64,000 nucleotides of DNA from a virus: positions 1-64,000 of IMG/VR virus record IMGVR_UViG_3300042905_004373. The stretch is one strand, 5' to 3'. The position numbers and the translations under genes were made by a program. Below are positions 1 to 64,000 of the stretch, in pieces. Under the pieces are notes generated by a model. It saw nothing but the letters and a program-made list of their open reading frames with translations. It was not told where the DNA came from and searched no databases. Numbering within the stretch: position 1 is the first letter of the stretch; the number at the start of each line of letters is the position of its first letter.

Positions 1-449
1 CAAGTTTCATCAAACGTCTGATTACTTCTGCCGTGAACCAATCGGTTGATGAATATCCTGCTCTGGAAGTGAACAGCAGTCTGGATAAGATTCAAGAAAC
101 TATCAAACAGAATCTGAATCTGTCTCTGGAGAAGAACAACCTTGCCGGTAAGATTGATATTGAATCCGTTGTGGTTGTGAAAGCAGACCTGCCTGACGCA
201 CTGGTTGCCTCTGTGAACCGTGTGGTTGCTGCCCAATCGGCAAATAAAGAGCAAGAGGTGAAAACTCGCACTGCTCAACTGAAAGCAGAAGAGAATAAGG
301 CACTTGCTTCTACTGTGACGACTCAATCTCTGGAGTATCAACGTAACGAAATCCTCAAAGCAGCATTTGAGAATGGTAGCATCCAAAAGATGGTGATTAT
401 CAACGGTGCTAAGATGGATTTCCTGCCTGGTGGTCTGACTGGTAAGTGA
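1..449 (+). CDS. SPFH/band-7 (flotillin/prohibitin-like) family protein, C-terminal part; gene begins upstream of window
   Basis: Reading frame open from nt 1 (no stop before track start 33); Ala/Gln/Lys-rich helical segment then ...KMVIINGAKMDFLPGG tail reminiscent of bacterial SPFH C-termini; stop at 449 immediately before a promoter cassette. Confidence 0.45.
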   Translation, partial: SFIKRLITSAVNQSVDEYPALEVNSSLDKIQETIKQNLNLSLEKNNLAGKIDIESVVVVKADLPDALVASVNRVVAAQSANKEQEVKTRTAQLKAEENKALASTVTTQSLEYQRNEILKAAFENGSIQKMVIINGAKMDFLPGGLTGK

Positions 450-450
450 T

Positions 451-508
451 GACACTTTGACAACTGGCACAGGGCATCCTTCGGGGTGCCCTTTCTTGCC
501 TTATAATA
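451..508 (+). promoter_or_regulatory. Class-A early cassette (PeSL-like): GACACtTTGAcAACTGGCACA box + GGGCAUCC-UUCG-GGGUGCCC hairpin + U-run + CCTTATAAT
   Basis: Stop codon of upstream gene embedded in box; hairpin with UUCG tetraloop followed by TTTCTT (intrinsic-terminator-like); TATAAT 33 nt before ATG 528; element recurs ~10 times. Confidence 0.55.
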
Positions 509-527
509 CTCTCATACGCAAAGAATA

Positions 528-896
528 ATGAAAAAACTTTTCCTTCTTTCCGCACTTCTGTTTGCTCCGATTCCCGTGATGGCACAACAAGTGAATAACT
601 TTGCAGTCTGCACTCAGAATCAAGAAGTCTATCGACCCGGTGGATATGATCGTTATGGTAATTATGTACCTGGCGGTGTAAGTGTTCAAACTTACAATGT
701 TCCTTGCAATGGTGCAAATCAGTACTATAGTAATGGTGGTAAGGCAACTAATCCAAACTGTAATCCTACAAGAACTGTATTGGGTGCCGTACTTGGTGGT
801 GCAATTGGTCGTGCTGCTGCCATGAATTATCCACGAAATTATGGTTGGGCAACTGCATTGGGTGCATCACTTGGAGGACTTACTTTTGCTTGCTGA
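528..896 (+). CDS. secreted/periplasmic small protein with glycine-zipper motif
   Basis: N-terminal signal peptide MKKLFLLSALLFAPIPVMAQQ; C-terminal GxxxG zipper VLGAVLGGAIGRAAA...ALGASLGGL; SD-spaced ATG after cassette. Confidence 0.7.
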   Translation: MKKLFLLSALLFAPIPVMAQQVNNFAVCTQNQEVYRPGGYDRYGNYVPGGVSVQTYNVPCNGANQYYSNGGKATNPNCNPTRTVLGAVLGGAIGRAAAMNYPRNYGWATALGASLGGLTFAC

Positions 897-1057
897 TGAA
901 TGAATTCACTTTTCGTCAAATTATGTTTCTTTTGCATGAAGATTCTTCGGATCAAGCATATGCTGCAATGGAATATTTTTTCTATGAATATGTGCCAGAT
1001 AATGTAGATCCCAATGTTACATTAATTGATTATCTTGATAATAGGATGTATGTATGA
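896..1057 (+). CDS. hypothetical small protein (53 aa)
   Basis: ATG overlaps upstream TGA (TGATGA); in frame with track ORF 845..1057. Confidence 0.4.
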   Translation: MNEFTFRQIMFLLHEDSSDQAYAAMEYFFYEYVPDNVDPNVTLIDYLDNRMYV

Positions 1058-1224
1058 CTAATCTTGAAATTCGGCAACAACTTGATTTACTAATGTATAC
1101 TATTAGAGAATTTTATGATTATAGTTCAGAGGAAGATTATGAAGAAGATGATGTTGAACTTTATCATGAATCCATAAAAGTTTATAAGCATCTAAGATCT
1201 TATTTTAAAGATGACAACAACTGA
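1054..1224 (+). CDS. hypothetical acidic small protein (56 aa)
   Basis: ATGTATGA overlap with previous stop; MTNLEIRQQLDLL...; not in track (<60 aa). Confidence 0.35.
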   Translation: MTNLEIRQQLDLLMYTIREFYDYSSEEDYEEDDVELYHESIKVYKHLRSYFKDDNN

Positions 1225-1251
1225 CAAACTCATTTTCATTTCTTCGTTCAT

Positions 1252-1749
1252 TTGGTTTTTGCACTGGGGTTCATGTATTACATTAAGACTTCTGGATACG
1301 GTTATTCTAAACGCCTCTGTGAGGACATTACCGTTTGGTTTCTGAATAAGTTTCTTCCACGACATAAAATTGAAGTGGAGATTCTGCATCGTGGACTGAA
1401 GCGTGAATTTGTCTACGGTTGGTGTGATTTTGAGGATGATTTTAGACGACCACGCAGTTTTCTGATTGAACTTCAGACTCATATGAATGAGGAGTTGTAT
1501 ATAAAAACTCTTTTTCATGAACTGGTTCATCTACGACAGTGGGTGATGGGTTCCCTGCAGTTCCGTCGTGGAAAAATGCTTTATTGTAAAGAACCAGTGG
1601 AATTTTATGCTTATGACGATCAACCACACGAAATTGAGGCACGGGAGCAAGAAGAAACGCTATATCTGGAGTATATTCTGGAGAAAAACCCTGTGCCACC
1701 TCTTGAACTGGCACAGCACTTCCCGAACCGCCTGCTGCAGGCAGTATAA
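1252..1749 (+). CDS. HExxH-motif protein (putative zinc metallopeptidase-like)
   Basis: LFHELVHLRQW contains HExxH; 165 aa; true start may lie upstream (alternative start codons). Confidence 0.55.
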   Translation: MVFALGFMYYIKTSGYGYSKRLCEDITVWFLNKFLPRHKIEVEILHRGLKREFVYGWCDFEDDFRRPRSFLIELQTHMNEELYIKTLFHELVHLRQWVMGSLQFRRGKMLYCKEPVEFYAYDDQPHEIEAREQEETLYLEYILEKNPVPPLELAQHFPNRLLQAV

Positions 1750-1776
1750 TTACAAGGTAATCAAGGGAACGAACCC

Positions 1777-1974
1777 ATGACTCTTCCATCCCACAACGCG
1801 ATCTCCTTCCGTTCTGAAGAGGAGCATCAGGCAGCACTCTACGATGCTTGCCTGCTGATTGTGAACACCTACAATCAGACTGATATGCTTGATGGTTATG
1901 ATGGTCTTGGTTTGACTTCATATGGTTTCATGAAGTTTGCCCGAAACATTATCAACAATTTTGAAGGCAACTGA
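1777..1974 (+). CDS. hypothetical protein
   Basis: Leader AAGGTAATCAAGGGAACGAACCCATG recurs at 13480; 65 aa. Confidence 0.5.
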   Translation: MTLPSHNAISFRSEEEHQAALYDACLLIVNTYNQTDMLDGYDGLGLTSYGFMKFARNIINNFEGN

Positions 1975-2223
1975 AATGATTCGAAGATTGAATATTAAAG
2001 AAATTCTTCTAGACCCAAAGAAGAAAAAAGAACTGATTGATCGTGTAGTAGAAACCCTAAGATTGCCTTGGATTAAATGACTTACATCGTTACAATAGAA
2101 ACTCTTAACGGAGAGTATTTTCAAGAGATTGTGGAAACCAATTCCGAATCATCTGTTCTCTGTGAGCGCATCTTTAATCAAACTCCAAATGTTCGTTCAG
2201 TTGAAGTAAATCCCACATAATTA

Positions 2224-2433
2224 ATGAATATGACAGAAACACAAGTAAATCTAAATGTGCATGAGATTGGTATTATCCTCTCTGCACTTCAAAATCTAGA
2301 GAATATTGATCAAATTCACATTGCCAGAGACTATGGGAGTGCGCCAGCACTCTATAACAAACTCTATTCTGTGATGGAGCGGATGGACAGTTCGCAAACT
2401 GGACTACGGTACGACCTGACCCCCTCCTTCTGA
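2224..2433 (+). CDS. hypothetical protein
   Basis: 69-aa ORF, compact spacing. Confidence 0.45.
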   Translation: MNMTETQVNLNVHEIGIILSALQNLENIDQIHIARDYGSAPALYNKLYSVMERMDSSQTGLRYDLTPSF

Positions 2434-2467
2434 CCTATAATACTCATATACACACAAGACACCGAAC

Positions 2468-2884
2468 ATGGGTTACTACACTTACTACGAACTGAGCATT
2501 GACAATTCTCAAGACAAAGGTCATGTTGAGAAAAAGAAACAATCCGAAATTGAAGAAATTCAACAATCAAATATCTCTGATGAGTTGAAGAAACGACTCA
2601 TCAAAGATGTTGAAAAGATGTATGAGACCAGCATTGCTACTCAAAATGATGTGGTTAATTTTCTAACTTTCAATCCATTTGGTGTTCAACAAAAATGGTA
2701 TGACCACACTGAGGATATGTGTAGGCTTTCTAAGGAATATCCGAATGTGCTGTTCATTCTTACTGGTAAGGGTGAAGAACCTGAGGATATGTGGGTCAAG
2801 TATTTTATGAATGGTAAAGTTCAAGTTGAAAATGCAGTCATCACTTATGGCAAGTTTGATCCGAAAAAACTGGTAGCAGTGTGA
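2468..2884 (+). CDS. hypothetical protein
   Basis: 138-aa ORF ending in GTGACACTCTGACAACTGGCAC cassette. Confidence 0.6.
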   Translation: MGYYTYYELSIDNSQDKGHVEKKKQSEIEEIQQSNISDELKKRLIKDVEKMYETSIATQNDVVNFLTFNPFGVQQKWYDHTEDMCRLSKEYPNVLFILTGKGEEPEDMWVKYFMNGKVQVENAVITYGKFDPKKLVAV

Positions 2885-2937
2885 CACTCTGACAACTGGC
2901 ACAGGGCACTCCACATCACCCTGGATGCCCTATAATA
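2883..2937 (+). promoter_or_regulatory. Class-A cassette (GACACTCTGACAACTGGCACA ... GGGCA..TGCCC hairpin ... CCTATAAT)
   Basis: Same architecture as 451..508. Confidence 0.5.
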
Positions 2938-2959
2938 CTTTCATACACACAGAGGACTG

Positions 2960-3103
2960 ATGAAACCAACTTACATCTTTCTTGCATTCATTGCCATTCT
3001 GATGTATAATGTAGTTCTGATCAAACGTGATCAAGAACTCTTCAAGGCATATGACACTAAATGTGCCGAAATCTCACATCCCCATTGCCATCTTTCCAAA
3101 TGA
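2960..3103 (+). CDS. small hydrophobic membrane protein (47 aa)
   Basis: MKPTYIFLAFIAILMYNVVLI... single TM; first ATG after cassette. Confidence 0.4.
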   Translation: MKPTYIFLAFIAILMYNVVLIKRDQELFKAYDTKCAEISHPHCHLSK

Positions 3104-3303
3104 ACGATTCTGATATTAACCAATTCATCAAGGCACTTAAGGATTTCATCAAACATGCCGAAGTGGAAAAACTGTACCATCAGAGTAAGATGGCATATCT
3201 GAACTCTAAGAAAACTGCTCAAAAAACAGTTCATGATGAGATTGAAAAAAAAGCGGCAGAACTGGAAGTGACGGTTGATTACTATCTTGCCGAATTCATG
3301 TGA
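3100..3303 (+). CDS. hypothetical protein (67 aa)
   Basis: ATGA overlap with previous stop; MNDSDINQFIKALKDF... Confidence 0.45.
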   Translation: MNDSDINQFIKALKDFIKHAEVEKLYHQSKMAYLNSKKTAQKTVHDEIEKKAAELEVTVDYYLAEFM

Positions 3304-3304
3304 T

Positions 3305-3475
3305 ATGAATGAGAAAAGCAAACTGATTCTGGCACTTCTACAGATTGATAATCTCACTTCTCTTCTGAAGGGAAATGAGTATCAATCTTTTCTGTATTCA
3401 CATCTCATTTCACTTCAAATTGAAGTTCAAAGACAATTGACAAATCTCACACATTCATCTACAATTAAGGAGTAA
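3305..3475 (+). CDS. hypothetical protein (56 aa)
   Basis: TGATATGAATG coupling; in frame with track ORF 3275..3475. Confidence 0.35.
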   Translation: MNEKSKLILALLQIDNLTSLLKGNEYQSFLYSHLISLQIEVQRQLTNLTHSSTIKE

Positions 3476-3488
3476 TTTACAAAAACAA

Positions 3489-3719
3489 ATGAAGTATCTT
3501 TATATCGTTGATTACTGGGTTCCGTTTCCAGCATCTGAAGGTGGTGGTCTGATCAATCTGATTGCTCAATCTGATACTGAGGCATTTGAACTTCTTGTTG
3601 CAGAAAAGCAATTTGATGATCGCTATACAGATCGGATTATGGATCGTGTAGTCAATGCACAAAAGTTCGCTCTTGTTGATGAATATGAATCTGGCATTCT
3701 GGAGGCATTTACCACATGA
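3489..3719 (+). CDS. hypothetical protein
   Basis: 76-aa ORF. Confidence 0.5.
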   Translation: MKYLYIVDYWVPFPASEGGGLINLIAQSDTEAFELLVAEKQFDDRYTDRIMDRVVNAQKFALVDEYESGILEAFTT

Positions 3720-3883
3720 CACAATTGTATCGTATTGAAGAATTGTTTACAAATGGTTGGGAGTTGATTGACGAGTCAGCAACCAAACTTACAAAGGAAC
3801 AATGTAATCAAAAACTTCAACATTATCTTACTCAGGGATATAATCCCAATTGTCTTCGTGCAGTATTAGATTTGGAAGAATGA
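3716..3883 (+). CDS. hypothetical protein (55 aa)
   Basis: ATGA overlap; MTQLYRIEELFTNGWELIDE... Confidence 0.35.
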   Translation: MTQLYRIEELFTNGWELIDESATKLTKEQCNQKLQHYLTQGYNPNCLRAVLDLEE

Positions 3884-4116
3884 GTTATGTTCCAAAAGTC
3901 AATGATTATGTGACATGGAAAAGAAATGTTGAAGGTTGGGTTTATTTCAAGGATTCTGACTACATTACTATTGAGGTTTTGGTAAAACCAAAAAATCAAA
4001 TTAATTATAAGGCATCGTCAATTCATGCAAATGATCGTCTTTTGGTTTTATGTTATCAGAAACAGTGGAATGAACTTAACTACTTGAAGTCAAGAACATC
4101 AATTTATGAAAAATAA
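3880..4116 (+). CDS. hypothetical protein (78 aa)
   Basis: ATGA-type overlap; MSYVPKVNDYVTWKRNVEGW... Confidence 0.45.
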   Translation: MSYVPKVNDYVTWKRNVEGWVYFKDSDYITIEVLVKPKNQINYKASSIHANDRLLVLCYQKQWNELNYLKSRTSIYEK

Positions 4117-4195
4117 AATATCATGAAAATATTTGTCGCTGGTGCTATCTTTGGTGTAATTCTGGCATTTGTATTGCACTGATAGACCACTTTTC

Positions 4196-4245
4196 AAACT
4201 GGCACAGTCTGATGGCATTTGCCTCATAAGATACCTTATAATACA
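4196..4245 (+). promoter_or_regulatory. Class-A cassette (AAACTGGCACAG ... CCTTATAAT)
   Basis: TGGCACA box and TATAAT upstream of ATG 4269 with AAGGAGG SD. Confidence 0.45.
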
Positions 4246-4268
4246 TTTGACAATAAGGAGGAATTCTC

Positions 4269-4538
4269 ATGCAAACCCCAATGATTGAAATTAATGAACA
4301 TAACTATTGTGATCAGAAACCAGTCACAATAGAGTTTTCATTTGAAGAACATAGTCTTTTCAATGATGTTCTGAATCATTTTCTGGACATTTATGATTTT
4401 GTTGGATATGGTGAGATCTATGATCTTTCCGATGATTCTGAAATCAAAAAGAAATATAACATGGTTATGAATATGAAAGAACGATCTCATCAACTCTGGG
4501 CACATCGTTTTGACAATCCACCATACAATAATGATTGA
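4269..4538 (+). CDS. hypothetical protein
   Basis: 89 aa; strong SD AAGGAGG. Confidence 0.6.
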   Translation: MQTPMIEINEHNYCDQKPVTIEFSFEEHSLFNDVLNHFLDIYDFVGYGEIYDLSDDSEIKKKYNMVMNMKERSHQLWAHRFDNPPYNND

Positions 4539-4565
4539 GGGTGAGATCTAAATACAAATAAAAAC

Positions 4566-4649
4566 ATGAAGACCTTCTCACAGTTCATGTCCGAAAGTGG
4601 TGGATCTCCATATCAACCATATAAACCAGTGCCACAACCAGAACCTTAA
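4566..4649 (+). CDS. 27-aa ORF with capsid-targeting-sequence-like N-terminus MKTFSQFMSE (possible remnant)
   Basis: Same MK(T/S)F.QF motif as 5189/6873/7694/8507/56902 genes. Confidence 0.3.
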   Translation: MKTFSQFMSESGGSPYQPYKPVPQPEP

Positions 4650-4654
4650 GTCTT

Positions 4655-5161
4655 ATGAACCTTAAAATTACTGCATACAAAACTGAATATGGCATTTGGG
4701 CATTCGATCATGAGCATCAAAATACAGTTGCCGAAGCACTCTGCAATGGAACTGAATTGGTTTTAGATGAGTATTTCCGAATTGGAATGAATCGTGATCC
4801 AAAACTTCAAGATGAGATTGAAGTTTATGTGAGTACTGAAGATTTTGATGATTCTGATACGGTTCTTTCATTTCAATCAACAAATGATCAAGGAACCACA
4901 TATCTTGATATGGTTCTCTTTGAAAAAGTATGGTTGTGCCCCTGGTTGCAATCTTATTTTGGATACAAACCAACCGAATTATATGTTAAACTGACACCAG
5001 TAAATCCTGGTCTCAAGAATTTTAATAAAAACTATGCGAATCCATTTGCCAAATATGTAAAAAAGAATGAGGATGAACTTGATAAAATGTTGGAAGGAAT
5101 TAGTGAAGAAGAATTGACTGATTTTATCAATTCAAGTTATAGTAATGATGGTAAGTTATAA
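4655..5161 (+). CDS. hypothetical protein
   Basis: 168 aa. Confidence 0.6.
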   Translation: MNLKITAYKTEYGIWAFDHEHQNTVAEALCNGTELVLDEYFRIGMNRDPKLQDEIEVYVSTEDFDDSDTVLSFQSTNDQGTTYLDMVLFEKVWLCPWLQSYFGYKPTELYVKLTPVNPGLKNFNKNYANPFAKYVKKNEDELDKMLEGISEEELTDFINSSYSNDGKL

Positions 5162-5188
5162 ATAACCCTAGAGGTCAAATCAAAATCA

Positions 5189-6217
5189 ATGAAGACTTTT
5201 AGAGAGTTTTTAGAAATATCAGAAAAATATTACGAACCAGATGAACCCTTACCATCAGGAAAGACTCCTTATGGTAAGGCGACTTCTTCGTATTATAGAC
5301 AAAAAGGTGAATTTAAGAGAGATCCAACTAGAACATCGGATCAAGCTTTTAGAATTGCAAGACAAGGTAGTAGAAGAAGAAATGAAGTCAGTCGAGGTGC
5401 TAACAATCCTGACTTTGATGCAAGACCTGATAAAACTGGTAAATATGACATAGATGCCGACGCAGGTTATAGTATGAGAGTGCGTGATACTAAGAATGAT
5501 CTTGAGATGAGAATTCGTCAAAAGGATCAGATTGCTCCATCTCAAGGTAATAAACCAGTTTATGATGTTGAGTGGTATAATCAGTCGGGAAAAAGAAGAC
5601 ATAATCCTGGTGAAGCAAGATCTGTTGCAAGAAATGTTGCAGATATGTGGAAGAATCAAGTTGCTCCACGTATTCCAAGTAACTCAATTTTAACAAACTT
5701 CCCCATCAGTAACGATACTAGTGAGCGTAATACAAGATCAAAATTATACTCTAAGATTGCTGGATTTGGCAAACCGGGAATGCAAGGAAGGCAATATGCC
5801 AATGTTGGTCGCAATCCATCACCAAGACAAGCGGCAAAGGGTGCTCAGCGCATTACACCACTTTCTGGAAATCTTGATCCAAAATGGGCAAGTAGGGATG
5901 AATTGGTTGATATGGACGCTAAAAGAATGCATTTACCTAGAGACAGTCGAATTAAATTGGATAAAGAATTTGGTAAACCAAGACAAATTGCACCAGCAAA
6001 ACCATCTAGACCTTCACAGACTAAAGCATTGAATGCATTAAAGTCAACTCCAAAAACCAAGGCACCATCTTTACCAAAACCTCCTACAGTAAAACCATCT
6101 GCAATTTCTAAAGTACCAAGAATTAAATTAAGAGGATCTGGAAAGGCAGCACTTGCTGGTGCAGCATTAACTGGTGCAGCTGCCTTAATTAACTCATTGC
6201 GATCCAAAAAAAAATAA
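5189..6217 (+). CDS. internal-protein-like highly basic protein with CTS-like N-terminus (MKTFREFLEISE)
   Basis: N-terminus matches T4 IP capsid-targeting sequence MKTYQEFIAE; I-S-E site fits gp21 protease L/I-x-E rule; extremely R/K/S/P-rich 342 aa. Confidence 0.7.
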   Translation: MKTFREFLEISEKYYEPDEPLPSGKTPYGKATSSYYRQKGEFKRDPTRTSDQAFRIARQGSRRRNEVSRGANNPDFDARPDKTGKYDIDADAGYSMRVRDTKNDLEMRIRQKDQIAPSQGNKPVYDVEWYNQSGKRRHNPGEARSVARNVADMWKNQVAPRIPSNSILTNFPISNDTSERNTRSKLYSKIAGFGKPGMQGRQYANVGRNPSPRQAAKGAQRITPLSGNLDPKWASRDELVDMDAKRMHLPRDSRIKLDKEFGKPRQIAPAKPSRPSQTKALNALKSTPKTKAPSLPKPPTVKPSAISKVPRIKLRGSGKAALAGAALTGAAALINSLRSKKK

Positions 6218-6250
6218 ATAAATAATATAAAGGCAAATTTAAGTAGACCT

Positions 6251-6868
6251 ATGAATAATCAAAATATCGCACATGATTTAAAAGAGTTATATTATACTCA
6301 AGTATATTCTGAAGGTGCATTTGGTAGTGCTTCTATGCCTGCTGCATCATCCGATGCTGCAAAAGGAGCTGCTGACAAACACAGAAAAGCAGCAGAAACG
6401 GCAACAAGTGCTAGTGATAGAAGGCGTCACAGAGATTCTGCAGCTCGTTATGAAGTAACTGCAAGACGCATGAGTATGACTGCAGATCACTATGAGTTTT
6501 TAACTGGTTATTTAATTGCAGAGAATTTTGCATCAGATTTAGATTCTGCTTATGCAATTATTGAAAATATGAGTGATGAATGGATGCAGTCAATCTTTGA
6601 GCAAAATTTAAATGAAGTTCGTGGACTTGGTAAGGTTCTATTCAGGGGTCTTTCAAATGCTCGTAATCGTGGTATGAGAGTAGATCCAGAAACTAAATCT
6701 TTCTATAAGGAAACACAATTAGATGATACGATTGAAACATTAAGGACTAGAATTCATCAGTCTAATCGAGGTGTGAAGGGTGCTCCTATTCCAGCAAATA
6801 ACCCAACTATTCGCAATTTAGAAGCAAGAAGAGATAAAATTAATCAAGTTAGAAATACTGCAAAATAA
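6251..6868 (+). CDS. hypothetical protein embedded in internal-protein array
   Basis: 205 aa, Ala/Arg-rich N-terminal half; no CTS motif. Confidence 0.55.
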   Translation: MNNQNIAHDLKELYYTQVYSEGAFGSASMPAASSDAAKGAADKHRKAAETATSASDRRRHRDSAARYEVTARRMSMTADHYEFLTGYLIAENFASDLDSAYAIIENMSDEWMQSIFEQNLNEVRGLGKVLFRGLSNARNRGMRVDPETKSFYKETQLDDTIETLRTRIHQSNRGVKGAPIPANNPTIRNLEARRDKINQVRNTAK

Positions 6869-6872
6869 TAAA

Positions 6873-7697
6873 GTGAAAACATTTCAAGAGTTTCTTGAGG
6901 AAAGTGCCCTTGCAAGATTGGCACTTCGGGGTATAAGATCTGCATCAAGAGTTGCAAGAACTGCTGATGGTGGAAGAAGAGTTACATCAGCAGCAAGAGC
7001 AACAAGAAATGTAAGATCAAGAGTAGTAGAACCAAAAGGAATGCCCGAAACAGGTACAACAAGATACTTTGATCGTAAATTAGGTAATAGCGATCTTGCA
7101 GCATTTAAAAAAGCAAATTTTAGAACAAGTCGATCTGACGCTAGAGATTATGACAGAACCAGACCACGGTCTTACAGTTATAAATCAACACCATCAGGAG
7201 AACCCTCTTTTTATACAACAATTGTTTCAAAATATCCGAATCAAGCGGCATATGCACAGAGACAATTGCCAGATAAAAAGTCTTATGGTTTCAATGCAAG
7301 AACACAACAAAGTGGATTTAAGGTAACTCCATCAAGAGAAAGAGCATTCTTTGCAAGTCAGTTAAGAAAACAACTGGGAGGAACAAGAACTCCTAAACAA
7401 GTTGCAGATATTGAAATTGGAACAAAATCAGATTATTATAGAAAAAATGATCCGACAGATCTGATCGGAAGAGGTAAAGAATTTGTTCAAACACTAAAAG
7501 ATGTTCCACAAAGACTTGCAACATCGAATGTGAAACCAGGTGATAAAGTCACTGCTCATCCAGCAGCAGTGATGCCAGGTGAAACAAATAAAGTAATGGG
7601 AAGAAAAAAAAGAGCAGATCTTTATAAGAGGATTGCAGGAAATAGGATGACAAAAATGAATCCTGTGACTCAGGCACTTGTAGGTACAATGCAATGA
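6873..7697 (+). CDS. internal-protein-like basic protein, paralog B (MKTFQEFLEES, GTG start)
   Basis: CTS-like N-terminus; shares 52-nt identical stretch and C-terminal similarity with 7694..8476. Confidence 0.7.
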   Translation: MKTFQEFLEESALARLALRGIRSASRVARTADGGRRVTSAARATRNVRSRVVEPKGMPETGTTRYFDRKLGNSDLAAFKKANFRTSRSDARDYDRTRPRSYSYKSTPSGEPSFYTTIVSKYPNQAAYAQRQLPDKKSYGFNARTQQSGFKVTPSRERAFFASQLRKQLGGTRTPKQVADIEIGTKSDYYRKNDPTDLIGRGKEFVQTLKDVPQRLATSNVKPGDKVTAHPAAVMPGETNKVMGRKKRADLYKRIAGNRMTKMNPVTQALVGTMQ

Positions 7698-8476
7698 AGA
7701 CATTTCAAGAGTTTAACGAAAGTGCTGCTATTGCAAGAGGTGCCTTAAAATTACTTAGATCAGCATCCAGAGCAGGTAAAGTCGCAAGAACCGCTGATGG
7801 TGGAAGAAGAGTTACATCAGCAGCAAGAGCAACAAGAAATGTAAAATCAAAAGCAGTTCCTCCTCGTGGTCCAGGTGAAAATACATGGGATAGACTAGAT
7901 GCTAGAAGAAGTATTTCAGATAAAGTAGTACTAAAAAAGGCAGGATTCAAGAGACGTGATCCTAACGAACAACCTAAAGAAACTGAAGCATGGGCATCAC
8001 CTCATCATTCCACTATGGTCCGCACTTATAAAAATCAAAGTGATTACGTTATAGATCAAGTACCACATAAAAATCTTGCATCTGGAAGAGCAACAAGAAA
8101 AGTAAGATCAACTGCATCTATAGTAAGACACGCAAAAGCATTAAGAAAGCAGTTAGGTGGTGATCGTACATCAAAACCAGTACATGATGTTGCAATTCTA
8201 AGTGATAGATCTTATGCTAAAAATGACCCAGAAGATTTGATCTCAAGAGGTAGAAGTTTCAGGAAAGAAGTTGGTGCCGTACCTAGTGCATTATGGAAAG
8301 CAGGTGCAAACCCAGGTGATAAAGTTACGTCAGAACCTTCAGGAATTATGAGTGGTGAAGACATAATAAAAGGAAAAGAAAAAAGAGACAAGATCTATAC
8401 GAAGGTATTGAAAGCAAAGATGAATCCAAAGACTGGTAAGACGATGGGTACATATAGAGATATGGATAATAACTAA
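7694..8476 (+). CDS. internal-protein-like basic protein, paralog C (MKTFQEFNES)
   Basis: ATGA overlap with paralog B; clear paralogy (ARTADGGRRVTSAARATRNV...; NDP.DLI.RG..F). Confidence 0.7.
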   Translation: MKTFQEFNESAAIARGALKLLRSASRAGKVARTADGGRRVTSAARATRNVKSKAVPPRGPGENTWDRLDARRSISDKVVLKKAGFKRRDPNEQPKETEAWASPHHSTMVRTYKNQSDYVIDQVPHKNLASGRATRKVRSTASIVRHAKALRKQLGGDRTSKPVHDVAILSDRSYAKNDPEDLISRGRSFRKEVGAVPSALWKAGANPGDKVTSEPSGIMSGEDIIKGKEKRDKIYTKVLKAKMNPKTGKTMGTYRDMDNN

Positions 8477-8506
8477 AACCTAAATGTTCTTTATTCCCTA
8501 AAATAA

Positions 8507-8632
8507 ATGAAAAACTTTCAGCAATTTCAAGAAAGTGCTGCTATTGCAAGAGGTGCCTTAAAATTACTTAGATCAGCATCCAGAGCAGGTAAAGTCGCAA
8601 GAACTGCTGATGGTGGAGATGTCAAGAAGTAA
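8507..8632 (+). pseudogene. truncated 41-aa copy of internal-protein paralog C (MKNFQQFQESAAIARGALKLLRSASRAGKVARTADGG...)
   Basis: ~100 nt near-identical to 7713..7810, then cut off by class-A cassette at 8641. Confidence 0.5.
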
Positions 8633-8640
8633 GTAGGACA

Positions 8641-8695
8641 CCTGAACAACTGGCACACAGGGCACTTCACAGGTGCTCTTTCTTGTCTTATAATA
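8641..8695 (+). promoter_or_regulatory. Class-A cassette (CCTGAACAACTGGCACACAGGGCAC ... TTTCTTGTCTTATAAT)
   Basis: Consensus copy. Confidence 0.5.
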
Positions 8696-8717
8696 CTCTC
8701 ATACGCAAAGGACTCAA

Positions 8718-9449
8718 ATGTTCCAATTCGCAGAAGTCGGTGGTGCAGTCCGAGACAAGTTTCTTGGTGTAGATTCCAAGGATGTTGATTTCGTTGCAAT
8801 CCCGATAAATCCAAAGATGTTCGCAAATGCCGATGAGGCATTTGCTACCTTAGTGAATGTTTTGAAAGTTGATGGATTTGAGGTTTTTCTAGAAACTCCT
8901 GAGTTCTTCACTGTTCGGGCACAAGTTCCAACGTGGCATCCTGTGAGGAAAAGAACTACTGTTGCTGACTTTGTTCTGGCACGGAAAGATGGTCCGAGTA
9001 GTGATGGTCGTCGTCCTGATTTTGTTCTTCCCGGAACCCTGATGGATGACCTGCAACGACGGGATTTTACCGTGAATGCGATGGCAATTCTGGATGGGGA
9101 ACTGGTGGATCCTTTCGGTGGTCGTGAAGACCTTGAGAATAATCTTCTTCGGTTTGTGGGTAATCCTACTGACCGAATTGCAGAAGATGGTCTGAGGGTT
9201 ATGAGGGCACTGCGGTTTCACATTACCAAAGGGTTTAATATTGAAGGACAAACTTGGGATGCAGTCAATAGCGATTTTGCTGCTGAAATGCTGAACAAGG
9301 TTTCGGTTGAACGTATCCGTGAGGAACTTGAAAAAATGTTTCTTGCAAATACCGTTGCTACTATGGAGACCCTCAGTGATGTGAGGCGTAAAATGAAAAA
9401 TGCCATCTTCCGTGATGGTCTGCGTCTGATGCCCACTCTGAAAAAGTAA
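8718..9449 (+). CDS. tRNA nucleotidyltransferase / poly(A) polymerase family head-domain protein (CCA-adding-enzyme-like, 243 aa)
   Basis: GGAVRD (GGxVRD) and RRDFTVNA (RRDFTxNA) class-II nucleotidyltransferase motifs; DPFGG..DL; RALRF. Confidence 0.75.
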   Translation: MFQFAEVGGAVRDKFLGVDSKDVDFVAIPINPKMFANADEAFATLVNVLKVDGFEVFLETPEFFTVRAQVPTWHPVRKRTTVADFVLARKDGPSSDGRRPDFVLPGTLMDDLQRRDFTVNAMAILDGELVDPFGGREDLENNLLRFVGNPTDRIAEDGLRVMRALRFHITKGFNIEGQTWDAVNSDFAAEMLNKVSVERIREELEKMFLANTVATMETLSDVRRKMKNAIFRDGLRLMPTLKK

Positions 9450-9455
9450 ATCACT

Positions 9456-9563
9456 ATGCTTGCTCTTATTTGCCTTTCTCCATTCGTAGTAATTTTTCTC
9501 CTAGTATTACTTTTCGATGATGATATTGAAACTTTAGATAAAAACCACCACCTCAAAAAGTAA
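9456..9563 (+). CDS. 35-aa hydrophobic peptide ending DDDIETLDKNHHLKK
   Basis: MLALICLSPFVVIFLLVLL...; its 3' 60 bp duplicated at 9855..9904. Confidence 0.3.
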   Translation: MLALICLSPFVVIFLLVLLFDDDIETLDKNHHLKK

Positions 9564-9569
9564 ATCATT

Positions 9570-9797
9570 ATGAACGACCTGATTGAAGCACTCCAAATAT
9601 TTTCCAAGTACGGAAATCCAGATTATCCAACTCATTGTGAACACGAAGAACTAACTATCTCTGCAGAAATTGACCCAGATGATGTGCCTTATGATGATAG
9701 GATTAGGTTGGAGAAGTTGGGGTTTTTTGTAAGTTATATTGATGGTGATGATTCTGGAGTTAGTATTTTTAAATCCTTTAGGTTTGGTAGTTGCTGA
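9570..9797 (+). CDS. hypothetical protein
   Basis: 75 aa. Confidence 0.5.
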   Translation: MNDLIEALQIFSKYGNPDYPTHCEHEELTISAEIDPDDVPYDDRIRLEKLGFFVSYIDGDDSGVSIFKSFRFGSC

Positions 9798-9805
9798 TTA
9801 TTAAA

Positions 9806-9904
9806 ATGAATGAACCTCAAAGAACATCTAAAACAACGGCACCTAAACCTTTCGTTGATGATGATATTGAAACTTTAGATAAGAACCACCACCTCAAAAA
9901 GTAA
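9806..9904 (+). CDS. 32-aa ORF MNEPQRTSKTTAPKPFVDDDIETLDKNHHLKK (mosaic of two local repeats)
   Basis: N-part duplicated at 10105..10145, C-part duplicated at 9513..9563. Confidence 0.25.
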   Translation: MNEPQRTSKTTAPKPFVDDDIETLDKNHHLKK

Positions 9905-9910
9905 ATCATT

Positions 9911-10150
9911 ATGAAACTACATTACGAAATCAAACACCCTAAAGAGTTGGAAACTATGAAAGAAAATGGTGATATTCAAGATTATTCTCTTTATGATAAT
10001 GATTTTGGGGAGACTCTTGAAATTACATTTCCTTCAGGTAAAACTCTAGTAGTTCATAACTGGGGTGCAGAATACAACTGTTATCTTGATTTTACACAAA
10101 CTCCAGATGAACCTCAAAGAACATCTAAAACAACGGCACCTAAACCTTGA
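9911..10150 (+). CDS. hypothetical protein
   Basis: 79 aa; C-terminus ...DEPQRTSKTTAPKP repeats 9806 ORF N-terminus. Confidence 0.5.
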   Translation: MKLHYEIKHPKELETMKENGDIQDYSLYDNDFGETLEITFPSGKTLVVHNWGAEYNCYLDFTQTPDEPQRTSKTTAPKP

Positions 10151-10220
10151 ACTACATCGTCCATTTTTAGATGAAGAACTCAACATCGCCACTTTTTATT
10201 GCTGGAACCCATCAGGACAA

Positions 10221-10637
10221 ATGGTAGGATACCAACAATACAACCCAAATGGTGATAAGAAAATCTTTAATTCTAAATTGGAGGGCAAATACTATACCTA
10301 CAGAAACAAGAATCACCAAACAGTAGTTGTATGGGGCACCGAAAGTCTCTATCAGTCAGATGGTGTTGTCTATCTGACTGAAGGAATCTTTGATGCTGCC
10401 CGTATGACAAATATGGGGCAATCTGCTCTTGCTGCTATGGCAAATAATCCTCCAAAGGATTATAGAAACTGGTTGCAAATGCTAAATCGTCCTGTGGTTG
10501 CTGTTTGTGATAATGATGATGCAGGAAGAAAACTTGCCAAGTTCGGGCATTATGTAGAAGTAGTTCCTGATGGTAAAGATTTGGGTGATGCTCCTGATGA
10601 TTATGTCAGGTATCTACTCACCAAGTATGCCACCTGA
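10221..10637 (+). CDS. stand-alone TOPRIM-domain protein (DnaG-type)
   Basis: LTEGIFDA (EGxxD) and CDNDDAGRK (DxDxAG) TOPRIM motifs; first in-frame ATG after 9911 ORF stop (track ORF 10065 opens earlier, overlapping). Confidence 0.6.
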   Translation: MVGYQQYNPNGDKKIFNSKLEGKYYTYRNKNHQTVVVWGTESLYQSDGVVYLTEGIFDAARMTNMGQSALAAMANNPPKDYRNWLQMLNRPVVAVCDNDDAGRKLAKFGHYVEVVPDGKDLGDAPDDYVRYLLTKYAT

Positions 10638-10687
10638 CGAACTGGCACACTGAGGCACTCCAGACTCCTCTGGATGCCCTATAATAG
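10633..10687 (+). promoter_or_regulatory. Class-A cassette (CCTGACGAACTGGCACACTGAGGCAC ... 10-bp bulged hairpin ... CCCTATAAT)
   Basis: Consensus copy; near-identical duplicate at 11501..11560. Confidence 0.5.
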
Positions 10688-10715
10688 TCTCATACACACA
10701 AAGGAGAGTTTCCAA

Positions 10716-11198
10716 ATGGGTCTTGATATGTATCTCTATGCCGAAAAGAGATTTGGTTTTTGTAGTTGGGATAAAGAAGGAAAGGATAATGAAAAGTTTG
10801 ATAAACTTGTAGAGTTTGCAGAACTGAGTGATGTTGTGGATAAACAAATTGGGTCTGTTTCCGCATATGTCAAAGTTGAAGTTGGGTATTGGCGAAAGGT
10901 AAATGCCATTCACGAATACTTTGTGGGTAACTGTGCTAATGGTGTAGATGAATGTCAAGAGATTGAAGTTTATCGAGAAACTTTGGTTGCTCTGAAAGAT
11001 ATTTGTGGTCAACTGAGTTTGACTAAAGATGCAGAACAAGCAAAAGAACTTCTTTGCCCTAAAGGTGGTTTCTTCTTCGGAAGCACTGAGATTAATGAAT
11101 ACTACTTTGATAATATTGAATACACTTATGAACTTCTGACTAAGATTCTGGAAAATACACCAGAAGATTATCACTTCATCTATCGAGCATCCTGGTAG
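10716..11198 (+). CDS. hypothetical protein
   Basis: 160 aa from ATG with AAAGGAGAG SD after cassette. Confidence 0.6.
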   Translation: MGLDMYLYAEKRFGFCSWDKEGKDNEKFDKLVEFAELSDVVDKQIGSVSAYVKVEVGYWRKVNAIHEYFVGNCANGVDECQEIEVYRETLVALKDICGQLSLTKDAEQAKELLCPKGGFFFGSTEINEYYFDNIEYTYELLTKILENTPEDYHFIYRASW

Positions 11199-11204
11199 AC
11201 ACTT

Positions 11205-11255
11205 CCCAAACCGGCACAAGACCCCTCCACAGGGGCACCAGATGCCTTATAATAG
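11205..11255 (+). promoter_or_regulatory. Class-A cassette variant (AAACCGGCACAAG ... GATGCCTTATAAT)
   Basis: CCGGCACA instead of CTGGCACA. Confidence 0.4.
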
Positions 11256-11283
11256 TCTCATACACACAAAGGAGGTTCTCCAA

Positions 11284-11508
11284 ATGTCTTTTACTGCTGA
11301 AGGAACTATTGAAATTGATTTGGCAGAGTTCTTCACTTGGATTTACCAAAACTACGCACCTGTAAATGGTGTTGAGTATCAGTATGGTGTTCCTCGTGTG
11401 AATAAGAGTAATCAAACACTTGAGATTGATTTTGCGATGGCAACTGATTGTAATCCAAAGGATTGGATTGAACAACCTGATGCAGTCAATCAGTGGAAGG
11501 ACACTTGA
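11284..11508 (+). CDS. hypothetical protein (74 aa)
   Basis: ATG 8 nt after AAAGGAGG. Confidence 0.55.
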   Translation: MSFTAEGTIEIDLAEFFTWIYQNYAPVNGVEYQYGVPRVNKSNQTLEIDFAMATDCNPKDWIEQPDAVNQWKDT

Positions 11509-11560
11509 CGAACTGGCACACTGAGGCACTCCAGACTCCTCTGGATGCCCTATAATAGTC
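11501..11560 (+). promoter_or_regulatory. Class-A cassette (near-identical copy of 10633..10687)
   Basis: CTTGACGAACTGGCACACTGAGGCACTCCAGACTCCTCTGGATGCCCTATAAT. Confidence 0.5.
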
Positions 11561-11581
11561 TCATACACACAGAAACCTCCT

Positions 11582-11794
11582 ATGAAAATCAGCACTCAAA
11601 TTACTATCCAAGATCATAATGGTTTTTGGTATCAGGTAGAAGATATTCATACTGATGTGGGTTGTCCTGGTTGCACTATTTCCTATTGGGAAGAAGATAG
11701 TGAGCGAGGTGATAAACGACATTCATTCATTTGTATGAATAAGGAAGAAGCACTTGCTATTGCTGATGCCATCTACAAACTCTTTAAGAACTGA
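11582..11794 (+). CDS. hypothetical protein
   Basis: 70 aa. Confidence 0.55.
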   Translation: MKISTQITIQDHNGFWYQVEDIHTDVGCPGCTISYWEEDSERGDKRHSFICMNKEEALAIADAIYKLFKN

Positions 11795-11967
11795 TGGACT
11801 ACGAAACTTACATAGACATCAAGCAGTATTCTACTGATTGTTATTTTTCTTACACCCTCAGGGTTACAGATGTAATGAATATGGATTACTACTATAGTGG
11901 TACTGCTAAAACTCTTGATGATGTTATGGATTGTATCAAACTTCACCTCAAACAACACCAGAACTGA
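11794..11967 (+). CDS. hypothetical protein (57 aa)
   Basis: TGATGG overlap. Confidence 0.35.
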   Translation: MDYETYIDIKQYSTDCYFSYTLRVTDVMNMDYYYSGTAKTLDDVMDCIKLHLKQHQN

Positions 11968-11968
11968 A

Positions 11969-12154
11969 ATGACCATCAAATCTGTGATTGTAACACGCTC
12001 TATTGAGTATTCTCCCGAAGTATATCTTGAGTGTTGTGAAGAAACTGGTGAAACTCCTACACAAGAAGGATTCATTGAATTCATCCAAGATTGGATTTAT
12101 GATGACTTTAGGTGTGGTAACACCACACAAGAAATCACCGAACTCAACTACTGA
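11969..12154 (+). CDS. hypothetical Cys-containing protein (61 aa)
   Basis: in frame with track ORF 11897. Confidence 0.4.
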   Translation: MTIKSVIVTRSIEYSPEVYLECCEETGETPTQEGFIEFIQDWIYDDFRCGNTTQEITELNY

Positions 12155-12156
12155 AA

Positions 12157-12381
12157 ATGACTATTTTTTCCCGAACTCTTGATAGAGGAAATTACAAGAG
12201 TGTTGCTCAGTGTGAAGAACTACTATTTGTTTATGGTGAATATCGTGAGATGGCAAACGATATTTCAAATGATTGTGGCAGAACTATCAGTAGTGCTTCG
12301 TTGATTATGCTTCTTCAACAAATGACTGACCGCATTTGTGACCTTGAACGTGAAATCGCAAAACTCAACGGAGAAAATTGA
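12157..12381 (+). CDS. hypothetical protein
   Basis: 74 aa. Confidence 0.5.
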   Translation: MTIFSRTLDRGNYKSVAQCEELLFVYGEYREMANDISNDCGRTISSASLIMLLQQMTDRICDLEREIAKLNGEN

Positions 12382-12382
12382 A

Positions 12383-12598
12383 ATGACTGAAAAAGACACC
12401 TATGCATACTGCGAACACCTTATTCAAAAAGAAATTGATGAGGTATTTGTGACTGTTAGTAGTTGGAGCAGAGAATGTGCCGACCATAATGAAGAGTTTA
12501 TTTCTTTCAAACAAAGAAAAAGTGAAGAACTCAAAAACCTCTACAAACACTTGGAGAACATTCAAAAACTGAAAACCTCTTATCTTACTGGACGATAA
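12383..12598 (+). CDS. hypothetical protein (71 aa)
   Basis: in frame with track ORF 12338. Confidence 0.45.
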   Translation: MTEKDTYAYCEHLIQKEIDEVFVTVSSWSRECADHNEEFISFKQRKSEELKNLYKHLENIQKLKTSYLTGR

Positions 12599-12774
12599 TG
12601 ACTAACCAAATTACCAAAGAACAACTAATCCGAGTTAAAATTCTTCCTCAACTTGAAAGTGTTTCTGATTTTTTGCTTGATTGTCACGACAATTCCACAG
12701 CAAAGCATTTTGGTAGGAAACTGGATAAAATTACTGAAGAACTCATCACTATTTTGAACGACGAGGACACCTGA
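12598..12774 (+). CDS. hypothetical protein (58 aa) ending ...DEDT*
   Basis: ATAATG overlap; stop codon lies inside cassette GACACCTGAACAACTGGCAC. Confidence 0.4.
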   Translation: MTNQITKEQLIRVKILPQLESVSDFLLDCHDNSTAKHFGRKLDKITEELITILNDEDT

Positions 12775-12824
12775 ACAACTGGCACACAGGGCACTTCACA
12801 GGGGAACCAGATGCCTTATAATTG
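12766..12824 (+). promoter_or_regulatory. Class-A cassette
   Basis: GACACCTGAACAACTGGCACACAGGGCAC...GATGCCTTATAAT. Confidence 0.5.
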
Positions 12825-12845
12825 ATTCATAAGCAACCCAACCAA

Positions 12846-13430
12846 ATGAACATCAACGGATACGAAATCAAACCTGGTGCTAACCTTGTGGGTGCTTACC
12901 TTGGGTGTGCTTACCTTGTGGGTGCTAACCTTAGCGGTGCTCACCTTGTGAGTGCTAACCTTGTGAGTGCTAACCTTAGGGGTACTAACCTTAGTGGTGC
13001 CGACCTTGAGGGTGCCGACCTTAGTTGTGCCGCCCTTAGGGGTGCCGACCTTTATGGTGCCATCCTTAGGGGTGCCTACCTTAGGGATGCCAACCTTAGT
13101 TGTGCCGCCCTTAGGGGTGCTGACCTTAGGGGTGCTGACCTTAGGGGTGCTTACCTTGAGGGTGCCATCCTTAGGGGTGCTGACCTTTATCGTGCCGACC
13201 TTAGGGGTGCCGACCTTAGGGGTGCCTACCTTTATCGTGCCGACCTTAGGTATGCCAACCTTGAGGGTGCCAACCTTGAGGGTGCAAATGTAACAGAAAC
13301 CATTCTTGATGGGAAAGAAGAACCTTCTCAAGATACCACTTCACTTTCTGAAAAAGTTAAAGAACTTGAGGAAGAAAACAAGAAACTTAAGGATACACTT
13401 AAGGCAATTCTGGCACTTCTGGACACCTGA
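12846..13430 (+). CDS. pentapeptide-repeat protein (28 tandem A[D/N]LxG repeats) with C-terminal coiled coil
   Basis: GANLV GAYLG ... GADLR GAYLE ...; 15-bp DNA periodicity; C-terminal KVKELEEENKKLKDTLKAILALL; start at ATG 12846 rather than track TTG 12822. Confidence 0.8.
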   Translation: MNINGYEIKPGANLVGAYLGCAYLVGANLSGAHLVSANLVSANLRGTNLSGADLEGADLSCAALRGADLYGAILRGAYLRDANLSCAALRGADLRGADLRGAYLEGAILRGADLYRADLRGADLRGAYLYRADLRYANLEGANLEGANVTETILDGKEEPSQDTTSLSEKVKELEEENKKLKDTLKAILALLDT

Positions 13431-13480
13431 ACAACTGGCACACAGGGCACTTCACAGGGGAACCAGATGCCTTATAATAC
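13424..13480 (+). promoter_or_regulatory. Class-A cassette (exact copy of 12766 box)
   Basis: GACACCTGAACAACTGGCACACAGGGCACTTCACAGGGGAACCAGATGCCTTATAAT. Confidence 0.5.
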
Positions 13481-13504
13481 AAAGGTAGTCAAGGGAACAC
13501 TCCC

Positions 13505-13642
13505 ATGAACATGAGACCCAAACGGTACTTCTTCTTCGATGAGTATGGTGCATGGTACAAGGTGATTGCAAGTTGTCTTGCTGCTGCTACTGCACAACTT
13601 CCTGCCGATTTTGAGTACGATTACTACGAGGTTCACAAATGA
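13505..13642 (+). CDS. hypothetical protein (45 aa)
   Basis: ATG after conserved leader; ATGA overlap with next gene. Confidence 0.35.
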   Translation: MNMRPKRYFFFDEYGAWYKVIASCLAAATAQLPADFEYDYYEVHK

Positions 13643-14226
13643 TTACCTTTGATTATGTCGTTCACAAACTCTACTGTGATCGTAAAGAATGGGAATGCTA
13701 TTCTTACACTCCCGATTCAGTCATTGAAGAGATCAATGCACTTGTTTATGCAGTAATCACAACCAACACTGAACCTATAATTGCACAGAAGATCATTTAT
13801 GATACGATCTATGCAAATGAGATGTATCGTGGATATGGTTTCAGTGATTCTGAGTGCGATCAGTGTACGACCAATATCATCAATGAGTATTATGGTAGTG
13901 ACATTGATCGTTGGGTAAATCGTTCTCTAATTGCAGAACATAAGAATGAGAAGTGGATTCATAACGTAACACCTCAAAAAAACAACACACAGGAGAAAAA
14001 AGCAGTGGGACTTACACAACAAAGTTACGAACGACTTGCTGAAGCACTTGCTGATGAAGTATCCTGTTATATTGCTGAGGATGACAGGTTTCGGGAAATG
14101 ATTCTGAAGTTGATTCCTGAAGCAATTCAGAGTAAACTTGGTCTTGTTGATGCTGAAGTTATTGGTGAGTTGACTGCTCATCTTGCACCTAGAATGGTTC
14201 TTGTTGATATGGAATTCAATGTCTGA
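13639..14226 (+). CDS. hypothetical protein
   Basis: 195 aa. Confidence 0.6.
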   Translation: MITFDYVVHKLYCDRKEWECYSYTPDSVIEEINALVYAVITTNTEPIIAQKIIYDTIYANEMYRGYGFSDSECDQCTTNIINEYYGSDIDRWVNRSLIAEHKNEKWIHNVTPQKNNTQEKKAVGLTQQSYERLAEALADEVSCYIAEDDRFREMILKLIPEAIQSKLGLVDAEVIGELTAHLAPRMVLVDMEFNV

Positions 14227-14509
14227 AAATTACTCTCTACTTGAACCGATTCCTGCTTGCCGCGATTGTAAGCATTGTCGTTTGATTCCTGGTCTTTTTC
14301 ATGTTTGCCAAAAGCATTATGTTGAAGAATTGGATTACATTAAAGGCATAGTTTATGCTGTTGATATGGTTTGTATTGAAGTCAGGAAAGATAAATCTCT
14401 CTGTGGTCGAAATGGAAAGGATTTTGAGCAGAGGGAAAACCCACTTGAAGAAGACAAACCCAAATCAACTTGGTGGCATCTCAAGCAAATGATTAAAGAA
14501 TTCTTTTAA
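14219..14509 (+). CDS. Cys-rich hypothetical protein (CRDCKHC...C)
   Basis: ATGTCTGA overlap with upstream stop; in frame with track ORF 14183. Confidence 0.5.
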   Translation: MSENYSLLEPIPACRDCKHCRLIPGLFHVCQKHYVEELDYIKGIVYAVDMVCIEVRKDKSLCGRNGKDFEQRENPLEEDKPKSTWWHLKQMIKEFF

Positions 14510-14514
14510 GCATA

Positions 14515-14781
14515 ATGAATTACGAAACTGAAATCATAGATGGACACAAAGCAGTTGTCCGTCATTTCTTCAAACATCATGAAATCCAAGTTGGTTCTCG
14601 TTGGGCACGGGCAGATGGTTCCAAGGGTTATGTGACCGTTGAGGGTTTTAATTCTTATGGTTCTACTGACCCTTGGTATGAGGTTGTTTATTCTTGGGAA
14701 GAGAATGGTGTGAAGAAAACCTGGCAAAAAGAAACTTTTGCTTTCCAGTGCCGTTATTGCTTGATTGTTGAGGACACCTGA
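14515..14781 (+). CDS. hypothetical protein ending ...VEDT*
   Basis: 88 aa; stop within cassette. Confidence 0.55.
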   Translation: MNYETEIIDGHKAVVRHFFKHHEIQVGSRWARADGSKGYVTVEGFNSYGSTDPWYEVVYSWEENGVKKTWQKETFAFQCRYCLIVEDT

Positions 14782-14832
14782 TTAACTGGCACAGCAGGGC
14801 ACTTCAGACTCCTCTGGATGCCCTACAATAGT
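14774..14832 (+). promoter_or_regulatory. Class-A cassette variant (CCTGATTAACTGGCACAGCAGGGCAC ... CCCTACAAT)
   Basis: TACAAT -10 variant. Confidence 0.45.
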
Positions 14833-14854
14833 CTCATACACACAGAAACCTCAC

Positions 14855-15328
14855 ATGACCTTCTCTGACTTCGTTGCAACCCGTCCTATGGTTCAGGCAC
14901 AAGTGAACGATGTGCTTCGTTATACTGAATCTCTGGTCAATGCTCTGGATGAGAACTATCGTCTTCACACTACGAAATCTCATCAGAATGCCATTGCCAA
15001 GAATGGTATTGTGGATGAATCTTATGTTCCCTATCATGAGAAGTGTCTGGAGCAAATTCGCAATGGCACTTATGATTATCGTATGAATTTCTATATTGTG
15101 GAGAGTCGTAAGTATCTGCGTATTGAAATGGAAACTGGTGTCAATCATGATGGTAGTGTGAAGCAAAAGAGTATTCATGCCTTCATTGATAAGAAGACTG
15201 GTGAAGTGTATAAACCTGCAACCTGGAAGTCTCCTGCCAAGCATGTGCGTTTTAATCTCATGGATAAGCAATCCCGTGATAATTGCTATCGTCGTGCTGA
15301 CTGGGCAGGATCTTATCTGTACAAATGA
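14855..15328 (+). CDS. hypothetical protein
   Basis: 157 aa. Confidence 0.6.
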   Translation: MTFSDFVATRPMVQAQVNDVLRYTESLVNALDENYRLHTTKSHQNAIAKNGIVDESYVPYHEKCLEQIRNGTYDYRMNFYIVESRKYLRIEMETGVNHDGSVKQKSIHAFIDKKTGEVYKPATWKSPAKHVRFNLMDKQSRDNCYRRADWAGSYLYK

Positions 15329-15522
15329 TGTTTGATCCACTTAAGGAAGGATTCTACTATGTTGAGTACACTTATATGAATTGTACTCTGAAGGCAGTAT
15401 ATTTTGAATTAGAATCCGCACAGGAAGCAATGGTTAAGATGATGAAGAGAGGTGTTGAGTGTCATGGTCTTCATCAATGGAAACCTAAGTTAGAAATAGT
15501 ATCAATTAAAAAAAGGTATTAA
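15325..15522 (+). CDS. hypothetical protein
   Basis: 65 aa; ATGATG overlap. Confidence 0.45.
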   Translation: MMFDPLKEGFYYVEYTYMNCTLKAVYFELESAQEAMVKMMKRGVECHGLHQWKPKLEIVSIKKRY

Positions 15523-15808
15523 AAAATATATAATTGTTTTTTATAATGATAGTGTTATATGATGTTATTATCTTTTAATACTTTGAGTCTTATGCTTTCT
15601 AAATGCCTTATAATGCCTTATAAATGGTCGATTCTTATGCAAGTTTGGCGAGCGCATTATAACACACTCACTTCGCAAAGTCAACCCCCCGCGCCACCAT
15701 AAGAACTGGCACAACCTCACAAGATCTCAATATCATCATATAACACTATCATGATATGTTAGTATTTCAATATATTTGTACTTTATAAGTGCTATATAAT
15801 CTTATGTG

Positions 15809-15992
15809 AATCTCGACGAGACCTGCACGACTGCTTGCAATCTCGACGAGATCATGCTACAATATCAAAGTCACTCACAGAATCTCGACGAGCATTATGT
15901 ACGACGACTACGATCTCGACTACACATTTGGTAATGATTACAATCTCGACGAAGACTCATATGCCGAACTAGGTGCATCAGATCTCGAAGAG
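15809..15992. repeat. six direct copies of (A/G)ATCTCGA(C/A)GA(G/A) iteron-like repeat, 30-42-bp spacing, within 740-bp non-coding gap next to AT-rich tract
   Basis: copies at 15809, 15839, 15881, 15912, 15942, 15981; AT-rich 15523..15600. Confidence 0.6.
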
Positions 15993-16261
15993 GATTATGC
16001 GCGAGATGGTCAAGACTATCAAAGTCTTGCATATCGCCACTATGCATGATAGAATTCAGTACAATCGCATTTAATTCTCATGATCGCACAAAAACGACAG
16101 GTAAGAGTTGTTCTAGACATCGAGTGTTATGATGATCTGGATCTGGAAGATATTAATTGGCGCGAAGTACTTCAATTGGAAGGTGGGGAAGAAGTACATT
16201 ATAACATCAAAGACCTAGATCCCTTTATGTGATGTGACAATAAAAAAAGCGGCACAAGGAC

Positions 16262-16480
16262 ATGAGATCCCGTGCCGCTTTGTGGTCTATAATGACTGCA
16301 GTTCACACAACTCTCATGGAACTGAACATCAACCGAACTGATTTCACTGCTCTGGAGACTATTGCAACGGTTTTGAAGGTTTATGAGAACAACTTTCCGA
16401 ATCTGTCGGAAGGTGAGAATGCTCTATGGGCAATTGCGATGATTAAGCATGAGGTTGAGCAGACTGGTAGGACACTCTGA
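16262..16480 (+). CDS. hypothetical protein
   Basis: 72 aa (alt. start 16291). Confidence 0.45.
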   Translation: MRSRAALWSIMTAVHTTLMELNINRTDFTALETIATVLKVYENNFPNLSEGENALWAIAMIKHEVEQTGRTL

Positions 16481-16552
16481 CAACTGGCACAATGGCACTG
16501 GACTTCCTGCCGGTGCTCTGCTACATTACATTCGTACCTGAGACACCTCATG
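16471..16552 (+). promoter_or_regulatory. Class-B cassette (GACACTCTGACAACTGGCACAATGG ...)
   Basis: TGGCACA box after embedded stop. Confidence 0.4.
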
Positions 16553-16987
16553 TCCTACACTCAATTTGTTTGCACCTCCAAGTGTCAAGTTGCTGATGAT
16601 TTCAACCTGGAAGATTATCTGAAATCTCTGGTTGATTTCGTTGGTAATCATGTAGATGATCTCAGTGAGAGTATCACATGGTTGACAGAAATGGAGTATG
16701 ATGATGTGATCACGGAGTTTGAAAAGTACGTGTGGCAGAATGGGAATGAAGTTCTCATTAACTGTGACACCGAAGAGGATAATCATGACACTGATCTCTG
16801 GGATTGGTTGAGTGATCAAATCCGCCAAGATGTCATGATTTCTAAGTTCATGACCATCAATTCCACCACAATTGATTCTCGGGCAGGTGTCGATCCTTAC
16901 CAGGCATTTGTAATGAAGGATGGTACACAGATTGGTCCTACTGAAATCTCCAACATTGTGGAGCAGTATGTAAAGATGTCCAGTTGA
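16550..16987 (+). CDS. acidic hypothetical protein
   Basis: 145 aa, D/E-rich. Confidence 0.6.
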   Translation: MSYTQFVCTSKCQVADDFNLEDYLKSLVDFVGNHVDDLSESITWLTEMEYDDVITEFEKYVWQNGNEVLINCDTEEDNHDTDLWDWLSDQIRQDVMISKFMTINSTTIDSRAGVDPYQAFVMKDGTQIGPTEISNIVEQYVKMSS

Positions 16988-17061
16988 GGGACTGGCACAA
17001 GGGGTCTTGAGGTTCTTCAGGATCCCTGCCATACTTACATCGTTCACCACACATCACTGAC
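16988..17061 (+). promoter_or_regulatory. Class-B cassette (GGGACTGGCACAAGGGG ... CCATACT ... CGTTCACCACACATC)
   Basis: recurrent motif. Confidence 0.4.
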
Positions 17062-17532
17062 ATGGGAACTCGTTCACGCATTGGCATCGAAATGCCCGAT
17101 CACACTGTAGTTTCTGTCTACTGCCACTGGGATGGTTATCCTGAAGGGAATGGTAGACTTCTGGTTCAACATTATCTTGACCGTGATGATGTTCAAGAAC
17201 TGATTGATGGTGGTGGTATCTCATCACTGAGGACTCGTGGTTCTTGGAATCATGAATCTCCTCTTCGTGATGATAAGGGAGAGTACATTCATGACTCTCA
17301 AGGATACATGATGTATGAGAATGATCGTGATCCTCAACCACTCTTTTATACTGAGCGTGGAGAAGAAATCGACATTCAACACACCAGTTTCGATGAGTTT
17401 ATCTCAGGAAATCTGGGTGGTGAAGAGTATGCTTACCTGTTCGATCTGAATGATAACTGGAAAGCATACAAGACGGGTCTGTTTGATGCTGCTGAACGGG
17501 TGGAGATTCCCAACTATGTGACAGCAGCATAA
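17062..17532 (+). CDS. hypothetical protein
   Basis: 156 aa. Confidence 0.6.
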   Translation: MGTRSRIGIEMPDHTVVSVYCHWDGYPEGNGRLLVQHYLDRDDVQELIDGGGISSLRTRGSWNHESPLRDDKGEYIHDSQGYMMYENDRDPQPLFYTERGEEIDIQHTSFDEFISGNLGGEEYAYLFDLNDNWKAYKTGLFDAAERVEIPNYVTAA

Positions 17533-17604
17533 GTGGCACAAGGGGCACCTAGGATCGCCTACAGTGCCCCTATACTTAAGAAGTCAACCAACCACCACAT
17601 CATC
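17531..17604 (+). promoter_or_regulatory. Class-B cassette (GTGGCACAAGGGGCACCTAGGATCGCCTACAGTGCCCCTATACTTAAGAAGTCAACC)
   Basis: identical core copy at 18391..18469. Confidence 0.45.
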
Positions 17605-18072
17605 ATGGGTTACTACGTCAGCATTGAAGAAAGCACCTTTATGATTCCTGCTGAGAATCTGGATGCTGCTTATAAGGCAATGTGTGAACTAAACTATACT
17701 GTTCCTAACAGTCAGAAACGAGGTGGATCTTATCCCGATAAGGATAAGGCACCTGAGTATGGTCCTCATAAGTCCTGCTGGTTCTCATGGATGGATTGGA
17801 ACTATCATGAGACTTGTAAGGATGCTGAAAAGATTCTTCAGGAAGTTGGTTTCTACACTTCCATTGGTGAGAATGGAAATCTTCACATTGATGGGTATGG
17901 TAATAAGACTGGGCAGGAAGATTTGTTTCTGAAGTCTATCTGTTCACTTGCCAAAGGTTACATTGTGTGGAAAGGTGGAGAAGGTGAGTATTGGGGTGAG
18001 ACTTATGGTGGAGATAGGGTAATCGTAAAGGAACGATCCCGCCAGGATTTCAGTGATCTTGTGACACTCTGA
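17605..18072 (+). CDS. hypothetical protein (155 aa)
   Basis: ATG after CACATCATC leader; in frame with track ORF 17533. Confidence 0.55.
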   Translation: MGYYVSIEESTFMIPAENLDAAYKAMCELNYTVPNSQKRGGSYPDKDKAPEYGPHKSCWFSWMDWNYHETCKDAEKILQEVGFYTSIGENGNLHIDGYGNKTGQEDLFLKSICSLAKGYIVWKGGEGEYWGETYGGDRVIVKERSRQDFSDLVTL

Positions 18073-18144
18073 CAACTGGCACCAGAGGCACCTAAGACCC
18101 GCTCTGGGTGCCTTAAGATTAACAAGTCAACCACCGACACTCCA
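18062..18144 (+). promoter_or_regulatory. Class-B cassette
   Basis: GTGACACTCTGACAACTGGCACC...CTTAAGATTAACAAGTCAACC. Confidence 0.4.
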
Positions 18145-18393
18145 ATGAAACTCGTCAAGGTTCATTCTTCTAAGAGCATCAACTTCACCAAAAATGCATC
18201 ATTCTGGTGTGAGATGACTAATCTGTATAAGAAATGTTACCCAAAGCATTCTTTTAAGAGAATGGCAGATCATCTTGGTCTGACTGAGACTAATGCTCGC
18301 CGCTACTATTATGGTATTCATCATAAGAACTTTGGATACCTTGGACAAGGTGGTTATACTCAAATGCGTCAAGGTGCCTGTGTGACACTCTGA
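18145..18393 (+). CDS. hypothetical small basic protein (possible HTH)
   Basis: 82 aa; ...MADHLGLTETNARRYYYG... Confidence 0.5.
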   Translation: MKLVKVHSSKSINFTKNASFWCEMTNLYKKCYPKHSFKRMADHLGLTETNARRYYYGIHHKNFGYLGQGGYTQMRQGACVTL

Positions 18394-18469
18394 CAACTGG
18401 CACAGGGGGCACCTAGGATCGCCTACAGTGCCCCTATACTTAAGAAGTCAACCACACACACCCGACACC
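18391..18469 (+). promoter_or_regulatory. Class-B cassette (copy of 17531)
   Basis: CTGGCACAGGGGGCACCTAGGATCGCCTACAGTGCCCCTATACTTAAGAAGTCAACC. Confidence 0.45.
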
Positions 18470-18601
18470 ATGGAAGACACCCTCTGGATCGAAATTGCTG
18501 ATGCTCCCGGCGAAATCTTCGACATTCCTGAACTGCAGGATGAAGAAGACAATGATGAGCACACTTGGAACGCTTTCCTCAACTCTAACTGGGATTTCTG
18601 A
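18470..18601 (+). CDS. acidic mini-protein (43 aa)
   Basis: MEDTLWIEIADAPGEIFDIPELQDEEDNDEH... Confidence 0.35.
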   Translation: MEDTLWIEIADAPGEIFDIPELQDEEDNDEHTWNAFLNSNWDF

Positions 18602-18603
18602 TA

Positions 18604-18711
18604 ATGAACCAAGATCTTCTCATCATCCACTATAAGGATGGCACATCCCAAACTCTGAAGATGTATCATCTTCTGGCAATTCTTCCTTTGTTTGTTTTTC
18701 TGATCCGATGA
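18604..18711 (+). CDS. 35-aa membrane peptide
   Basis: ...MYHLLAILPLFVFLIR; ATGA-coupled chain. Confidence 0.3.
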   Translation: MNQDLLIIHYKDGTSQTLKMYHLLAILPLFVFLIR

Positions 18712-18836
18712 CACCTGACACTTACAACTTTACTGGCGACTCTGTGACAGTTCTCGGACTGGTCGGAGTGATCTCCACTGGCATCATTCTGGTGCTATGC
18801 TTCACTCGTTACTTCAATTCTCCCCTGAGAAAATGA
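18708..18836 (+). CDS. 42-aa membrane peptide
   Basis: ...VLGLVGVISTGIILVLCF...; ATGA overlap both ends. Confidence 0.3.
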   Translation: MTPDTYNFTGDSVTVLGLVGVISTGIILVLCFTRYFNSPLRK

Positions 18837-19048
18837 CACTCACTCCCGAACAGATTTCTGAGATTGTTGAAAAGTATTGTGATCGTGTCGTAGATGAAAT
18901 GGATACGAAAACAATGGAGCAGATGGTTTATGAACTGCTAGTTGATTCTTTCGCTCATGAATCTGAGAATGACATGGAATCTCTTATCACCTCAATCTAT
19001 GGTGAGGAATACTATCAAGAACTGGTGGAGAGTGTGACAGTTCAGTAA
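18833..19048 (+). CDS. hypothetical acidic protein (71 aa)
   Basis: in frame with track ORF 18797. Confidence 0.5.
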   Translation: MTLTPEQISEIVEKYCDRVVDEMDTKTMEQMVYELLVDSFAHESENDMESLITSIYGEEYYQELVESVTVQ

Positions 19049-19117
19049 GTGGCACACGGGGGCTTGAAATGCCCCCCATTTGCTGCCATACTACATTTGT
19101 TGAGAGGGAGACCCCTA
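19049..19117 (+). promoter_or_regulatory. Class-B cassette (GTGGCACACGGGGGCTTGAAATGCCCCCC ... GCCATACT)
   Basis: hairpin GGGGGC..GCCCCCC. Confidence 0.4.
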
Positions 19118-19363
19118 ATGACAATGACCGTTCGCCAAATGATTGAATGGATGTCCACCTTTGAGGATCAGGATGCCATCGTTGAAGTAGTTGTCCACAG
19201 TGAGGGTCGTGGTTATTACGACCGAGGTGGAAATGCTGATACTATGGAGTTCAATCCTGAGCAGCACGTAGATTACACCGATTTGCGTGGCAATCCGTTT
19301 GTGGACGAATCCTCTCCTTACCACAATCGTAGATCTGTGGTGTTGGGTGCGGTGAACGGTTAA
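19118..19363 (+). CDS. hypothetical protein (81 aa)
   Basis: in frame with track ORF 19049. Confidence 0.5.
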   Translation: MTMTVRQMIEWMSTFEDQDAIVEVVVHSEGRGYYDRGGNADTMEFNPEQHVDYTDLRGNPFVDESSPYHNRRSVVLGAVNG

Positions 19364-19504
19364 CCGTACCTGAACTGTGACAGTTCAGTAAGTGGCACAC
19401 AAGGGTTGACACCACTGCCAACCCGTGCCATACTAGATTCATCAGCGGGGGTGAAGCATCCCGCTCAAAACACTTCACTCAAACCTTACTTTTTTGTTTT
19501 TATT

Positions 19505-19717
19505 ATGTTCAAGTTCCAATCCAGCGCCATCGAAAACATCAGCGATGTGCAAGATGAGCAAGTGACCATCACCTTCATGGGTGGTCGTAACTATACCTAT
19601 AAGGTTGCTGAACCCAGCAACTTTGTGTCTGATCTGAATACTGTGATTGCCAAAGAGGAATCTGTTGGTAGTTTCATCAACTCTGCTATTCGTAGCGAGC
19701 GACTGCTGTCGATCTGA
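19505..19717 (+). CDS. hypothetical protein (70 aa)
   Basis: MFKFQSSAIENISDVQDEQV... Confidence 0.45.
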   Translation: MFKFQSSAIENISDVQDEQVTITFMGGRNYTYKVAEPSNFVSDLNTVIAKEESVGSFINSAIRSERLLSI

Positions 19718-19772
19718 TAGCATCTAGAGGGAGATTCTTCTCCCTCTTTCATTCTCTTTCTTGGAGTAATTC

Positions 19773-19919
19773 ATGAACAAAGAAATTATGACAACTCTTC
19801 TGGACCAAGGCACTGATGGGAACAGCATCCTTTCGATTCTTGATGCACTGTGTTCTGGGATGGACAGTGGTGAATCTAGTCAAGATAATGTCCCCACACT
19901 AGACGAGATTGAGTTCTAA
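19773..19919 (+). CDS. hypothetical acidic mini-protein (48 aa)
   Basis: MNKEIMTTLLDQGTDGNSILSILDAL... Confidence 0.3.
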   Translation: MNKEIMTTLLDQGTDGNSILSILDALCSGMDSGESSQDNVPTLDEIEF

Positions 19920-20049
19920 AACTCGACGAGGTGTGCCACATCATCTAGTGGCACATTCAATCTCGACGAGTCATGAGACATCAACTAGATTATGTACATC
20001 TCGACGAGCACATCATGGAAACCGCATTCGTTATTCCAATCTCGAAGAA
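19919..20049. repeat. four copies of (A)ATCTCGACGAG-type repeat plus GTGCCAC-N9-GTGGCAC palindrome
   Basis: copies at 19919, 19959, 19998, 20038; palindrome 19933..19954. Confidence 0.55.
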
Positions 20050-20203
20050 AGCAAAGAATCGCTTTGCAAACATGATGCAATCAAACGATGAATGTATCAT
20101 CGAGCAACACAAAGGAAACAAACTGTTTCTTGCATCTATGAATCAGAAATACTTTTTTTGGGTTTCACTTGACAATGATCCAGACTGGATGGTAGACTTT
20201 TGA
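20015..20203 (+). CDS. hypothetical protein (62 aa)
   Basis: METAFVIPISKKAKNRF...; upstream part of track ORF 19973 overlaps repeats. Confidence 0.35.
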   Translation: METAFVIPISKKAKNRFANMMQSNDECIIEQHKGNKLFLASMNQKYFFWVSLDNDPDWMVDF

Positions 20204-20281
20204 TACACGGGGAATGAGATGCGCCCCATCCTTAAGAAAAGACACTCAATGCGTAGAGAACAGATAATCATAGCATACATG

Positions 20282-20314
20282 ATAGGTGAAAGTGGATCTT
20301 GAGGATCAGGGTGG
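20282..20314 (+). terminator. intrinsic terminator-like hairpin AGGATCAGG-gtggtg-CCTGATCCT + TTTTTCTTTTC
   Basis: perfect 9-bp stem followed by T-run. Confidence 0.55.
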
Positions 20315-20471
20315 TGCCTGATCCTTTTTCTTTTCTTTATCTTATTATTTTTTGACAGGTTCCGTGGCGATGTATTGTTCAGTAGAGATACCCTTCTCCC
20401 GTTGGTGCTGGTTGTCCTCTTAAGATACTGCCAGACTGCCCACAAAACCCTGATGCTGTGCCAGTTCGATC

Positions 20472-20560
20472 AGTGGCACAATGGTGGTTGATCGGGTCGG
20501 TTCTGGCATGGCATCATTCACTCAACGGCGCACCAATGACGCCGCCTCACTTCTAAAATC
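20472..20560 (+). promoter_or_regulatory. Class-B cassette (CAGTGGCACAATGG ...)
   Basis: TGGCACA box upstream of ATG 20561. Confidence 0.35.
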
Positions 20561-21040
20561 ATGAGCAACGCCACTGTTCAAGTTGTTATCAACGGCAACC
20601 AAGTTCAAGGTAAGATTGATGAGATCGCCAAGATTCTGAGCGTTGTAAGTGACACTCTGGCGCCAACAGTTGCTCCTGTTGTTTCTAACAATGTGGAAGA
20701 ACTTGCACTCAAGTTCGTTGACTTTTTTGCCACTGAACTTGATAGTCACATTAGTGGTGGAAAGTTGTTTGTTCATGAACTCAACCGACTGCGCCACAAT
20801 GGTAACACTTACCGTGCCATGATTCGCGTTTATCATGATTTGGTTAATAAAGGTGCGGAAGGATGGGCAAAGCGCCGCCAACTGTTGCTAACTGCCAGCG
20901 CAATCTGGCGTTATACTTTCCGGGGTTCCGAAAAGTCTAAACTTCGCTATCAGATTGAGGCAGTTATTGAATGTGACGATTGTGGGCAGTTTGCTACTGC
21001 AATGGTGAATCGCATGAAGAAAGAGAAACTCTGGGTGTGA
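20561..21040 (+). CDS. hypothetical protein
   Basis: 159 aa. Confidence 0.6.
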   Translation: MSNATVQVVINGNQVQGKIDEIAKILSVVSDTLAPTVAPVVSNNVEELALKFVDFFATELDSHISGGKLFVHELNRLRHNGNTYRAMIRVYHDLVNKGAEGWAKRRQLLLTASAIWRYTFRGSEKSKLRYQIEAVIECDDCGQFATAMVNRMKKEKLWV

Positions 21041-21046
21041 CAATCC

Positions 21047-21132
21047 GATAACTGGCACAAGGGGGGCAGCGATGCCTCCCATCCTGCCCGCTGATGCTGT
21101 AGGATAACTGCAGTTCACACCACACCGCCACC
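21047..21132 (+). promoter_or_regulatory. Class-B cassette (AACTGGCACAAGGGGGGCAGCGATGCCTCCC ... CTGTAGGATAACTGCAGTTCACACCACACC)
   Basis: leader shared with 22406..22443. Confidence 0.45.
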
Positions 21133-21867
21133 ATGCTGAACTTCACCAAGGGTAACGCCAAACTGGGCAAGCAAACTCTGATCTTTAACCTGCCAGCAGG
21201 TAAGACTTGCCCCGGTGCAATGTATTGCAAATCGTTCGTTGTTGTTGATAACGGCGAGCGTCACATTCAAGATGGCGAGCATACTATTTTCCGATGCTTT
21301 GCTGCATCCAGTGAGGTGCAATACGATGCAGCATTCAACAATCGCGCCAACAATCTGCGCCTGATTGTTGATGCTCTGAAGGATGGATCTGCAGCAGATC
21401 TTATCAATGAGGGCATTCAAGAACACCGCACAAAAAATACCAAACTGGTGCGGATTCATGAGAGCGGAGACTTTTTCTCTGGTGCATATTTGGATGCCTG
21501 GATTGAAGTTGCACAGCGCAATCCTGATCTGAAATTCTACTGCTACTCTAAGAGTCTGCAGTTGTTTCTTAACTTTAAGATGCCTGCTAACTTCTACTTC
21601 ACTGCCTCTTATGGTGGCAAATGGGATAGTCTGATTGATGCAGGATTGTTCACTCGTTATGCTAAAGTCTTCATGACCGAAGGTGATGCTAACGCTGCAG
21701 GTCTTGAAGTAGATCATGACGACTCTCACTGTTTCGGTGAGAAACCGTTTGCTCTGTTGGTGCATGGAACTCAACCGAAAGGTTCACTCTGGGGCAAGGC
21801 AATTCGCGCCCGTCGTTCTAATCAACAGTTCAGCGGTTACAGTAAGAAACTGCCTGTGACAGTCTGA
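21133..21867 (+). CDS. conserved-looking hypothetical protein with Cys/His motifs (GKTCPGAMYC ... RIHESGDFF ... HDDSHC)
   Basis: 244 aa; possible metal-binding enzyme. Confidence 0.6.
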   Translation: MLNFTKGNAKLGKQTLIFNLPAGKTCPGAMYCKSFVVVDNGERHIQDGEHTIFRCFAASSEVQYDAAFNNRANNLRLIVDALKDGSAADLINEGIQEHRTKNTKLVRIHESGDFFSGAYLDAWIEVAQRNPDLKFYCYSKSLQLFLNFKMPANFYFTASYGGKWDSLIDAGLFTRYAKVFMTEGDANAAGLEVDHDDSHCFGEKPFALLVHGTQPKGSLWGKAIRARRSNQQFSGYSKKLPVTV

Positions 21868-21947
21868 CCACTGTCCACCACGGGGCGCTCCGGCGCCCCA
21901 TCCTGCCATCCGATCCTGTAGACTTACAGAGTCAACCACACCGCACC
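21868..21947 (+). promoter_or_regulatory. Class-B-like cassette with GGGGCGC-tccg-GCGCCCC hairpin, CATCCTGCC and CTGTAGACTTACAGAGTCAACCACACC leader
   Basis: no TGGCACA box here. Confidence 0.35.
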
Positions 21948-22190
21948 ATGATCCCCGATCCCACCCAGGCAACCGCCATCCTCAACCGCTGCGACGCCTT
22001 CACCGTTGCCGGTGCTACTCTCCCGGTTTGGGAGCGTATCCTTAACGATCTCACAATCCCCACCGACCTTTATGATAAGGTTGAGGATCTCATTGAGATC
22101 CTGGAATACATCGAAGGTTGGCAACCTTCCGATGCTGACATGATCGCCGCGAACAGTTGCGGTACAGCATGGCATGACGGTTGCCGCTGA
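21948..22190 (+). CDS. hypothetical protein
   Basis: 80 aa. Confidence 0.5.
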   Translation: MIPDPTQATAILNRCDAFTVAGATLPVWERILNDLTIPTDLYDKVEDLIEILEYIEGWQPSDADMIAANSCGTAWHDGCR

Positions 22191-22365
22191 TTGATTATAC
22201 TTAAGGGGGCACAAGTTGCCTCCTTTTTTTATACTTTTTGCGCCATTATTTTATGGCAGGTTCGGTGGCGATAGTTGTTCAACCGGCGACCCTGCCGGTG
22301 TTGGTGCTGATTGTCTCCATAGTCTACAGGCACCACAGACCCATAAGACCGCCATGGTGGACAGT

Positions 22366-22443
22366 TCCACAAGTGGCACAACCCCCCATAGACGGATCCG
22401 ATCCCTGTGCTGTAGGATAACTGCAGTTCACCACACCACTCCG
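22366..22443 (+). promoter_or_regulatory. Class-B cassette (CACAAGTGGCACAACC ... GCTGTAGGATAACTGCAGTTCACCACACC)
   Basis: 34-bp exact repeat with 22789..22824. Confidence 0.45.
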
Positions 22444-22698
22444 ATGAACTTCTACAGTTTCTCCTCCCTGAACTTCTTTGATTCCTGTGGTGCCCGCCTG
22501 GCACGACATACCTTTGCGAATGGTTGGGTGATCAGTGTTGCAGCAGGTTCGAAGGATTCTGGAATCTACGGTGACATCGAGCACAATACCTTTGAGGTCG
22601 GGATTATCCGTCCCAATGGTAACATGCTGGAGGATGTTATCAGTTGGCAGACTCCAGAAGAGATCACTACCATAATGGGTGTGATTAAAATGCTATAA
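22444..22698 (+). CDS. hypothetical protein (84 aa)
   Basis: ATG after CACCACACCACTCCG leader; track ORF 22216 extends upstream through cassette (spurious). Confidence 0.5.
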   Translation: MNFYSFSSLNFFDSCGARLARHTFANGWVISVAAGSKDSGIYGDIEHNTFEVGIIRPNGNMLEDVISWQTPEEITTIMGVIKML

Positions 22699-22703
22699 GA
22701 ATC

Positions 22704-22729
22704 GGGAGCATCTTTGCTCCCTTTTTTTA
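22704..22729 (+). terminator. hairpin GGGAGCA-tctt-TGCTCCC + T7
   Basis: stem-loop followed by TTTTTTT; part of 65-bp block duplicated at 23525. Confidence 0.55.
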
Positions 22730-22805
22730 TACCTAACCCCACCAAAAATAGGTTCTACCTTCATCCTAGCACGGCACCCGCCTTCTAATCCGCCATGGTG
22801 GACAG

Positions 22806-22881
22806 TTCCACAAGTGGCACAACCTGATGGCACTGCGCCCCGTCTGCCCCCATACTGGTATCAGTTCACCACACCACTCCG
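22806..22881 (+). promoter_or_regulatory. Class-B cassette (AAGTGGCACAACC ... CCCCATACTGGTATCAGTTCACCACACC)
   Basis: recurrent. Confidence 0.45.
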
Positions 22882-23133
22882 ATGAACTTCTCTGCTCTCA
22901 CCCGCACCATGGTTCGCAGCATCCTCATCCAGCAGGGACCCCAAACCTGCTCCGACATCGTTCGGGGCATGGGACTGGATCCCCGCCGCCATAAGGGCAC
23001 TGTTCACGCTATCATGGTGGACATGGAGCGTGACGGCATCCTGAGCGCCACCATGAAAGGCAAGCGGCGCGATCTCTGGAGCATCAGCACCATCCGCAAG
23101 CGTGACAGGATCCTTGCTGCCCTGATCGGTTGA
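22882..23133 (+). CDS. small basic protein, possible winged-helix DNA-binding regulator
   Basis: 83 aa; ...TCSDIVRGMGLDPRRHKGTVHAIMVDMERDGIL... Confidence 0.5.
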   Translation: MNFSALTRTMVRSILIQQGPQTCSDIVRGMGLDPRRHKGTVHAIMVDMERDGILSATMKGKRRDLWSISTIRKRDRILAALIG

Positions 23134-23216
23134 ACCCCTACGGGGCGCAGAGCGCCCCTTCTACCATGCTCAACGCTCTAACCTGCTCCCGCTCCCCTAA
23201 ATTCCACCGTGCCACC

Positions 23217-23333
23217 ATGCTGCGCCTTCTGATCGCTGCTCTGCTGCTCTACTGGTTCTGGGAACCAATCCGCCCCATCCGCAATGTGACAGGTGAAGCA
23301 CTGTCCACTGCTGCTGAAATGATCCGCCGCTGA
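23217..23333 (+). CDS. 38-aa hydrophobic peptide
   Basis: MLRLLIAALLLYWFWEPIRPI... Confidence 0.3.
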   Translation: MLRLLIAALLLYWFWEPIRPIRNVTGEALSTAAEMIRR

Positions 23334-23368
23334 CCCTGTAGACTTCTCTCAGTTCACACCACTGAACC

Positions 23369-23503
23369 ATGACCTACGCTTTCACTGACGATCTCCAGGT
23401 TGAAGAGTACATCCCCACTGAGGATGATTGGGCATCCTATTATGAGGACGATCAGGCACTTGAAGAGTATTCTCTGGAGTGTGCATTTGGTCCTGAAGAA
23501 TGA
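23369..23503 (+). CDS. acidic mini-protein (44 aa)
   Basis: MTYAFTDDLQVEEYIPTEDDW...; after CAGTTCACACCACTGAACC leader. Confidence 0.35.
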   Translation: MTYAFTDDLQVEEYIPTEDDWASYYEDDQALEEYSLECAFGPEE

Positions 23504-23691
23504 CACAAACTGGGGGGCAATCGCCTCCCTTTTTTTATACCTAACCCCACCAAAAATAGGTTCTACCTTCATCCTAGCACGGCACCCGCACCCCTTGTCA
23601 ATCCCCTGACCCATTAGCATTGCTGATCGTTCAACCCCTTGACTCTGGTGCCGTTTGGGGCAATACTGGTATCAGTTCACCACATTACACA

Positions 23692-24042
23692 ATGACTAAA
23701 CCGACAGAAATTCATCCTGCAATTGCTGCAAATCTTGGATGGGATATTGATGCTGCCTCAAATGATAATTTGGTTACTGTAGTACGCCATCGCATCATTT
23801 TGGAAGAGGTAGTGATGACCAGGGAAGAATTTAATACGATGAATGAAAATGTAAAGAATGAAGAATCTTGTTGGAATGAAATTGAATGGCAAGATGCACA
23901 GTGGGATGATTATTGTGAAGAGCGTACAACCTATACTGCATTTCCCGGAGATGTAACATCATTCACTGATGATTGCGTTGCATTCTTATATCCCGAAGCA
24001 GAATGGGTGGAATGCTTTGAAACTGTGAAATGTGCCAATTGA
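23692..24042 (+). CDS. hypothetical acidic protein (116 aa)
   Basis: in frame with track ORF 23620; ATG after CAGTTCACCACATTACACA leader. Confidence 0.5.
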   Translation: MTKPTEIHPAIAANLGWDIDAASNDNLVTVVRHRIILEEVVMTREEFNTMNENVKNEESCWNEIEWQDAQWDDYCEERTTYTAFPGDVTSFTDDCVAFLYPEAEWVECFETVKCAN

Positions 24043-24044
24043 GG

Positions 24045-24116
24045 CACTGGCACAAGGGGATCGGCAACGGTCCCCACCCATCCTGTAGAATTCTCTCAGT
24101 TCACACCACACCACCC
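24045..24116 (+). promoter_or_regulatory. Class-B cassette (GGCACTGGCACAAGGGGATCGGCAACGGTCCCCACCCATCCTGTAG ... CAGTTCACACCACACC)
   Basis: recurrent. Confidence 0.45.
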
Positions 24117-24239
24117 GTGACTCTCTCACCTGCCACCTCCCTGCAGACTCGCCAACTGGTCTGGGTCCGCAATGGCGTTAAGATTCACTCAGCACCAGCA
24201 GCAACCTGGGCGGCACTGGGGCGCAACGGTCGCCTCTGA
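24117..24239 (+). CDS. possible 40-aa ORF with GTG start
   Basis: leader ends ...CACCCGTG; weak. Confidence 0.25.
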   Translation: MTLSPATSLQTRQLVWVRNGVKIHSAPAATWAALGRNGRL

Positions 24240-24293
24240 TCTGATACAATACAGGGGAGGCACAATCCTCCCCACATTCTTCACCCTTTCATC

Positions 24294-24482
24294 ATGGAAA
24301 CTATTCTCACCCCCGAAGAAATCACCGAACTGAATACTACCGGAAAGGTGACTCTTACCGATGATCTTATGATTCGCATGAAGCAATTCTGCGATCTTGT
24401 TGATACCAAAATCACAGAATCTTATGAGGATTCTGATTGGTTTAATGATCCGAATTGTGTAATGTCAAGGCATCATTATTGA
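24294..24482 (+). CDS. hypothetical protein
   Basis: 62 aa. Confidence 0.45.
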   Translation: METILTPEEITELNTTGKVTLTDDLMIRMKQFCDLVDTKITESYEDSDWFNDPNCVMSRHHY

Positions 24483-24525
24483 ATCTCGTCGAGACGCGCA
24501 CACAAGTTCACATGATCTCGACGAG
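24482..24525. repeat. two copies (one inverted) of ATCTCGACGAG repeat
   Basis: AATCTCGTCGAG (24482) and GATCTCGACGAG (24514). Confidence 0.45.
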
Positions 24526-25094
24526 ATTACACACATTTCACACACATTCGCAACTAGATTCATGTTCATCATTCGTTATCAAACTCCTTACAATAATTGT
24601 GAATGGCGCACACAATCATTCACCACAATTCAAGAGGCAGAAAGAATGATTGCATTTTATAAGTCTTGTGGATCACCTGCAGAGTTAGTTAAATGAATGA
24701 AGAATGAAAGTATAAAGAATAGAGAATGAATCTTAAGTAGTTCTTTATTCTTTATACTTTTCCTGAGCATAAAGAACTAACTCAGGATTAAGTGTAGAAT
24801 GTTAGTCAGTGGTGTGGTTTAGTTTTCTACATTTAGTCCTGTCTTAGTTTTTTATACTTAGCACTGTTTGAGTTTAATTCATTTAGCACTGTTTGAGTTC
24901 TTTATACAAACTGCCTGACGCTGGTGCGATTCCAACCACGCCAACCGCCCATCCGTCAAGCGTTTGACCCATTAGCGTTGCTGATGAATGGGGTTGCCGT
25001 TTGGTATTGGTTGATACAGTCTGCTCGGGGCGCTGGCGGTTAATGTTGTTTCAACGGATCGAAAACGACCTTTCAACCGATCCGCCCCAGACCA

Positions 25095-25433
25095 ATGGCA
25101 AACTCCTACGATCTGCCCGCCGCCATCGTTTCGGATACGCTCGAAACCCTTATGGGGCATCTCGCAACTGCTGACGCTAAGTGTAAAGAGGCGGAGGCAG
25201 AATGCAAGCGTCTGCGTGATGAGATCGCTGGCATCATGATGGCCGCTGATGTAACCTCTGAGCGCACTTGCTGGGGGTTGGTATCACTAACCTCCCGCGA
25301 TAAAGTTACGTATTCTCCCGCGATTAAGGTTCTTGAGATTAACCTTAAGGCAGAAAAGGATAAAGAGGTTGCAACTGGAATCGCTAAAGTTGCAGAGGGT
25401 GATAAGTTTATCCGCGTAACTTGGGCGAAGTAA
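25095..25433 (+). CDS. hypothetical protein
   Basis: 112 aa. Confidence 0.55.
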   Translation: MANSYDLPAAIVSDTLETLMGHLATADAKCKEAEAECKRLRDEIAGIMMAADVTSERTCWGLVSLTSRDKVTYSPAIKVLEINLKAEKDKEVATGIAKVAEGDKFIRVTWAK

Positions 25434-25494
25434 GTTACATTCAGGGGTGACGTTCTCACCCCTATTCTTTACACTTTCCACCGTTATTCTTGTC

Positions 25495-25827
25495 ATGACC
25501 GCTACAATCGACCTACAACCTTACGTGATTCCTTCACACTTTATGTGTGCAATTGTCAACGATGATTATACGGGACTTGATGATAAAGAGGAAGCGATTG
25601 TATCTCAATTCCTAGAAGATTTGGGAGATCGTTATCTTTTTGTTGCCCCATCTGATGAGGATAATTATTTCACACGATGCCATGATTTTCGTGATTATGG
25701 TATCCTTGCCTGCGATTGTGTGGCAGTTGAGATAGCGTTTCGCCCCGAATCCGAACCCGATTATGATGCTGATGACGCTATCTGCAACCGTTACAACAGC
25801 ATCGTCTGCGGCATGTTGCTGGGTTAA
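25495..25827 (+). CDS. hypothetical acidic protein (110 aa)
   Basis: in frame with track ORF 25447. Confidence 0.5.
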   Translation: MTATIDLQPYVIPSHFMCAIVNDDYTGLDDKEEAIVSQFLEDLGDRYLFVAPSDEDNYFTRCHDFRDYGILACDCVAVEIAFRPESEPDYDADDAICNRYNSIVCGMLLG

Positions 25828-25839
25828 TTGTTAGTTAGT

Positions 25840-25904
25840 GGGCGGCAGTTAGGTATACTCTGCCGCCCTAATCACGAACGATTAGTATTCCTTATTCGTT
25901 CGTG
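25840..25904 (+). terminator. tandem hairpins GGGCGGCAG-N11-CTGCCGCCC and CACGAACG-N16-CGTTCGTG + TTT at GC-rich/AT-rich boundary
   Basis: perfect 9-bp and 8-bp stems. Confidence 0.5.
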
Positions 25905-26064
25905 TTTGACAGTTAAGCGATCCTAATTGAAAAACCCAACACTACCCTAACCTACAAAGTGTTACGGAAGCGAGAGAAATATAAGACTCTATAATAAAAA
26001 AATCCCCCCACCAAAAAATTTCAAAAACCCCGCATATATAAAATCAAAACTTATATTCACTCAA

Positions 26065-26238
26065 ATGAAAAAAAATTCCGGGGATATTTTTGCGCCCATA
26101 GAGATCGATCCAATCAGTGGTCAATACTTCATCACAATTCCTGAGCAAATCATGAATGACTTAGAATGGTATGAAGACACAGAAATCTCATTTAATCTTG
26201 AAGGAAATGAACTAATTCTGTCAGAACGCAGTTCTTGA
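26065..26238 (+). CDS. 57-aa AbrB/MazE (SpoVT-AbrB swapped-hairpin)-like protein
   Basis: ISGQYFITIPEQIMNDLEWYEDTEISFNLEGNELIL matches AbrB/MazE-fold pattern (GQvtIPkei...l.eGd.l.i...g..lil). Confidence 0.45.
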   Translation: MKKNSGDIFAPIEIDPISGQYFITIPEQIMNDLEWYEDTEISFNLEGNELILSERSS

Positions 26239-26285
26239 CATCATATAGATAATACTGTATGATACTGAAGTAATTACAAAAAATT

Positions 26286-27044
26286 ATGGCTAAAGGATTT
26301 ACTGTAAAAGCAGCAAAAAGTCCCTCAGTTCAGCAAGAACAAGAATGGGACTATAATTTGGCAAGAGAGATGGTAAGAGGAAAATCTATCGTCTTCTGTC
26401 TGCCTGGCAGGGGAGTTTCTTATACTTACCTCAAGAGTTTTGTTCAACTGTGTTTTGATCTAGTACAGTCAGGAGCAAGTATTCAGATCTCGCAAGACTA
26501 TTCATCCATGGTAAACTTTGCAAGATGCAAATGTTTAGGTGCGAATGTTCTAAGAGGACCGAATCAAATTCCTTGGGATGGAAAACTTCAATATGATTGG
26601 CAACTCTGGATTGACTCAGATATTGTTTTCAATACTGAAAAGTTTTGGCAACTGGTTCTGATGGACAAAGATATTGCGGCAGGTTGGTATGCCACAGAAG
26701 ATGGTCATACAACATCAGTCGCACATTGGTTGGATGAAGAAGATTTCAGAGGAAATGGTGGTGTCATGAATCATGAGACCGTTGAAAGCATTTCCAAGCG
26801 TCGTAAACCATTCACAGTTGACTATACTGGATTTGGCTGGGTTCTGATTAAGAATGGAGTCTTTGAACATTCTGAAATGAAGTATCCTTGGTTTGCTCCA
26901 AAGATGCAAGTCTTTGAATCTGGAGAAGTTCAGGATATGTGTGGAGAAGATGTATCATTCTGTCTGGATGCAATAGAGGCAGGTTTCCAAATTTGGTGCG
27001 ATCCACGTATCAGAGTTGGTCACGAAAAAACAAGAGTGATTTGA
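26286..27044 (+). CDS. glycosyltransferase-like protein (DxD; GEDVSFCLDA...W.DP.IRVGH C-terminal motif)
   Basis: 252 aa; DSD in WIDSDIVF; first gene of AT-rich block. Confidence 0.55.
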   Translation: MAKGFTVKAAKSPSVQQEQEWDYNLAREMVRGKSIVFCLPGRGVSYTYLKSFVQLCFDLVQSGASIQISQDYSSMVNFARCKCLGANVLRGPNQIPWDGKLQYDWQLWIDSDIVFNTEKFWQLVLMDKDIAAGWYATEDGHTTSVAHWLDEEDFRGNGGVMNHETVESISKRRKPFTVDYTGFGWVLIKNGVFEHSEMKYPWFAPKMQVFESGEVQDMCGEDVSFCLDAIEAGFQIWCDPRIRVGHEKTRVI

Positions 27045-27238
27045 TGAGCAACGAGCGTTACAATATTCTCTGTAAGGGAAGAAAAATTTATACTTGTCTT
27101 ACAGAGGAAGAATATTTCAATACAATGGAGGATCTGTCAATTGATTTTTATCAGACAGGTTCTCCAAAACCTGAAGATCTTGAAACTGAAATTTTAGTGG
27201 AGAATAACTTATGGCTACAAAAGCAAAAGGTGGACTGA
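27044..27238 (+). CDS. hypothetical protein (64 aa)
   Basis: TGATGAGC overlap; in frame with track ORF 26939. Confidence 0.4.
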   Translation: MSNERYNILCKGRKIYTCLTEEEYFNTMEDLSIDFYQTGSPKPEDLETEILVENNLWLQKQKVD

Positions 27239-27366
27239 ATAAAAGCAGTTCTTATATTCCTGGACCTCCTAAGAAATCCCGTCAGGGAGATGGAGATGGT
27301 ACTAAGTATTCTGCAACATCTCGTAATGGGGCAAGAAAAAAGTATAGAGGACAGGGGAAAGGATAA
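27211..27366 (+). CDS. small basic protein (51 aa)
   Basis: MATKAKGGLNKSSSYIPGPPKKSRQG...; TAATG overlap with next gene. Confidence 0.3.
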   Translation: MATKAKGGLNKSSSYIPGPPKKSRQGDGDGTKYSATSRNGARKKYRGQGKG

Positions 27367-27956
27367 TGTATCACCTAGATGTCAATGATGAATGGAATCA
27401 TATACATCCATCAGACCTCTGGGTTTATAATAAATTATTTCTAAGTCGGATATTGGGTTATACATGTGGTCCTGTTGGAACCACTGTTCCCGAATCCGAC
27501 TTTTATATTGTTCGTCCATCCTTTAATTTACTCGGAATGGGCCGTCTTGCTCGTAAAGAATGGATAGAAAAAAGCACTGATCATTTTCATCCAGCAGAAT
27601 TTTGGTGTGAGATATTTACTGGTGATCACTTAAGTGTTGATTTTTATCAGCAAAAAGCAGAATTAGTGATCTTAGGTACTAAATCTGAGAATGATCCACT
27701 TTACAAATGGAAAAAGTGGGAAAAAATCAATAAAGAGGTTGAATTTCCTGAAATTTTAAAACAGTTAAAGGGGAACTATGACTATATTAACTGTGAATTT
27801 ATTGGAAATAAGTTAATTGAGGTTCATTTTCGACAAAATCCTAATTTTAGATATGGAAATTCGATTGCTATACCAGTTTGGGACGATGAAAAAATTAAAA
27901 ATATGAATTTTATTGAAGATAGTGACTATTTTCGTAAGGGATTTTATATTCAATAA
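27366..27956 (+). CDS. hypothetical protein
   Basis: 196 aa. Confidence 0.6.
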   Translation: MYHLDVNDEWNHIHPSDLWVYNKLFLSRILGYTCGPVGTTVPESDFYIVRPSFNLLGMGRLARKEWIEKSTDHFHPAEFWCEIFTGDHLSVDFYQQKAELVILGTKSENDPLYKWKKWEKINKEVEFPEILKQLKGNYDYINCEFIGNKLIEVHFRQNPNFRYGNSIAIPVWDDEKIKNMNFIEDSDYFRKGFYIQ

Positions 27957-27979
27957 ATAAATTTTTCGCAAAAAGTAAA

Positions 27980-28321
27980 TTGAAACAGTTTTCGATGGGT
28001 AAACATCTACTTTTAGAGGTTTACAATGTCGATTTTAACCTTTTAAATGACGGAATTGCCATCCAAGCAATTATGGAAAATGGTATAAATCGTGCTGGAA
28101 TGACAATTCTCAACATTTACCAACATTGTTTTATTCCTCAGGGATGTACCATAGTCATTGCCCTTTCAGAAAGTCATGTTTCATGCCATACTTGGCCCGA
28201 AAATGGATGTATTGCGATTGATGTTTATACCTGTGGTGAAGGAAATCCAAAATTAATAGCATTAGAACTACTAAAATACTTAAATTCAGATAATTATAAG
28301 TTAAGAGAATTAGATCGTTAA
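27980..28321 (+). CDS. speD: S-adenosylmethionine decarboxylase proenzyme (SpeD-like, bacterial class I)
   Basis: LSESHVSCHTWPENGCIAIDVYTCG matches SpeD ESHxSxHTWPE...D.ftCG signature; ~110 aa (start may be ATG 27995). Confidence 0.8.
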   Translation: MKQFSMGKHLLLEVYNVDFNLLNDGIAIQAIMENGINRAGMTILNIYQHCFIPQGCTIVIALSESHVSCHTWPENGCIAIDVYTCGEGNPKLIALELLKYLNSDNYKLRELDR

Positions 28322-28327
28322 ATACTT

Positions 28328-28630
28328 ATGGGAGATAGCAACCTCCTTTATAAAAGTTCTGTTTTATTCTTTAAAACAGGAGCTAAAATGTCTAATTTAC
28401 CAGTCGATAGAGATAGTAATTACATGTATGAGATGTGGGGAACTAAAAAATTGATCACTGATTATGATGAAATGAAACCAAAGAGAGTCATTCAAGAAGT
28501 TATGCATGATCTTGCACCGAAGCATAATCTCAAAAAACAGACTGATCTACATGAAAAAATAAGAAACGATGAAGATTATGATGATTGGAATTATGGAACT
28601 GAACCAACATACGGATCATCCTGGAAATAG
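28328..28630 (+). CDS. hypothetical protein
   Basis: 100 aa. Confidence 0.5.
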   Translation: MGDSNLLYKSSVLFFKTGAKMSNLPVDRDSNYMYEMWGTKKLITDYDEMKPKRVIQEVMHDLAPKHNLKKQTDLHEKIRNDEDYDDWNYGTEPTYGSSWK

Positions 28631-28632
28631 GC

Positions 28633-28639
28633 ATAAATA
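28633..28639 (+). promoter_or_regulatory. T4-type late promoter-like ATAAATA
   Basis: CATAAATAG 23 nt before gp25 ATG. Confidence 0.4.
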
Positions 28640-28661
28640 GATAAAGAATTTTCTATGTACA

Positions 28662-29063
28662 ATGGCAATAACTAGGATATCTAGATCCTTTAGAGATATT
28701 AGTTTATCCTTTGAACCACATCCTGTGACTCGTGATCTGCCTATTCTTAATAACGAAAGAGCGATTATAAGATCCGTTCGCAATTTAGTTGAAACAATTC
28801 GTACTGAAAGATTTTTTAATTCTTCTCTCGGTTCAAATGTAAGATCAAGTTTGTTTGAATTTGTCGATTATGCATCAGCATCAATCATACAAGATCAAAT
28901 TAAAGAAGTTGTTACAAATTATGAGCCGAGAGTATCTGATTTAATCGTTCAAGTAGATCCCAAACCAGATTCAAATGAATTTGAAGTGACTATTCAATTT
29001 GTTATTATTGGTCAAGAAATTCCATCTCAACAATTTTCATTCATATTAGAGGCAACAAGATAA
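28662..29063 (+). CDS. 25: baseplate wedge subunit gp25
   Basis: 133 aa (T4 gp25 ~132 aa); NYEPRV core matches T4 gp25 NYEPRI; followed by gp6. Confidence 0.85.
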   Translation: MAITRISRSFRDISLSFEPHPVTRDLPILNNERAIIRSVRNLVETIRTERFFNSSLGSNVRSSLFEFVDYASASIIQDQIKEVVTNYEPRVSDLIVQVDPKPDSNEFEVTIQFVIIGQEIPSQQFSFILEATR

Positions 29064-29064
29064 A

Positions 29065-31011
29065 ATGCCTTTTACAAAATTTACCAATTTAGATTTTGAT
29101 CAGATAAAAACCTCAATCAAAGATTATCTTCGTGCGAATTCAAATTTCACGGACTTTGATTTTGAAGGTTCTAATTTTTCAATTTTAATTGATACATTAG
29201 CATATAACACTTATATTACTGCATTTAATTCAAATATGGTTGTTAATGAGTCTTTTCTAGACTCTGCAACTGTAAGAGAAAATGTCGTGTCCTTGGCAAG
29301 AAATATTGGTTATGTTCCAAAATCCAGAACGGCAGCAAGTGCTGTTGTGTCTTTTAGTGCTCAACCAAAGGTTTTAACGACAACTTTAACTTTACAATCT
29401 GGATTGGTATGTACTGGATCTGTGAGTGGTACTTCTTATGTGTTTTCAATACCAGACAACGTTACTGTTCCTGTTAAAAACAATATTGCCAACTTTAAAA
29501 ATATTACAATTAAACAGGGAACATTTTTAAAAAAGCAATTTACAGTTGATGGATCTATAGATCAAAAATTTATACTAGATAACGCATATATTGATACGTC
29601 CACTATAAGAGTTTATGTGAAGGGAATAAGTGATAATGGAATCGGAAGATCATATAAACAAGTAGATGATATTTTAAATATTGATTCAAATTCTGAAATT
29701 TATTTGATTCAAGAAATCAAAGATGAAAAATACGAAATTATCTTTGGTGATGGAATATTTGGAAAAAAACTTCAGAACAATGAGATTATTACAGTAACTT
29801 ATATCATTACTGACGGAAAAGAAGGAAATGGAGCAGGTTCTTTTACTTTTTCTGGAACATTTCGAGATGAAGATGATAATATTGCAATTTTAAATGATAA
29901 TACAGTAGTAACAATTACAACTTTACAAAATTCTCAGAATGGATCTGATATTGAAAATATTGATTCAATTCGAAATTTTGCACCAAAACTCTATTCAGCA
30001 CAAAATAGGGCTGTTACTGTAAAAGATTATGAGTCAATTATCAAATCAAAAATATATCCAAATACTGAATCAATATCAGTTGTAGGTGGAGAAGAATTAA
30101 TTCCTCCACAATATGGAAAAGTATTGATCAGTATTAAACCAAAAAATGGAACCTTTGTTTCGGATTTTGATAAAAAACAAATAAAGGATAAACTTAAAAA
30201 TTATTCTGTAATTGGTATTAATCCAGAAATTATTGATCTTAAAATATTGTATGTTGAAATTGATTCATCAGTATATTATAATTATTCGAAGATTTCAAGT
30301 ATAGAAGATTTAAAAACTAAAGTAATCAAATCCTTAAATGAATATTCACAATCAACTAATTTGAATTCATTTGGTGGAAGATTCAAATATAGTAAAGTTT
30401 TACAGATAATTGATAATACTGATTTATCAATTACATCAAATATTACAAAGGTAAGAATCAGAAGAGATTTAAAAGTAAAAATTAATGCCCAAACTCAGTA
30501 TGAAATTTGTTATGGAAATAAGTTTCATGTAAATCCTGAAGGTAAAAATATTAAATCTACGGGATTTAAGATTGCAAATGAACCTGATATGGTTTATTTT
30601 ACTGATACTCCTAGGAAAAAATCTGATGGAACTGTATCTAACTTCGGAGACATATCAATTATAAGAGAAAAGTTAACATCAATAACTTCTGAATCTACAC
30701 CAATTTTTAAAACATCAATTGCGGTTCAGTCTGCTGGAGTAGTAAATTATGAAACTGGCGAAATAAAGTTAAATGCGATTACGATTACTTCTACAGTTCT
30801 TAATGAAGATATTATAGAAATACAAGCTTTTCCAGAATCAAATGATATTGTTGGATTAAAAGATCTATATCTATCATTTGATGTTTCAAAAAGTAAAATA
30901 AATATGATTAAAGATATTATGTCTTCTGGTGAAGATATGTCTGGAGTTTTATTCTCTTCTAATGATTATTACAGTTCAAGTTATTCAAATGGGGATCTAA
31001 AGAGGTCGTAA
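29065..31011 (+). CDS. 6: baseplate wedge subunit gp6
   Basis: 648 aa (T4 gp6 ~660); N-terminus FTDFDFEGSNFSILIDTLAYNT ~ T4 gp6 FLDYDFEGSRLNVLCDLLAYNT. Confidence 0.85.
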   Translation: MPFTKFTNLDFDQIKTSIKDYLRANSNFTDFDFEGSNFSILIDTLAYNTYITAFNSNMVVNESFLDSATVRENVVSLARNIGYVPKSRTAASAVVSFSAQPKVLTTTLTLQSGLVCTGSVSGTSYVFSIPDNVTVPVKNNIANFKNITIKQGTFLKKQFTVDGSIDQKFILDNAYIDTSTIRVYVKGISDNGIGRSYKQVDDILNIDSNSEIYLIQEIKDEKYEIIFGDGIFGKKLQNNEIITVTYIITDGKEGNGAGSFTFSGTFRDEDDNIAILNDNTVVTITTLQNSQNGSDIENIDSIRNFAPKLYSAQNRAVTVKDYESIIKSKIYPNTESISVVGGEELIPPQYGKVLISIKPKNGTFVSDFDKKQIKDKLKNYSVIGINPEIIDLKILYVEIDSSVYYNYSKISSIEDLKTKVIKSLNEYSQSTNLNSFGGRFKYSKVLQIIDNTDLSITSNITKVRIRRDLKVKINAQTQYEICYGNKFHVNPEGKNIKSTGFKIANEPDMVYFTDTPRKKSDGTVSNFGDISIIREKLTSITSESTPIFKTSIAVQSAGVVNYETGEIKLNAITITSTVLNEDIIEIQAFPESNDIVGLKDLYLSFDVSKSKINMIKDIMSSGEDMSGVLFSSNDYYSSSYSNGDLKRS

Positions 31012-31012
31012 T

Positions 31013-34000
31013 ATGGTAAATTCAAAATTTGATTCTAGAGTTAAAATTCAACAAATTATTGATAGTCAGATTCCAGAATTTATTTTAGATGAAAATCCAA
31101 AAGCAGCGGAATTTCTAAAGCAATATTATATTTCACAAGAATATCAAGGTGGCCCAATTGATATTGTTGAAAATTTAGATCAATATTTAAAATTAGATAA
31201 TTTACTTCCAGAAGTTATTGTAGGATTTACGAGTTTAACATCTGGTATTTCTTCATCTTCTACAAATATTGTCGTTAATTCAACCAAAGGATTCCCTTCG
31301 AAATATGGGTTGTTGAAAATAGATGATGAAATTATTACTTATACTGGAATAACTACGAATACCTTTACTGGTTGCATTCGTGGATTTAGTGGAATTACAA
31401 ATTATCATAAGAATTTGCAATATGAAGAATTGGTTTTTAGCGAATCAGTATCAGAACCTCATAATTTTGAATCAAAGGTAGAAAATCTTAGTTCCTTATT
31501 TTTAAAAGAATTTTATAAAAAAATTAAATTTACTTTAACTCCAGGATTAGAAGAATTAAATTTCAATGAAAATTTAAATGTAGGCAATTTTATAAAAGAA
31601 TCAAAGAGTTTGTATGAAACAAAAGGAACTCCAGAATCTTTTAGAATATTATTTAATGTTCTTTTTGGAGAAACTCCAAAAATAATTAACCTAGAACAAT
31701 TTTTAATTAAGTCATCCGATTCAGATTATATAAGAAGAAATGTAGCAGTAATTAAAGCAATTTCCGGAGACCCAACTAAATTAACTGGACAAACAATTAA
31801 AAAATCTACCGATGAGGGAACCAGTGCTTCAGTTTCTGAAGTAGAAACAATCACAAGAAAAAGTAAGACATACTATAAACTTAACTTTTTTGTTGGATAT
31901 GATGATAGTTATCCAAATATTACTGGCACGTTTTCAGTCACTCCAAATACAAAAGTAATTGATAATGTAATATTATCTTCTACTAAAACTGGAGTAGTTA
32001 CAGTAGATTCTACAATTGGATTTGCGGAATCTGGAAGTTTTTTTTATGAGGACTATGAGGTATTTTATTCCAGAAAAACAATCAACCAATTTTTAGGTTG
32101 TTATATTAATTCTAATGAATCAGTCAATGTACTCAAAAAATCTTTATTGATTTCAAATGAAACTTATTATGGATATGAAAATGGCGATTTAGAAAAAAAA
32201 GTAGAATTTATAATCACTGGAGTTATATCTGATATTTTTGTAAGTGATAATTCTTACAATTTTATTGAAGGAGATGAAATATATCCTCAAAATTTAGGTG
32301 AGATTATTTCGCAAGGAAAAAGTAATAAGCAAATTTTTGCAAATAGTTGGATTTACAATACAAGTTCAAGATATCAAGTAGATAATTTTTCTGGATTTAC
32401 AATTACTATAAAATCAAAAATAGATTCTGTAAGTATTTCAGTTGGTGACACAATTGAAATACTTGATAGAAATACTGAAAATGTAATTTCTACTGCAATT
32501 ATTACTGGTATTGATCTTAACGCCAATCAAATTACAATAAATCAGAATATTAATTTATCTGGAAATTATGATATTAGAAGAATACTTAAAAAGGCAAATT
32601 CGCCAATAGTTCCAATCGAATTTGGAAATGATAAGATTACATCCGATATTCAAAATGTATACAATGAAAATGATGCATATATGTATGTTGCATCTAATTC
32701 TTTACCATCCTATCAAATACAAAAAAATGTATTTGAATATACTATAACCAAACTGAGTGGAAAGAATGACGATGATGAGTATAGTATCATTGAGTTTAAT
32801 GATGTAATTTCATTCATAACCGGAGATAAGGTATTATACTACACAGATGAAAATTCCACAATTGTAGGTTTGGTGGAAGGTCCTTATTTTGTGGAGGTTT
32901 TATCGGACAAAAAATCAATTAAACTTCATTTAAGTTCCTCTACAATTGGTAGTAGTGATTTTGTAACATTTGGACAATTTTCGAATGGTTCAATCGTAGG
33001 AAATCATAAGGTTATACTTTATTCTCAAAAATCTAAAACTATTTCTCCACAAAAATTACTAAAAAAGTTTCCATTAGATAGAAAAACTTCAGATAATAAA
33101 ATTTACGAAACAATTCCAGGATCAATTGGAATGTTAAAAAATGGAGTTGAAATATACAATTATAAAACAAATGATAAAATTTATTATGGACCTTTAGAAA
33201 ATGTAGACGTTTTAAGTGGTGGAAATAATTATGATGTAATAAATCCACCAGTCTTAACAATATCTACAGGGTCTGCTGTTCTTTATCCAGTGATAACTGG
33301 TTCCGTTAAAAAAATATTTGTAGATCCTCAAGAATTTGATATTGATGTAAATATATCAATACAATTAAGTGGTGGAAATGGATCAAATTCTTCATTTAAA
33401 CCAATTTTTGAAAAGTATGCGAGAGAAATTGAATTTGATGCTAGATCTATTTTAAATGGTGGTGGAATAGATTCTGTAGATGAAGTTATAGCATTCAAAG
33501 AAAATCACAATCTAATTAATGGACAACCACTTGTTTATAATAACAACAACTTTAATTCTATTGGAATAGGAACTTTTAAGGGTTCTAATTTGGATCAAGG
33601 TAAAACATTAGTAAAAAATGCAATTTATTATACAGAAGTAATTAATGATAAAACAATTCGACTATATCAAAATTTTTCAGACTATTCATCAGGAATCAAT
33701 ACTGTAGGATTCACTACTATTGGAAATTCTGGAACTCATAAGTTCAAAACTGAAGTAAAAAATAGATTAGTTGATATACAAGTTATTTCCGAAGGAAGTG
33801 GTTATTCAAATAGAAAAATTAGAGTATCTCCATCTGGAATTTCAACTTTTGATCATACTATAAATTTTAAAAATCATGGGTTTTCTGATGGAGAAGTAGT
33901 CTCATATGAATATCAAACTTCCAATATTTCTGGATTAACAACATCAAATTCATATAAAGTTCTAAAACTAAATTCTGATAATTTTAGGATTTGTGATATT

Positions 34001-37000
34001 GGAATAGGTGGAACTGATAATTCCAATTTTACTAGAAAAAATTATGTAAAATTTTCATCTACTGGTTCGGGATATCAGTTTTTTAGTTACCCAAAAATTA
34101 TCTTATCAGTTGATTATACTTCTGTTGGTCTTGGGAGTACTCAAGTCAGAGGTTTAATTAATGCAGTTCCATTAATTAGAGGATCTATTGAAGATGTTTA
34201 TATCTATGAAAAAGGATCAGATTACGGATCTCTTATTTTAAATAATCACCAAAGACCTCAAATTACTATTAAAAATGGAAGAGAAGCAGAATTAAAACCA
34301 GTTATTATAAATGGAAGAATTACATCAGTTCAAGTTCTATATGGAGGTTTTGAATATTACTCAACTCCAGATTTACTTGTTTTGGGTAATGGAGTTGGTG
34401 CATCATTAAGACCAGTAGTTACAAATAATAAAATTTCAAGCATTATAGTTATTAACTCTGGGGCAGGATATGATGAGAATACTACCTCTATAATTGCAAT
34501 TTCTGCAGGTCAAAATGCAAAACTTCAACCAAATATAAGATCATTAACATTAAATAATTCTTATAAGTATGGTATTCAAAATGCATTATATAGAGATCCT
34601 GCTAGTGAAATTTTAGTAGAAACTGAGAATAATCTCAAATATGCAATTGTAGGATATACCACACATATTAAAGATGCCGGAAATGCCTCAACACATTCGG
34701 ATATTATTGGATGGGCATATGATGGAAATCCAATTTATGGGCCTTATGGTTATTCTGACCCATATTCATCTTCATCAGTTAAAGTATTAAGTTCTGGATA
34801 TTCTAAAGTAACTGTTGAAAATAGACCAAATTTCCCAGAAGGATATTTTGTAGAAGATTATGCATTTACTAATGCAGGTGATTTAGATGAATATAATGGA
34901 AGATTTGGTAAGACTAAAGATTTTCCAAATGGAACATATGCTTATTTCACAACTATTGAATCCAATAATGATGGTAACAATATTGGTAAATTTCCATATT
35001 TTATTGGAAACAAATACAGATCTATGAATTTGAATGAAAATTCAAACTTAGATCAATCTTTTAGTTTCAATAGTTCAAATTTAATTAGAAATACTACTCC
35101 ATATAAAGTCAAAGAAGAATATGCCGATAATGATTTTATTGTAGAATCAAATGAAATCATTGAGCAAAAAACTTTAATTGAATCCGTTTCATATGGTAGT
35201 GTTTCAGAATTGAAAATTTTAAATTCTGGTTCTGACTATAAAGTAGGAGATCAAATAAATTTCGAATCCAATGATAGTGGTGGGGGAATTTTAGCAAAAG
35301 TTTCCGAAATAACCGGAAAAGAAATTGAACAAATCGAGACAACTGTAGATTATTACAATGATTCAGTAGTAACTTGGGAAAATGGTAATTCCATAAATGT
35401 ACACATTTACCCATATCATAATCTATCGAATAAAGATATTATCAATATATCAGGAGTATCAACTCAGGTTTCTGTTTTAGATGGATCATATCAAATTGGA
35501 GTAACTTCTTATTTCGCTAAATTAGAAAAGGAAATACCTGCATATTCACTTACTGGAATAGTTACTGACATTTATTTAACATCTATTCCTGAAAATATTT
35601 CTGTAGGAAGTAGTTTTAAAATCAACAATGAACTATTTTCAATTTTAAATATTTACAACAACTATGGAGTTATAAGAGTAAGTAGGGAAACTAGTGGCGG
35701 AATACACACTCAATCATCTTCAATATACTTTCTCCCGGATACATTTACAATAAACAAATTAACAGAATATTTTGATTCTACAGTAAATTCAAAAGTATTT
35801 TTTAATCCAACAAAATCTGTTGGCATTGGTACAATAGTTGGTGTAGGAACAAATGTTAATTATAACATTGGAATTACATCTTATTCAGAATTTATACCGA
35901 CACAAAGTATTTTTATACCAAATCACCGCTTCAAAACAGGTCAAAAAGTAATATTCAAAAAACCAACTGGTGGAGATTCTATTGCTGTATCTGAAACTCC
36001 TACAAGTCTATCTTTCAATATTCTAAGTGGAAGTTCTGAAGTATTGTATGTTATCAATAAGTCATTAGATTATATTGGTATTGTCACTAATGTAGGATTA
36101 ACGACAAATAGTTCTGGTTTATTCTTTAGAAATACTACGTGGAATTCTGGTCATGATAGTTATCAATATTCTATAGAATCAGATTTAAATCAAATTAAAG
36201 TAGATATCAGCAAAATAAAATCTGTAGTATCTGTTTCAACATCTCATAACTTACAGATTGGTGACAAAATATCTTTAAGAGTAAATCCAAATTTAAATGT
36301 TGGTATTGGAACCTCAACATCAGTAAAGATTAAACTTGATCCTCTGATTCAGAAAATAATTATCAATCCTACTCAATTTAGTTCTTCGGGAATAAACACA
36401 ACATCTGATACTATTCTATTAAATTCTCATAGTTTAAATACTGGCGATAAAATTATTTTTAATACACTTGGTTCTATACCTTCAGGAATAACAACTGGTT
36501 GCTATTTTATATACAAAGTAGATAATGATAATATCAAATTATGTGAAACATATTACGATTCAGTGGTTAATCCACCTGAAACATTGAAATTAACCACTCA
36601 GGGAAGTGGAATTCACGAAATTAGTTTAATTAATCCAAAAATAAATCAAATCAAAAATAATAATTTAATTTTTGATTTATCAGATTCTTCTCTGTCTGGA
36701 TACAACTTTAAAATTTACTCAGATAAAGATTTTAAAAAGGAATTTGTTTCAATTGAAAATTCTAATACAAAAGTAGTATCGGGTGTTGGAACTGTTGGAG
36801 TGTCCACAAATGCATCATTGACTATAAATTATAAAGATTTTGTTCCTGAAAAAATTTATTATAATTTAGAAAAATCTGGGTATATTAGTACTGCAGATTC
36901 AGAAGTAAATAATTACTCTGAAATACTGTTTACCGATAGTTTATATTATGGTACTTATAATGTAAGTGGAATTGGAACAACTACTTTTACAATTTCACTA

Positions 37001-40000
37001 AAAAATACTCCAGAGAAATTAAACTATTATCAGTCTGAATGTGATATTTTAAAATATAATACTACATCTAAAACTTCAACTGGAGGAATCAGTAAAATAA
37101 ATCTCTTATCCGGTGGATATGGATATAAATCTTTACCAGATTTTATAGGTTCAAATTCTTTAAATGGAAAAGGTGCATTTATTATTCCATATTCAAATAC
37201 TATTGGAAAAATAACAAAAAGTAGAATTATAAATGAAGGATTTGAATATTCTTCAGATAAAACACTGAGACCAACAGCAGCAATTCCACAAGTTGCTTAT
37301 ATAGCATCATCAAATACTATTGATACGATTGATGTATTAAGTGGTGGTAAAAATTATATTTCACCCCCTGATCTAATTTTAATAGATTCCAGTACTGAAG
37401 AATCTATTAACTCTGGATTTTTAAAAGCAAAGTTAAATGGATCTTCTATTGGTTCAGTAGATATTGAAATACCCCCAAAAGGTTTACCAATTAATCCCGT
37501 TACAATTAAATCAATTAACAATACAAATGGGATAACAATTGATAAAGTTCAAAGTTCTTCTTCAGGAATAGTTACTTGTTTTATCACTACTCCTTTACTT
37601 GGATTTTCAATACAACCATTCCAACCTGGAGATAGGATATTTGTAGAAGGAATAGAAAAAACAAATTCCTCTGGAGATGGATTTAATTCTCCAGATCATG
37701 GATATAATTTTTTTGAAGTTAAAAATTACTATGCATTAAATCCAGACAAAGTAGAATTTGATATATCAGACTTTACAAATAATCCGGGAGTAGCAAAAAC
37801 TATTCAAGAATCAAATGCTTCAATTGTAAATTATAAAAATTATCCAGAATTTAAAGTAATTCAAAAATTCTCTCCTTTTTCTATTGGAGAGCAATTATCT
37901 TCCGATAATGGATTTGGATTTATTTCTAGAAATTTGAAAGTTGTTGATTGTCGAGAAAATGTAATTAGAGTAGTAGGTAGTTATTCTCTATCTATTGGGG
38001 AAAAAATAAGAGGATTGCAATCAGATAATGTAGCAGTTATAGACTCATTATCTTCAACAAATGGAATTTATAATACTAATTCCTTTAATCTTCAAAATTT
38101 TGGATGGGAGAATGATACTGGAAAACTTAGTTATGATACTCAAGTAACTCCAGATAATGATTACTATCAAAATCTTTCATATACGGTAAAAAGCACTAAA
38201 ACTTGGGAAGAGATATCATCCCCAGTATATGATTTATTACATACTAGTGGAACTAAAAATTTTTCAGATACTCAATTTATTGAAAATGCACAATCAGGAA
38301 TAGGAACTGTTGAATCTATTTTATCGTTAGTTAGTATGTTTGTTGAGGAAAATAGAGTAGATACAATTAATAATTTTGATTTAGTTGTTGATGTGGATGT
38401 TATTGGAAATAAATCTAAATTTATAAAATTTGAAAAAGTCAGACTTAGTGATTATATTCTATGTAAAACAAATAGAGTCTTACAAATTGATGATATTAGT
38501 AATGAGTTTTCAAGTTCTAATGACGAAATAGAGAATGTTGCGAATATTTTACCATTGAATTCAGAAAGTGGATATAATAGATTTCTTGTTCAAGTTAAAA
38601 ATATTTTATCTAATGAAATTCAATTTAATGAAATAATCACTTTAAATGATAATGAAAATATTTTTACTTTATCCGTTTCGGAAATTGTAAGTAATAGTAC
38701 TTTAGCAAACATCAGTGGATATGTTACTGAAGATAACAATTTTTATCTAAAATTTGACCCATCTGATCCGTACAATTCAAATTACAATATTAAAATATTA
38801 AGAGATACCTTTACAAGTAAAACTGCAATAGGATCTACTGAAAATTTAAATTGTGTTGATTTAATTGCTCAAAATAAAGTAGTTGCAAGTGGAATAACTA
38901 CCTCAATCATAAGTTTAGATTCTTCCAAATATTCTTCAATCTACTCCAATATTCACATATTAAATACAAATAGTTCTAACATGAACTATGTTCAAATTTA
39001 TCTAGTTCATGATGGAACTGATACTTATATCAGTGAATATTATTTTGACGATGAAAGTTATGAAAGTTATGGATTTATAGGATCTTTTGGAGCATCTTTA
39101 AATGGTGGAATTTTATCCTTAAACTATACAAATACAGAAAATGAAAATATTATAGTAAGATCAAAAAATATTGGATTTGGATCAACTTCTTTAGGAACAG
39201 ATTTCTATAGATTTAAGTTACCTGGGCAAATAGATGGTAATGAGAGAACTGTGGTTTTTGAATCAAACTACAATAATGTATCTTCAGGATCTACAAGTAT
39301 TTTTGTTTTGGATAAAAATTTATTCAATTCAGTAAAATCTACAGTAAAAATTGGTGTAGGACAAACAAGTTCTTTACATCAAATAATGACTGTTTATGAT
39401 GGATCTGATATCTTCATAACTCAATACCCATTCTTATCTGTAGGAAGTACTACAGGAATAGGTTCATTTGGTGCGACCGTAGATTCTACAAATATCATAC
39501 TGAATTTTTATCCAGATCCTTTAATATCTGAAGAAAAAGAAATAATTTCTTTTAACGAATGTTTCTATTCTGATTTGGATCTTGTAAACCTTCCCCCAGA
39601 TTTAGTTTATTCTCCAATCAGACAATCTGTAAGTGCTTCTAAGTTTTATGGCAAAAATTCACCATTTATTGATAAATTAGATTTTGAATCATATTCAAAT
39701 GATATTCCAATATTCATGAAAACTTTTGATCCAATAACAACTATTGATATATCAACTGGAATATGTACAATTCCTAATCATTTCTTCAATACTGGAGAAA
39801 GATTGATTTACAATCCAAAATCTACTTTTATTGGCATAGGTACATCAGCAATAGGAATAGGTGCAACAGAAAACTATGTCGGTATAGTTACAACATTATT
39901 ACCAGAAGTTCTTTATGCAATTAGAATTGATAGTAATACTTTCAGATTAGCAACTAAAAAAGAATATGCTGATCAAGGAATTGGAGTATCTTTTACTTCT

Positions 40001-42721
40001 TTTGGTACTGGAAATGCTCATGAATTGGAGATGTTCAAAAAAAATGAAAAGTCATTAATTACAATTAATAATCTTGTTCAATATCCAGTTACATATTCCA
40101 ATGTAACTCATACTTTATCTGGAAATGATGGTCAAATTAGTGCAGCATCTACTATATTTTCTCTTAGTGGTATTTCTTCAATAAATCCAAATGATTTATT
40201 AAAAGTAGATAATGAATATATGAAAGTAACGAATGTTGGATTGGGAACAACAAATGCTGGGCCAATAACTTTCTCAGGAGATGTACCTTTAGTTGAAGTT
40301 ACTAGAGCATTTTTGGGTTCTAGTTCCGGAATTCATACTGATACTTCTAATGTTGATATTCATAGAGGTTCATATAATATTTTTGGAAATAAAATTTATT
40401 TTACAGAACCTCCAAGAGGTAATCAATTAGATTTAATCGGACCAGATGAAAGTAATCTTCCTAGAGAAAGAGCAACTTTTACTGGACGGGTATTCTTGAG
40501 ACAAGATTATACATCAAATCAAATATATGATGATATTTCAAATCAATTTACAGGAATTGGACAAACTTTTATTTTAACATCTCAAGGAATTAATACCGTT
40601 GGATTGGGTACAAGTGGTGGAAATGGTATTGTTTTTATTAATAATATTTTCCAATCACCAACTACTCTGAATAATTCAAATAATAATTATATCATTGAAG
40701 AAGATACTGCTGTTGGAATTAGTAGTATATTATTTACCGGAGTATCATCAAATTCTGGTTTGTTTATATCAGATTATGATATTAATATGAATCAATTACC
40801 TAGAGGTGGTATTATAGTGTCCTTAGGATCTACTCCAGGTTTAGGTTATGCTCCCCTTGTAGGATCTTCAGTAACTGCAGTTATTGGTGTTGGTGGATCT
40901 ATTGTATCTGTAGGATTGGGGACAATGGACATTATTGGATCTGGATATAATGGAGTGGTATCTGTAGCAGTTACTGAATATGGTCATAGTGGTTCAGTTG
41001 CCAATATTATTGCTTCAGTTGGTGCTGGTGGAACACTTTCATTTAATATTATAGATGGAGGATCTGGATATAGTGAACCAATGATTAATATATCTTCACC
41101 ATCATATGAAAATCTTCCTATTATTGGAGTTTCTAGAATTGGAATAGGAACAACAACAGACACTGGAACAGGATTATTATTGAATGTTGAAGTTGGAGCA
41201 AGTTCTACTACAGGAATAGGATCTACACTATTTGAAGTCACAAACTTCAAAATTGTAAGAAATGGATACTCATTTAGGAGAGGTGATGTATTTAAACCGA
41301 TTGGACTAGTAACTGCTTTAGGTTTGTCGGAACCAATTAGTGAATTTGAACTAACAGTTCTTGATACTTTTACTGATTCATTTGCTGCATGGCAATTTGG
41401 AGAATTGGATTATATAGATTCAGTTAAAAATTATCAAGATGGAATAAGAACTAGATTTCCTTTATATTATAACTCAGATCTTTTAAGTTTTGAAGTTGAT
41501 TCTGGGGTTAATGATTCTCAGTTAATAGATTTGGCATCAGTTTTATTAATTTTTATAAATGGAATTCCTCAGGAACCAAATATTTCTTACGAATTTAGTG
41601 GCGGAACATCATTTACATTCACTACTGCACCTAAACCAGAAGATAATATTTCAATATTCTTCTATAGAGGAACTAGGGATCAAGATAGTCTTCTGTTTAA
41701 TATTACAGAAACTATTAAAGTTGGAGATACTGTTCAGATTTATAGCAATAACAAAAATATTAATAATACAATTACACAAAACAAGAGAATTGTATCAAAT
41801 ATATCTGGTTCTGATAAAATTCAGACTGAGACATATACTTATCAAGGTATTGATAGTGTAAATAAAAAACCATTGTATTGGACAAAGCAAAAAATTGACC
41901 TCGAAATCAATGGAGATATTGTATATAAATCTAGAGAATCTATTGAACCACAAATTTATCCAACTGCAAGTATTATAAAAAATTTCAATCCTAGTGATGG
42001 TGAAATCTTCGTAGATAGTGCTTCTTTATTCAATTATGAGCGACAAACATCTGATCAATTTGATTGTATTATATTTTCAAATAATAATGTGGGAATTGCT
42101 ACTACTAATTTTTCTACTCAGTATGAAAAAATAACTGACATCAATATGTCAGGTCTTAGAGGATTTGATGCATCTATTACAGGAATAGGAACTACATCAG
42201 GTATTGGAGCACCATTGGCAATTAAGTTTCAAATTAATATCCCATCAGTAAATTCAGTAAATCAATATGGAGATATTTCTGATCTTCAAGTTGGATATCC
42301 AATTTATATTTCAAACACTATAGTTGGATCTGGTGTTACTTCCATCAATACAAATGATTCAGATGTTCTTGCAATAAGTACATCTCATTTGAATAATATT
42401 TACTTTGTTCATGCATTTGACTCGGTAACAGGAATTATAACTTGTAACATTCATTCTAATACTTCAATTGTTGGAGTTGCAACTACAGGAAGTTTAAATT
42501 ATCCCGTTGGAAAAATATCATGGGGCAAATTATCTGGTTTTACTAGATCATCATCACCAATTTCTATTGCAATAACTGGTGCGGTTTCTAGCATAGGAAT
42601 AAGCACTGAAGGATATGGTGCTGGATTATCTACCTATCCATTTATTCAGAGAAGAAATATTGGATTTAATGATAATGGTTCAATTATTAAGGATAATTTA
42701 CTCAATTCTGCTGATTTCTAA
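31013..42721 (+). CDS. giant virion protein (3902 aa) in gp7 (baseplate wedge initiator) position, with many xSGGxGY...P.I repeat modules
   Basis: uninterrupted 11.7-kb ORF between gp6 and gp8; recurrent LSGG(N/K/Y)(N/G)Y..P repeat units. Confidence 0.8.
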   Translation: MVNSKFDSRVKIQQIIDSQIPEFILDENPKAAEFLKQYYISQEYQGGPIDIVENLDQYLKLDNLLPEVIVGFTSLTSGISSSSTNIVVNSTKGFPSKYGLLKIDDEIITYTGITTNTFTGCIRGFSGITNYHKNLQYEELVFSESVSEPHNFESKVENLSSLFLKEFYKKIKFTLTPGLEELNFNENLNVGNFIKESKSLYETKGTPESFRILFNVLFGETPKIINLEQFLIKSSDSDYIRRNVAVIKAISGDPTKLTGQTIKKSTDEGTSASVSEVETITRKSKTYYKLNFFVGYDDSYPNITGTFSVTPNTKVIDNVILSSTKTGVVTVDSTIGFAESGSFFYEDYEVFYSRKTINQFLGCYINSNESVNVLKKSLLISNETYYGYENGDLEKKVEFIITGVISDIFVSDNSYNFIEGDEIYPQNLGEIISQGKSNKQIFANSWIYNTSSRYQVDNFSGFTITIKSKIDSVSISVGDTIEILDRNTENVISTAIITGIDLNANQITINQNINLSGNYDIRRILKKANSPIVPIEFGNDKITSDIQNVYNENDAYMYVASNSLPSYQIQKNVFEYTITKLSGKNDDDEYSIIEFNDVISFITGDKVLYYTDENSTIVGLVEGPYFVEVLSDKKSIKLHLSSSTIGSSDFVTFGQFSNGSIVGNHKVILYSQKSKTISPQKLLKKFPLDRKTSDNKIYETIPGSIGMLKNGVEIYNYKTNDKIYYGPLENVDVLSGGNNYDVINPPVLTISTGSAVLYPVITGSVKKIFVDPQEFDIDVNISIQLSGGNGSNSSFKPIFEKYAREIEFDARSILNGGGIDSVDEVIAFKENHNLINGQPLVYNNNNFNSIGIGTFKGSNLDQGKTLVKNAIYYTEVINDKTIRLYQNFSDYSSGINTVGFTTIGNSGTHKFKTEVKNRLVDIQVISEGSGYSNRKIRVSPSGISTFDHTINFKNHGFSDGEVVSYEYQTSNISGLTTSNSYKVLKLNSDNFRICDIGIGGTDNSNFTRKNYVKFSSTGSGYQFFSYPKIILSVDYTSVGLGSTQVRGLINAVPLIRGSIEDVYIYEKGSDYGSLILNNHQRPQITIKNGREAELKPVIINGRITSVQVLYGGFEYYSTPDLLVLGNGVGASLRPVVTNNKISSIIVINSGAGYDENTTSIIAISAGQNAKLQPNIRSLTLNNSYKYGIQNALYRDPASEILVETENNLKYAIVGYTTHIKDAGNASTHSDIIGWAYDGNPIYGPYGYSDPYSSSSVKVLSSGYSKVTVENRPNFPEGYFVEDYAFTNAGDLDEYNGRFGKTKDFPNGTYAYFTTIESNNDGNNIGKFPYFIGNKYRSMNLNENSNLDQSFSFNSSNLIRNTTPYKVKEEYADNDFIVESNEIIEQKTLIESVSYGSVSELKILNSGSDYKVGDQINFESNDSGGGILAKVSEITGKEIEQIETTVDYYNDSVVTWENGNSINVHIYPYHNLSNKDIINISGVSTQVSVLDGSYQIGVTSYFAKLEKEIPAYSLTGIVTDIYLTSIPENISVGSSFKINNELFSILNIYNNYGVIRVSRETSGGIHTQSSSIYFLPDTFTINKLTEYFDSTVNSKVFFNPTKSVGIGTIVGVGTNVNYNIGITSYSEFIPTQSIFIPNHRFKTGQKVIFKKPTGGDSIAVSETPTSLSFNILSGSSEVLYVINKSLDYIGIVTNVGLTTNSSGLFFRNTTWNSGHDSYQYSIESDLNQIKVDISKIKSVVSVSTSHNLQIGDKISLRVNPNLNVGIGTSTSVKIKLDPLIQKIIINPTQFSSSGINTTSDTILLNSHSLNTGDKIIFNTLGSIPSGITTGCYFIYKVDNDNIKLCETYYDSVVNPPETLKLTTQGSGIHEISLINPKINQIKNNNLIFDLSDSSLSGYNFKIYSDKDFKKEFVSIENSNTKVVSGVGTVGVSTNASLTINYKDFVPEKIYYNLEKSGYISTADSEVNNYSEILFTDSLYYGTYNVSGIGTTTFTISLKNTPEKLNYYQSECDILKYNTTSKTSTGGISKINLLSGGYGYKSLPDFIGSNSLNGKGAFIIPYSNTIGKITKSRIINEGFEYSSDKTLRPTAAIPQVAYIASSNTIDTIDVLSGGKNYISPPDLILIDSSTEESINSGFLKAKLNGSSIGSVDIEIPPKGLPINPVTIKSINNTNGITIDKVQSSSSGIVTCFITTPLLGFSIQPFQPGDRIFVEGIEKTNSSGDGFNSPDHGYNFFEVKNYYALNPDKVEFDISDFTNNPGVAKTIQESNASIVNYKNYPEFKVIQKFSPFSIGEQLSSDNGFGFISRNLKVVDCRENVIRVVGSYSLSIGEKIRGLQSDNVAVIDSLSSTNGIYNTNSFNLQNFGWENDTGKLSYDTQVTPDNDYYQNLSYTVKSTKTWEEISSPVYDLLHTSGTKNFSDTQFIENAQSGIGTVESILSLVSMFVEENRVDTINNFDLVVDVDVIGNKSKFIKFEKVRLSDYILCKTNRVLQIDDISNEFSSSNDEIENVANILPLNSESGYNRFLVQVKNILSNEIQFNEIITLNDNENIFTLSVSEIVSNSTLANISGYVTEDNNFYLKFDPSDPYNSNYNIKILRDTFTSKTAIGSTENLNCVDLIAQNKVVASGITTSIISLDSSKYSSIYSNIHILNTNSSNMNYVQIYLVHDGTDTYISEYYFDDESYESYGFIGSFGASLNGGILSLNYTNTENENIIVRSKNIGFGSTSLGTDFYRFKLPGQIDGNERTVVFESNYNNVSSGSTSIFVLDKNLFNSVKSTVKIGVGQTSSLHQIMTVYDGSDIFITQYPFLSVGSTTGIGSFGATVDSTNIILNFYPDPLISEEKEIISFNECFYSDLDLVNLPPDLVYSPIRQSVSASKFYGKNSPFIDKLDFESYSNDIPIFMKTFDPITTIDISTGICTIPNHFFNTGERLIYNPKSTFIGIGTSAIGIGATENYVGIVTTLLPEVLYAIRIDSNTFRLATKKEYADQGIGVSFTSFGTGNAHELEMFKKNEKSLITINNLVQYPVTYSNVTHTLSGNDGQISAASTIFSLSGISSINPNDLLKVDNEYMKVTNVGLGTTNAGPITFSGDVPLVEVTRAFLGSSSGIHTDTSNVDIHRGSYNIFGNKIYFTEPPRGNQLDLIGPDESNLPRERATFTGRVFLRQDYTSNQIYDDISNQFTGIGQTFILTSQGINTVGLGTSGGNGIVFINNIFQSPTTLNNSNNNYIIEEDTAVGISSILFTGVSSNSGLFISDYDINMNQLPRGGIIVSLGSTPGLGYAPLVGSSVTAVIGVGGSIVSVGLGTMDIIGSGYNGVVSVAVTEYGHSGSVANIIASVGAGGTLSFNIIDGGSGYSEPMINISSPSYENLPIIGVSRIGIGTTTDTGTGLLLNVEVGASSTTGIGSTLFEVTNFKIVRNGYSFRRGDVFKPIGLVTALGLSEPISEFELTVLDTFTDSFAAWQFGELDYIDSVKNYQDGIRTRFPLYYNSDLLSFEVDSGVNDSQLIDLASVLLIFINGIPQEPNISYEFSGGTSFTFTTAPKPEDNISIFFYRGTRDQDSLLFNITETIKVGDTVQIYSNNKNINNTITQNKRIVSNISGSDKIQTETYTYQGIDSVNKKPLYWTKQKIDLEINGDIVYKSRESIEPQIYPTASIIKNFNPSDGEIFVDSASLFNYERQTSDQFDCIIFSNNNVGIATTNFSTQYEKITDINMSGLRGFDASITGIGTTSGIGAPLAIKFQINIPSVNSVNQYGDISDLQVGYPIYISNTIVGSGVTSINTNDSDVLAISTSHLNNIYFVHAFDSVTGIITCNIHSNTSIVGVATTGSLNYPVGKISWGKLSGFTRSSSPISIAITGAVSSIGISTEGYGAGLSTYPFIQRRNIGFNDNGSIIKDNLLNSADF

Positions 42722-42736
42722 TCATATGCTTAAACA

Positions 42737-42744
42737 TATAAATA
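42737..42744 (+). promoter_or_regulatory. T4-type late promoter TATAAATA
   Basis: exact TATAAATA 20 nt upstream of gp8 ATG. Confidence 0.5.
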
Positions 42745-42763
42745 TAAAAAAAGAATCATATAA

Positions 42764-44368
42764 ATGTCTGCAATAGTAACAGATCAATTTAGAATATTGA
42801 ATGCTACCAATTTTATAGATTCGGTAGAAAATCAATCAAATTCCTTTTATGTTTGGGTTGGATTGGCAAATCCTGGAATATATACTGGATTTGCGCGAGA
42901 TGCAAATTGGGATGGATCTGAGACTGCAGATCCATTAAATGCTGTTGTCCCAAATCCAATAGATAATTTAGATTATTTAACTCATTATAGTGATACTATT
43001 CTTTTTGGTAAAAAAATTACAGGAACAAATATACGAAGAGTTATTAAAAGAGTTGATTGGGTAAGAGGAAAGAAATATGACATGTATAGGCATGACTATA
43101 GTATTCTTAACAAAAGTCCTATAGCTCAAAGAGCAAGACTTTATGATTCTGAATATTATGTTATGAACACTGATTATAAAGTTTATATTTGTATACGAAA
43201 TGGATCAAGTGGGATTAATTCCACGGGAAATCAATCATTATATGAACCAGATTTTACTGATCTTGAACCATCAGTTTCTGGACTAGGAAATGATGGATAT
43301 CTTTGGAAATACTTATTTACAGTCTCTCCTAGTGACATTGTAAAATTTGATTCTACAGAATATATTACTTTGCCAAATAATTGGAACAGTTCTACAGATT
43401 CTCAAATTGTTTCTGTTAGAGAAAATGGAGATTCTAGTATCAATAATAATCAAATAAAAACTGTATACATTGATAATCCTGGAAAAAATTATCAGGGAGG
43501 TGAAAATAATGTAAAAGAAGTTGATATTTTAGGTGATGGTACTGGAGGAAAAGTTTCTATAACAGTAAATGCTAATGGAGAAATAATAGAAACAAATGTC
43601 ACTTCTGGGGGAACAGGATATACCTATGGAATAGTTGATTTGGGAACAATGCAACCATCTGGAAATATTTCAAATCCTGCAAAATTAATCCCAATAATTC
43701 CACCATCTAAAGGGCATGGATATGATTTATATAAAGAACTTGGTGCGGATAAAATTATGATTTATTCTAGATTTGATGATTCGACAAGAGATTTCCCAAT
43801 TAATACTAAATTTTGTCAAATTGGAATTCTTAAAAATCCAGAAAAATATGGATCTATTGGAACTTTCACAGACTCACAGTTTTCGGGACTTTATGCAATA
43901 CAGTTTAGTAGTGTAAACCAAATTGCCCCTCAGATTGGAGAAAAAATCATTCAAAATTCTACAGGGGCATTTGGTTATATTGCTTCATATGACACAGACA
44001 CTAAAGTTTTAAAATATTTTAAAGATAGATCTTTATATTATGGATCATCATATGATCAAACTGATTATATTGGAATATCTAGTAGTAAAAATGCTAATGT
44101 GAATTTTATTAATCCACAAATACCAACATCAGAAGATACCATAGTTGGAACCAATAGTGGATTCAATGGAACTCAAATTTCATCTCTAACCGGAATCACC
44201 ACAACTATTAATGGTTCCGTTATAAATTTGGGTAGTTCTTTCACAAATGGTCTTGCCAATCCTGAGATAAATAAAAAGACGGGAGATATTATCTACATTG
44301 ACAATAGACCCCTAGTATCAAGAAATATTAGGCAAAAAGAAGACATTAAAATTATTCTGGAATTCTAA
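42764..44368 (+). CDS. 8: baseplate wedge subunit gp8
   Basis: GNDGYLWKYLFTVSPSDI ~ T4 gp8 GDGYVWEYLFEIPPDV; C-terminus IYIDNRPLVSRNIRQKEDIKIILEF ~ T4 IYMENRPPIIMAMDQTEEINILFTF. Confidence 0.85.
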   Translation: MSAIVTDQFRILNATNFIDSVENQSNSFYVWVGLANPGIYTGFARDANWDGSETADPLNAVVPNPIDNLDYLTHYSDTILFGKKITGTNIRRVIKRVDWVRGKKYDMYRHDYSILNKSPIAQRARLYDSEYYVMNTDYKVYICIRNGSSGINSTGNQSLYEPDFTDLEPSVSGLGNDGYLWKYLFTVSPSDIVKFDSTEYITLPNNWNSSTDSQIVSVRENGDSSINNNQIKTVYIDNPGKNYQGGENNVKEVDILGDGTGGKVSITVNANGEIIETNVTSGGTGYTYGIVDLGTMQPSGNISNPAKLIPIIPPSKGHGYDLYKELGADKIMIYSRFDDSTRDFPINTKFCQIGILKNPEKYGSIGTFTDSQFSGLYAIQFSSVNQIAPQIGEKIIQNSTGAFGYIASYDTDTKVLKYFKDRSLYYGSSYDQTDYIGISSSKNANVNFINPQIPTSEDTIVGTNSGFNGTQISSLTGITTTINGSVINLGSSFTNGLANPEINKKTGDIIYIDNRPLVSRNIRQKEDIKIILEF

Positions 44369-44371
44369 AAA

Positions 44372-47300
44372 ATGGCCCAAAAAACAAATTTAAATGTAAG
44401 TCCATATTTTGATGATTTTGACTCTGAAAAAAACTTTTATAGAGTTCTTTTTAATCCGGGAAGGCCAGTACAAACAAGAGAACTAAACAATATTCAATCA
44501 ATTTTACAAAATCAAATTGAATCTTTTGGTAGTCACATTTTTAAGGAAGGTTCTGTAGTAATTCCTGGAAATGTCACTTACGATTCTCAATTTTTTGCAG
44601 TTAAGTTAAATTCAACTTCTTTGGGAGTCAATATATCAAATTATATTGAGCAATATGTTGGTAAAAAAATTGAAGGGCAAATATCAGGAATAACTGCTAT
44701 AGTACAAAAGGTTGAAATTCCAAATAATACAAATGATCTAGAATATATTACAATATATGTAAAATACTTAGATTCTGATAATAATTTCACAATAAATCCA
44801 TTTACAGATGGTGAATCTTTAATATCAACTGAAAGTATCCTTTATGGAACTACAACTATTTTTTCAGGAACTCCATTTGCAACATTAATTTCATCAGAAT
44901 CCACATCTACTGGATCTGCAGCATCTATTAATGATGGAGTTTATTTTGTAAGGGGATCTTTTGTAGCGATAACAAAAGAAACTATAATTTTAGATTATTA
45001 TTCAAATATTCCAACTTATCGCATAGGATTGAAAGTATCTGAAGAAATAATAACAGCCAAAGAAGATCCTTCATTGTATGATAATGCAAAAGGATTCACA
45101 AATTATGCTGCCCCTGGTGCAGATAGATTTAAAATATCTTTATCATTAACAAAAAAAAGCATAGACAGTGTAGAAACTGATACTGATTTTATTGAACTTC
45201 TGAGAGTTGAAAATGGAGAAATAAAAAAGGTAAGTACAAAAACACAATATTCTCTAATTAGAGATTATCTTGCACAAAGAACTTTTGATGAATCTGGAAA
45301 TTATTCAATAACTCCATTTAAAATATCTTTACACAATTCTTTAAATAATAGACTTGGTAATGATGGATTATTTTTAGAAAATCAAAAAACAGAAGCAGGT
45401 AACACTCCTTCCGATGATTTGATGTGTATAAAGTTATCTCCAGGAAAATCATACGTTAAGGGATATGATATTGAAAAAACAAATACTACTATTTTAGATG
45501 TAGAAAAACCAAGAACAACTCAAAAAGTTGAAAATGTTTCAATTCCATTTGAAATGGGCAATTTGTTGAGGATTAATAATGTAACGGGATCACCAAAACA
45601 AAATTTACCTGTAGAATTACACTCAGTAAGAAGAAGTGCATCGGGAACTCCTTCCTCTTCTACGAAAATTGGGGATGCTAGAGTTTATAATTTTAGAGTT
45701 ACTGATGCTGCGTATAAAGATGAAACTACTAATTGGGATCTATATCTTTATGATATACAGACATATACTGTATTGACTTTGAATCAACCTTTATCAAGTT
45801 CAGAACTACCAACTACATCTTTTGTTAAAGGTAAGAGTAGTGGTGCTAGTGGATTTGCAGTTTCTGCGGGAAATAATACAACAACAGTTACATTAACTCA
45901 AACATCTGGAACATTTATAAAAGGTGAGCAAATTTATATTAATGGCATTGAGTTATATTCTAGATCTATTGTAAATATAGATGTTTATGATGCATCAGAT
46001 ATTAAACAAATTTATCAGTCAACTTCTGTATCTCTATTTGGCGCACCTTTTATAGGAGATTCTGTATTAACTAAAAATTTACCTATAGGATTTAATGCTT
46101 CTGATACTATTAATATTAATTCTTCAGGAACAGTTACTTGCCCAGGAAAGTTTTTTAATTCAATCAAACCTGGTAGTATTATTAGATACCAACCATCATC
46201 AGGATCTTTAGAAAAGTATAATAGAGTATCCAGTGTAAGTTCTACTGGTTCATCAATGACCCTCGTAAGTGTCGCAAATGTTAATGGTATTTGTGATGGG
46301 TCTGTTGGAGTAGCAACAAACATATCATTTAGCATTGGATATCCAACAATTAGAAATAATGAAAAGGGATTTTTATATGCAGAATTACCAAATTCTAATA
46401 TTTCTTCTGTAGATTTGAATGATTCAATTTTAACATTCTGCGCTCAATCTACAAGTTCAAAATCCTCAAATAGTCCTATAGTATTATCTGTATCAGATTT
46501 TCCTCTACCTTCAGGAATATCAACAGCATTATTTCAAAGTTTTGATGAAGAGAGATACTCAGTACATTATAGTGATGGAACCACAGAATCTTTAACACCA
46601 GATAAATTCTCACTTATCAACAATCAAGTTACATTATCAAATTTAACACCAGGGAAAACAACATCAGCAATTAATGCAACATTTATAAAAAATGGTGTTC
46701 AAAGTAAACAAAAACAATTTAATAGAAGTCAAACAATAAATGTAATTTATTCAAAATATCCAGAATCTGGTACTGGAATCAGTACATCAGTAAATGATGG
46801 ATTAATTTATAATCCATATTATGGACTTAGAGTTCAAGATGAAGAAATTTGTCTTAATTATCCAGATGTATCTAAAGTTTTAGCAATTTATGAATCTTTG
46901 GATACAAATAATCCAATTTTAGATTCTCTTTCATTTAGTGTTACATTAAATGTTGGTACAAATGCATTAATTGGGGAAAATATTACAGGTTCTGAAAGTG
47001 GTTGTATTGCTAGAATTGTTACTAAGTTTGGAAATAGTGTAGGTATTATCTATTTAAATTCAAACAGATTTTTAAATAATGAAAATGTAAAATTTAATGA
47101 GAGTAATATAATTGGTGAAATTGATACATTAACTCTAGGAAGTTATACTGATATAACAAATAGATTCAAATTGGAAAAGGGACAAAAAGGGCAATATTAT
47201 GATTACTCAAAAATTATTAGAGCAGAGGGTGAAACATCACCATCAAAAAGATTATTAATTATTTTTGATTATTATAATGTTCCTCAGACAGATAATGGAG

Positions 47301-50300
47301 ATGTTTTCACTGCTCTCAGTTATAAAAAAGAACAGTTTGCTGAAAATGTACCACTTTTAGGTTCGAATAATATAAGAGCAACTGATACTTTGGATTTTAG
47401 ACCAATAGTTCCTGTATTTTCAAGTATTGCATCTTCACCATTCCACTTTACAAACAGAAACTTTGATTCATCAATTAAATTTAATCTTACCTCAAATGAA
47501 AGTAGCATTGTAAGTTACGATTATTATGTGGGTAGAATAGATAAAATTTATTTGGATAAAAATGGAGATTTTATATATTTAAAAGGTTTATCAACTCTTG
47601 ATCCAAAATCCCCAATTAAAACTAATGATGTAATGGAGTTGGCTACCATTACTTTACCACCATATCTTTACAATGTAAAAAATGCTTCTATTTCACTAGT
47701 TGACAATAGAAGATATACTATGAGAGACATTGGATCTATTGAAAACAGGGTGCAAAACCTTGAAAGAGTTACATCCCTTTCTCTACTAGAGTTAAGCACT
47801 CAAACACTACAAATACAAGATTCTGAAGGATTTAATCGATTTAAGACTGGATTTTTTGTTGATGATTTTAAAAATTATGAAAGAATTAATTCAAACTTAT
47901 CCCTGATTGAAGTTGATTCCGATTCTCAAGAATTAACACCTATAGTATCTAGAAATAGTTTAAAGAATTATTTGGCACCACAATTAAGTATAATTGATGA
48001 AGAAATAGATCTTTCATCTAATTATAATTTAGTAGATTCAAATGTTCAAAAAACCGGAACCACAGTAACATTGAAATATGAGTCTAAAAAATGGATTGAA
48101 CAACCACTGGCAACTCAAGTAGAAAATGTAAATCCATTTCATGTAGTATCATATACTGGATCAGTAAAATTATCACCAAATAGGGATAATTGGGTAAGAA
48201 CAATACAATTACCCAATAAGAGTATATCAGTTACAAATAATCTGTTATTAGAAAGAGATCAAGTTTTATTCGAAGAAAGAACTAATGTTGTAAATGTTGC
48301 TAATGTTGAAAGAAGAGGAGAAGTAGAAGTAAGTTCTCCTCAGTTATCTGCATCTCAGAATATTTCAGAAAGTACAAATAGAACTACAACAACATCAAGT
48401 GTAACAAACTTAACTCAAACAAGTCCAGAAGAATTCATGAGATCAAGAAATACTGAATTTAGTATTTCTAATTTGAAACCATATACTCAATACTATCAAT
48501 TTTTAGATGGTAATGGTTCTGTAGACTTTGTTCCAAAACTTGTTGAAATATCAAGCAATAGTTCTTTAAATGATTTTGGTTCTTCATCCACATTCAATGT
48601 TGGTGAGAAAGTTTTAGGATATGATGCAAATAATAATTTGATTATATCCTTTAGAGTTGCCGCATCAAATCACAAGTCTGGTAGTTATAATTTACCATCA
48701 ACAGTATTTGATACCAATCCTTATAATAAAAATGAAAATATTTCAGATGGTTACAGTCCATCATCTAAAGTATTGAATGTAGATACTTATTCATTATCAG
48801 AAGAGGCTCAAGGATTATATTCAGGATTTTTAGTTAAGGGTGCAAAATTAGTTGGGCAGAGTAGTGGTGCTATAGCATATGTTAAAGATCTCAGATTAAT
48901 ATCTGATAATTATGGAGATTTAATAGGAACCTTCTATATTAGAGATCCTCATACAAGTCCTCCCCCAAATGTGAGAATTAATACTGGAAATAAAACTTAT
49001 AAAATTACATCCAGTCCAACAAATGAGACTGCTGCTGCTGGTAGTACAACAATTTCTAGTGGAGAAACTAACTATATTTCAGTTGGAACAATAGAATTTT
49101 ATGAAACTACAATCACAAATACGACCAATGTAACTACTACCAGAACAAGAACAACTACCTTAACAAATACAACAACAGTCACTAATTACTACGATCCCCT
49201 AGCACAATCTTTTAGTGTTGGTGGTAGTCAAACCAGAAATGATGATGAAAATGGAATATTCCTAACATCAGTTGATCTTTATTTCTATAAAAAAGATTCT
49301 GGAACAAATCCATTAACTGTTCAGATAAGAACAGTTGAATTAGGAACTCCAACTAGAACTATTTTAGGAAATTCTGTTACATTGAGACCAGATCAAATTA
49401 ATACCTCAGAAGATTCGAGTGTTGCAACAAAAGTTACATTTGATTATCCAGTATATCTTGATCCTGGATTAGAATATTGTATTGTATTACTTGCTCCAGA
49501 AAGTGTAGAATATGAAGTTTTCATCGCTGAAATGGGCAAGAAAACAATTCAAAGTGCAAATCTCCCAGATTCAGAATCTGTAGTATATACTCAGCAGTTT
49601 GCTCTTGGAAGTCTATTTAAATCTCAAAATGGATCTATTTGGACTGCAAATCAATATCAAGATATGAAATTTAGATTATATAGAGCTGAATTTATTTCTG
49701 ATACTCCATCTACAGTTTATTTCTACAATCCATCATTAGATAGAAGTAATGGATATGTTAAAAATTTACAAACAAATCCAATTACGGTAATTCCTAGAAA
49801 ATTAAAAGTTGGTATTACTACTATAACAGATTCAAACCTAGTACAAATTTTCAATAATGGTAGAAAAATTAGTGAAGGTGGTGTAAGTTCTAAAACTTAT
49901 AACTATGGATATGTTTTCGGTACTGGATGTTCCGTTTCTTCTGTGGGTATTACTACTGGTGGATTTAACTATGTTACATCTTCTCCAGTATCAACATATA
50001 ATATCAATGGAAATGGTTCAGGATTAACTCTTAATATCACTGCAAGTGGTGGACTAATTACCAATGCTACTATTGCAAATCCTGGAAATGGTTATGCAAT
50101 TGGTGATATAGTTGGAATAGTAACTTCTAGTGTTACAAGTTCTAGCGGAAGAGATGCTAGAATAACAATTACCGGAAACAATAATGGAATTGATACATTA
50201 TACTTATCAAATGTTCAGGGAAATTCATTCACTTCAGGAAAAAATTTGGTATATTACGATTCATCGAATACTGCCATTTCTTTAGCATCAACAACAATAG

Positions 50301-51676
50301 CAAATTCAACCCCAATAGGTTCTATTTACGATGGAAACTTTATTCGTGTGAATCATTTTAATCATGGTATGTATTCTAAAAACAATAAAGTTTCAATTTC
50401 TGGAGTATTTTCTAATGTATTGCCAACTACTTTAACACAACCTATCATTACATCTTCAACTACAATTTCAGTTGCAAGTACTGCAAATTTTGCAACTTTT
50501 GAAGGTAAGTCTGTGGGTAATTTAAATCCTGGATATATAATCGTTGGAAATGAAATCATTAAATATGAAAGTGTTAATGTAAACTCATTAACTGCAATAT
50601 CAAGAGCACAAGATTATACAATAGCAATTCCTCATAATGTTGGTGATCAAGTTTACAAATATGAATTTGAAGGTGTTTCTTTAAGAAGAATCAATAATAC
50701 TCATGATATTAGTGATGTTGGTTTAGATATTGATAGTTACTATATTGAATTTGATAGAACAACCAATGGTGTAAATAGATCAACTGATGGTACACCAACT
50801 GAACATCCTCAGTTATCTTTCTCCTCAGAATTGACCGGAGGAGGATCTGATGTATTTGCCTCAGAAAATATTCAATATGATGCATTAATTCCATTTTATG
50901 ATTTAATAACTCCATCGCCATTAACTTCGGTAACTGCAAAAATTAGATCTGTCAGTGGAACCAGTGTAAGTGGAAATGAAAAATCCTTTGATGATTTGGG
51001 ATATGAAGATATTCAGTTGAATACATTGAATAGACTATATTCATCTAGAATAGTTTGCTCCAAACCGAATGAAGAAGCATATCTAACTGCACTTCCAAGG
51101 AAAAAGTCATTTACAACTGCACTAACATTATATTCTTCAAATAAGTACCTTTCTCCTCAAATATTTTTAGATGGTTCGTTTACTGATTTCCATAGTAATA
51201 GAATAAATTCACCAGTATCAGACTATGCATTAGATGGTAGAGTTAATTCTATTTTCAATGATCCACATGTTGCTATTTACATTTCAAATACTGTATTGCT
51301 ATCTCAATCAGCAACTTCTCTAAAAGTTATTTTATCTGCATATAGACATGCAAGTGCAGACTTTAGAGTTCTGTATAAATTAATTAGACCAGATTCTAGT
51401 GAGGTTGAACAAGTATTTGAATTATTCCCAGGTTATGATAATCTTACAATAGATAATAATAATGATGGGTATTTAGATGTTGTCGATTCAAAAAATAATA
51501 ATGGACTGCCTGATACTCTTGTTCGTGAAAGTAAAGCAAATGAATTTCTAGAATATGAATTTTCTGCAAATAATCTTGGAAGTTTTACTGGATACACCAT
51601 TAAGATTGTAATGACTACAACAAATCAAGCATATCCACCAAGAATTAAAGATCTAAGAACTATTGCATTGGCATAA
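44372..51676 (+). CDS. giant virion protein (2434 aa) occupying the gp9-gp12/wac (baseplate periphery / fibre) position
   Basis: 7.3-kb ORF starting 4 nt after gp8; Ser/Thr/Asn-rich; shares GxGY repeat units with gp7-like, gp8 and gp14. Confidence 0.75.
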   Translation: MAQKTNLNVSPYFDDFDSEKNFYRVLFNPGRPVQTRELNNIQSILQNQIESFGSHIFKEGSVVIPGNVTYDSQFFAVKLNSTSLGVNISNYIEQYVGKKIEGQISGITAIVQKVEIPNNTNDLEYITIYVKYLDSDNNFTINPFTDGESLISTESILYGTTTIFSGTPFATLISSESTSTGSAASINDGVYFVRGSFVAITKETIILDYYSNIPTYRIGLKVSEEIITAKEDPSLYDNAKGFTNYAAPGADRFKISLSLTKKSIDSVETDTDFIELLRVENGEIKKVSTKTQYSLIRDYLAQRTFDESGNYSITPFKISLHNSLNNRLGNDGLFLENQKTEAGNTPSDDLMCIKLSPGKSYVKGYDIEKTNTTILDVEKPRTTQKVENVSIPFEMGNLLRINNVTGSPKQNLPVELHSVRRSASGTPSSSTKIGDARVYNFRVTDAAYKDETTNWDLYLYDIQTYTVLTLNQPLSSSELPTTSFVKGKSSGASGFAVSAGNNTTTVTLTQTSGTFIKGEQIYINGIELYSRSIVNIDVYDASDIKQIYQSTSVSLFGAPFIGDSVLTKNLPIGFNASDTININSSGTVTCPGKFFNSIKPGSIIRYQPSSGSLEKYNRVSSVSSTGSSMTLVSVANVNGICDGSVGVATNISFSIGYPTIRNNEKGFLYAELPNSNISSVDLNDSILTFCAQSTSSKSSNSPIVLSVSDFPLPSGISTALFQSFDEERYSVHYSDGTTESLTPDKFSLINNQVTLSNLTPGKTTSAINATFIKNGVQSKQKQFNRSQTINVIYSKYPESGTGISTSVNDGLIYNPYYGLRVQDEEICLNYPDVSKVLAIYESLDTNNPILDSLSFSVTLNVGTNALIGENITGSESGCIARIVTKFGNSVGIIYLNSNRFLNNENVKFNESNIIGEIDTLTLGSYTDITNRFKLEKGQKGQYYDYSKIIRAEGETSPSKRLLIIFDYYNVPQTDNGDVFTALSYKKEQFAENVPLLGSNNIRATDTLDFRPIVPVFSSIASSPFHFTNRNFDSSIKFNLTSNESSIVSYDYYVGRIDKIYLDKNGDFIYLKGLSTLDPKSPIKTNDVMELATITLPPYLYNVKNASISLVDNRRYTMRDIGSIENRVQNLERVTSLSLLELSTQTLQIQDSEGFNRFKTGFFVDDFKNYERINSNLSLIEVDSDSQELTPIVSRNSLKNYLAPQLSIIDEEIDLSSNYNLVDSNVQKTGTTVTLKYESKKWIEQPLATQVENVNPFHVVSYTGSVKLSPNRDNWVRTIQLPNKSISVTNNLLLERDQVLFEERTNVVNVANVERRGEVEVSSPQLSASQNISESTNRTTTTSSVTNLTQTSPEEFMRSRNTEFSISNLKPYTQYYQFLDGNGSVDFVPKLVEISSNSSLNDFGSSSTFNVGEKVLGYDANNNLIISFRVAASNHKSGSYNLPSTVFDTNPYNKNENISDGYSPSSKVLNVDTYSLSEEAQGLYSGFLVKGAKLVGQSSGAIAYVKDLRLISDNYGDLIGTFYIRDPHTSPPPNVRINTGNKTYKITSSPTNETAAAGSTTISSGETNYISVGTIEFYETTITNTTNVTTTRTRTTTLTNTTTVTNYYDPLAQSFSVGGSQTRNDDENGIFLTSVDLYFYKKDSGTNPLTVQIRTVELGTPTRTILGNSVTLRPDQINTSEDSSVATKVTFDYPVYLDPGLEYCIVLLAPESVEYEVFIAEMGKKTIQSANLPDSESVVYTQQFALGSLFKSQNGSIWTANQYQDMKFRLYRAEFISDTPSTVYFYNPSLDRSNGYVKNLQTNPITVIPRKLKVGITTITDSNLVQIFNNGRKISEGGVSSKTYNYGYVFGTGCSVSSVGITTGGFNYVTSSPVSTYNINGNGSGLTLNITASGGLITNATIANPGNGYAIGDIVGIVTSSVTSSSGRDARITITGNNNGIDTLYLSNVQGNSFTSGKNLVYYDSSNTAISLASTTIANSTPIGSIYDGNFIRVNHFNHGMYSKNNKVSISGVFSNVLPTTLTQPIITSSTTISVASTANFATFEGKSVGNLNPGYIIVGNEIIKYESVNVNSLTAISRAQDYTIAIPHNVGDQVYKYEFEGVSLRRINNTHDISDVGLDIDSYYIEFDRTTNGVNRSTDGTPTEHPQLSFSSELTGGGSDVFASENIQYDALIPFYDLITPSPLTSVTAKIRSVSGTSVSGNEKSFDDLGYEDIQLNTLNRLYSSRIVCSKPNEEAYLTALPRKKSFTTALTLYSSNKYLSPQIFLDGSFTDFHSNRINSPVSDYALDGRVNSIFNDPHVAIYISNTVLLSQSATSLKVILSAYRHASADFRVLYKLIRPDSSEVEQVFELFPGYDNLTIDNNNDGYLDVVDSKNNNGLPDTLVRESKANEFLEYEFSANNLGSFTGYTIKIVMTTTNQAYPPRIKDLRTIALA

Positions 51677-51882
51677 TGATTCCAGTAAAAGGGTATCCAA
51701 ATTTATATCGTGATGAGCAAAGTAATGCTATAATTAATTGTGATGATAAATCATACAATCAATATATGAATGCAGTGAAAAATAGACAACTGCAACAAAA
51801 AGAAATAGATCAAATAAAAAAAGACATCAATGAGATTAAATCTTTATTAAAGGAGTTTATAGATGAATCCAGAGGAAATTAA
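51676..51882 (+). CDS. small coiled-coil protein
   Basis: ATAATGA overlap with giant gene stop; 68 aa. Confidence 0.45.
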   Translation: MIPVKGYPNLYRDEQSNAIINCDDKSYNQYMNAVKNRQLQQKEIDQIKKDINEIKSLLKEFIDESRGN

Positions 51883-52082
51883 TTTAGAATCTTTTGACAG
51901 ATTATTTGAATATGAAAAACATGTTAGACTTATTGATAAATTGGATGTAGAAGAATTAAAAAATTTTGCAAAATTATACTGCAAATTATATTTGAAACAG
52001 CAAGAAGTTTTGGCATCAATTAATTAAAGTAAATCATAAATAATCAAAGAATGCTACTTTTAGAAAATAAAGAATTATACTA

Positions 52083-52925
52083 ATGTCAAAACCTTCAAGT
52101 AGACAAGAATTAATTGATTATTGTTTAAGAAGATTGGGAGCTCCAATATTGGAGATTAATATTGCAGATGAACAAATTGATGATTTAGTCGATGATGCAT
52201 TACAATACTTCTATGAAAGGCATTTTGATGGTGTCGAAAGAATGTATTTAAAATACAAAGTTACTCAAGATGATATAGATAGGGGAAAGGCAAAAAACAC
52301 AAGTGGTGTAGGAATTGTAACAACAACATCAGAAGCAAATATTTCGGGAATTGGAACGGTAACATATAATTTCTATGAAAATTCCAATTTCATTCAAGTT
52401 CCTGATAGTATAATTGGTATTGAAAAAGTTTTTAAATTTGACACTAGTTCTGTTTCTGGTGGAATGTGGAGTATAAAATATCAATTATTTTTAAATGATC
52501 TATATTACTTTAATTCAGTTGAACTTTTACAATATGCGATGGTGAAATCATATTTAGAAGATATTGATTTTCTATTATCTCCAGATAAGCAAATTAGATT
52601 TAACAAAAGACAAAATAGATTATATCTAGATATTGATTGGGGAGCAAAGTCTAAAGATACCTTTATAGTTATAGACTGCTACAGAATATTAAATCCCAAT
52701 GAATATACAAAAGTGTATAATGATAGTTTTTTGAAAAAATATTTAACTGCATTAATGAAAAGACAATGGGGGCAAAATTTAATTAAATTGAGAGGTGTAA
52801 AACTTCCAGGTGGTGTTGAATTAAATGGTGAAAGAATATACGAAGATGGTGAAAGGGAATTGCAGCAGATTAAAGAAAGAATGTCAATGGATTATGAATT
52901 ACCTCCTTACGATTTTATTGGATAA
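52083..52925 (+). CDS. 13: neck (head completion) protein gp13
   Basis: [41 protein letters not shown] ~ T4 gp13 [41 protein letters not shown]; C-terminal [12 protein letters not shown] also matches. Confidence 0.9.
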   Translation: [280 protein letters not shown]

Positions 52926-54325
52926 TGACACTTAATTCATTTTTTTTAAATAATTCCCCAAATGAGCAAAGACTCATACAAGATCTAGTAAATGAAAATC
53001 TAAGGTTAGCTGGAATTGAAATATACTATATTCCAAGAAAAATAGTAAGAAAAGAAACAGTACTTAAAGAAATTTCATCCTCAAAATTCAATGATAATTT
53101 TGCAATAGAAGCTTACTTAGTTAATTATGATGGATATACTGGACAAGGTGATTTATTAACTAAGTTTGGAGTTAGTTTGAAAGATGAAGTTAGTTTATTA
53201 ATTTCCAAAGAAAGATATGAAGATTTTATTTCATATTTCTTAGACGAAGATGATCCAGAAATAGAGTTAAATTCTCGACCAAGAGAAGGTGATTTGGTAT
53301 ATTTTCCTTTAGGAAAAAGATTATTTGAGGTTAAATTTGTTGAACATGAAAGTTCATTCTATCAACTTGGAAAACTTTATGTTTATGAATTGAAGTGTGA
53401 ACTATTTGAATATGAAGATGAGATAATAGATACTACAGTTGATGAAATTGATACCAGTATTAAGAATGAAGGATATATTACTGAAATTCAATTAACTAGA
53501 AGTGGTGAGACAGCAACTGCGATTGCTTCTATTGGAACTGGATATGTAAATAAGATTTATTTAACTAATGATGGTTATGGATATACTTCCACTCCATCTA
53601 TAGAAATATCTCCAGCACCTTTTGGTGGATCTAATGCATCTGCGGTTGCCATTACTTCATCATATGGTTCTTTCAGATCAATTAAGGAAATAATACTATC
53701 TAATCCAGGTTTTGGATATACTATCCCACCAAAAATTACAATAACTGGTGGTGGTGGTGTAGGTGCTTCGGCAACATGTGCTATAGAAACTGTTAATACA
53801 GGAATAACAAGCATATCTATGATTAACAAAGGTTCTGGATATATGTCTAAACCTTCAATATCCTTTTCTTCCCCAATTCCAGGTATTGGAGTAACACCTA
53901 TAGGAATATCTTCACTATCAAATATGGGACAGATTGAGGCAATATTGTTATCAAATTCTGGAATAGGTTATAGTTCTGCTCCGATTATAACCATTTCTCC
54001 ACCACCAACTTCAGGTATAGACACTTCTATTATCAATTATAAATTTAATGAAATTGTAACTGGATCTATATCAGGAACAACTGCAAGAGTAAAATCTTGG
54101 GATTTAGATACTAAAGTTTTAAAAGTTTCATTTATAGATGATGTTAGTGCAAAGGGATTTTATCCTGGAGAAATTATTACTGGATCTGATTCCAATACGT
54201 CTTATGCTACGGTATCATTTGATTCTTTTGATAATAATGATAAATATAGTGAGAATAAAACAATTGAAACAGAAGCTGAACAAATAATAGACTTCTCAGA
54301 AAAAAATCCATTTGGTACTTACTGA
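52925..54325 (+). CDS. 14: neck protein gp14 homolog (by position), expanded with GxGY Ig-like repeats
   Basis: follows gp13 with TAATG overlap; 466 aa vs ~256 in T4; C-terminal repeats DGYGYTSTPSIEISP / NPGFGYTIPPKITIT / NKGSGYMSKPSISFS / NSGIGYSSAPIITIS. Confidence 0.55.
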   Translation: MTLNSFFLNNSPNEQRLIQDLVNENLRLAGIEIYYIPRKIVRKETVLKEISSSKFNDNFAIEAYLVNYDGYTGQGDLLTKFGVSLKDEVSLLISKERYEDFISYFLDEDDPEIELNSRPREGDLVYFPLGKRLFEVKFVEHESSFYQLGKLYVYELKCELFEYEDEIIDTTVDEIDTSIKNEGYITEIQLTRSGETATAIASIGTGYVNKIYLTNDGYGYTSTPSIEISPAPFGGSNASAVAITSSYGSFRSIKEIILSNPGFGYTIPPKITITGGGGVGASATCAIETVNTGITSISMINKGSGYMSKPSISFSSPIPGIGVTPIGISSLSNMGQIEAILLSNSGIGYSSAPIITISPPPTSGIDTSIINYKFNEIVTGSISGTTARVKSWDLDTKVLKVSFIDDVSAKGFYPGEIITGSDSNTSYATVSFDSFDNNDKYSENKTIETEAEQIIDFSEKNPFGTY

Positions 54326-55173
54326 TGCTAGGAACTTATTTTTATCACGAAATTATACGAAGAACTGTTATATCTTTTGGTACTTTATTTAATAATATTA
54401 ATATAAGGCATAAAAATTCATCAGATGAAAATATAAGTGAAATAAAAGTTCCTCTTGCCTACGGACCAATTCAAAAGTTCTTAGCTAGAATTGAACAACA
54501 ACCAGAATTAAATAAACCTATTGCAATGACTTTGCCAAGAATGGCATTCGAAATGACCTCAATTCAGTATGATCCATCAAGAAAAGCAAATATTACTCAA
54601 ACATTTAAAGCTTCAGATGGAAATAATTTTAAAAAAGTATTTTTACCAGTTCCATATAATATTGGATTTCAACTTAATTTGATCAGTAAATTGCAAGATG
54701 ATGCTTTACAGGTTATAGAACAAATATTACCATATTTTCAACCAGCATTCAACTTAACTGTAAATTTAATAGATTCAATTGGAGAAAAAAGAGACATACC
54801 AGTTGTTTTGGATAGTGTATCTTTTACTGATGATTATGAGGGTGATTTTTCTACAAGAAGAATATTAATTTATACCTTTAACTTTACAGCAAAAACTTAT
54901 CTCTTTGGTCCAATTGCTGATAGTACTGATGGACTTATTCGTAAGGTTCAAGTTGATTATTATACTGGAACAGATACTCAAACTGCTAAGAGAGAGATGA
55001 GATATACTGTTACTCCCGATCCAATAGATGCTGAACCATATGAAGACTTTGGATTTAATGAATCAATAGAGATGTTCTTTGATGGTAAAGAATATAGTCC
55101 AACACAACAACAAGACATAGACTATATACAAAGTGGTAGTGGAACTGCTAATGAAGGTCCTATGCCCTTTTAA
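54325..55173 (+). CDS. 15: tail sheath stabiliser / completion protein gp15
   Basis: IEQILPYFQPAFNLTV ~ T4 gp15 VEQILPYFQPHFNTTM; N-terminus MLGTYFYHEIIRR ~ T4 MFGYFYNSSFRR. Confidence 0.85.
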   Translation: MLGTYFYHEIIRRTVISFGTLFNNINIRHKNSSDENISEIKVPLAYGPIQKFLARIEQQPELNKPIAMTLPRMAFEMTSIQYDPSRKANITQTFKASDGNNFKKVFLPVPYNIGFQLNLISKLQDDALQVIEQILPYFQPAFNLTVNLIDSIGEKRDIPVVLDSVSFTDDYEGDFSTRRILIYTFNFTAKTYLFGPIADSTDGLIRKVQVDYYTGTDTQTAKREMRYTVTPDPIDAEPYEDFGFNESIEMFFDGKEYSPTQQQDIDYIQSGSGTANEGPMPF

Positions 55174-55175
55174 TT

Positions 55176-55598
55176 ATGAAAAATAACTATGAAAATTTGG
55201 ATTCTACTTTTAACATTGAAAGTAAAATTGTTGAGGTAGAGAATGTAAATGATCAACTCAATATTTCTCCATTAAAACCAGATGACATTCAAAAAGATTA
55301 TGAGTACACTCGTGCTAATTTATACTCTTTAATTGAAAAGGGGCAAGAGGCAATTAATGGAATCATGGAACTTGCTGGAGAAGGTGGAAGTTCAAGAGCA
55401 TATGAAGTTGCTGGACAACTCATAAAAAGTGTTGGAGATGTAACAGATAAATTAATAGATTTACAGAAAAAACTTAAAGAAGTCGAAGAAGATACCATCA
55501 AAACGACAACTAATACTACGAATAATGCTATTTTTGTTGGTTCAACTTCAGAATTATCAAAATTACTCAAGCAAGGTTTTCTAAATAATAAAGAGTAA
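55176..55598 (+). CDS. 16: terminase small subunit gp16
   Basis: 140 aa; position and C-terminal NNAIFVGSTSELSKLLKQ ~ T4 gp16 NATVFMGSPTELMDEIG. Confidence 0.7.
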   Translation: MKNNYENLDSTFNIESKIVEVENVNDQLNISPLKPDDIQKDYEYTRANLYSLIEKGQEAINGIMELAGEGGSSRAYEVAGQLIKSVGDVTDKLIDLQKKLKEVEEDTIKTTTNTTNNAIFVGSTSELSKLLKQGFLNNKE

Positions 55599-55610
55599 CT
55601 TTTTAATTCT

Positions 55611-56900
55611 GTGAATAAGTTAAAGTCCCATAAAACAGTTGAACAAATTGCCAAGAAACATCGCCTTGAAGTTTCTTTTGTGAAGAATCAACTTAAAATG
55701 GGAATTCCTATTGAGCATGAACACACAAAAGATAAGGATCTTGCTACTGACATTGCTCTTCAACATCTTGATGAAATTCCCGATTACTATACACGACTAA
55801 AAAAAATGGAATCCTCAGCAAAGAAATCGCATAAAAAATATAAGGATGTTACTGAAGGAAAAAAAATGAAAGGTGAAGATCCTTGTTGGAAGGGATATCA
55901 GATGGTTGGTAAAAAGAAAAAAAATGGTAAAGAGGTTCCAAATTGCGTTCCAGTGAAGGAAGAAAATGGAATGATGAGATATTGCCCCAAATGTCAAAAA
56001 GATGAGACTCGTTCAGAGTGTAAGTATGGTCCAAAATTCTGGGATATGTATTCTTTACCAAAAACTTTGGGTAAAGATTATCATGCAAATTCGCCTCATC
56101 CAGGAAACTTTCCAGAATCTTATGATCATGAGCATTCGATGGCAAGATCAGAACTCTCAACTATTGCATCTGCAGTAAAAAGACTTAAGAAAAAAATGAA
56201 AGGTGAAGGAAATATAGAAGCATGGGTTCAATCAAAGATTACTAAAGCAGCAGATTATCTTGATACTGCAGCGGATTATGTTGATAGTGGTGAAATGAAA
56301 GAGCAGGTTGCAGGTACTGATTCTCCAGCAGATAACCCAAATATTGAAAGATTTAGTACAGCAATTAAAGCAATTGGAAAAAGAAAACTACCAGATTCTC
56401 AAAAAATAGGTGCTCTTAAACAAGCTGCACAAATATATCGTGGTATGCGTGAAGAAATTAGTTTTGAAATCGGTTCTGGTCATAAACAGGTACAAAAACA
56501 GGCAAAAATTAGAAATCTTGCAGAGAGAACTACTAACCAAAATGAAAAATCTGCTGCACAAAGAAAACTTTCTGGACCTTCATTACCTCTTGCAGATTCT
56601 TACGAATACTCAAATTGGAGAGTAGAATTTGGATTATCTGAAGATTGGCAAAAAGTAAATCGTAAAGATAAGACCGATGGATTAAGTCAAAAAGCAGTTA
56701 ATGCTTATCGTAAAGAAAATCCAGGTTCAAAACTTCAAACTGCAGTAACTGAAAAGAATCCAAAAGGAAAAAGGGCAGGGCGTCGTAAAAGATTCTGTAG
56801 TCGTATGTCTGGAATGAAGGACAAACTCACTTCTGCAAAAACTGCAAGAAATCCGGATTCAGATATCAATAAAACACTACGTCGTTGGAACTGTAACTAA
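55611..56900 (+). CDS. Lys-rich hypothetical protein with Cys clusters, inserted between terminase genes (GTG start)
   Basis: 429 aa; CWKGY...NCVP...CPKCQKDETRSEC; very basic C-terminus. Confidence 0.6.
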   Translation: MNKLKSHKTVEQIAKKHRLEVSFVKNQLKMGIPIEHEHTKDKDLATDIALQHLDEIPDYYTRLKKMESSAKKSHKKYKDVTEGKKMKGEDPCWKGYQMVGKKKKNGKEVPNCVPVKEENGMMRYCPKCQKDETRSECKYGPKFWDMYSLPKTLGKDYHANSPHPGNFPESYDHEHSMARSELSTIASAVKRLKKKMKGEGNIEAWVQSKITKAADYLDTAADYVDSGEMKEQVAGTDSPADNPNIERFSTAIKAIGKRKLPDSQKIGALKQAAQIYRGMREEISFEIGSGHKQVQKQAKIRNLAERTTNQNEKSAAQRKLSGPSLPLADSYEYSNWRVEFGLSEDWQKVNRKDKTDGLSQKAVNAYRKENPGSKLQTAVTEKNPKGKRAGRRKRFCSRMSGMKDKLTSAKTARNPDSDINKTLRRWNCN

Positions 56901-56901
56901 A

Positions 56902-57210
56902 ATGAAATCATTTCAACAGTTTATTTCAGAAAGCATCAATATTGCCGGAGATTTTAACGGCAATCTTTATATGAATTCTTCCGAACCAGAAACGGCAAAC
57001 GAATCTTTTCTTGCTGATGTAGTTTGGAAAGGAAGATTATATCGCATGGAAGTTGAAGGTAAAATGATGAACAAGAATGAACTTGCTGAACAACTTCAAA
57101 GAGAATATCCTGGGGCAATTGTTCATAACATTTACCCAGTAACAGAAAATTCATTAACAGTTAAAAACGCACAAAGATACAGACCAGAAAGATTATCATG
57201 GAGTGATTGA
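56902..57210 (+). CDS. small protein with CTS-like N-terminus MKSFQQFISES (internal-protein-like)
   Basis: N-terminal motif shared with 5189/6873/7694/8507 genes; I-S-E cleavage-like site. Confidence 0.55.
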   Translation: MKSFQQFISESINIAGDFNGNLYMNSSEPETANESFLADVVWKGRLYRMEVEGKMMNKNELAEQLQREYPGAIVHNIYPVTENSLTVKNAQRYRPERLSWSD

Positions 57211-57213
57211 TTC

Positions 57214-58815
57214 ATGGCACAATTTAATAAGAATGAACAAGATTTCCTGAATCAGGAAAGAACACTGTTTGAAGTGAATATGATCGCCAATAAGAATGGC
57301 GAAGTCGTTACAATTGATAATCCATTTCCAGTATCTCTTGGAAGTTCCAATATTACTATTAATGGTAATATTACAATTCCAGGAATAGTAACAGTTACAA
57401 GCACTCCAGATAATCCAGTTCATAATCACATAGTTGAAGTTGGGACAGGTGGAACATTAACAACTCCATATCTTCCAGTCGGTATTTCTACATTACTGAA
57501 TACTGTAGGTATTGGAACCACTGGGCAAGTATCAATCAACCTCAACAATTCACCAGTCAGCACCACAAATCCATTTCCTGTTACTGGAAATATTGATATT
57601 GAATTACCACCAATAGCAACTGATGCATTTGGTCGTTTAAGAACTTCAACACCACTTACACTTTTTGATAGTTCCCACAGATACAGGGACAATAATCTTT
57701 GGAGTAGTCTAGTTGTTGGTACTGGTTCAACAGTTGGATTTGTAACTGCACAAGGTTTAGTAAATTTAACTGTTGGTGTTGGAAGCACCGCATCAATCAT
57801 CAGAGAAACGACAAAAGTATTCTCATATCAACCAGGAAAGTCATTAGAAATTTTAACTACTTTTGTAATGAACCCAGCAAAAGCAAATCTTCGCCAAAGA
57901 GTAGGATACTTTGGTGCAGATAATGGAATGTATCTGGAACTTGATGGAAGTAGTTTATATTTTGTAGAAAGAACTTATGTTCCGGGAATTACAACAGAAA
58001 CAAGAGTAGCACAAGCAGATTGGAATATTGATACGATGCTTGGTGCAGGGCACCGCAATCCATCAGAGGTCACATTAGATATTAGTAAGGCACAAATTCT
58101 TTGGATGGATATTGAATGGTTGGGACTTGGAACAGTTAGATTGGGTTTTGTAGTTGATGGTAAGTTTATTCATTGTCATTCATTTCATCACGCAAATAGA
58201 ATTAACACAACTTACATCACAACAGCATCACTACCTTTAAGATATGAAATTGCTAATACGGGAATTACAACCAGTGCAAGCACACTCAAACAAGTTTGCT
58301 CTACTGTAATTTCAGAAGGTGGATATGAACTTCGTGGATTGCAGCAAGCAATAGGAACACCAGTTCAAACACCAGTTGATTTAACAACAGCAGGAACTTA
58401 TTATACAGTTTCATCAATTCGTCTTAAAACAACGCCAAATAGATTAGATGCAATTGTAATTCTAACTGCACTTTCTATTTTAGGTATTACAAACAATGCA
58501 ACCTATAACTGGCAAGTAAGAGCAAGTGGAACGTCTAATGGTGGAACTTGGACTGATGCTGGTCTAGATAGTGCTGTTGAATATAAGATTGGTGGAGGAA
58601 CTTATACTGGCGGAAGAATACTAGCATCTGGATATACGTATGGTTCCAATCAAGGTTCATCATCAGTAGATATTCTTAAAGAGGCATTATTTAAGTTTCA
58701 GTTGGAAAGGGATGCATTAACAGGAACACCTTATGAACTTTCTATTGTATGTGCTTCTAATGCTAATGGTGCAGATATTCACGCTTCTATGGACTGGGAA
58801 GAAATTAGTAGGTAA
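57214..58815 (+). CDS. hypothetical Thr/Gly-rich beta-rich protein (533 aa), probable virion protein
   Basis: tightly packed between CTS-protein and large terminase; composition typical of structural proteins. Confidence 0.6.
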   Translation: MAQFNKNEQDFLNQERTLFEVNMIANKNGEVVTIDNPFPVSLGSSNITINGNITIPGIVTVTSTPDNPVHNHIVEVGTGGTLTTPYLPVGISTLLNTVGIGTTGQVSINLNNSPVSTTNPFPVTGNIDIELPPIATDAFGRLRTSTPLTLFDSSHRYRDNNLWSSLVVGTGSTVGFVTAQGLVNLTVGVGSTASIIRETTKVFSYQPGKSLEILTTFVMNPAKANLRQRVGYFGADNGMYLELDGSSLYFVERTYVPGITTETRVAQADWNIDTMLGAGHRNPSEVTLDISKAQILWMDIEWLGLGTVRLGFVVDGKFIHCHSFHHANRINTTYITTASLPLRYEIANTGITTSASTLKQVCSTVISEGGYELRGLQQAIGTPVQTPVDLTTAGTYYTVSSIRLKTTPNRLDAIVILTALSILGITNNATYNWQVRASGTSNGGTWTDAGLDSAVEYKIGGGTYTGGRILASGYTYGSNQGSSSVDILKEALFKFQLERDALTGTPYELSIVCASNANGADIHASMDWEEISR

Positions 58816-58820
58816 CAACT

Positions 58821-60521
58821 ATGTCTGATAATATCTATTTGGGAAATCCAAACCTGAAAAGGGCAAATACACAAATACAATTCACTGAAGAACAAATCAT
58901 TGAATTCTTAAAGTGTAAGGAAGATCCTGTTTATTTTGCAAAGAATTATATCAAGATTGTTTCTCTGGATCATGGTCTTGTTCCGTTTGAAATGTATCCA
59001 TTTCAAGAGAAACTTGTAAAGAACTTCCACGAAAATAGATTTAACATTTGTAAGATGCCACGGCAGACTGGTAAATCAACCACCTGCGTATCCTACCTGC
59101 TCCACTATGCCGTGTTTAATGATAATGTGAATATTGCTATCTTAGCAAACAAAGCATCTACTGCAAGGGATCTTTTGGGAAGATTGCAACTTGCATATGA
59201 GAATCTACCGAAGTGGATGCAGCAGGGTATTATATCATGGAATAAAGGATCACTTGAATTAGAAAATGGATCTAAAATTTCATCCAACTCAACCTCATCA
59301 TCTGCTGTTCGTGGTGGATCTTATAATGTCATCTTTTTGGACGAATTTGCTTTCATTCCAAATCACATTGCTGATGACTTCTTTGCATCTGTTTATCCTA
59401 CTATTTCTTCTGGACAGAGTACGAAGGTAATTATTGTTTCCACACCTCGCGGTATGAATCACTTCTACCGCATGTGGCATGACGCTGAGAGGGGTAAGAA
59501 TGAATATATTCCTACAGATGTCCATTGGTCGGAAGTGCCCGGTAGAGACGAAGCATGGAAGGCACAGACGATTGCAAACACTAGTGAGCAGCAGTTCAAG
59601 GTTGAGTTTGAATGTGAATTCTTAGGTTCGGTCAATACATTAATTAATGCGGCAAAACTTCGCAACCTAGTTTATGATGATCCAATAAAAAGAAATGCTG
59701 GACTGGATGTTTATGAACATCCAAAAGAAGACCATAATTATTTGATTACGGTTGATGTTGCTCGCGGTATTGGTAATGATTACTCTGCCTTTATTGTGTT
59801 TGATATCACAAATTTTCCATATAAAGCTGTTGCAAAATATAGAAATAATGAAATTAAACCAATGCTATTCCCAAGTATTATTCATGAAGTTGCAAAGGGA
59901 TATAATAATTCTTGGTTATTAATTGAAGTCAATGATATTGGAGATCAGGTAGCAAATATTCTTCATTTTGATTTAGAGTATGATAATGTTTTAATGTGCT
60001 CTATGAGAGGTAGGGCAGGACAAATTGTTGGTTCTGGTTTTAGTGGTAAAAAATCTCAACTAGGTGTCAGAATGACTGCCGCAGTTAAGAAGTTAGGTTG
60101 TTCTAACTTGAAAACTTTGATGGAAGATGATAAATTATTAACTAATGATTATGATATTATCTCAGAACTGACTACTTTTGCACAAAAACACAATTCTTTT
60201 GAGGCAGAAGAAGGTTGTAATGATGATTTAGCAATGTGCCTTGTAATTTTTTCTTGGTTGGTTGCTCAGGATTACTTTAAAGAAATGACGGACAATGATG
60301 TTCGTAAAAGAATTTATGAGGAGCAGAAAAATCAAATTGAACAAGATATGTCACCTTTTGGATTTATTTCAGATGGGTTGGAAGATATGAATGTAACAAT
60401 TGATGTTGAAACGGGAGATAGGTGGATTGTAGCAACAAAAAATGGTGATGAAAATAATCCTTTAGAGACATGGAATTTAGATGAATATGGTGATAGGTCA
60501 TATATGTGGGAATATAATTAA
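58821..60521 (+). CDS. 17: terminase large subunit gp17
   Basis: Walker A PRQTGKST, FLDEFAF Walker-B-like, nuclease half; 566 aa. Confidence 0.9.
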   Translation: MSDNIYLGNPNLKRANTQIQFTEEQIIEFLKCKEDPVYFAKNYIKIVSLDHGLVPFEMYPFQEKLVKNFHENRFNICKMPRQTGKSTTCVSYLLHYAVFNDNVNIAILANKASTARDLLGRLQLAYENLPKWMQQGIISWNKGSLELENGSKISSNSTSSSAVRGGSYNVIFLDEFAFIPNHIADDFFASVYPTISSGQSTKVIIVSTPRGMNHFYRMWHDAERGKNEYIPTDVHWSEVPGRDEAWKAQTIANTSEQQFKVEFECEFLGSVNTLINAAKLRNLVYDDPIKRNAGLDVYEHPKEDHNYLITVDVARGIGNDYSAFIVFDITNFPYKAVAKYRNNEIKPMLFPSIIHEVAKGYNNSWLLIEVNDIGDQVANILHFDLEYDNVLMCSMRGRAGQIVGSGFSGKKSQLGVRMTAAVKKLGCSNLKTLMEDDKLLTNDYDIISELTTFAQKHNSFEAEEGCNDDLAMCLVIFSWLVAQDYFKEMTDNDVRKRIYEEQKNQIEQDMSPFGFISDGLEDMNVTIDVETGDRWIVATKNGDENNPLETWNLDEYGDRSYMWEYN

Positions 60522-60537
60522 TTAAAGGGTAGGAAAT

Positions 60538-60545
60538 TATAAATA
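60538..60545 (+). promoter_or_regulatory. T4-type late promoter TATAAATA
   Basis: exact TATAAATA 36 nt upstream of gp18 ATG. Confidence 0.5.
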
Positions 60546-60580
60546 CTTTTAGATAATTCTGGATAGTACGGAGAATAAAG

Positions 60581-62752
60581 ATGCCGCTAAATTTAGCATC
60601 TCCTGGAATTGTAGTAAGGGAAATTGATTTAACCACTGGAAGAACACAACCATCGTCCAATAAAACTGGAGCAATTGTTGCACCCTTTGCTAAAGGACCT
60701 GTAGAAGTACCAACTTTAGTAGAAAATGAGAACGATTTATTAAAAAATTTCGGAGAGCCATATGCTACCGATAAACATTATGAGCATTGGTTAAGTGCAT
60801 CATCATATCTAGCATATGGTGGATCTTTAAGAGTAGTAAGAGCAGATGATGTTGATTTAAGAAATGGATTTGTTCCTACTTCAGATGGTGCTGCTTCTAG
60901 TGTAAAAATCAAAAGTTTAGAGCACTATAAAGAACTGGGATATGATGAAAACACTCTCAATGGAGTTGTAGTTGCATCAAGAAATCCAGGTTCTTGGTCT
61001 AATGGCATTAGAGTAGCAATTATTGACAGTAAAGCAGATCAAACTTTATCTGGAATTGTTACCTCTAGTTTATCAATTGGAATGGGAGTAACTCAATCAG
61101 TTGATGGAAGACAACTTGCAGGTGTTGGATCTACTTCTGTTCTTGATGGATATCTCAAAGGAATCATTACCGAAATTGGTTCTTCATCCATTTCGGTAAA
61201 AGTTCTCAATCATGTATCTAATGTTGGAAATGAAAGTGTAGTAGATTATCAACCATCTGGTGTATATGCATTTTCAACGTCTGGGACAGTAGGATTTACT
61301 TCAACTTCACAGACAACTTCATTCGGATCAACTACTTATACATCTACACTTGATTGGTTTGATCAACAAACTATAGGTCTTACAAGTACTTCATCAATTT
61401 ATTGGAATAATATTGCACCAAGACCAGGAACTTCTGCATATGCTGCAGCAAGAAACTCAAGATTTGATGAAGTTCATGTAGTTGTAATTGATGCTCTTGG
61501 AACAATCACAGGTAATGCCGGAGCAATTTTAGAAAAGCACACAGGTCTTTCTAAAGCATCTAATGCAACATTCTCCGTTGGAGATCCTTCATATTGGAGA
61601 TCTTATCTTTCAAGCAATTCTTCATATATCTTTGGACTTGGAGCACCTACAGGAATTGTAACTACAGGATACTCTTCCGATTTTAATCTTGCAGATGATG
61701 TTGCATGGGATCAAGAAGCAGATGGAATAATCTTTGCAGCCTCTGGATCATCAACAAACACTTTAACTGAAGGTAAAGATTATAGTGGAAATGCTAACAT
61801 TGAAGAAACTAATTCCCTTAAAGTTGATCTTTCAGGTCTTTCATCTGGATATGATTTATTTGAAAATACTGAAAACTTTAAAGTAGATTTTCTCTTAATG
61901 GGTTCTGCCGCATATGAGAAAGAAACTGCACAGGCACTTGCAAATAAAATTATTTCTGTTGCAGAATTGAGAAAGGATGCAATTGCATTTGTTTCACCAT
62001 ATAGAGGTTCTCAACTAACTGACACTTCTTCTCAAACCAGTGTGACAGTGAGATCTGCTGCGGATATTACAGATAAACTGATTTCATTCTATTCCCCAGT
62101 AGCATCTTCATCATATGGAGTATTTGATAGTGGATATAAGTACATGTATGATAGATTCTCAAATACTTTCAGATATGTCCCATTAAATGGTGATATGGCT
62201 GGACTTTGTGCTCGTAATGATATTAATAACTTCCCATGGTATTCTCCAGCAGGAACAACAAGAGGTGCGATTTTAAATGCAGTTAAACTTGCATACAATC
62301 CAACAAAATCTCAAAGAGATGTTCTTTATAGCAATAGAATCAATCCAGTAATCTTCTCACCTGGAGCTGGAATTATTCTATTTGGAGATAAGACTGGTTT
62401 AGCAAAAGCATCAGCATTTGATCGTATTAATGTTCGTCGTCTTTTTGTATATCTTGAGGATGCTATTTCAAGAGCAGCAAAGGATGTTTTATTTGAATTT
62501 AATGATGAGATTACCAGAACAAACTTTGTAAATACTATTGAACCATTCCTTCGTGATGTTCAATCAAAGAGAGGAATTTTTGATTATATCGTTGTTTGTG
62601 ATGAAACAAACAACACTAGTGCAGTGATCGACAATAATGAATTTATTGCCGATATTTACATCAAACCATCAAGATCAATCAATTATATTGGACTTAATTT
62701 TATTGCCACCAAAACTGGTGTTGATTTCCAAGAAGTCATCGGTAACTTTTAA
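60581..62752 (+). CDS. 18: tail sheath protein gp18
   Basis: C-terminal region ...PLNGDMAGLCARND...SPAGTTRGAIL...FDRINVRRLF...IVVCDETNNTSAVIDNNEF...SINYIGLNFIATKTG closely parallels T4 gp18. Confidence 0.92.
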   Translation: MPLNLASPGIVVREIDLTTGRTQPSSNKTGAIVAPFAKGPVEVPTLVENENDLLKNFGEPYATDKHYEHWLSASSYLAYGGSLRVVRADDVDLRNGFVPTSDGAASSVKIKSLEHYKELGYDENTLNGVVVASRNPGSWSNGIRVAIIDSKADQTLSGIVTSSLSIGMGVTQSVDGRQLAGVGSTSVLDGYLKGIITEIGSSSISVKVLNHVSNVGNESVVDYQPSGVYAFSTSGTVGFTSTSQTTSFGSTTYTSTLDWFDQQTIGLTSTSSIYWNNIAPRPGTSAYAAARNSRFDEVHVVVIDALGTITGNAGAILEKHTGLSKASNATFSVGDPSYWRSYLSSNSSYIFGLGAPTGIVTTGYSSDFNLADDVAWDQEADGIIFAASGSSTNTLTEGKDYSGNANIEETNSLKVDLSGLSSGYDLFENTENFKVDFLLMGSAAYEKETAQALANKIISVAELRKDAIAFVSPYRGSQLTDTSSQTSVTVRSAADITDKLISFYSPVASSSYGVFDSGYKYMYDRFSNTFRYVPLNGDMAGLCARNDINNFPWYSPAGTTRGAILNAVKLAYNPTKSQRDVLYSNRINPVIFSPGAGIILFGDKTGLAKASAFDRINVRRLFVYLEDAISRAAKDVLFEFNDEITRTNFVNTIEPFLRDVQSKRGIFDYIVVCDETNNTSAVIDNNEFIADIYIKPSRSINYIGLNFIATKTGVDFQEVIGNF

Positions 62753-62771
62753 TTTAGAGGTTTAAAAAACT

Positions 62772-63362
62772 ATGGCAACTAGACAACAACTAAATCCACC
62801 TCCACTAAGAAAGATTACTGACTTCAAAAGTAAGTTAACTGGTGGTGGTGCTCGTTCTAACTTATTTGAAGTCGTTCTTTCTTTCCCAGATATTGCTGCA
62901 GCAGACATTAATGTTCTAGATAAAGCAAGATTTTTGGTCAAAGGTGCAAATTTACCAGCATCAAATGTAGCTCCACTAGATGTTCCATTTAGAGGAAGAA
63001 CTTTAAAAGTTGCTGGAGACAGATCATTTGAAAGTTGGACAGTAACTGTAATCAATGACACCGATTTTTCAATCCGTTCTGCTATGGAAAATTGGATGAA
63101 TAAAATTAACAGAGTTTCTGATAACACTGGTGAAACTAATCCAGCATCATATACTGCAGATGCATTTGTATACCAACTTGATCGTGATGGATCTACTTTA
63201 AGAGCATATCATTTCTATGACATTTTCCCAACATCAATTGGAGCAATTCCTTTGGATTATAATACAAGTACAATTCAGGAATTCCCCGTAGAGTTTCAAA
63301 TTCTTTGGTGGGAAGCTGTTAAAGGTAATTCACCTTCTGCTGGTGGGGAAGACATCAACTAA
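62772..63362 (+). CDS. 19: tail tube protein gp19
   Basis: NLFEVVLSFPD / VAGDRSFESWTVTVINDTD ~ T4 gp19 NLFQVEISYLG / VAGDRTFDDWTVTVMNDEA. Confidence 0.9.
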   Translation: MATRQQLNPPPLRKITDFKSKLTGGGARSNLFEVVLSFPDIAAADINVLDKARFLVKGANLPASNVAPLDVPFRGRTLKVAGDRSFESWTVTVINDTDFSIRSAMENWMNKINRVSDNTGETNPASYTADAFVYQLDRDGSTLRAYHFYDIFPTSIGAIPLDYNTSTIQEFPVEFQILWWEAVKGNSPSAGGEDIN

Positions 63363-63393
63363 ATAGTTTATACAAGCAATTTAAGTTTATAAA

Positions 63394-64000
63394 ATGGCGA
63401 AACTTTTTGGTTTTTCAATTGAAAATAATGATAAAAAATCTAAGTCTATAGTTTCCCCCGTACCTCCAAATAATGAGGACGGGGTTGATTATTTTATTCA
63501 ATCTGGATTTTATGGCCAATATGTAGATATTGAAGGAGTCTATAGAACAGAATATGATCTAATTAGAAGATATCGTGAAATGGCACTTCACCCAGAATGT
63601 GATAATGCCATAGAAAGTGTTGTTAATGAAGCAATAGTTAGTGATTTATATGATTCTCCAGTAGAAATTGAATTATCTAATTTAAATGCTAGTGATCGTT
63701 TGAAGGAAATTATTAGAGCAGAATTTAGATATATTAAAGAAATGATGGACTTTGATAAAAAGTGCCATGAAATTTTTAGAAATTGGTACATTGATGGACG
63801 TTTATTTTATTTAAAAGTCATTGATCAAAAAAATCCAGAATCAGGTATTCAGGAATTGAGATATGTTGATCCAATGAAAATGAAGCATGTTCGTCAAGAA
63901 AAAAAGACTGAAAATCAATTAGAAGGATATAGAAATTTAAATTTAAGATCTGGAAATGATGCAGATCAATATGCTTTTCCAGAAATAGAAGAGTATTTTG
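63394..64000 (+). CDS. 20: portal vertex protein gp20, N-terminal part (runs off window end)
   Basis: HEIFRNWYIDGRLFYLKVIDQKNPESGIQELRYVDP ~ T4 gp20 [34 protein letters not shown]; ORF open to nt 64000. Confidence 0.88.
   Translation, partial: MAKLFGFSIENNDKKSKSIVSPVPPNNEDGVDYFIQSGFYGQYVDIEGVYRTEYDLIRRYREMALHPECDNAIESVVNEAIVSDLYDSPVEIELSNLNASDRLKEIIRAEFRYIKEMMDFDKKCHEIFRNWYIDGRLFYLKVIDQKNPESGIQELRYVDPMKMKHVRQEKKTENQLEGYRNLNLRSGNDADQYAFPEIEEYF

What the first reader, a model, noticed from the sequence alone, without database searches (positions are those of the whole stretch)
12846..13430. Phage-encoded pentapeptide-repeat protein with dimerisation coiled coil: possible DNA mimic
There are 28 uninterrupted A(D/N)LxG pentapeptides, which predict roughly 7 turns of a right-handed quadrilateral beta-helix. 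A linker and an amphipathic coiled coil (KVKELEEENKKLKDTLKAILALL) follow. This resembles the dimeric Qnr/MfpA/AlbG proteins that mimic B-DNA and bind gyrase. In an early phage gene preceded by a strong cassette promoter, a DNA-mimic fold suggests either anti-restriction activity, like Ocr or ArdA, or manipulation of host topoisomerase. This fold is not among the known T4 early functions.
Basis: partly seen in the sequence, partly recalled or inferred. Interest (0 to 1): 0.72.

Follow-up and report, generated by a model that had tools for sequence, protein, structure and literature searches.

The report
Cyanophage pentapeptide-repeat protein with zipper tail
A small gene in a T4-like cyanophage really does encode a seven-turn pentapeptide-repeat beta-helix with a leucine-zipper tail, but nothing found here shows that it mimics DNA, and its relatives carry anywhere from 2 to about 32 repeats.

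Summary
Window 12846-13430 (+) encodes a 194-aa protein with a 10-residue N-cap, 27 regular 15-nt/5-aa units plus a cap unit, a low-confidence acidic linker and a 28-residue heptad helix with Asn at a core position. Pfam Pentapeptide scores E=4e-48, and AlphaFold gives a beta-helix (pLDDT 80.8).

The window is a T4-like cyanomyovirus, with TerL 91.6% identical to freshwater Synechococcus phage S-SRM01. The gene lies in a plastic region of small ORFs, each behind a PeSL-like promoter cassette. Two 100% identical 58-nt cassette copies flank it.

It belongs to a small family found only in viral or metagenomic contigs. The caps and tail are conserved (pN/pS 0.29), but the array runs from 2-3 to about 32 repeats. 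Some phages carry two paralogs.

The Qnr/MfpA analogy holds only at fold level:
- NCBIfam scores fall far below the cut-offs.
- There are no Qnr loops.
- The helix is a tethered zipper, not the short capping helix of the head-to-head dimers.
- Array length is not conserved.
- Net charge (-6) resembles QnrB1 and MfpA, so charge neither supports nor refutes DNA mimicry.

Function is unknown. My best guess is a dimeric protein-binding solenoid acting on a host factor. Phage pentapeptide-repeat proteins are already common annotations, so interest is modest.

The parts
12765..12822 (+). Upstream promoter cassette (PeSL-like). Its first bases, GAC ACC TGA, end the upstream ORF 12598-12774. The -35-like TTCACA is at 12795-12800 and the -10 TATAAT at 12817-12822.
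   Evidence: It is 100% identical over 58 nt to the copy at 13421-13478 (family D2). The promoter scan matches 11 of 12 positions. It is one of 20 cassettes in the window, all on the + strand.
12846..13430 (+). Coding sequence of the 194-aa pentapeptide-repeat protein, stop codon included.
   Evidence: ORF list. Pfam PF00805 E=4e-48. AlphaFold mean pLDDT 76.5 and 80.8. The non-repeat codons are under purifying selection across 12 family genes, pN/pS 0.29.
12846..12875 (+). N-terminal cap MNINGYEIKP (residues 1-10).
   Evidence: M1, N4, G5, Y6, E7, I8, K9 and P10 are invariant in the 12-sequence alignment and are also conserved in loci L001-L011.
12876..13295 (+). Repeat array of 27 units of 15 nt (GGT GCY RAC CTT NNG = G-A-x-L-x), followed by the cap unit GANVT. 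[quoted passage not shown]
   Evidence: TRF; unit table and per-position entropy; one beta-bridge every 5 residues in both models; Foldseek probability 1.0 to solved pentapeptide-repeat proteins.
12884..13132 (+). A 249-nt in-frame block (16.6 repeat units) that is present here but absent from the 111-aa allele of the closest relative, L001.
   Evidence: In the global DNA alignment of window against L001, the remaining 309 nt are 97.1% identical.
13296..13337 (+). C-cap and acidic linker ETILDGKEEPSQDT (residues 151-164).
   Evidence: pLDDT is below 50 at residues 153-164 and 156-163 in the two models. T152, I153, L154, K157, E159 and D163 are invariant in the family.
13338..13427 (+). Amphipathic heptad helix (residues 165-192) plus the final residues D-T. 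The a/d positions are L167, V171, L174, N178, L181, L185, I188 and L192, a leucine-zipper-like pattern.
   Evidence: DSSP assigns helix to 167-193 and 165-192. Heptad register. The same tail is fused to a Bro-N fragment in P0131.
13421..13478 (+). Downstream promoter cassette, overlapping the last codons and the stop of the gene. It drives the next ORF, 13505-13642.
   Evidence: Identical 58-nt copy. TTCACA-16 nt-TATAAT at 13451-13478.
12816..13331 (-). Antisense 'KVGT' ORF. It is a by-product of the periodicity and is not considered a gene.
   Evidence: It stays open only because none of the variable codons in the array is the complement of a stop codon. There are no cassettes on the - strand anywhere in the window.

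Best explanation
What is shown: this is a real protein-coding accessory gene of a T4-like cyanomyovirus. It sits in a plastic region of small genes, behind its own sigma-70-type promoter cassette. It encodes a cytoplasmic pentapeptide-repeat protein with no signal peptide. The protein is a beta-solenoid of about 7 coils (roughly 34 A long, estimated from a textbook rise of 4.8 A per coil, not measured on the model) with a conserved N-cap, tethered by a flexible acidic linker to a conserved heptad helix.

The gene belongs to a small family found only in viral or metagenomic contigs. Across that family the caps and tail are under purifying selection. The array itself expands, contracts and recombines in 15-nt steps. 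Nearly all variation falls on the outward-facing residues, while the inward-facing Ala and Leu stay fixed.

The whole gene is a cassette-bounded module. Its two identical 58-nt direct repeats are 656 nt apart, the arrangement that PeSL-mediated shuffling and mini-circle formation use in other T4-type phages.

What is inferred: the zipper makes a parallel homodimer (Asn at a core 'a' position). This would hold two solenoids side by side on flexible tethers rather than end to end. The solenoid faces act as a binding surface that titrates or blocks a host protein early in infection. The target is unknown. A DNA-handling enzyme such as gyrase is one candidate among several.
For: Gene and fold:
- establish the repeat, the Pfam match and the predicted beta-helix.
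- TerL is 91.6% identical to S-SRM01, with gp6, gp8, neck and sheath genes downstream.

Promoter and cassettes:
-. In L004 the gene is again flanked by two near-identical cassettes.
- PeSL precedent: PMC2839356 and PMC4122927.

Family:
- Members are listed.
- Caps and tail give pN/pS 0.29.
- Core residues: Ala 165/170 and Leu 168/170. The surface position i+1 has entropy 2.95 bits.
- A 249-nt in-frame indel separates the window gene from an allele that is otherwise 97% identical.
- The family is absent from 185,579 bacterial and archaeal species genomes and from isolated phages. Only about 10 clusters turn up among 1.84 billion representatives.

Other points:
- Zipper register.
- Two paralogs with different zipper types (N-type and L/Y-type) occur in L004 and L005.
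- Other pentapeptide-repeat proteins work as protein-binding surfaces, for example HetL, PipB2 and SopA/NleL. These turn up as structural or profile neighbours; their functions are from own knowledge.
Against: - No partner, phenotype or expression timing is known. 'Early' rests only on the promoter type.
- Alleles with 2-6 repeats cannot form even two coils. Either the solenoid is dispensable for the conserved function, or the short alleles are defective.
- Part of the length variation could be assembly error in short-read metagenomes. However, the longest exact internal repeat in the window array is only 28 nt.
- The frozen synonymous sites inside the array hint at a DNA-level constraint that this explanation does not account for.
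Confidence: 0.45

Rival explanations
1. Qnr/MfpA-type DNA (T-segment) mimic: the dimer binds host gyrase or topoisomerase IV and either protects it from a poison or modulates supercoiling for the phage.
For: - It has the same fold class as these proteins.
- Net charge is -6 and pI 4.9, close to QnrB1 (-6, pI 5.0) and MfpA (-5, pI 5.3).
- It carries a C-terminal helix that could dimerise.
- The window allele has 7 coils against about 8 in those proteins.
- From own knowledge, not tested here: T4-like cyanophages are generally reported to lack the T4 topoisomerase genes, so they would depend on host gyrase.
Against: - NCBIfam scores are 56.6 against 360 (MfpA) and 50.6 against 240 (Qnr).
- tblastn against 72,556 plasmids returned no qnr plasmid among the 40 listed rows or the ten commonest genera at E<=1e-5.
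- There are no Qnr loops A/B and no AlbG loop; the array is uninterrupted.
- The helix is 28 residues long behind a flexible linker, not the 11-12-residue capping helix that builds the rigid head-to-head rod.
- Family arrays run from 2-3 to about 32 units.
- The beta-helix part alone has net charge only -2, and its first two coils are uncharged with exposed Val.
Confidence: 0.15
2. Ocr/ArdA-like anti-restriction DNA mimic that blocks type I/III restriction enzymes or BREX.
For: It is an early-type phage gene with a rod-like fold and a mildly acidic pI.
Against: - The acidic fraction is 0.139 against a basic fraction of 0.108, far from the extreme acidity of Ocr or ArdA (own knowledge).
- The pentapeptide-repeat proteins McbG and QnrB did not relieve BREX when tested (PMC7261183).
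- There is no similarity to any PADLOC model.
- The variable array length argues against it, as above.
Confidence: 0.05
3. A passenger ORFan: the gene persists because the cassette system copies it around and the 15-nt repeat expands in frame. Selection acts only for foldability and non-toxicity, and the protein has no specific target.
For: - Repeat number varies widely, including 66-aa alleles seen on 23 contigs.
- There are no conserved neighbouring genes.
- S-SRM01 lacks the gene at the syntenic place.
- The family is rare.
- ORFan regions of this kind can be lost with a gain in fitness in S-PM2 (PMC4503421).
Against: - Caps and tail are under purifying selection (pN/pS 0.29) over a synonymous divergence of about 0.3.
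- Two paralogs are retained in three loci.
- The inward-facing residues are strictly conserved.
Confidence: 0.25
4. Not a protein-coding gene: a 15-nt DNA satellite (binding-site array or recombination hotspot) that happens to be open in three frames.
For: - Three frames are open across the array.
- Synonymous sites inside the units are frozen, with Leu CTT 240/241 and Gly GGT 172/176, unlike the rest of the same genes.
Against: - Only the A-x-L frame is joined in phase to the conserved N-cap, which has an ATG 24 nt after a -10 box, and to the conserved tail.
- pN/pS is 0.29 in the caps and tail.
- Variation is confined to the positions that are outward-facing in this frame.
- Pfam E=4e-48.
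Confidence: 0.03

Closest known systems
Uncharacterised phage pentapeptide-repeat proteins (for example Rheinheimera phage Barba gp043 'pentapeptide', Eggerthella phage PMBT5 ORF9, Listeria phage CKA15_017, Staphylococcus phage Twort ORF044)
   Same: They are small phage-encoded pentapeptide-repeat proteins among non-structural or early genes. In Barba gp043 the repeat units also use one uniform codon set.
   Different: None has the MxxNGYEIKP cap or the EEP-QDxTSLS-KVKELEEE zipper tail; the tail search against isolated phages found nothing. Barba gp043 ends in a different, non-repeat domain of about 70 residues. No function is established for any of them.
Topoisomerase-protecting pentapeptide-repeat proteins: MfpA, QnrB1, EfsQnr, AlbG, McbG
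   Same: The right-handed quadrilateral beta-helix, a similar monomer size for the window allele (7 coils against about 8), mildly negative net charge, and a helix at the C-terminus.
   Different: - Scores are far below the family cut-offs.
- There are no loops.
- The C-terminal element is a long tethered heptad helix instead of a short capping helix with flanking beta-strands.
- Repeat number is not conserved in the family.
- Gyrase binding is untested.
Consensus-type cyanobacterial pentapeptide-repeat proteins: Np275/Np276, HetL (All3740), Alr5209, Rfr23/Rfr32
   Same: They are the closest by sequence and fold. Examples are 2j8k (E 2.8e-9), 3du1, and 6omx at 39% identity. The repeats are near the Pfam consensus A(D/N)LxG. 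The host group, cyanobacteria, is the richest in such proteins (PMC8145042).
   Different: - The NCBIfam Alr5209 model is passed (136.9 against 125 bits) only by summing three overlapping repeat matches to profile positions 19-97.
- The caps and tail are unrelated.
- No member of the family was found in any bacterial genome, so recent capture from a host is not shown.
PeSL (promoter-early stem-loop) cassettes of T4-type phages (Arbiol et al. 2010; Comeau et al. 2014)
   Same: They are short conserved promoter/stem-loop cassettes between small variable ORFs in hyperplastic regions. Direct cassette repeats bracket single ORFan genes, and gene order is shuffled between relatives.
   Different: - The sequence is different: TGTG[A/C]CA-N9-10-TGGCACA, then a GC-rich stem, then TATAAT.
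- The stem lies between the upstream dyad and the -10 box.
- The two copies flanking this gene have a degraded stem (z 0.26) but a better -35.
- PeSLs were described in coliphages and vibriophages, and were reported to be sparse in cyanophage S-PM2 (PMC4503421).

Membership tests
Pentapeptide repeat protein (Pfam PF00805, Rfr fold) | Tandem A(D/N)LXX pentapeptides scoring above the Pfam gathering threshold | tested here: met
   160.9 bits against a cut-off of 20.2, E=4.1e-48. 27 regular units plus a cap unit.
Pentapeptide repeat protein (Pfam PF00805, Rfr fold) | [quoted passage not shown] | tested here: met
   This rests on prediction only. AlphaFold mean pLDDT is 76.5 and 80.8, with a beta-bridge every 5 residues. 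Foldseek gives probability 1.0 to 2j8k, 5dra (TM 0.64), 3du1 and 2bm4.
Topoisomerase-protecting PRPs (Qnr / MfpA / AlbG / McbG) | Sequence reaches the curated family model cut-off | tested here: not met
   NCBIfam MfpA 56.6 against 360 bits. Qnr family 50.6 against 240. All Qnr sub-family models score 33-45 against 425-500.
Topoisomerase-protecting PRPs (Qnr / MfpA / AlbG / McbG) | Short (11-12 residue) C-terminal helix that caps the beta-helix and forms a rigid head-to-head dimer | tested here: not met
   The helix here is 28 residues in heptad register, separated from the solenoid by residues with pLDDT below 50. The definition of the feature is from PMC8145042. The dimer itself could not be modelled.
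Topoisomerase-protecting PRPs (Qnr / MfpA / AlbG / McbG) | Conserved solenoid length of about 8-9 coils | tested here: not met
   The window allele has 7 coils. Family members have from 2-3 to about 32 repeats, which is under 1 to about 8 coils.
Topoisomerase-protecting PRPs (Qnr / MfpA / AlbG / McbG) | Loop insertions needed for quinolone or albicidin protection (Qnr loops A and B; AlbG loop) | tested here: not met
   The array is uninterrupted. MfpA also lacks loops, so this feature does not define the whole group.
Topoisomerase-protecting PRPs (Qnr / MfpA / AlbG / McbG) | DNA-like negative surface | tested here: inconclusive
   Net charge is -6 overall and -2 for the solenoid, against QnrB1 -6 and MfpA -5. 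No coordinates were available for an electrostatic map.
Topoisomerase-protecting PRPs (Qnr / MfpA / AlbG / McbG) | Binds gyrase or topoisomerase IV and alters poisoning or supercoiling | not testable with these tools
   This needs biochemistry or complex modelling.
Acidic DNA-mimic anti-restriction proteins (Ocr, ArdA) | Very high density of surface Asp/Glu arranged like DNA phosphates | tested here: not met
   The protein has 27 acidic against 21 basic residues in 194 aa. No Ocr or ArdA structure appeared among the 50 PDB fold matches listed.
PeSL cassette-bounded ORFan module | Sigma-70-like promoter directly upstream of the ORF | tested here: met
   TTCACA-16 nt-TATAAT, 11 of 12 matches, at 12795-12822, with the ATG 24 nt downstream. 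This is a consensus match only.
PeSL cassette-bounded ORFan module | Stem-loop terminator within the cassette | tested here: inconclusive
   Of the six copies folded, those at 450 (z -3.4) and 18383 (z -2.3) stand out from shuffles, and three others fold weakly (z -1.3 to -1.7). The two copies flanking this gene do not (z 0.26). They look like a hybrid of the 8636-type left half and the 11196-type right half.
PeSL cassette-bounded ORFan module | Direct cassette repeats flanking a gene that differs between close relatives, in a hyperplastic region | tested here: met
   The 58-nt copies at 12765 and 13421 are 100% identical. The gene is absent from S-SRM01. Its neighbours are shuffled in L001-L011. 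L004 shows the same flanking arrangement.

The most novel reading that the evidence does not exclude
The family is a phage 'adjustable solenoid'. It would be a zipper-dimerised pentapeptide-repeat protein whose length and surface are retuned by 15-nt slippage and by recombination between phages, keeping pace with a variable host target. That target could be a DNA-handling enzyme or defence protein recognised by DNA-like shape. The repeat array would then act as a contingency locus for host takeover or counter-defence in freshwater cyanomyoviruses, carried between genomes as a PeSL mini-circle.
Probability: 0.12. Interest if true: 0.7.

Novelty: new variant of a known kind. Interest (0 to 1): 0.35.

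Why it matters
No phage-encoded pentapeptide-repeat protein with a demonstrated function turned up in the literature searched here. They are nonetheless frequent: 471 of 50,697 phage records matched this one.

This family offers a clean natural series for asking what such proteins do. The caps and the dimerisation tail stay the same, while the arrays run from 2 to about 32 units, and some genomes carry two paralogs.

The flanking identical cassettes also extend PeSL-type modular shuffling to cyanomyoviruses, where it had been thought sparse. That bears on how these ecologically important phages acquire and test new genes.

If the gene did target host gyrase or a defence system, it would be a new class of phage takeover factor. 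Nothing found here shows that.

Tried and rejected
1. I first argued against DNA mimicry from the near-neutral charge of the solenoid. I dropped this as decisive after computing the real QnrB1 and MfpA sequences. These were verified as exact matches to PDB 2xtw and 2bm4, and they are only -6 and -5.
3. Megablast of the locus against isolated phages found nothing. The tail found nothing there by tblastn, nor in 185,579 species genomes.
4. tblastn against plasmids, meant to fetch qnr comparators, returned only generic pentapeptide-repeat genes in its listed rows.
5. PADLOC gave no hit. PHROGs gave only families of unknown function.
6. Neighbouring genes showed no conserved partner across 8 loci, so guilt by association gave nothing.
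7. I considered capture from the host. The closest structures are cyanobacterial, but the caps and tail have no bacterial counterpart, so capture is not supported.
8. I considered assembly collapse as the cause of the length variation. The longest exact internal repeat is 28 nt, so collapse is unlikely for this array. It is not excluded for the short metagenomic alleles.
9. Literature searches for a characterised phage pentapeptide-repeat protein found only annotation-level mentions.
Full report
**1. The observation**

Window 12846-13430 on the + strand is an open reading frame of 194 codons. Tandem Repeats Finder reports a 15-nt period with 27.3 copies at 12876-13285. Pfam PF00805 (Pentapeptide) matches at E=4.1e-48, with 160.9 bits against a cut-off of 20.2.

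Parsed unit by unit, the array has 27 regular units of the form GGT GCY RAC CTT NNG, which encode G-A-x-L-x, followed by a cap unit GANVT. Ala is present in 26 of 27 units and Leu in all 27. The residue before Leu is D or N in only 17 units, and otherwise Y, A, I or H.

The start is the ATG at 12846. The TTG at 12822 lies inside the -10 box, and all relatives begin M-x-x-N-G-Y-E-I-K-P.

The antisense ORF 12816-13331 and a third open frame are side effects of the periodicity.

**2. Predicted structure**

Two AlphaFold runs were made, one on the single sequence and one on a 12-sequence family alignment. Mean pLDDT was 76.5 and 80.8.
- Both give a beta-bridge every five residues from about residue 4 to 152.
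- Both give a low-confidence stretch, at 153-164 or 156-163.
- Both give a helix at 165-192.

Foldseek against the PDB returns only pentapeptide-repeat proteins. The best are Np275/276, the designed 'beta1' solenoids and HetL. QnrB1, MfpA and AlbG rank lower. phmmer against PDB sequences gives the same order.

The helix has L167, V171, L174, N178, L181, L185, I188 and L192 at a/d positions. An Asn at a core 'a' position usually specifies a parallel dimer. That rule comes from established knowledge of GCN4-type zippers and was not tested here.

**3. Where the gene sits**

The window comes from a T4-like cyanomyovirus. Genes for gp6, gp8, the neck protein, large terminase and tail sheath lie at 29-63 kb. 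The terminase is 91.6% identical to that of Synechococcus phage S-SRM01, a freshwater isolate of the Kyanoviridae from a Singapore reservoir.

The first 28 kb is an array of small + strand ORFs with higher G+C content. Twenty copies of a cassette of about 58-60 nt lie between 448 and 24250, all on the + strand. Each is followed 22-30 nt later by an ORF. The cassette has three parts:
- an imperfect dyad, TGTG[A/C]CA-N9-10-TGGCACA;
- a G+C-rich stem-loop, which stands out from shuffled controls in two of the six copies folded and is weak in three others;
- a TATAAT-like box.

The cassette's first bases supply the last codons and the stop of the upstream ORF. This is why several ORFs here end in D-T-stop.

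The gene of interest is bracketed by two 100% identical 58-nt copies at 12765-12822 and 13421-13478. Each carries TTCACA-16 nt-TATAAT, an 11 of 12 match. In these two copies the stem is degraded (z 0.26). The sequence reads like a hybrid of the 8636-type and 11196-type cassettes.

The same cassette occurs in S-SRM01 and in every metagenomic relative. In L004 the homologous gene is again flanked by two near-identical copies.

This is the arrangement described as PeSLs in T4-type coliphages and vibriophages. There, recombination between cassettes shuffles ORFan genes and can release mini-circles (PMC2839356, PMC4122927). PeSLs had been reported as sparse in cyanophage S-PM2 (PMC4503421).

**4. 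The family**

A whole-protein search returns thousands of generic pentapeptide-repeat proteins. It also returns a few close relatives with the same ends: P0002 (111 aa, 95% identical over the shared part), P0029, P0047, P0019 and P0059.

Searches with the tail alone add the following:
- 8 IMG/VR loci;
- 11 more proteins;
- about 10 clusters among 1.84 billion representatives.

The tail finds nothing in isolated phages and nothing in 185,579 bacterial and archaeal species genomes. S-SRM01 lacks the gene at the corresponding place.

All members share four elements:
- the N-cap M[KN][VI]NGYEIKP;
- the C-cap GANV-x-x-TIL;
- an acidic linker, EEP(S)QD(D/T)TSLS;
- the helix start KVKELEEE(N/L)KK.

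Across 12 genes these non-repeat codons give pS 0.29 and pN 0.085, a ratio of 0.29. The protein is therefore under purifying selection.

The number of repeats, by contrast, runs from 2-3 to about 32:

| Member | Length | Repeats |
|---|---|---|
| P0125 (seen on 23 contigs) | 66 aa | 2-3 |
| P0121, P0122, P0123 | 89 aa | about 6 |
| P0002, P0029, P0047 | 109-111 aa | about 10 |
| L005, L008, L003 | 111-127 aa | 12-14 |
| L011, L006, L009 | 166-185 aa | 21-25 |
| L004 and the window gene | 193-194 aa | 27 |
| L004 second copy | 220 aa | about 32 |

Relative to L001, the window gene differs by one in-frame 249-nt block, and the other 309 nt are 97.1% identical. L004, L005 and L009 each carry two paralogs. 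In L004 and L005 these have different zipper types.

One protein, P0131, joins a Bro-N fragment to the same zipper tail. The tail therefore behaves as a portable dimerisation module next to the cassette.

Gene neighbours are not conserved.

**5. How the array evolves**

Over 170 units from nine genes, the inward-facing residues are fixed (Ala 165/170, Leu 168/170). Variation sits at the outward-facing positions. The i+1 position has entropy 2.95 bits, with R, E, V, K, Y and others. This is what a folded solenoid with a free or diversifying surface predicts.

An unexplained point is that synonymous sites inside the units are frozen across all 12 genes examined.

| Residue | Inside the repeats | Caps and tails of the same genes |
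|---|---|---|
| Leu | CTT 240/241 | CTT 44/86 |
| Gly | GGT 172/176 | GGA 14/25 |
| Glu | GAG 57/58 | GAA 87/111 |
| Lys | AAG 22/22 | AAA 80/122 |

The repeat codons also differ from the phage's own general usage. Concerted evolution together with exchange of arrays between phages may explain this. So may a DNA-level constraint. I could not decide between them.

**6.

The fold, the linker, the helix and the promoter are confirmed. The specific likeness to Qnr/MfpA/AlbG is not.
- NCBIfam gives MfpA 56.6 bits against 360, and Qnr 50.6 against 240.
- The array has no loops.
- The gyrase-protecting proteins have about 8 coils and an 11-12-residue helix that caps the solenoid and builds a rigid head-to-head rod (PMC8145042). 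Here a long zipper hangs on a flexible tether. That would put the two solenoids side by side rather than end to end.
- The length of the solenoid is not conserved in the family.

Charge does not discriminate. I verified the QnrB1 and MfpA sequences against the PDB and found net charges of -6 and -5. The figure here is -6 overall and -2 for the solenoid.

An Ocr/ArdA-type mimic is unlikely. The protein has 27 acidic against 21 basic residues. The pentapeptide-repeat proteins McbG and QnrB did not relieve BREX when tested (PMC7261183).

**7. Most likely mechanism**

Shown: this is a real, selected, cassette-borne accessory gene with a sigma-70-type promoter, encoding a solenoid plus a zipper.

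Inferred: the protein is a parallel homodimer whose solenoid faces bind a host protein early in infection. The array length and surface are retuned by slippage and recombination. I put this at about 0.45. The rivals are:

| Rival reading | Probability |
|---|---|
| Gyrase-type DNA mimic | 0.15 |
| Passenger ORFan with no specific target | 0.25 |
| Anti-restriction DNA mimic | 0.05 |
| Not a gene | 0.03 |

**8. Novelty and interest**

Phage pentapeptide-repeat proteins are already common as annotations:
- 471 of 50,697 phage records matched this protein;
- 32 BFVD models matched at E<=0.001;
- 1.4% of Pfam pentapeptide-repeat sequences are viral.

The gyrase-inhibitor guess has already been made for others, for example Listeria phage CKA15_017.

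What is new here is the sub-family architecture of conserved caps plus a tethered zipper, the extreme repeat-number range, and the PeSL-type bracketing in a cyanomyovirus. I rate this as a new variant of a known kind, with interest 0.35.

Noticed in passing
window 448-24250 (20 sites, e.g. 448-507, 1692-1750, 8634-8694, 11497-11556, 14770-14829, 18381-18440, 19932-19991): A PeSL-like composite cassette occurs 20 times, only on the + strand. It consists of the dyad TGTG[A/C]CA-N9-10-TGGCACA (perfect at 1692 and 19932), a G+C-rich stem-loop and a TATAAT-like box, and an ORF starts 22-30 nt downstream. The cassette's 5' end supplies the stop codon of the upstream ORF. The dyad could be a binding site for a dimeric regulator or a second RNA hairpin. 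The cassette is also present in S-SRM01 (L012) and in L001-L011 except L010. PeSLs were previously described in coliphage and vibriophage T4-likes.
   Followed up: partly
repeat arrays of window 12876-13280 and of L001, L003-L006, L008, L009, L011: Synonymous sites inside the 15-nt unit are frozen across 12 genes (Leu CTT 240/241, Gly GGT 172/176, Glu GAG 57/58). The caps and tails of the same genes use mixed codons, with pS about 0.3. The variable codon almost always ends in G. This is unexplained.
   Followed up: partly
L004 5332-5994, L005 5940-6257, L009 1612-2247: Three related phage contigs carry a second paralog of the same family within 2 kb of the first. In L004 and L005 the two copies have different zipper variants (EEENKKLK and EEELKKYK), which might keep the two homodimers apart.
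   Followed up: partly
P0131 (locus L017 288-512): A 74-aa protein joins a fragment of a Bro-N domain (PF02498) to the same zipper tail, ELEEENKKLKDTLKAILALLDT. The tail next to the cassette therefore appears to be exchanged between unrelated genes.
   Followed up: no
window 18000-26000: G+C content is 45-51% here, against 27-31% in the structural module at 28-56 kb. The region contains 100% identical duplicated segments (22349/22790, 22424/22862, 22717/23525) and a 25-nt x 3 tandem repeat at 24819-24893. It may be recently acquired or duplicated DNA.
   Followed up: no
window 31013-42721 and 44372-51676: Two giant ORFs of 3902 aa and 2434 aa lie in the baseplate module between the gp6-like and neck genes. 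Their only Pfam matches are a YHYH domain (residues 1218-1318) and DUF4815.
   Followed up: partly
window 8718-9449: This ORF has a poly(A) polymerase / CCA-adding nucleotidyltransferase head domain (PF01743 E=8e-18, plus PF12627). No tRNA gene is present in the 64-kb window.
   Followed up: no
window 6873-7697 and 7694-8476; also 9516-9574/9857-9915 and 9810-9851/10107-10148: There are adjacent paralogous ORFs of 274 and 260 aa with 92-94% identical stretches. Nearby are short duplicated segments that are 98-100% identical, pointing to recent tandem duplications in the plastic region.
   Followed up: no
window 21133-21867: This ORF matches Pfam GP88 (PF17338, E=2e-43). An antisense ORF of similar length at 21115-21774 is probably spurious.
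   Followed up: no

What the first reader, a model, noticed from the sequence alone, without database searches (positions are those of the whole stretch)
15523..16260. Iteron array plus AT-rich tract in a 740-bp gene-free gap: candidate replication origin or regulator-binding array
Six direct copies of (A/G)ATCTCGA(C/A)GA(G/A) sit at 30–42-bp intervals (15809–15992), immediately downstream of an about 80-bp A+T tract (15523–15600) and duplicated TATAAT boxes. This is the classical iteron + DNA-unwinding-element layout of theta or phage origins. The same repeat recurs in two other non-coding gaps, at 19919–20049 and 24482–24525. Alternatively the region encodes a 50-aa acidic D/E/Y-rich peptide (15897..16049), the repeats falling in-frame as NLDE/DLD codons, but the DNA-level conservation exceeds what the peptide requires.
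Basis: seen in the sequence. Interest (0 to 1): 0.68.

Follow-up and report, generated by a model that had tools for sequence, protein, structure and literature searches.

The report
Operator-like palindrome array in cyanophage promoters
The repeated 12-mer is real and conserved in hundreds of T4-like cyanophage contigs, where it sits in fixed positions on host-type promoters and inside a tiny conserved acidic-protein gene. It therefore looks like a set of regulator-binding sites rather than replication-origin iterons, and an origin role for the neighbouring AT-rich DNA stays open.

Summary
The window comes from a T4-like cyanomyovirus whose nearest cultured relative is Synechococcus phage S-SRM01.

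**The repeat is real.** RATCTCGAMGAR gives 8 hits, all on the + strand, against 0.04 expected. They fall in three clusters near 15.8, 19.9 and 24.5 kb. S-SRM01 has the same three clusters, holding 13 of its 15 family hits in 97% of its 240-kb genome.

**The gap is not gene-free.** It holds two conserved 50-aa genes, an acidic one at 15897-16049 and a second at 16080-16232, followed by a terminator-like hairpin.

**The motif is a near-palindrome,** AATCTCG-A-CGAGATT, not a simple direct repeat.

**Its positions are conserved.** In 55 distinct loci found without using the motif:
- One copy lies in the spacer of a TTGCAT-N17-TGnTAYAAT promoter in 52 of 55.
- One copy lies 1-6 nt before the acidic gene's ATG in 53 of 55.
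- Others lie upstream, and 2-3 are read in frame as DLDE/DLDY codons.

**Best reading (about 0.5):** operators for an unidentified dimeric DNA-binding regulator of a few short transcription units.

**Origin reading:** iteron-type origin function is not supported. The same gap, however, holds a deeply conserved leftward sigma-70 promoter firing into the AT-rich tract. That resembles a T4 oriF/oriG-type layout, so origin function for the region cannot be excluded.

The parts
15500..15600 (.). AT-rich tract containing ATTAAAAAA-N6-ATTAAAAAA-TATATAAT. It is a candidate DNA-unwinding element or U-run region for the leftward transcript, and also holds weak rightward promoter-like matches.
   Evidence: G+C is 12.5% at 15500-15579. 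The pattern has a single hit in the window, and 20 of 52 relatives keep it at the same relative place. Promoter-like TTAAAA-N17-TATAAT matches are listed.
15602..15623 (+). Tandem 10-mer AATGCCTTAT x2.2 (the 'duplicated TATAAT boxes'). It includes TATAAATG, which resembles a T4-type late promoter box.
   Evidence: Found by Tandem Repeats Finder. Relatives carry 1-7 copies of 10-27-bp units with TATAAAT in the same slot.
15630..15716 (.). Conserved G+C-rich core of the intergenic region.
   Evidence: It aligns across 56 distinct loci. It shows no consensus RNA structure and no covariation for the candidate hairpin.
15656..15684 (-). Leftward sigma-70 promoter P_L: TTGACT-N17-(TG)T-TATAAT. It fires toward the AT-rich tract, antisense to the neighbouring genes.
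   Evidence: It scores 11/12 with a TG extension in the promoter scan. TTGACA/T-N17-TAnnnT is kept in 51 of 56 relatives, 47 of them with the TG extension. It is also kept in S-SRM01, S-SKS1, S-SM2, Bellamy and S-SCSM1. The 150 nt downstream average 28% G+C.
15795..15800 (+). Possible -10 box (TATAAT within TATATAAT) of an upstream rightward promoter P1. Copy 1 would then sit at about +1.
   Evidence: Read from the sequence. TATATAyT..TTATG-AAT-CTCGACGAG is conserved in relatives. The assignment is an inference.
15809..15820 (+). Motif copy 1, AATCTCGACGAG (non-coding).
   Evidence: A copy is present in the -95..-70 slot in most of the 55 independent loci.
15835..15863 (+). Rightward sigma-70 promoter P2: TTGCAA-N17-(TG)C-TACAAT.
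   Evidence: Found by the promoter scan. An equivalent promoter is present in 54 of 55 relatives.
15839..15850 (+). Motif copy 2, lying in the -35/-10 spacer of P2.
   Evidence: 52 of 55 relatives have the motif in this spacer, with central base T in 37 and A in 14.
15881..15892 (+). Motif copy 3, in the 5' untranslated region 4 nt before the ATG.
   Evidence: 53 of 55 relatives have a copy 1-6 nt before the ATG, always with central A.
15897..16049 (+). Conserved acidic 50-aa gene (MYDDYDLDY...DLEEDYARDGQDYQSLAYRHYA). It contains motif copies 4-6 (15912-15923, 15942-15953, 15981-15992) as DLDY/NLDE/DLEE codons, plus a CGAGAT half-site at 16002.
   Evidence: tblastn hits in 92 loci of the motif-ascertained set. 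It lies directly upstream of the orf16080 homologue in 77 of 80 independent loci. A 78th, variant copy is seen in L131 and a deleted remnant in L189. Synonymous variation occurs alongside amino-acid conservation. Codon bias toward the motif is shown.
16080..16232 (+). Second conserved 50-aa gene (MIAQKRQVRVVLDIECYDDLDLEDINWREVLQLEGG...), of unknown function.
   Evidence: Alignment A1. 417 viral contigs encode a relative, and 121 protein clusters match. It matches phrog_12516. The AlphaFold2 model has pLDDT 85 with almost no regular secondary structure and no PDB match.
16246..16281 (+). Terminator-like hairpin that closes the two-gene unit.
   Evidence: Minimum free energy -20.4 kcal/mol, z-score -2.65.
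19896..20049 (+). Cluster 2: motif family copies at 19899, 19922, 19962 and 20000, plus a degenerate copy at 20041. It also holds a conserved hairpin (19933-19954) and leads into ORF 20015-20203.
   Evidence: The architecture is conserved in about 16 loci including S-SRM01. The downstream protein matches phrog_1653.
24482..24525 (+). Cluster 3: AATCTCGTCGAG and GATCTCGACGAG upstream of ORF 24562-24696.
   Evidence: Relatives carry 2-4 copies in the same place.

Best explanation
**What it is.** The repeats are binding sites (operators) for a sequence-specific, probably dimeric, DNA-binding regulator. The full site is the 13-15-bp near-palindrome (A)ATCTCG-A/T-CGAGAT(T). Some lineages use arrays of the half-site ACGAGAT instead.

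**Where the sites sit.** They lie on and around host-type (sigma-70) promoters that drive three short, terminator-bounded transcription units in the variable early/middle region of a clade of T4-like cyanophages. At the first unit one site lies upstream of the promoter, one lies inside the -35/-10 spacer, and one lies about +18, just before the start codon. Two or three more lie inside the first gene, where they double as Asp-Leu-Asp-Glu codons. Spacings cluster near whole numbers of helical turns.

**How it most likely works.** Occupancy of these sites would most simply block or time RNA polymerase access, giving shut-off or delayed firing of these units.

**Shown:** motif enrichment, palindromic form, fixed promoter-relative positions in many relatives, confinement to three promoters, and coding of the embedded gene.

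**Inferred:** that a protein binds, that binding represses, and which protein it is (unknown; none identified nearby).
For: **Enrichment**
- 8 hits against 0.04 expected, and 9 against 0.36 for the looser family.
- A logo from 525 distinct copies gives RAT-CTCGACGAG-ATT, a 15-bp near-palindrome.

**Conserved placement.** In 55 distinct upstream regions found through the neighbouring protein, not the motif:
- The motif lies in the spacer of a TTGnnn-N-TAnnnT promoter in 52.
- It lies 1-6 nt before the ATG in 53.
- It abuts the -10 of an extra TTGACA-N17-TAGAAT promoter in 16.
- Scrambled-motif controls give 0.
- The central base flips A/T in the spacer and distal copies, as expected for a two-fold symmetric DNA site.

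**Spacing and lineage variants**
- Copy-to-copy spacing peaks at 22-24, 30-33, 39-43 and 59-67 bp.
- Lineages with half-site arrays keep them in the same slots.

**Distribution**
- S-SRM01 keeps the three clusters in the syntenic place. They hold 13 of its 15 family hits in 97% of the genome, against about 3.6 hits expected genome-wide.
- Cultured relatives that have the downstream gene but lack the acidic gene have no motif.
Against: - No DNA-binding protein was identified. Pfam and PHROGs find nothing informative in the neighbouring small proteins. The orf16080 model has no recognisable DNA-binding fold.
- Copy 3 always has central A and copy 1 mostly A, an orientation preference that a perfectly symmetric operator does not predict.
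- Half-site lineages show a strong same-strand bias.
- Part of the positional conservation and spacing pattern could be shared ancestry rather than selection.
- There are no transcription start-site or binding data for this clade.
Confidence: 0.5

Rival explanations
1. Replication origin. The region would be an origin of this T4-like phage. Either the repeats are initiator-binding iterons, or, more plausibly, the conserved leftward promoter P_L makes a transcript that forms an R-loop in the AT-rich tract and primes DNA synthesis (the T4 oriF/oriG mechanism). In the second case the repeat arrays would be auxiliary or regulatory sites.
For: - P_L (TTGACT-N17-TGTTATAAT, - strand) is the joint-best promoter match in 13.5 kb.
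- It is kept in 51 of 56 relatives and five cultured phages. The 150 nt downstream average 28% G+C, and there is no gene on that strand.
- The window's tract is 12.5% G+C.
- Some relatives carry 3-4 DnaA-box-like TGTGGAAA(A) repeats between P_L and the AT tract.
- The locus lies between the gene-5 and gene-25/6 modules in S-SRM01, broadly where oriE lies in T4.
Against: - The repeats lie on the other side of P_L from the AT tract, at three separate promoters, partly in coding DNA and in mixed orientation.
- No initiator gene is adjacent. RepEA and RepEB show no similarity to the two small proteins.
- The window itself has no DnaA-like boxes.
- GC skew shows no turn.
- A promoter facing AT-rich DNA is also what a small antisense or non-coding RNA gene looks like.
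- T4's own oriE 'iterons' coincide with an 8-codon coding periodicity in gene 5, and their role is undefined.
Confidence: 0.15
2. RNA-level element. The motif would act in the transcripts, which would explain the invariable copy just before the start codon. It could be a site for a translational repressor or nuclease, or copies could pair with each other (CUCG/CGAG) to occlude the start region.
For: - Copy 3 always has the same orientation and lies 1-6 nt from the ATG in 53 of 55 loci.
- In cluster 2 the last copy lies 6 nt before the ATG.
- All window copies are on the coding strand.
- Any two copies can form an 8-9-bp duplex, and the window's copies 1 and 2 pair in the minimum-free-energy fold.
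- Half-site lineages are strongly strand-biased.
Against: - The centre bases of copies 1 and 2 show no covariation: A/T 42, A/A 20, T/T 14, T/A 9.
- Window-type lineages keep ATCTCG on the coding strand while half-site lineages keep CGAGAT, so the RNA sequences would differ.
- Copies upstream of and inside the promoter need not be transcribed.
- Palindromy itself is unexplained by a single-stranded site.
Confidence: 0.15
3. No sequence-specific function. The non-coding copies would be relics of tandem duplication of a 30-40-bp unit from which the acidic gene's DLDE repeats also derive. Alternatively, the repeats would mainly serve as homology patches for recombinational shuffling of small genes (PeSL-like).
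For: - Copies share a longer unit, CTCGACGAG-n-(T)TATGC/TAC.
- In L189 most of the acidic gene is missing, with copy 3 joined to the gene's 3' part. I read this as a deletion between copy 3 and the gene's last copy.
- The clusters lie in a hypervariable small-gene region, where PeSL-type shuffling is described for T4-like phages (PMC2839356 and PMC4122927).
Against: - Spacers are not alignable, and Tandem Repeats Finder sees no array.
- The 9-12-nt core stays exact while flanks diverge across hundreds of contigs, and its promoter-relative positions are fixed.
- PeSLs are promoter plus stem-loop units of about 50-70 bp. That description fits the window's other repeat family (ACTGGCACA...TATAAT) and not this one.
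Confidence: 0.12

Closest known systems
Multi-operator repressor-controlled promoters (lambda OR/OL, P22 Arc/Mnt operators, MetJ met-box arrays). The comparison rests on my own knowledge of these systems.
   Same: Short two-fold symmetric sites are repeated several times. They overlap the -35/-10 spacer and the start-site region of sigma-70 promoters, and spacing is compatible with cooperative binding on one face of the helix.
   Different: No cognate DNA-binding protein is identified. Several sites are embedded as codons in the first gene. Some lineages use direct arrays of half-sites. The phage is a strictly lytic T4-like virus with no known repressor of this kind.
[quoted passage not shown]
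   Same: A 12-nt repeat is spaced at regular intervals near an early or host-type promoter, next to two open reading frames of about 45-50 codons. Part of the repeat lies in coding DNA. The genome neighbourhood (between the gene-5 and gene-6 modules) is broadly similar.
   Different: The T4 repeats (GTTGAAGGTAAT every 24 nt) lie wholly inside gene 5 and follow its 8-codon periodicity. repEA and repEB are antisense to gene 5 and unrelated in sequence. The present motif is palindromic, variably spaced, half non-coding, and present at three loci.
[quoted passage not shown]
   Same: The conserved leftward promoter P_L faces a very A+T-rich stretch within about 50-150 bp and has no gene to express.
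   Different: P_L is a plain sigma-70 promoter, not MotA-dependent. There is no evidence of R-loops or origin activity. The CTCGACGAG repeats are not part of this promoter-DUE pair.
PeSL promoter-stem-loop cassettes of T4-like hyperplastic regions; PMC2839356, PMC4122927.
   Same: Repeated regulatory DNA lies between small variable genes. One relative appears to show a deletion between two copies.
   Different: PeSLs are composite promoter + stem-loop units. The CTCGACGAG motif is a 12-15-bp site without a stem-loop and is confined to three promoters. The window's ACTGGCACA...TATAAT family is the better PeSL analogue.

Membership tests
Iteron-type replication origin (theta plasmids, lambda-like phages) | Several direct repeats in one orientation at regular (about 2-turn) spacing in non-coding DNA | tested here: not met
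   The unit is a near-palindrome whose centre flips. Spacing varies from 30 to 42 bp in the window. Three of the six copies in cluster 1 are codons of a conserved gene. Half-site lineages do show direct arrays.
Iteron-type replication origin (theta plasmids, lambda-like phages) | Adjacent A+T-rich unwinding element | tested here: inconclusive
   An AT tract exists (12.5% G+C). It lies about 210 bp from the first copy and is separated from it by a conserved leftward promoter.
Iteron-type replication origin (theta plasmids, lambda-like phages) | Cognate initiator (Rep) gene next to the iterons | tested here: not met
   The neighbouring genes are 44-72-aa proteins with no Pfam match and only PHROGs families of unknown function. 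The orf16080 model has no recognisable fold.
Iteron-type replication origin (theta plasmids, lambda-like phages) | Origin activity (copy-number peak, autonomous replication) | not testable with these tools
   GC skew is monotonic because almost all genes share one strand. No replication data are available.
T4 oriF/oriG-type R-loop origin | [quoted passage not shown] | tested here: met
   P_L at 15684-15656 (- strand) is followed by DNA of 12-24% G+C at 15500-15619. The arrangement is conserved in 51 of 56 relatives, with a mean of 28% G+C downstream. This holds at sequence level only.
T4 oriF/oriG-type R-loop origin | Persistent R-loop and priming of leading-strand synthesis | not testable with these tools
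   This requires experiments.
Operator array of a repressor-controlled sigma-70 promoter | Two-fold symmetric site | tested here: met
   The logo reads AATCTCG-A-CGAGATT. Both centre variants are used.
Operator array of a repressor-controlled sigma-70 promoter | Sites overlap core promoter elements or the start site, and do so conservedly | tested here: met
   Spacer site in 52 of 55 loci, pre-ATG/+18 site in 53 of 55, and a site abutting the -10 in 16 of 55. Scrambled controls give 0.
Operator array of a repressor-controlled sigma-70 promoter | Identified cognate DNA-binding protein | tested here: not met
   None was found among the neighbours. The scan of bacterial genomes gave only chance coding matches in high-GC organisms among the rows listed.
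PeSL cassettes | Composite early promoter plus stem-loop unit repeated through hyperplastic regions | tested here: not met
   The motif is 12-15 bp, has no associated stem-loop, and is confined to three loci. Tandem Repeats Finder and the spacers show no longer repeated unit.
Purely coding repeat | All copies in frame within a conserved protein | tested here: not met
   Copies 1-3 are out of a common frame in S-SRM01 (spacings of 25 and 43 bp). The cluster-2 copies in the window are also out of a common frame. They remain positionally conserved.

The most novel reading that the evidence does not exclude
The whole intergenic hub would be the first recognisable replication origin of T4-like cyanophages. 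A deeply conserved antisense sigma-70 promoter would prime an R-loop in the AT-rich tract. In some lineages it would be flanked by host DnaA-box clusters. The palindrome and half-site arrays would be the binding sites of a still unknown initiator or regulator, making this a relative in kind of the poorly understood T4 oriE (early promoter + 12-nt repeats + two micro-genes).
Probability: 0.15. Interest if true: 0.75.

Novelty: new member of a known kind. Interest (0 to 1): 0.45.

Why it matters
T4-like cyanophages lack the MotA/AsiA switch of T4, and how they time their gene expression is only partly known.

- **A testable regulon.** A palindromic site fixed on host-type promoters and conserved across more than 400 viral contigs defines a small regulon and points to an unidentified DNA-binding regulator.
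- **Unannotated micro-genes.** The acidic micro-gene is not annotated as its own gene in S-SRM01, where the only annotated CDS touching it (85784-85981) belongs to the downstream gene. Its position first after a strong promoter makes it a candidate host-takeover or anti-defence factor.
- **A concrete origin or non-coding-RNA candidate.** I know of no mapped replication origin in cyanomyoviruses, so the conserved leftward promoter facing AT-rich DNA is a specific place to look.

Tried and rejected
- **Nucleotide similarity.** Megablast of the region against cultured phages found nothing.
- **Known RNA families.** Rfam found nothing at gathering thresholds or at E<=10.
- **Structured RNA in the G+C-rich core.** RNAalifold gave 0 pairs. 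My candidate hairpin showed no covariation against shuffles. Rejected.
- **orf16080 as a ribbon-helix-helix repressor.** The AlphaFold2 model lacks the two helices, and there is no PDB match and no Pfam hit. Rejected.
- **Homology of the two micro-proteins to T4 RepEA/RepEB.** None.
- **Identity with the Syn9 early-gene element.** Syn9 has no copy of the motif. Its early-gene upstream regions instead resemble the window's other family, ACTGGCACA...TATAAT. The Doron et al. 2016 paper could not be read.
- **Literature search for the sequence string.** It returned only unrelated primers. The S-SRM01 genome paper does not mention promoters or motifs.
- **Bacterial and archaeal genome scan for paired motifs.** The rows listed were high-GC actinobacteria, haloarchaea and similar organisms, where CTC-GAC-GAG are common codons. 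None was cyanobacterial, so this is uninformative about a host regulon.
- **Hairpin between copies 1 and 2.** The centre bases do not covary.
- **Degenerate tandem repeat.** Tandem Repeats Finder finds none.
- **GC skew as an origin marker.** It is monotonic in the window and in S-SRM01.
- **Nearby DNA-binding protein.** Pfam and PHROGs searches of about 20 small ORFs found none.
Full report
**1. What the window is.**
The large ORFs match T4-type baseplate, neck, terminase and sheath families (gp6, gp8, DUF4815, Hc2, TerL, sheath). The structural block is about 77% identical in nucleotides to the freshwater Synechococcus phage S-SRM01 (Kyanoviridae) and more distantly to marine cyanomyoviruses. 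Almost all genes are on the + strand. The finding lies in a block of small ORFs at 13-26 kb that has higher G+C than the structural genes. In S-SRM01 this block lies between the gene-5 module and the gene-25/6 module.

**2. Observation check.**
- RATCTCGAMGAR has 8 exact hits, all on the + strand, against 0.04 expected.
- TCTCGACGAG with at most 1 mismatch gives 14 matches counted over both strands, against 0.82 expected. All fall at 15.8, 19.9 and 24.5 kb.
- The palindromic family CTMGWCKAG gives 9 hits against 0.36 expected.
- The AT tract is real, at 12.5% G+C for 15500-15579.
- The 'duplicated TATAAT' is a 10-bp tandem AATGCCTTAT x2.2.
- The sixth copy (15912) ends in TAC rather than GAR. 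The AT tract is about 210 bp away from the first copy.

**3. The gap is not gene-free.**
- ORF 15897-16049 (MYDDYDLDYTFGNDYNLDEDSYAELGASDLEEDYARDGQDYQSLAYRHYA) and ORF 16080-16232 are both conserved.
- The second ORF has relatives on 417 IMG/VR contigs and in 121 protein clusters. It matches phrog_12516.
- In 80 loci retrieved through that protein alone, 77 carry the acidic ORF directly upstream. A 78th has a variant copy, and one has a deleted remnant.
- Amino acids are conserved while some synonymous sites are randomised: Asp4 GAC 29 / GAT 26, and His-3 CAT 30 / CAC 25. Both are therefore protein-coding.
- A hairpin at 16246-16281 (-20.4 kcal/mol, z -2.65) closes the unit.
- In S-SRM01 the only annotated CDS touching the acidic ORF is 85784-85981, which belongs to the downstream gene.

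**4. Nature of the repeat.**
Most have 36-47% G+C and 4-8 copies each.
- A logo from 525 distinct copies reads RAT-CTCGACGAG-ATT, that is the near-palindrome AATCTCG-A-CGAGATT.
- Variants keep the symmetry: CTCGTCGAG, CTAGTCGAG, CTAGACGAG and CTCGACTAG.
- Some lineages (S-SKS1, L131, L140) use direct arrays of the half-site ACGAGAT in the same places.

**5. Position relative to promoters.** In the 55 distinct upstream regions of the independently ascertained set:
- 54 have a TTGnnn-N17/18-TAnnnT promoter whose -35 starts about 60 nt before the ATG. In the window this is TTGCAA-N17-TACAAT with a TG extension at 15835-15863.
- The motif lies in the spacer in 52 of 55, with centre T in 37 and A in 14.
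- It lies 1-6 nt before the ATG in 53 of 55, always with centre A.
- It lies at -95..-70 in most loci.
- It abuts the -10 of an additional TTGACA-N17-TAGAAT promoter in 16 of 55.
- Three scrambled motifs give 0.
- Copy-to-copy spacings peak at 22-24, 30-33, 39-43 and 59-67 bp. This is close to whole helical turns, although homologous positions are not independent observations.
- Clusters 2 and 3 are likewise conserved in relatives. Cluster 2 keeps a hairpin and a copy 6 nt before the ATG of the next gene.

**6. Distribution.**
- In 97% of the S-SRM01 genome, 13 of 15 family hits lie in three intergenic clusters between 85.5 and 91.0 kb. About 3.6 hits are expected by chance genome-wide.
- Syn9 has none.
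- Cultured phages that have the orf16080 homologue but lack the acidic gene have no motif in the loci examined (DSL-LC03, S-SM2, Bellamy, S-SCSM1).
- S-SKS1, S-T4 and S-SRM01 have both the acidic gene and the motif.
- The motif therefore travels with the acidic gene and two further small transcription units.

**7. Coding copies.**
- In 55 distinct genes, [DN]LDE is encoded GAT (69 of 71 Asp codons), CTC (73/81), GAC (70/81) and GAG (78/81). Elsewhere in the gene GAT is 63% and GAG 54%, and the other conserved Leu uses CTT.
- This fits a DNA-level constraint. However, many other codons of this gene are also nearly invariant, so the test is suggestive rather than decisive.

**8. The rest of the gap.**
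- The G+C-rich 'core' (15630-15716) aligns across all relatives but shows no RNA structure.
- Its conservation is explained by a leftward sigma-70 promoter. In the window this is TTGACT (15684-15679)-N17-TGT-TATAAT (15661-15656), scoring 11/12.
- 51 of 56 relatives keep TTGACA/T-N17-TAnnnT, 47 of them with the TG extension. So do S-SRM01, S-SKS1, S-SM2, Bellamy and S-SCSM1.
- The promoter fires against the direction of all neighbouring genes into repeat-laden DNA averaging 28% G+C, and there is no ORF on that strand.
- Downstream of it relatives carry variable modules: 1-7 tandem units containing TATAAAT, TTGAGAAT boxes with an inverted partner (24 of 53), or 3-4 DnaA-box-like TGTGGAAA(A) repeats (6 of 53, plus S-SM2 and S-SCSM1).
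- Beyond these lies the element ATTAAAAAA-N6-ATTAAAAAA, which has a single hit in the window and occurs in 20 of 52 relatives.

**9. Mechanism.**
The best-supported reading is that the palindromes are operators of an unidentified dimeric regulator that controls host-type promoters of three short units. The shown and inferred steps are listed under the best explanation. The rival explanations are:
- An origin function, either iteron-type or, more plausibly, a P_L-primed R-loop in the AT tract.
- An RNA-level role, suggested by the invariant pre-ATG copy.
- Relics of duplication or recombination patches. In L189 copy 3 is joined to the 3' part of the acidic gene, which I read as a deletion between two copies.

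**10. Comparison with known systems.**
- In the T4 record, repEA (50 aa) and repEB (45 aa) lie antisense in gene 5 and are unrelated to the present proteins.
- The T4 repeats GTTGAAGGTAAT recur every 24 nt inside gene 5.
[quoted passage not shown] P_L plus the AT tract meets this at sequence level only.
- PeSL cassettes resemble the window's other repeat family, not this one. That family is 17 copies of GACACyTGAcaACTGGCACA...TGCCyTATAAT. The same kind of element precedes Syn9 early genes.

**11. Novelty and verdict.**
- I found no description of the motif in the searchable literature. The key Syn9 transcriptome paper could not be read.
- As a regulator-site array on promoters it is a new member of a known kind.
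- Three things make it moderately interesting: its embedding in a conserved micro-gene, its spread over hundreds of cyanophage contigs, and the neighbouring conserved antisense promoter.
- The iteron-origin interpretation is not supported. An origin role for the hub remains possible (about 0.15).

Noticed in passing
window 463-24046 (e.g. 463, 2895, 8649, 10641, 12778, 13434, 14785, 16483, 18396, 21051, 24046): There are 17 copies of a roughly 60-bp unit, GACACyTGAcaACTGGCACA, then about 27 nt (often a G+C hairpin), then TGCCyTATAAT, upstream of small genes. Syn9 early-gene upstream regions carry the same kind of element (GGTGGCACA...TATAAG). This is probably the clade's early-promoter class and is PeSL-like.
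   Followed up: partly
window 15656-15684 (- strand) and the homologous place in 51 of 56 relatives: A deeply conserved leftward sigma-70 promoter with an extended -10 fires antisense into AT-rich, repeat-laden DNA with no ORF. It is a candidate non-coding or antisense RNA gene, or an R-loop origin promoter.
   Followed up: partly
L147, L162, L164, L179, L182, L198; S-SM2 locus L330 about 1250-1320; S-SCSM1 locus L332 about 900-930: Clusters of 2-4 DnaA-box-like TGTGGAAA(A) repeats at 9-12-bp spacing lie between the leftward promoter and the AT tract in some relatives. Other relatives have TTGAGAAT boxes with an inverted partner in the same slot. The window has neither.
   Followed up: partly
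window 12990-13260: A 15-bp tandem coding repeat, CCTTAGGGGTGCCGA, lies in ORF 12822-13430. Its five-codon periodicity is pentapeptide-repeat-like.
   Followed up: no
window 24700-25090; S-SRM01 record about 91500-91740: AT-rich direct repeats (24700-24900) are followed by a G+C-rich non-coding block that S-SRM01 also has, where it lies beside an HNH endonuclease gene. It could be a non-coding RNA or an intron-like remnant. Rfam found nothing.
   Followed up: no
window 20300-26400 (e.g. 22203, 22704, 23512): Several G+C hairpins between small genes are followed by TTTTTTTATA(C). They look like terminators fused to a TATA-type box.
   Followed up: no
window 13000-26000 versus 27000-55000: There is a strong G+C contrast: 41-52% in the small-gene block against 26-32% in the structural genes. 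This suggests a different origin or different constraints for the variable block.
   Followed up: no
T4 locus L205 3903-4070 (T4 79402-79569): The classical T4 oriE '12-nt iterons' (GTTGAAGGTAAT every 24 nt) lie in the 3' part of gene 5 and follow an 8-codon periodicity, so they are at least partly a coding repeat.
   Followed up: partly
L189 about 1287-1380: In one relative, motif copy 3 is joined directly to the 3' part of the acidic gene and most of the gene is missing. I read this as a deletion between copy 3 and the last in-gene copy, which would show that the repeats can act as recombination substrates.
   Followed up: no
window 31013-42721 and 44372-51676: There are two giant structural ORFs of 3902 aa (with a YHYH domain) and 2434 aa (DUF4815), as in S-SRM01.
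   Followed up: no

What the first reader, a model, noticed from the sequence alone, without database searches (positions are those of the whole stretch)
25830..26290. Abrupt base-composition break: about 50–64% GC early block versus about 21–30% GC structural block
Hand counts give about 44% GC at 14.5 kb, 50–64% at 21.9–22.1 kb and about 21% at 33.0 kb. The switch occurs at the double hairpin 25840–25904 and the ATAAATA-rich region before 26286. Codon usage and promoter type change with it (cassettes versus TATAAATA late promoters). T4-like genomes are normally compositionally uniform. This implies either a mosaic phage whose early region was acquired from a higher-GC lineage, a chimeric assembly, or strong expression-class codon selection.
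Basis: seen in the sequence. Interest (0 to 1): 0.55.

Follow-up and report, generated by a model that had tools for sequence, protein, structure and literature searches.

The report
GC step at hyperplastic–core junction
The sharp fall in GC content is real and marks where a freshwater T4-like cyanophage's fast-shuffling block of small, probably early genes meets its conserved baseplate genes; this is a pronounced example of a known phage genome layout, not an assembly error.

Summary
The GC change is real, but it is a two-step staircase rather than one abrupt break: 46.7% (16.25–25.88 kb), then 37.9% (25.88–27.56 kb), then 29.1% (27.56–55.6 kb). The window is a freshwater T4-like cyanophage related to S-SRM01.

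Position 25,828 lies just after the stop codon of the last small ORF, at the foot of a conserved double hairpin. It is the junction between a hyperplastic region of cassette-organised small genes and the conserved core leading into the baseplate module. One metagenomic relative is 99.6% identical downstream of 25,828 but scrambled upstream.

The same step occurs in cultured S-SRM01, in P-SSM2, in S-SKS1 and in 20/20 uncultured relatives, so an assembly chimera is excluded.

Two thirds of the contrast is synonymous (GC3 0.46 vs 0.13). Late genes shift from C/G-ending to A-ending codons (TTA, AGA and others), which are the codons read by the tRNAs S-SRM01 encodes.

No ATAAATA-rich region precedes 26,286; a sigma-70-type promoter does. 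Late motifs resume at 27,953. No donor of the GC-rich genes was found.

This is the known hyperplastic-region/core architecture of T4-like phages combined with class-specific codon usage. It is unusually pronounced but ordinary in kind.

The parts
16251..25880 (.). GC-rich sub-block (46.7% GC) of the hyperplastic region. It holds small ORFs on the + strand, each with a promoter/hairpin cassette and several with T-tract terminators. The peak of 56-60% GC is at 22.7-23.4 kb.
   Evidence: Segmentation; 300-bp profile; per-ORF GC3 0.27-0.77; terminator-like sites 19 vs 7.8±2.7 expected; upstream regions.
22882..23133 (+). 83-aa winged-helix-like ORF. It is the GC-richest gene in the window (60% GC, GC3 0.77). 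It is absent from S-SRM01 but conserved in many uncultured relatives at the same place.
   Evidence: About 498 homologous clusters at 69-96% identity, all in the context GP88…Kyano_Gp96…DUF6926…gp25. No hit in 50,697 phage records.
23678..24104 (+). Cassette indel of about 430 bp: ORF 23692-24042 (116 aa, about 40% GC) plus the following promoter cassette. It is absent from L007. The crossover lies in the repeated leader CAGTTCAC(A)CCACA.
   Evidence: Three-way alignment of the left junction, the right junction and the L007 empty site; blastn map.
24031..24116 (+). Last copy of the repeated regulatory cassette: palindrome TGTGCCA-N10-TGGCACA, a GC hairpin, the -10-like TAGAAT, and a CA-rich leader.
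   Evidence: Repeat families D3, D6 and D9; sequence.
25447..25827 (+). Last ORF of the hyperplastic region (126 aa, weak DUF6926 match). L007 has different genes in its place.
   Evidence: Pfam E = 1.9e-5, below the curated cut-off.
25828..25832 (.). Homology breakpoint with the near-identical relative L007. Sequences are unrelated upstream and 99.6% identical for 4,384 bp downstream.
   Evidence: blastn; base-level alignment.
25840..25868 (+). Hairpin 1 (GGGCGGCAG-N11-CTGCCGCCC). It is a conserved punctuation element at the end of the hyperplastic region and is probably a transcription terminator.
   Evidence: Fold z = -5.5. The stem is conserved at the syntenic site in 12 fetched loci, including S-SRM01. 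Across hairpin-bearing loci, downstream 2 kb conservation is 0.62 vs upstream 0.16, with downstream higher in 27 of 28 pairs.
25873..25904 (+). Hairpin 2 (CACGAACGA…TCGTTCGTG), in tandem with hairpin 1.
   Evidence: it is identical in L007.
25905..26064 (+). A- and C-rich, G-poor intergenic spacer (GC skew about -0.27). It contains TATAAT-like hexamers but no ATAAATA.
26065..26238 (+). 57-aa ORF, the first gene of the conserved collinear core. S-SRM01 annotates its orthologue as a DNA-binding-domain protein; it matches phrog_661. GC3 is 0.35.
   Evidence: the protein is 100% identical in L007.
26235..26263 (+). Sigma-70-type promoter TTGACA-17-TATGAT (11 of 12 matches) in front of the 252-aa gene.
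26286..27044 (+). 252-aa highly conserved cyanomyovirus core gene (phrog_1574, with weak glycosyltransferase similarity). GC is 40.5% and GC3 is 0.31.
   Evidence: at least 600 relatives were found, and the best 80 kept are 85-94% identical.
25881..27555 (.). Intermediate compositional step (37.9% GC).
27953..27959 (+). First late-type promoter motif (ATAAATA) after the hyperplastic region, 21 nt upstream of speD. Further sites are at 28633, 30898, 42738, 44267, 52036, 54240 and 60539.
   Evidence: 11 sites, all on the + strand, with about 32 expected by chance.
27556..55635 (.). AT-rich late/baseplate block (29.1% GC, GC3 0.13, non-coding 17% GC). It holds a 196-aa ORF, speD, gp25, gp6, a gp7-like protein (3,902 aa), gp8, a VriC-like protein (2,434 aa) and neck genes.
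   Evidence: collinear S-SRM01 orthologues with matching GC3.
5157..8476 (+). Control case. This is a TATAAATA-driven island of four ORFs with GC3 0.16-0.20 embedded in the cassette region. It shows that low GC3 follows promoter/gene class, not map position.

Best explanation
WHAT IT IS. Position 25,828 is the junction between two compartments of a freshwater T4-like cyanophage (Kyanoviridae, near S-SRM01).
- Upstream lies a hyperplastic region (HPR). It consists of small genes of unknown function, each in its own promoter/hairpin/terminator cassette.
- Downstream lies the conserved core that runs into the baseplate and late structural module.
- A conserved tandem hairpin (25,840-25,904) closes the HPR.

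WHY TWO STEPS. GC falls in two steps because three gene classes lie in a row:
1. HPR cassettes: 46.7% GC, GC3 0.46.
2. Two conserved genes behind a sigma-70-type promoter: 37.9% GC, GC3 0.32.
3. Late genes behind ATAAATA promoters: 29.1% GC, GC3 0.13.
About two thirds of the contrast is at synonymous sites and about one third is at first codon positions (amino-acid usage).

PROPOSED MECHANISM.
- The bulk late structural genes sit near an AT-biased equilibrium. They are especially rich in A-ending codons (TTA, AGA, GGA, CCA, GTA, GCA, ACA, TCA), which are the codons read by the U34 tRNAs S-SRM01 encodes.
- The HPR genes keep C/G-ending codons like those of GC-rich picocyanobacterial hosts. The most likely reasons are that they are translated immediately after injection by the unmodified host apparatus, and that they circulate among related phages as cassettes instead of being inherited with the core.

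SHOWN HERE: the position and two-step shape of the transition; the recombination breakpoint and cassette indel; conservation of the step and of the hairpin across relatives; the codon pattern.
INFERRED: the temporal class of the HPR genes; terminator function of the hairpin; the tRNA link for this particular phage; and selection as the cause of the high GC3.
For: Position and shape:
- Segmentation and the flat likelihood plateau.
- GC1/GC2/GC3 differences of 0.156 / 0.014 / 0.326 between the two blocks.

HPR/core junction:
- L007 is 99.6% identical over w25828-30210 but mosaic upstream.
- A cassette indel has its crossover in the repeated leader.
- From 26,065 on, every ORF has a collinear S-SRM01 orthologue. 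Upstream only about 40% do, and 21,948-24,042 is absent from S-SRM01.
- Across hairpin-bearing loci, the 2 kb downstream is conserved at 0.62 against 0.16 upstream (27 of 28 pairs). The hairpin is conserved in 12 fetched loci.

Lineage-wide and stable:
- In S-SRM01 the only genome-wide outlier segments are the homologous 42.9% and 31.4% blocks.
- 20 of 20 IMG/VR loci show upstream 0.37-0.60 against downstream 0.28-0.35. P-SSM2 and S-SKS1 show it too.
- Fourfold sites of structural orthologues differ at 0.50-0.59, which is about saturation, yet the contrast persists.

Class rather than position:
- ATAAATA sites occur only on the + strand, upstream of low-GC3 genes, including the island at 5.2-8.5 kb.
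- Median GC3 is 0.40 in 45 cassette-region ORFs and 0.18 in 22 late-class ORFs (Mann-Whitney p = 1e-10).
- S-SRM01 shows tiers: late 0.17, replication 0.29, HPR 0.38-0.48.

Codon and tRNA link:
- In the eight amino-acid families with an S-SRM01 U34 tRNA, the T-ending share is unchanged (0.381 vs 0.380). The A-ending share rises from 0.20 to 0.51. TTA rises from 0.02 to 0.53 and AGA from 0.08 to 0.80.
- The pattern is replicated in S-SRM01: 0.25 / 0.29 / 0.45. The S-SRM01 tRNA list is in PMC8557907.
- In Syn9, UUA, AGA and ACA are enriched in proteins that fail to be translated when host tRNA-Leu(UAA) and tRNA-Arg(UCU) are missing (PMC11726456).
- Cyanomyovirus tRNAs compensate AT-rich codons in GC-rich hosts (PMC3152331).
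Against: - In S-SRM01 the major capsid gene, the most highly expressed late gene, avoids the A-ending codons (share 0.25, TTA 0.03) and prefers T/C-ending ones. A-ending richness is therefore not simply 'optimal late codons'.
- Adjacent HPR cassettes differ widely in GC3 (0.27-0.77). Each gene family keeps its own characteristic GC3 across loci: wHTH 0.53-0.83, GP88 0.37-0.46. A single expression-class pressure does not predict this.
- The HPR part at 1-16 kb has the same kind of cassettes but only 38.8% GC.
- Canonical -35/-10 sigma-70 promoters are not enriched in 16-26 kb (19 vs 16.8±3.7). 'Early promoter' therefore rests on -10-like hexamers and on analogy.
- No tRNA gene lies in this window, so the tRNA set is borrowed from S-SRM01.
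- P-SSM2 infects a low-GC Prochlorococcus, yet it still shows GC3 0.32 vs 0.16.
- No expression data exist for this phage.
Confidence: 0.6

Rival explanations
1. Foreign origin. The GC-rich cassettes were imported from GC-rich donors (picocyanobacterial hosts, or podo-/siphoviruses of those hosts). They still carry the donor's composition, while the core reflects the phage's own AT bias.
For: - The block is demonstrably mosaic and is exchanged independently of the core.
- Neighbouring cassettes have very different GC3 (0.27-0.77), and each family has its own set-point across loci.
- Both G3 and C3 are raised (CTG 0.36, CGC 0.41), as in GC-rich genomes. This differs from the T/C-ending bias of the capsid gene.
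- HPR GC across 39 loci is uncorrelated with core GC3.
- The GP88 family has remote homologues in high-GC actinophages.
Against: - No donor was found. The only hit in genomes representing 185,579 species is a contig collinear with this phage's HPR that was mis-binned into a Bacteroidetes MAG.
- There is no hit for the 60%-GC ORF in 50,697 phage records.
- Its roughly 500 homologous clusters all sit in the same cyanomyovirus context.
- High GC3 persists in orthologues of lineages whose core synonymous sites are saturated, which argues against an un-ameliorated relic.
- The dinucleotide signature of the block is close to the rest of the genome (δ* 47) and to S-SRM01's block (δ* 31). The AT-rich baseplate block is the outlier.
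Confidence: 0.2
2. GC-biased gene conversion or another recombination-linked bias. Frequent recombination at the repeated cassettes raises GC locally at all kinds of site.
For: - The HPR is a recombination hot zone.
- G3 and C3 rise together, and non-coding DNA in the block is also GC-rich (48% vs 17% in the late block).
- Fourfold-site divergence of shared HPR genes (0.34-0.35 for GP88 and h17062) is lower than in the core (0.50-0.59), consistent with recent exchange.
Against: - GC2 is unchanged.
- Adjacent cassettes range from GC3 0.27 to 0.77. Inserted elements stay AT-rich, for example the HNH genes in relatives (GC3 0.20-0.21) and ORF 23692-24042.
- The non-coding GC is largely made of functional hairpins and leaders.
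- From my own knowledge, biased conversion has not been shown for T4-type recombination.
Confidence: 0.1
3. Protein-composition effect. The giant repetitive baseplate and fibre proteins are rich in Asn, Ile, Ser and Thr, and this alone makes the block AT-rich.
For: - Asn 8.5 vs 4.6%, Ile 9.9 vs 6.0% and Ser 11.2 vs 6.9% in late vs early ORFs.
- GC1 is 0.381 in late vs 0.537 in early ORFs.
- The rise from 29% to 35% at 55.6 kb is mostly due to GC1 and GC2.
Against: - It accounts for only about one third of the difference. The change in GC3 (0.326) supplies about two thirds, and GC2 differs by only 0.014.
- Non-repetitive late genes (gp25, gp8, tube) also have GC3 of 0.15-0.19.
Confidence: 0.05
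4. Chimeric assembly joining two different genomes at about 25.8-26.3 kb.
For: None beyond the composition step itself.
Against: - The junction and its hairpin are reproduced in a cultured complete genome and in many independent contigs.
- Both sides belong to the same syntenic cyanomyovirus arrangement.
Confidence: 0.01

Closest known systems
Hyperplastic regions (HPRs) and promoter-early stem-loop (PeSL) cassettes of T4-type phages (Arbiol et al. 2010, PMC2839356; Comeau et al. 2014, PMC4122927)
   Same: - Blocks of small ORFans lie between conserved core modules.
- Repeated intergenic cassettes combine a promoter element and a stem-loop.
- Close relatives differ by insertion, deletion or replacement of cassettes, with crossovers inside the repeated motif (definitions).
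   Different: - The described PeSLs are from phages of enterobacteria and vibrios and have near-consensus -35/-10 sigma-70 promoters. Here there is a 24-bp palindrome (TGTGNCA-N10-TGNCACA), a GC hairpin, a -10-like hexamer and a CA-rich leader, with no enrichment of canonical -35/-10 pairs.
- Those papers, as far as I read them, do not report a GC contrast between HPR and core.
- S-PM2 was reported to lack dense PeSLs (PMC4503421).
Class-dependent codon usage and tRNA compensation in T4-like phages. For T4, early vs late genes (Cowe & Sharp 1991, recalled from my own knowledge and not read here). For cyanomyoviruses, PMC3152331 and Syn9 in PMC11726456.
   Same: - The phage genes are AT-rich relative to GC-rich hosts.
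- Phage-encoded tRNAs read A/U-ending codons.
- UUA, AGA and ACA are critical for translation of morphogenesis proteins.
- The same codons carry the early-to-late shift here.
   Different: - The amplitude here is large (GC3 0.46 vs 0.13, and locally 0.77 vs 0.12), and it is concentrated at one map junction.
- The capsid gene departs from the late pattern.
- Temporal classes here are inferred from motifs, not measured.
Variable regions of marine cyanomyoviruses: the S-PM2 'ORFanage' (Puxty et al. 2015, PMC4503421) and the 'hyperplastic region' of Millard et al. 2009 (seen only as a cited title)
   Same: A contiguous run of small genes of unknown function that is variable between relatives and dispensable in culture. 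Its homologues are frequent in freshwater metagenomes.
   Different: - The S-PM2 region was judged not to be PeSL-mediated.
- No compositional staircase or conserved boundary hairpin is described in the text I read.
Horizontally acquired genomic islands recognised by atypical GC
   Same: A local GC anomaly with sharp borders and variable gene content.
   Different: - The oligonucleotide signature is not atypical.
- No donor was found and no mobility genes lie at the borders in this window.
- The anomaly is conserved at the same locus across a whole phage lineage.

Membership tests
T4-like cyanomyovirus (Kyanoviridae) baseplate/late module | Recognisable gp25 and gp6 baseplate wedge proteins followed by giant gp7-like, gp8 and downstream neck/sheath/tube genes in T4-like order | tested here: met
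   Pfam GPW_gp25 (E = 1e-10) and Gp6-like domains (E = 3e-17). Collinear orthologues of S-SRM01 genes annotated as baseplate wedge, neck, sheath, terminase and tube.
Hyperplastic region (HPR) of T4-type phages | Cluster of small genes of unknown function lying between conserved core modules | tested here: met
   About 60 small + strand ORFs in 0-25.8 kb, with almost no Pfam or PHROG assignments. The conserved core starts at 26,065.
Hyperplastic region (HPR) of T4-type phages | Gene content differs between close relatives while the flanking core is conserved | tested here: met
   L007 is 99.6% identical downstream of 25,828, with different genes and 77-95% patches upstream. Across 28 locus pairs, downstream conservation is 0.62 vs upstream 0.16.
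PeSL regulatory cassettes | Repeated intergenic motif containing a stem-loop, concentrated in the HPR upstream of ORFans | tested here: met
   Repeat families D2-D9 and D12, with about 20 copies from 0.45 to 24.1 kb and none beyond. Terminator-like hairpins are enriched, 19 vs 7.8±2.7.
PeSL regulatory cassettes | Strong sigma-70-like promoter (-35 TTGACA, about 17 nt, -10 TATAAT) within the motif | tested here: inconclusive
   -10-like hexamers (TATAAT, TATACT, TAGGAT, TAGACT) are present in the cassettes. Canonical -35/-10 pairs are not enriched in 16-26 kb (19 vs 16.8±3.7). Promoter activity was not tested.
PeSL regulatory cassettes | Insertions/deletions between close relatives bounded by the motif, with the crossover inside it | tested here: met
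   The indel of ORF 23692-24042 has its crossover in the leader CAGTTCAC(A)CCACA. This is one case only. Mini-circles were not testable.
Temporal-class codon usage with phage tRNA compensation | Codon usage differs systematically between gene classes defined independently of composition | tested here: met
   Classes were defined by the ATAAATA motif or structural annotation vs the cassette region. Median GC3 is 0.18 vs 0.40, p = 1e-10. S-SRM01 classes defined by annotation give 0.17 / 0.29 / 0.38-0.48.
Temporal-class codon usage with phage tRNA compensation | Codons enriched in late genes are those read by the phage's own tRNAs | tested here: inconclusive
   This is met when the S-SRM01 tRNA set is used. 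However, no tRNA gene lies in this window, and the S-SRM01 capsid gene avoids these codons.
Temporal-class codon usage with phage tRNA compensation | Measured early vs late expression of the two blocks | not testable with these tools
   No transcriptome is available for this phage or for S-SRM01. The inference rests on motifs only.
Horizontally acquired island from a GC-rich donor | Oligonucleotide signature atypical for the recipient genome | tested here: not met
   δ*(×1000) of block 16.25-25.88 kb is 47 to 1-16.25 kb and 31 to S-SRM01's GC-rich block. The AT-rich block is the outlier at 95-142.
Horizontally acquired island from a GC-rich donor | Identifiable homologues in a plausible donor (host or GC-rich phage) | tested here: not met
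   Only cyanomyovirus contexts were found, apart from remote (30-37% identity) GP88 homologues in actinophages. Only two gene families were searched in depth.
Assembly chimera | Junction not reproduced in independent assemblies or isolates | tested here: not met
   The junction is reproduced in S-SRM01, P-SSM2, S-SKS1 and in more than 20 metagenomic contigs.

The most novel reading that the evidence does not exclude
The GC-rich block is a horizontally circulating pool of immediate-early gene cassettes. Selection holds its codon usage at a host-like, GC-rich set-point because these genes must be translated by the unmodified host apparatus before phage tRNAs accumulate. The late core, in contrast, is free to drift to extreme AT.

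If this is so, the GC3 of this block should track host GC. In this study it varies from 0.37 to 0.60 in overall GC across relatives while the late block stays at 0.28-0.35. It rises in the order P-SSM2, S-SKS1, S-SRM01, this phage. That would give a sequence-only read-out of host class for uncultured cyanomyoviruses.

The cassettes themselves would be a cyanophage variant of PeSLs built on a palindrome plus a -10 element instead of a -35/-10 promoter.
Probability: 0.25. Interest if true: 0.55.

Novelty: new member of a known kind. Interest (0 to 1): 0.35.

Why it matters
- It removes a possible false alarm. An 18-point GC step inside one contig could be taken for a chimera or a recent foreign insertion. 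Here it is a conserved architectural feature of a whole group of cyanomyoviruses.
- It gives a base-precise landmark (25,828 and the conserved hairpin) separating a recombining accessory compartment from the vertically inherited core. That is useful for annotation, for binning (one such fragment was found mis-binned in a Bacteroidetes MAG) and for population-genomic studies of cassette exchange.
- It extends PeSL-style modular shuffling to freshwater cyanophages.
- It links the composition contrast to the codon/tRNA dependence recently shown experimentally for Syn9. This suggests that early and late genes of these phages face different translational constraints.

Tried and rejected
- tRNA genes or structured RNAs as the cause of the GC peak: none found by ARAGORN or Rfam.
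- 'ATAAATA-rich region before 26286': not present.
- Canonical sigma-70 promoter enrichment in the GC-rich block: not found.
- Host origin of the 60%-GC ORF. The genome-contig scan gave only a mis-binned phage contig, and tblastn against phage isolates gave nothing.
- Pfam and PHROG annotation of HPR ORFs and of the 5.2-8.5 kb island gave essentially nothing.
- Regional GC pressure acting on orthologues. Correlations of HPR-gene GC3 with the surrounding HPR GC were positive but weak and non-significant (r = 0.2-0.7, n = 7-10).
- Dinucleotide-signature test. It did not mark the GC-rich block as alien, and segments of about 5 kb are noisy (B1 vs B2 δ* = 125).
- Polarised substitution analysis was not attempted. 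L007, found late, is nearly identical in the core but covers only 8.6 kb and is mosaic in the HPR. All other relatives found are at or near synonymous saturation.
- Errors corrected:
  - and four rows used hand-entered ORF starts that were off by 1-2 nt (the correct starts are 22444, 23166, 23692 and 24117). The codon analysis was repeated with checked frames, and the conclusions were unchanged or sharper. The amino-acid percentages quoted come from that first run and were not recomputed.
  - The summary statistics omitted two loci and were recomputed.
- The Syn9 transcriptome paper (Doron et al. 2016) is not in the searchable library. Statements about early-gene clusters in cyanomyoviruses therefore rest on my own knowledge and on motifs.
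Full report
WHAT THE WINDOW IS

All long ORFs lie on the + strand. Megablast and tblastn place the window next to the freshwater Synechococcus myovirus S-SRM01 (Kyanoviridae, Serangoonvirus), with P-SSM2 and S-SKS1 more distant. Pfam recognises S-adenosylmethionine decarboxylase, gp25 and gp6 just downstream of the finding. These are followed by a 3,902-aa gp7-like and a 2,434-aa VriC-like protein and then by neck, sheath, terminase and tube genes. All are collinear with S-SRM01. No tRNA and no Rfam family is present in the window.

CHECKING THE OBSERVATION

A 1-kb profile shows 44-52% GC at 16-26 kb and 26-32% at 29-55 kb. Maximum-likelihood segmentation gives five segments:
- 1-16250: 38.8%
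- 16251-25880: 46.7%
- 25881-27555: 37.9%
- 27556-55635: 29.1%
- 55636-64000: 35.0%

The single best split (414 nats) is at about 27,550. The likelihood is flat between 25.75 and 27.75 kb, so the descent is a two-step staircase.

The hairpins at 25840-25868 and 25873-25904 are real (MFE -38.6 kcal/mol, z = -5.5). They were too extreme at 33.0 kb (25.9%, not 21%) and at 14.5 kb (37.8%, not 44%).

The 'ATAAATA-rich region before 26286' does not exist. TATAAATA occurs three times (5157, 42737, 60538). ATAAATA occurs 11 times, all on the + strand, against about 32 expected on both strands, and with none between 6,224 and 27,953. The ORF at 26,286 is preceded by TTGACA-17-TATGAT.

WHERE THE GC DIFFERENCE SITS

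Per-gene analysis shows GC3 of 0.12-0.19 in almost every structural gene and 0.27-0.77 in the small ORFs of 16-26 kb. Pooled values are:
- Early block: GC1 0.537, GC2 0.383, GC3 0.457.
- Late block: GC1 0.381, GC2 0.369, GC3 0.131.

About two thirds of the difference is therefore synonymous, about one third is first-position (amino-acid) usage, and almost none is second-position. Non-coding DNA is 48% GC in the early block, where it consists of hairpins and leaders, and 17% in the late block. The rise from 29% to 35% at 55.6 kb is mainly a GC1/GC2 effect.

NOT A CHIMERA: A LINEAGE FEATURE

S-SRM01 is collinear across the junction. In its complete 240,842-bp genome (35.6% GC, 1-kb SD 3.5 points) the only outlier segments are 85,441-94,280 (42.9%) and 94,281-124,640 (31.4%). 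These are homologues of the window's two blocks.

Two metagenomic contigs found through a GC-rich ORF (L007, L008) show the same staircase. Around the highly conserved 252-aa gene, 20 of 20 IMG/VR loci with both flanks have an upstream GC of 0.37-0.60 and a downstream GC of 0.28-0.35. The difference ranges from 0.09 to 0.30, and the window's 0.21 is mid-range.

The isolates P-SSM2 (39 -> 32%) and S-SKS1 (41 -> 30%) show a weaker version. Fourfold sites of structural orthologues between the window and S-SRM01 differ at 0.50-0.59, essentially saturation for that base composition. The contrast is therefore old and maintained.

WHAT THE BOUNDARY IS

The contig L007 is 99.6% identical to the window over 4,384 bp, from 25,828 to its end. 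The 57-aa and 252-aa proteins are 100% identical. Upstream of 25,828 it carries different genes: a DUF6011 protein and two small ORFs in place of ORFs 25095-25433 and 25447-25827. Further upstream there are only rearranged patches of 77-95% identity. At base level, identity starts at 25,828, immediately after the stop codon of the last small ORF.

The first hairpin's stem is conserved at the syntenic position in 12 fetched loci, including S-SRM01. Among hairpin-bearing loci, the 2 kb downstream is much better conserved than the 2 kb upstream: 0.62 vs 0.16 identity × coverage, with downstream higher in 27 of 28 pairs.

Against S-SRM01, every ORF from 26,065 onward has a collinear orthologue with matching GC3. 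Upstream only about 40% do, and the highest-GC stretch (21,948-24,042) is missing from S-SRM01.

ANATOMY OF THE GC-RICH BLOCK

A repeated intergenic cassette occurs about 20 times between 0.45 and 24.1 kb and never beyond. It consists of:
- a 24-bp palindrome, TGTG(A/C)CA-N10-TGGCACA;
- a GC-rich hairpin;
- a -10-like hexamer (TATAAT, TATACT, TAGGAT or TAGACT);
- a CA-rich leader running up to the start codon.

Several small genes end in canonical GC-hairpin + T7 terminators. Terminator-like sites are enriched (19 vs 7.8±2.7), but canonical -35/-10 pairs are not (19 vs 16.8±3.7).

One cassette, ORF 23692-24042 with its downstream promoter, is an indel relative to L007. The crossover lies inside the repeated leader CAGTTCAC(A)CCACA. 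This is the behaviour described for PeSL cassettes in hyperplastic regions of T4-type coliphages and vibriophages (PMC2839356, PMC4122927). The promoter architecture differs, however.

CLASS VERSUS POSITION

Low GC3 follows the late-promoter motif, not map position. The four ORFs at 5189-8476 sit inside the cassette region, lie behind TATAAATA/ATAAATA and have GC3 of 0.16-0.20. Median GC3 is 0.40 in 45 cassette-region ORFs and 0.18 in 22 late-class ORFs (p = 1e-10).

In S-SRM01, where gene functions are annotated, GC3 is graded:
- Late structural genes: median 0.17.
- Core replication and recombination genes: median 0.29.
- ORFs of the GC-rich block: 0.38-0.48.
- The major capsid gene is an outlier at 0.40, and scaffold and sheath are at about 0.25.

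WHICH CODONS CHANGE

S-SRM01 encodes U34 tRNAs for eight amino-acid families: Leu-UAA, Leu-UAG, Ala-UGC, Arg-UCU, Thr-UGU, Gly-UCC, Val-UAC, Ser-UGA and Pro-UGG (PMC8557907). Within those families in the window:
- The T-ending share is the same in early and late genes (0.381 vs 0.380).
- The A-ending share rises from 0.20 to 0.51, at the expense of C (0.25 -> 0.055) and G (0.17 -> 0.06).
- TTA goes from 0.02 to 0.53 of Leu codons, and AGA from 0.08 to 0.80 of Arg codons.

S-SRM01 itself shows the same gradient: 0.25 in the HPR, 0.29 in replication genes and 0.45 in late genes.

In the related Syn9, UUA, AGA and ACA are enriched in the proteins that fail to be translated in a Synechococcus lacking tRNA-Leu(UAA) and tRNA-Arg(UCU) (PMC11726456). 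Cyanomyovirus tRNAs have been interpreted as compensation for AT-rich codons in GC-rich hosts (PMC3152331).

There is one caveat. The S-SRM01 capsid gene avoids these A-ending codons (share 0.25, TTA 0.03) and prefers T/C-ending ones. The A-richness of the bulk late genes therefore looks like weak codon selection plus AT drift, made tolerable by phage tRNAs, rather than positive selection for 'optimal late codons'.

IS THE GC-RICH BLOCK FOREIGN?

Evidence against a foreign origin:
- The GC-richest ORF (22882-23133, 60% GC) has about 500 homologous clusters at 69-96% identity. All that were examined lie in the same cyanomyovirus neighbourhood.
- It has no hit among 50,697 phage isolates.
- Its only hit in genomes representing 185,579 species is a contig collinear with this phage's hyperplastic region, mis-binned in a Bacteroidetes MAG.
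- GP88-like has only remote actinophage homologues.
- The dinucleotide signature of the block is close to the rest of the genome (δ* 47) and to S-SRM01's block (31). The AT-rich baseplate block is the outlier.

Evidence in favour of a cassette-specific history:
- Adjacent cassettes differ widely in GC3 (0.27-0.77).
- Each family keeps a characteristic GC3 across loci.
- HPR GC is uncorrelated with core GC3 over 39 loci.
- G3 and C3 rise together.

Import from a GC-richer gene pool in the deeper past is therefore not excluded. It has no positive support, and it cannot by itself explain persistence across lineages with saturated synonymous divergence.

VERDICT

- Chimeric assembly is rejected.
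- 'Mosaic' is right for the block's mode of evolution, but a GC-rich donor is not shown.
- 'Expression-class codon usage' is right as a pattern but probably not as 'strong selection'.

What is present is the junction between a hyperplastic region and the conserved core of a T4-like cyanophage, marked by a conserved tandem hairpin. Three gene classes of different synonymous composition lie in a row across it. This is a pronounced new example of known phenomena: HPR/PeSL architecture, and class-specific codon usage with tRNA compensation.

The part I could not settle is why the hyperplastic cassettes stay GC-rich. I favour host-like codon usage for immediately translated genes combined with horizontal circulation of cassettes (confidence about 0.6 for the whole picture). 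Foreign origin (0.2) and recombination-linked GC bias (0.1) are the main rivals.

Noticed in passing
window 450-24116 (e.g. 8634-8693, 12765-12822, 13421-13478, 17514-17595, 18378-18459, 21036-21132, 24031-24116): There are about 20 copies of a composite intergenic cassette. It consists of a palindrome TGTG(A/C)CA-N10-TGGCACA, a GC hairpin, a -10-like hexamer and a CA-rich leader. Three leader subfamilies map to different sub-blocks: TATAAT…TCTCATACACACA at 0.45-14.8 kb, TATACTTAAGAAGTCAACC at 17.5-18.4 kb, and CTGTAGNNT…CAGTTCACACCACACC at 16.3 and 21.1-24.1 kb. It resembles PeSLs but lacks a canonical -35 element.
   Followed up: partly
window 15810-15893, 19960-20009, 24483-24527: The palindrome ATCTCG(A/T)CGAGAT occurs at 7 sites in three clusters (11 strand-wise matches against 0.26 expected). 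Each cluster lies just upstream of an ORF start (15897, 19973, 24562), so it looks like an operator for a phage DNA-binding protein.
   Followed up: partly
window 22349-22383 = 22790-22824; 22424-22453 = 22862-22891; 22717-22781 = 23525-23589: Perfectly identical duplicated segments (30-65 nt) of promoter, leader and post-terminator sequence within 1.2 kb. This indicates very recent duplication or conversion among neighbouring cassettes.
   Followed up: partly
window 5157-8476: An island of four late-type ORFs (342, 205, 274 and 260 aa; GC3 0.16-0.20, GC2 about 0.49) sits behind TATAAATA inside the cassette region. ORFs 6873-7697 and 7694-8476 are paralogues that share 78-112-nt repeats at 92-94% identity. 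None has a Pfam or PHROG match.
   Followed up: partly
window 12833-13330 (ORF 12822-13430): A tandem array of a 15-nt unit with more than 20 copies, i.e. a five-residue repeat protein (50% GC). It is flanked by two 100%-identical cassettes at 12765-12822 and 13421-13478.
   Followed up: no
window 9516-9574 and 9857-9915: A 59-nt direct repeat, 98% identical, covering the 3' end or leader region in front of two small ORFs (9570 and 9911).
   Followed up: no
window, whole (sites at 5158, 6214, 6218, 27953, 28633, 30898, 42738, 44267, 52036, 54240, 60539): ATAAATA is strongly under-represented (11 vs about 32 expected) and is found only on the + strand, nearly always shortly upstream of gene starts. 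This is consistent with selection against spurious late promoters.
   Followed up: partly
window 31013-42721 and 44372-51676: Two giant ORFs (3,902 aa gp7-like, 2,434 aa VriC-like) with GC3 of 0.119 form the compositional minimum of the window. Their block has the most deviant dinucleotide signature (δ* 95-142 to the other blocks).
   Followed up: partly
L091 (JAIYDG010000246.1, 'Bacteroidetes bacterium' MAG, pond): This 7.9-kb contig is collinear with the window's hyperplastic region (homologues of ORFs from 15.9 to 25.4 kb, 44-90% aa identity, 46% GC). It is almost certainly a cyanomyovirus fragment mis-binned into a bacterial MAG.
   Followed up: yes
S-SRM01 (MW015081) 137128-138543: The major capsid gene has GC3 of 0.40 against 0.14-0.25 for the other structural genes. 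It uses T/C-ending codons (CGT 0.55, GGT 0.65, ACC 0.39; TTA 0.03), a separate high-expression codon regime.
   Followed up: partly
L007 2443-2640: The near-identical relative carries a short tandem repeat (translating as MIRIL…/IRIRI…) in its hyperplastic region that is absent from the window.
   Followed up: no
window 17062-17532 and 21133-21867 vs S-SRM01: Shared hyperplastic-region genes show lower fourfold-site divergence (0.34-0.35) than core structural genes (0.50-0.59) at similar amino-acid identity. This hints at more recent exchange or at constraint on synonymous sites.
   Followed up: no
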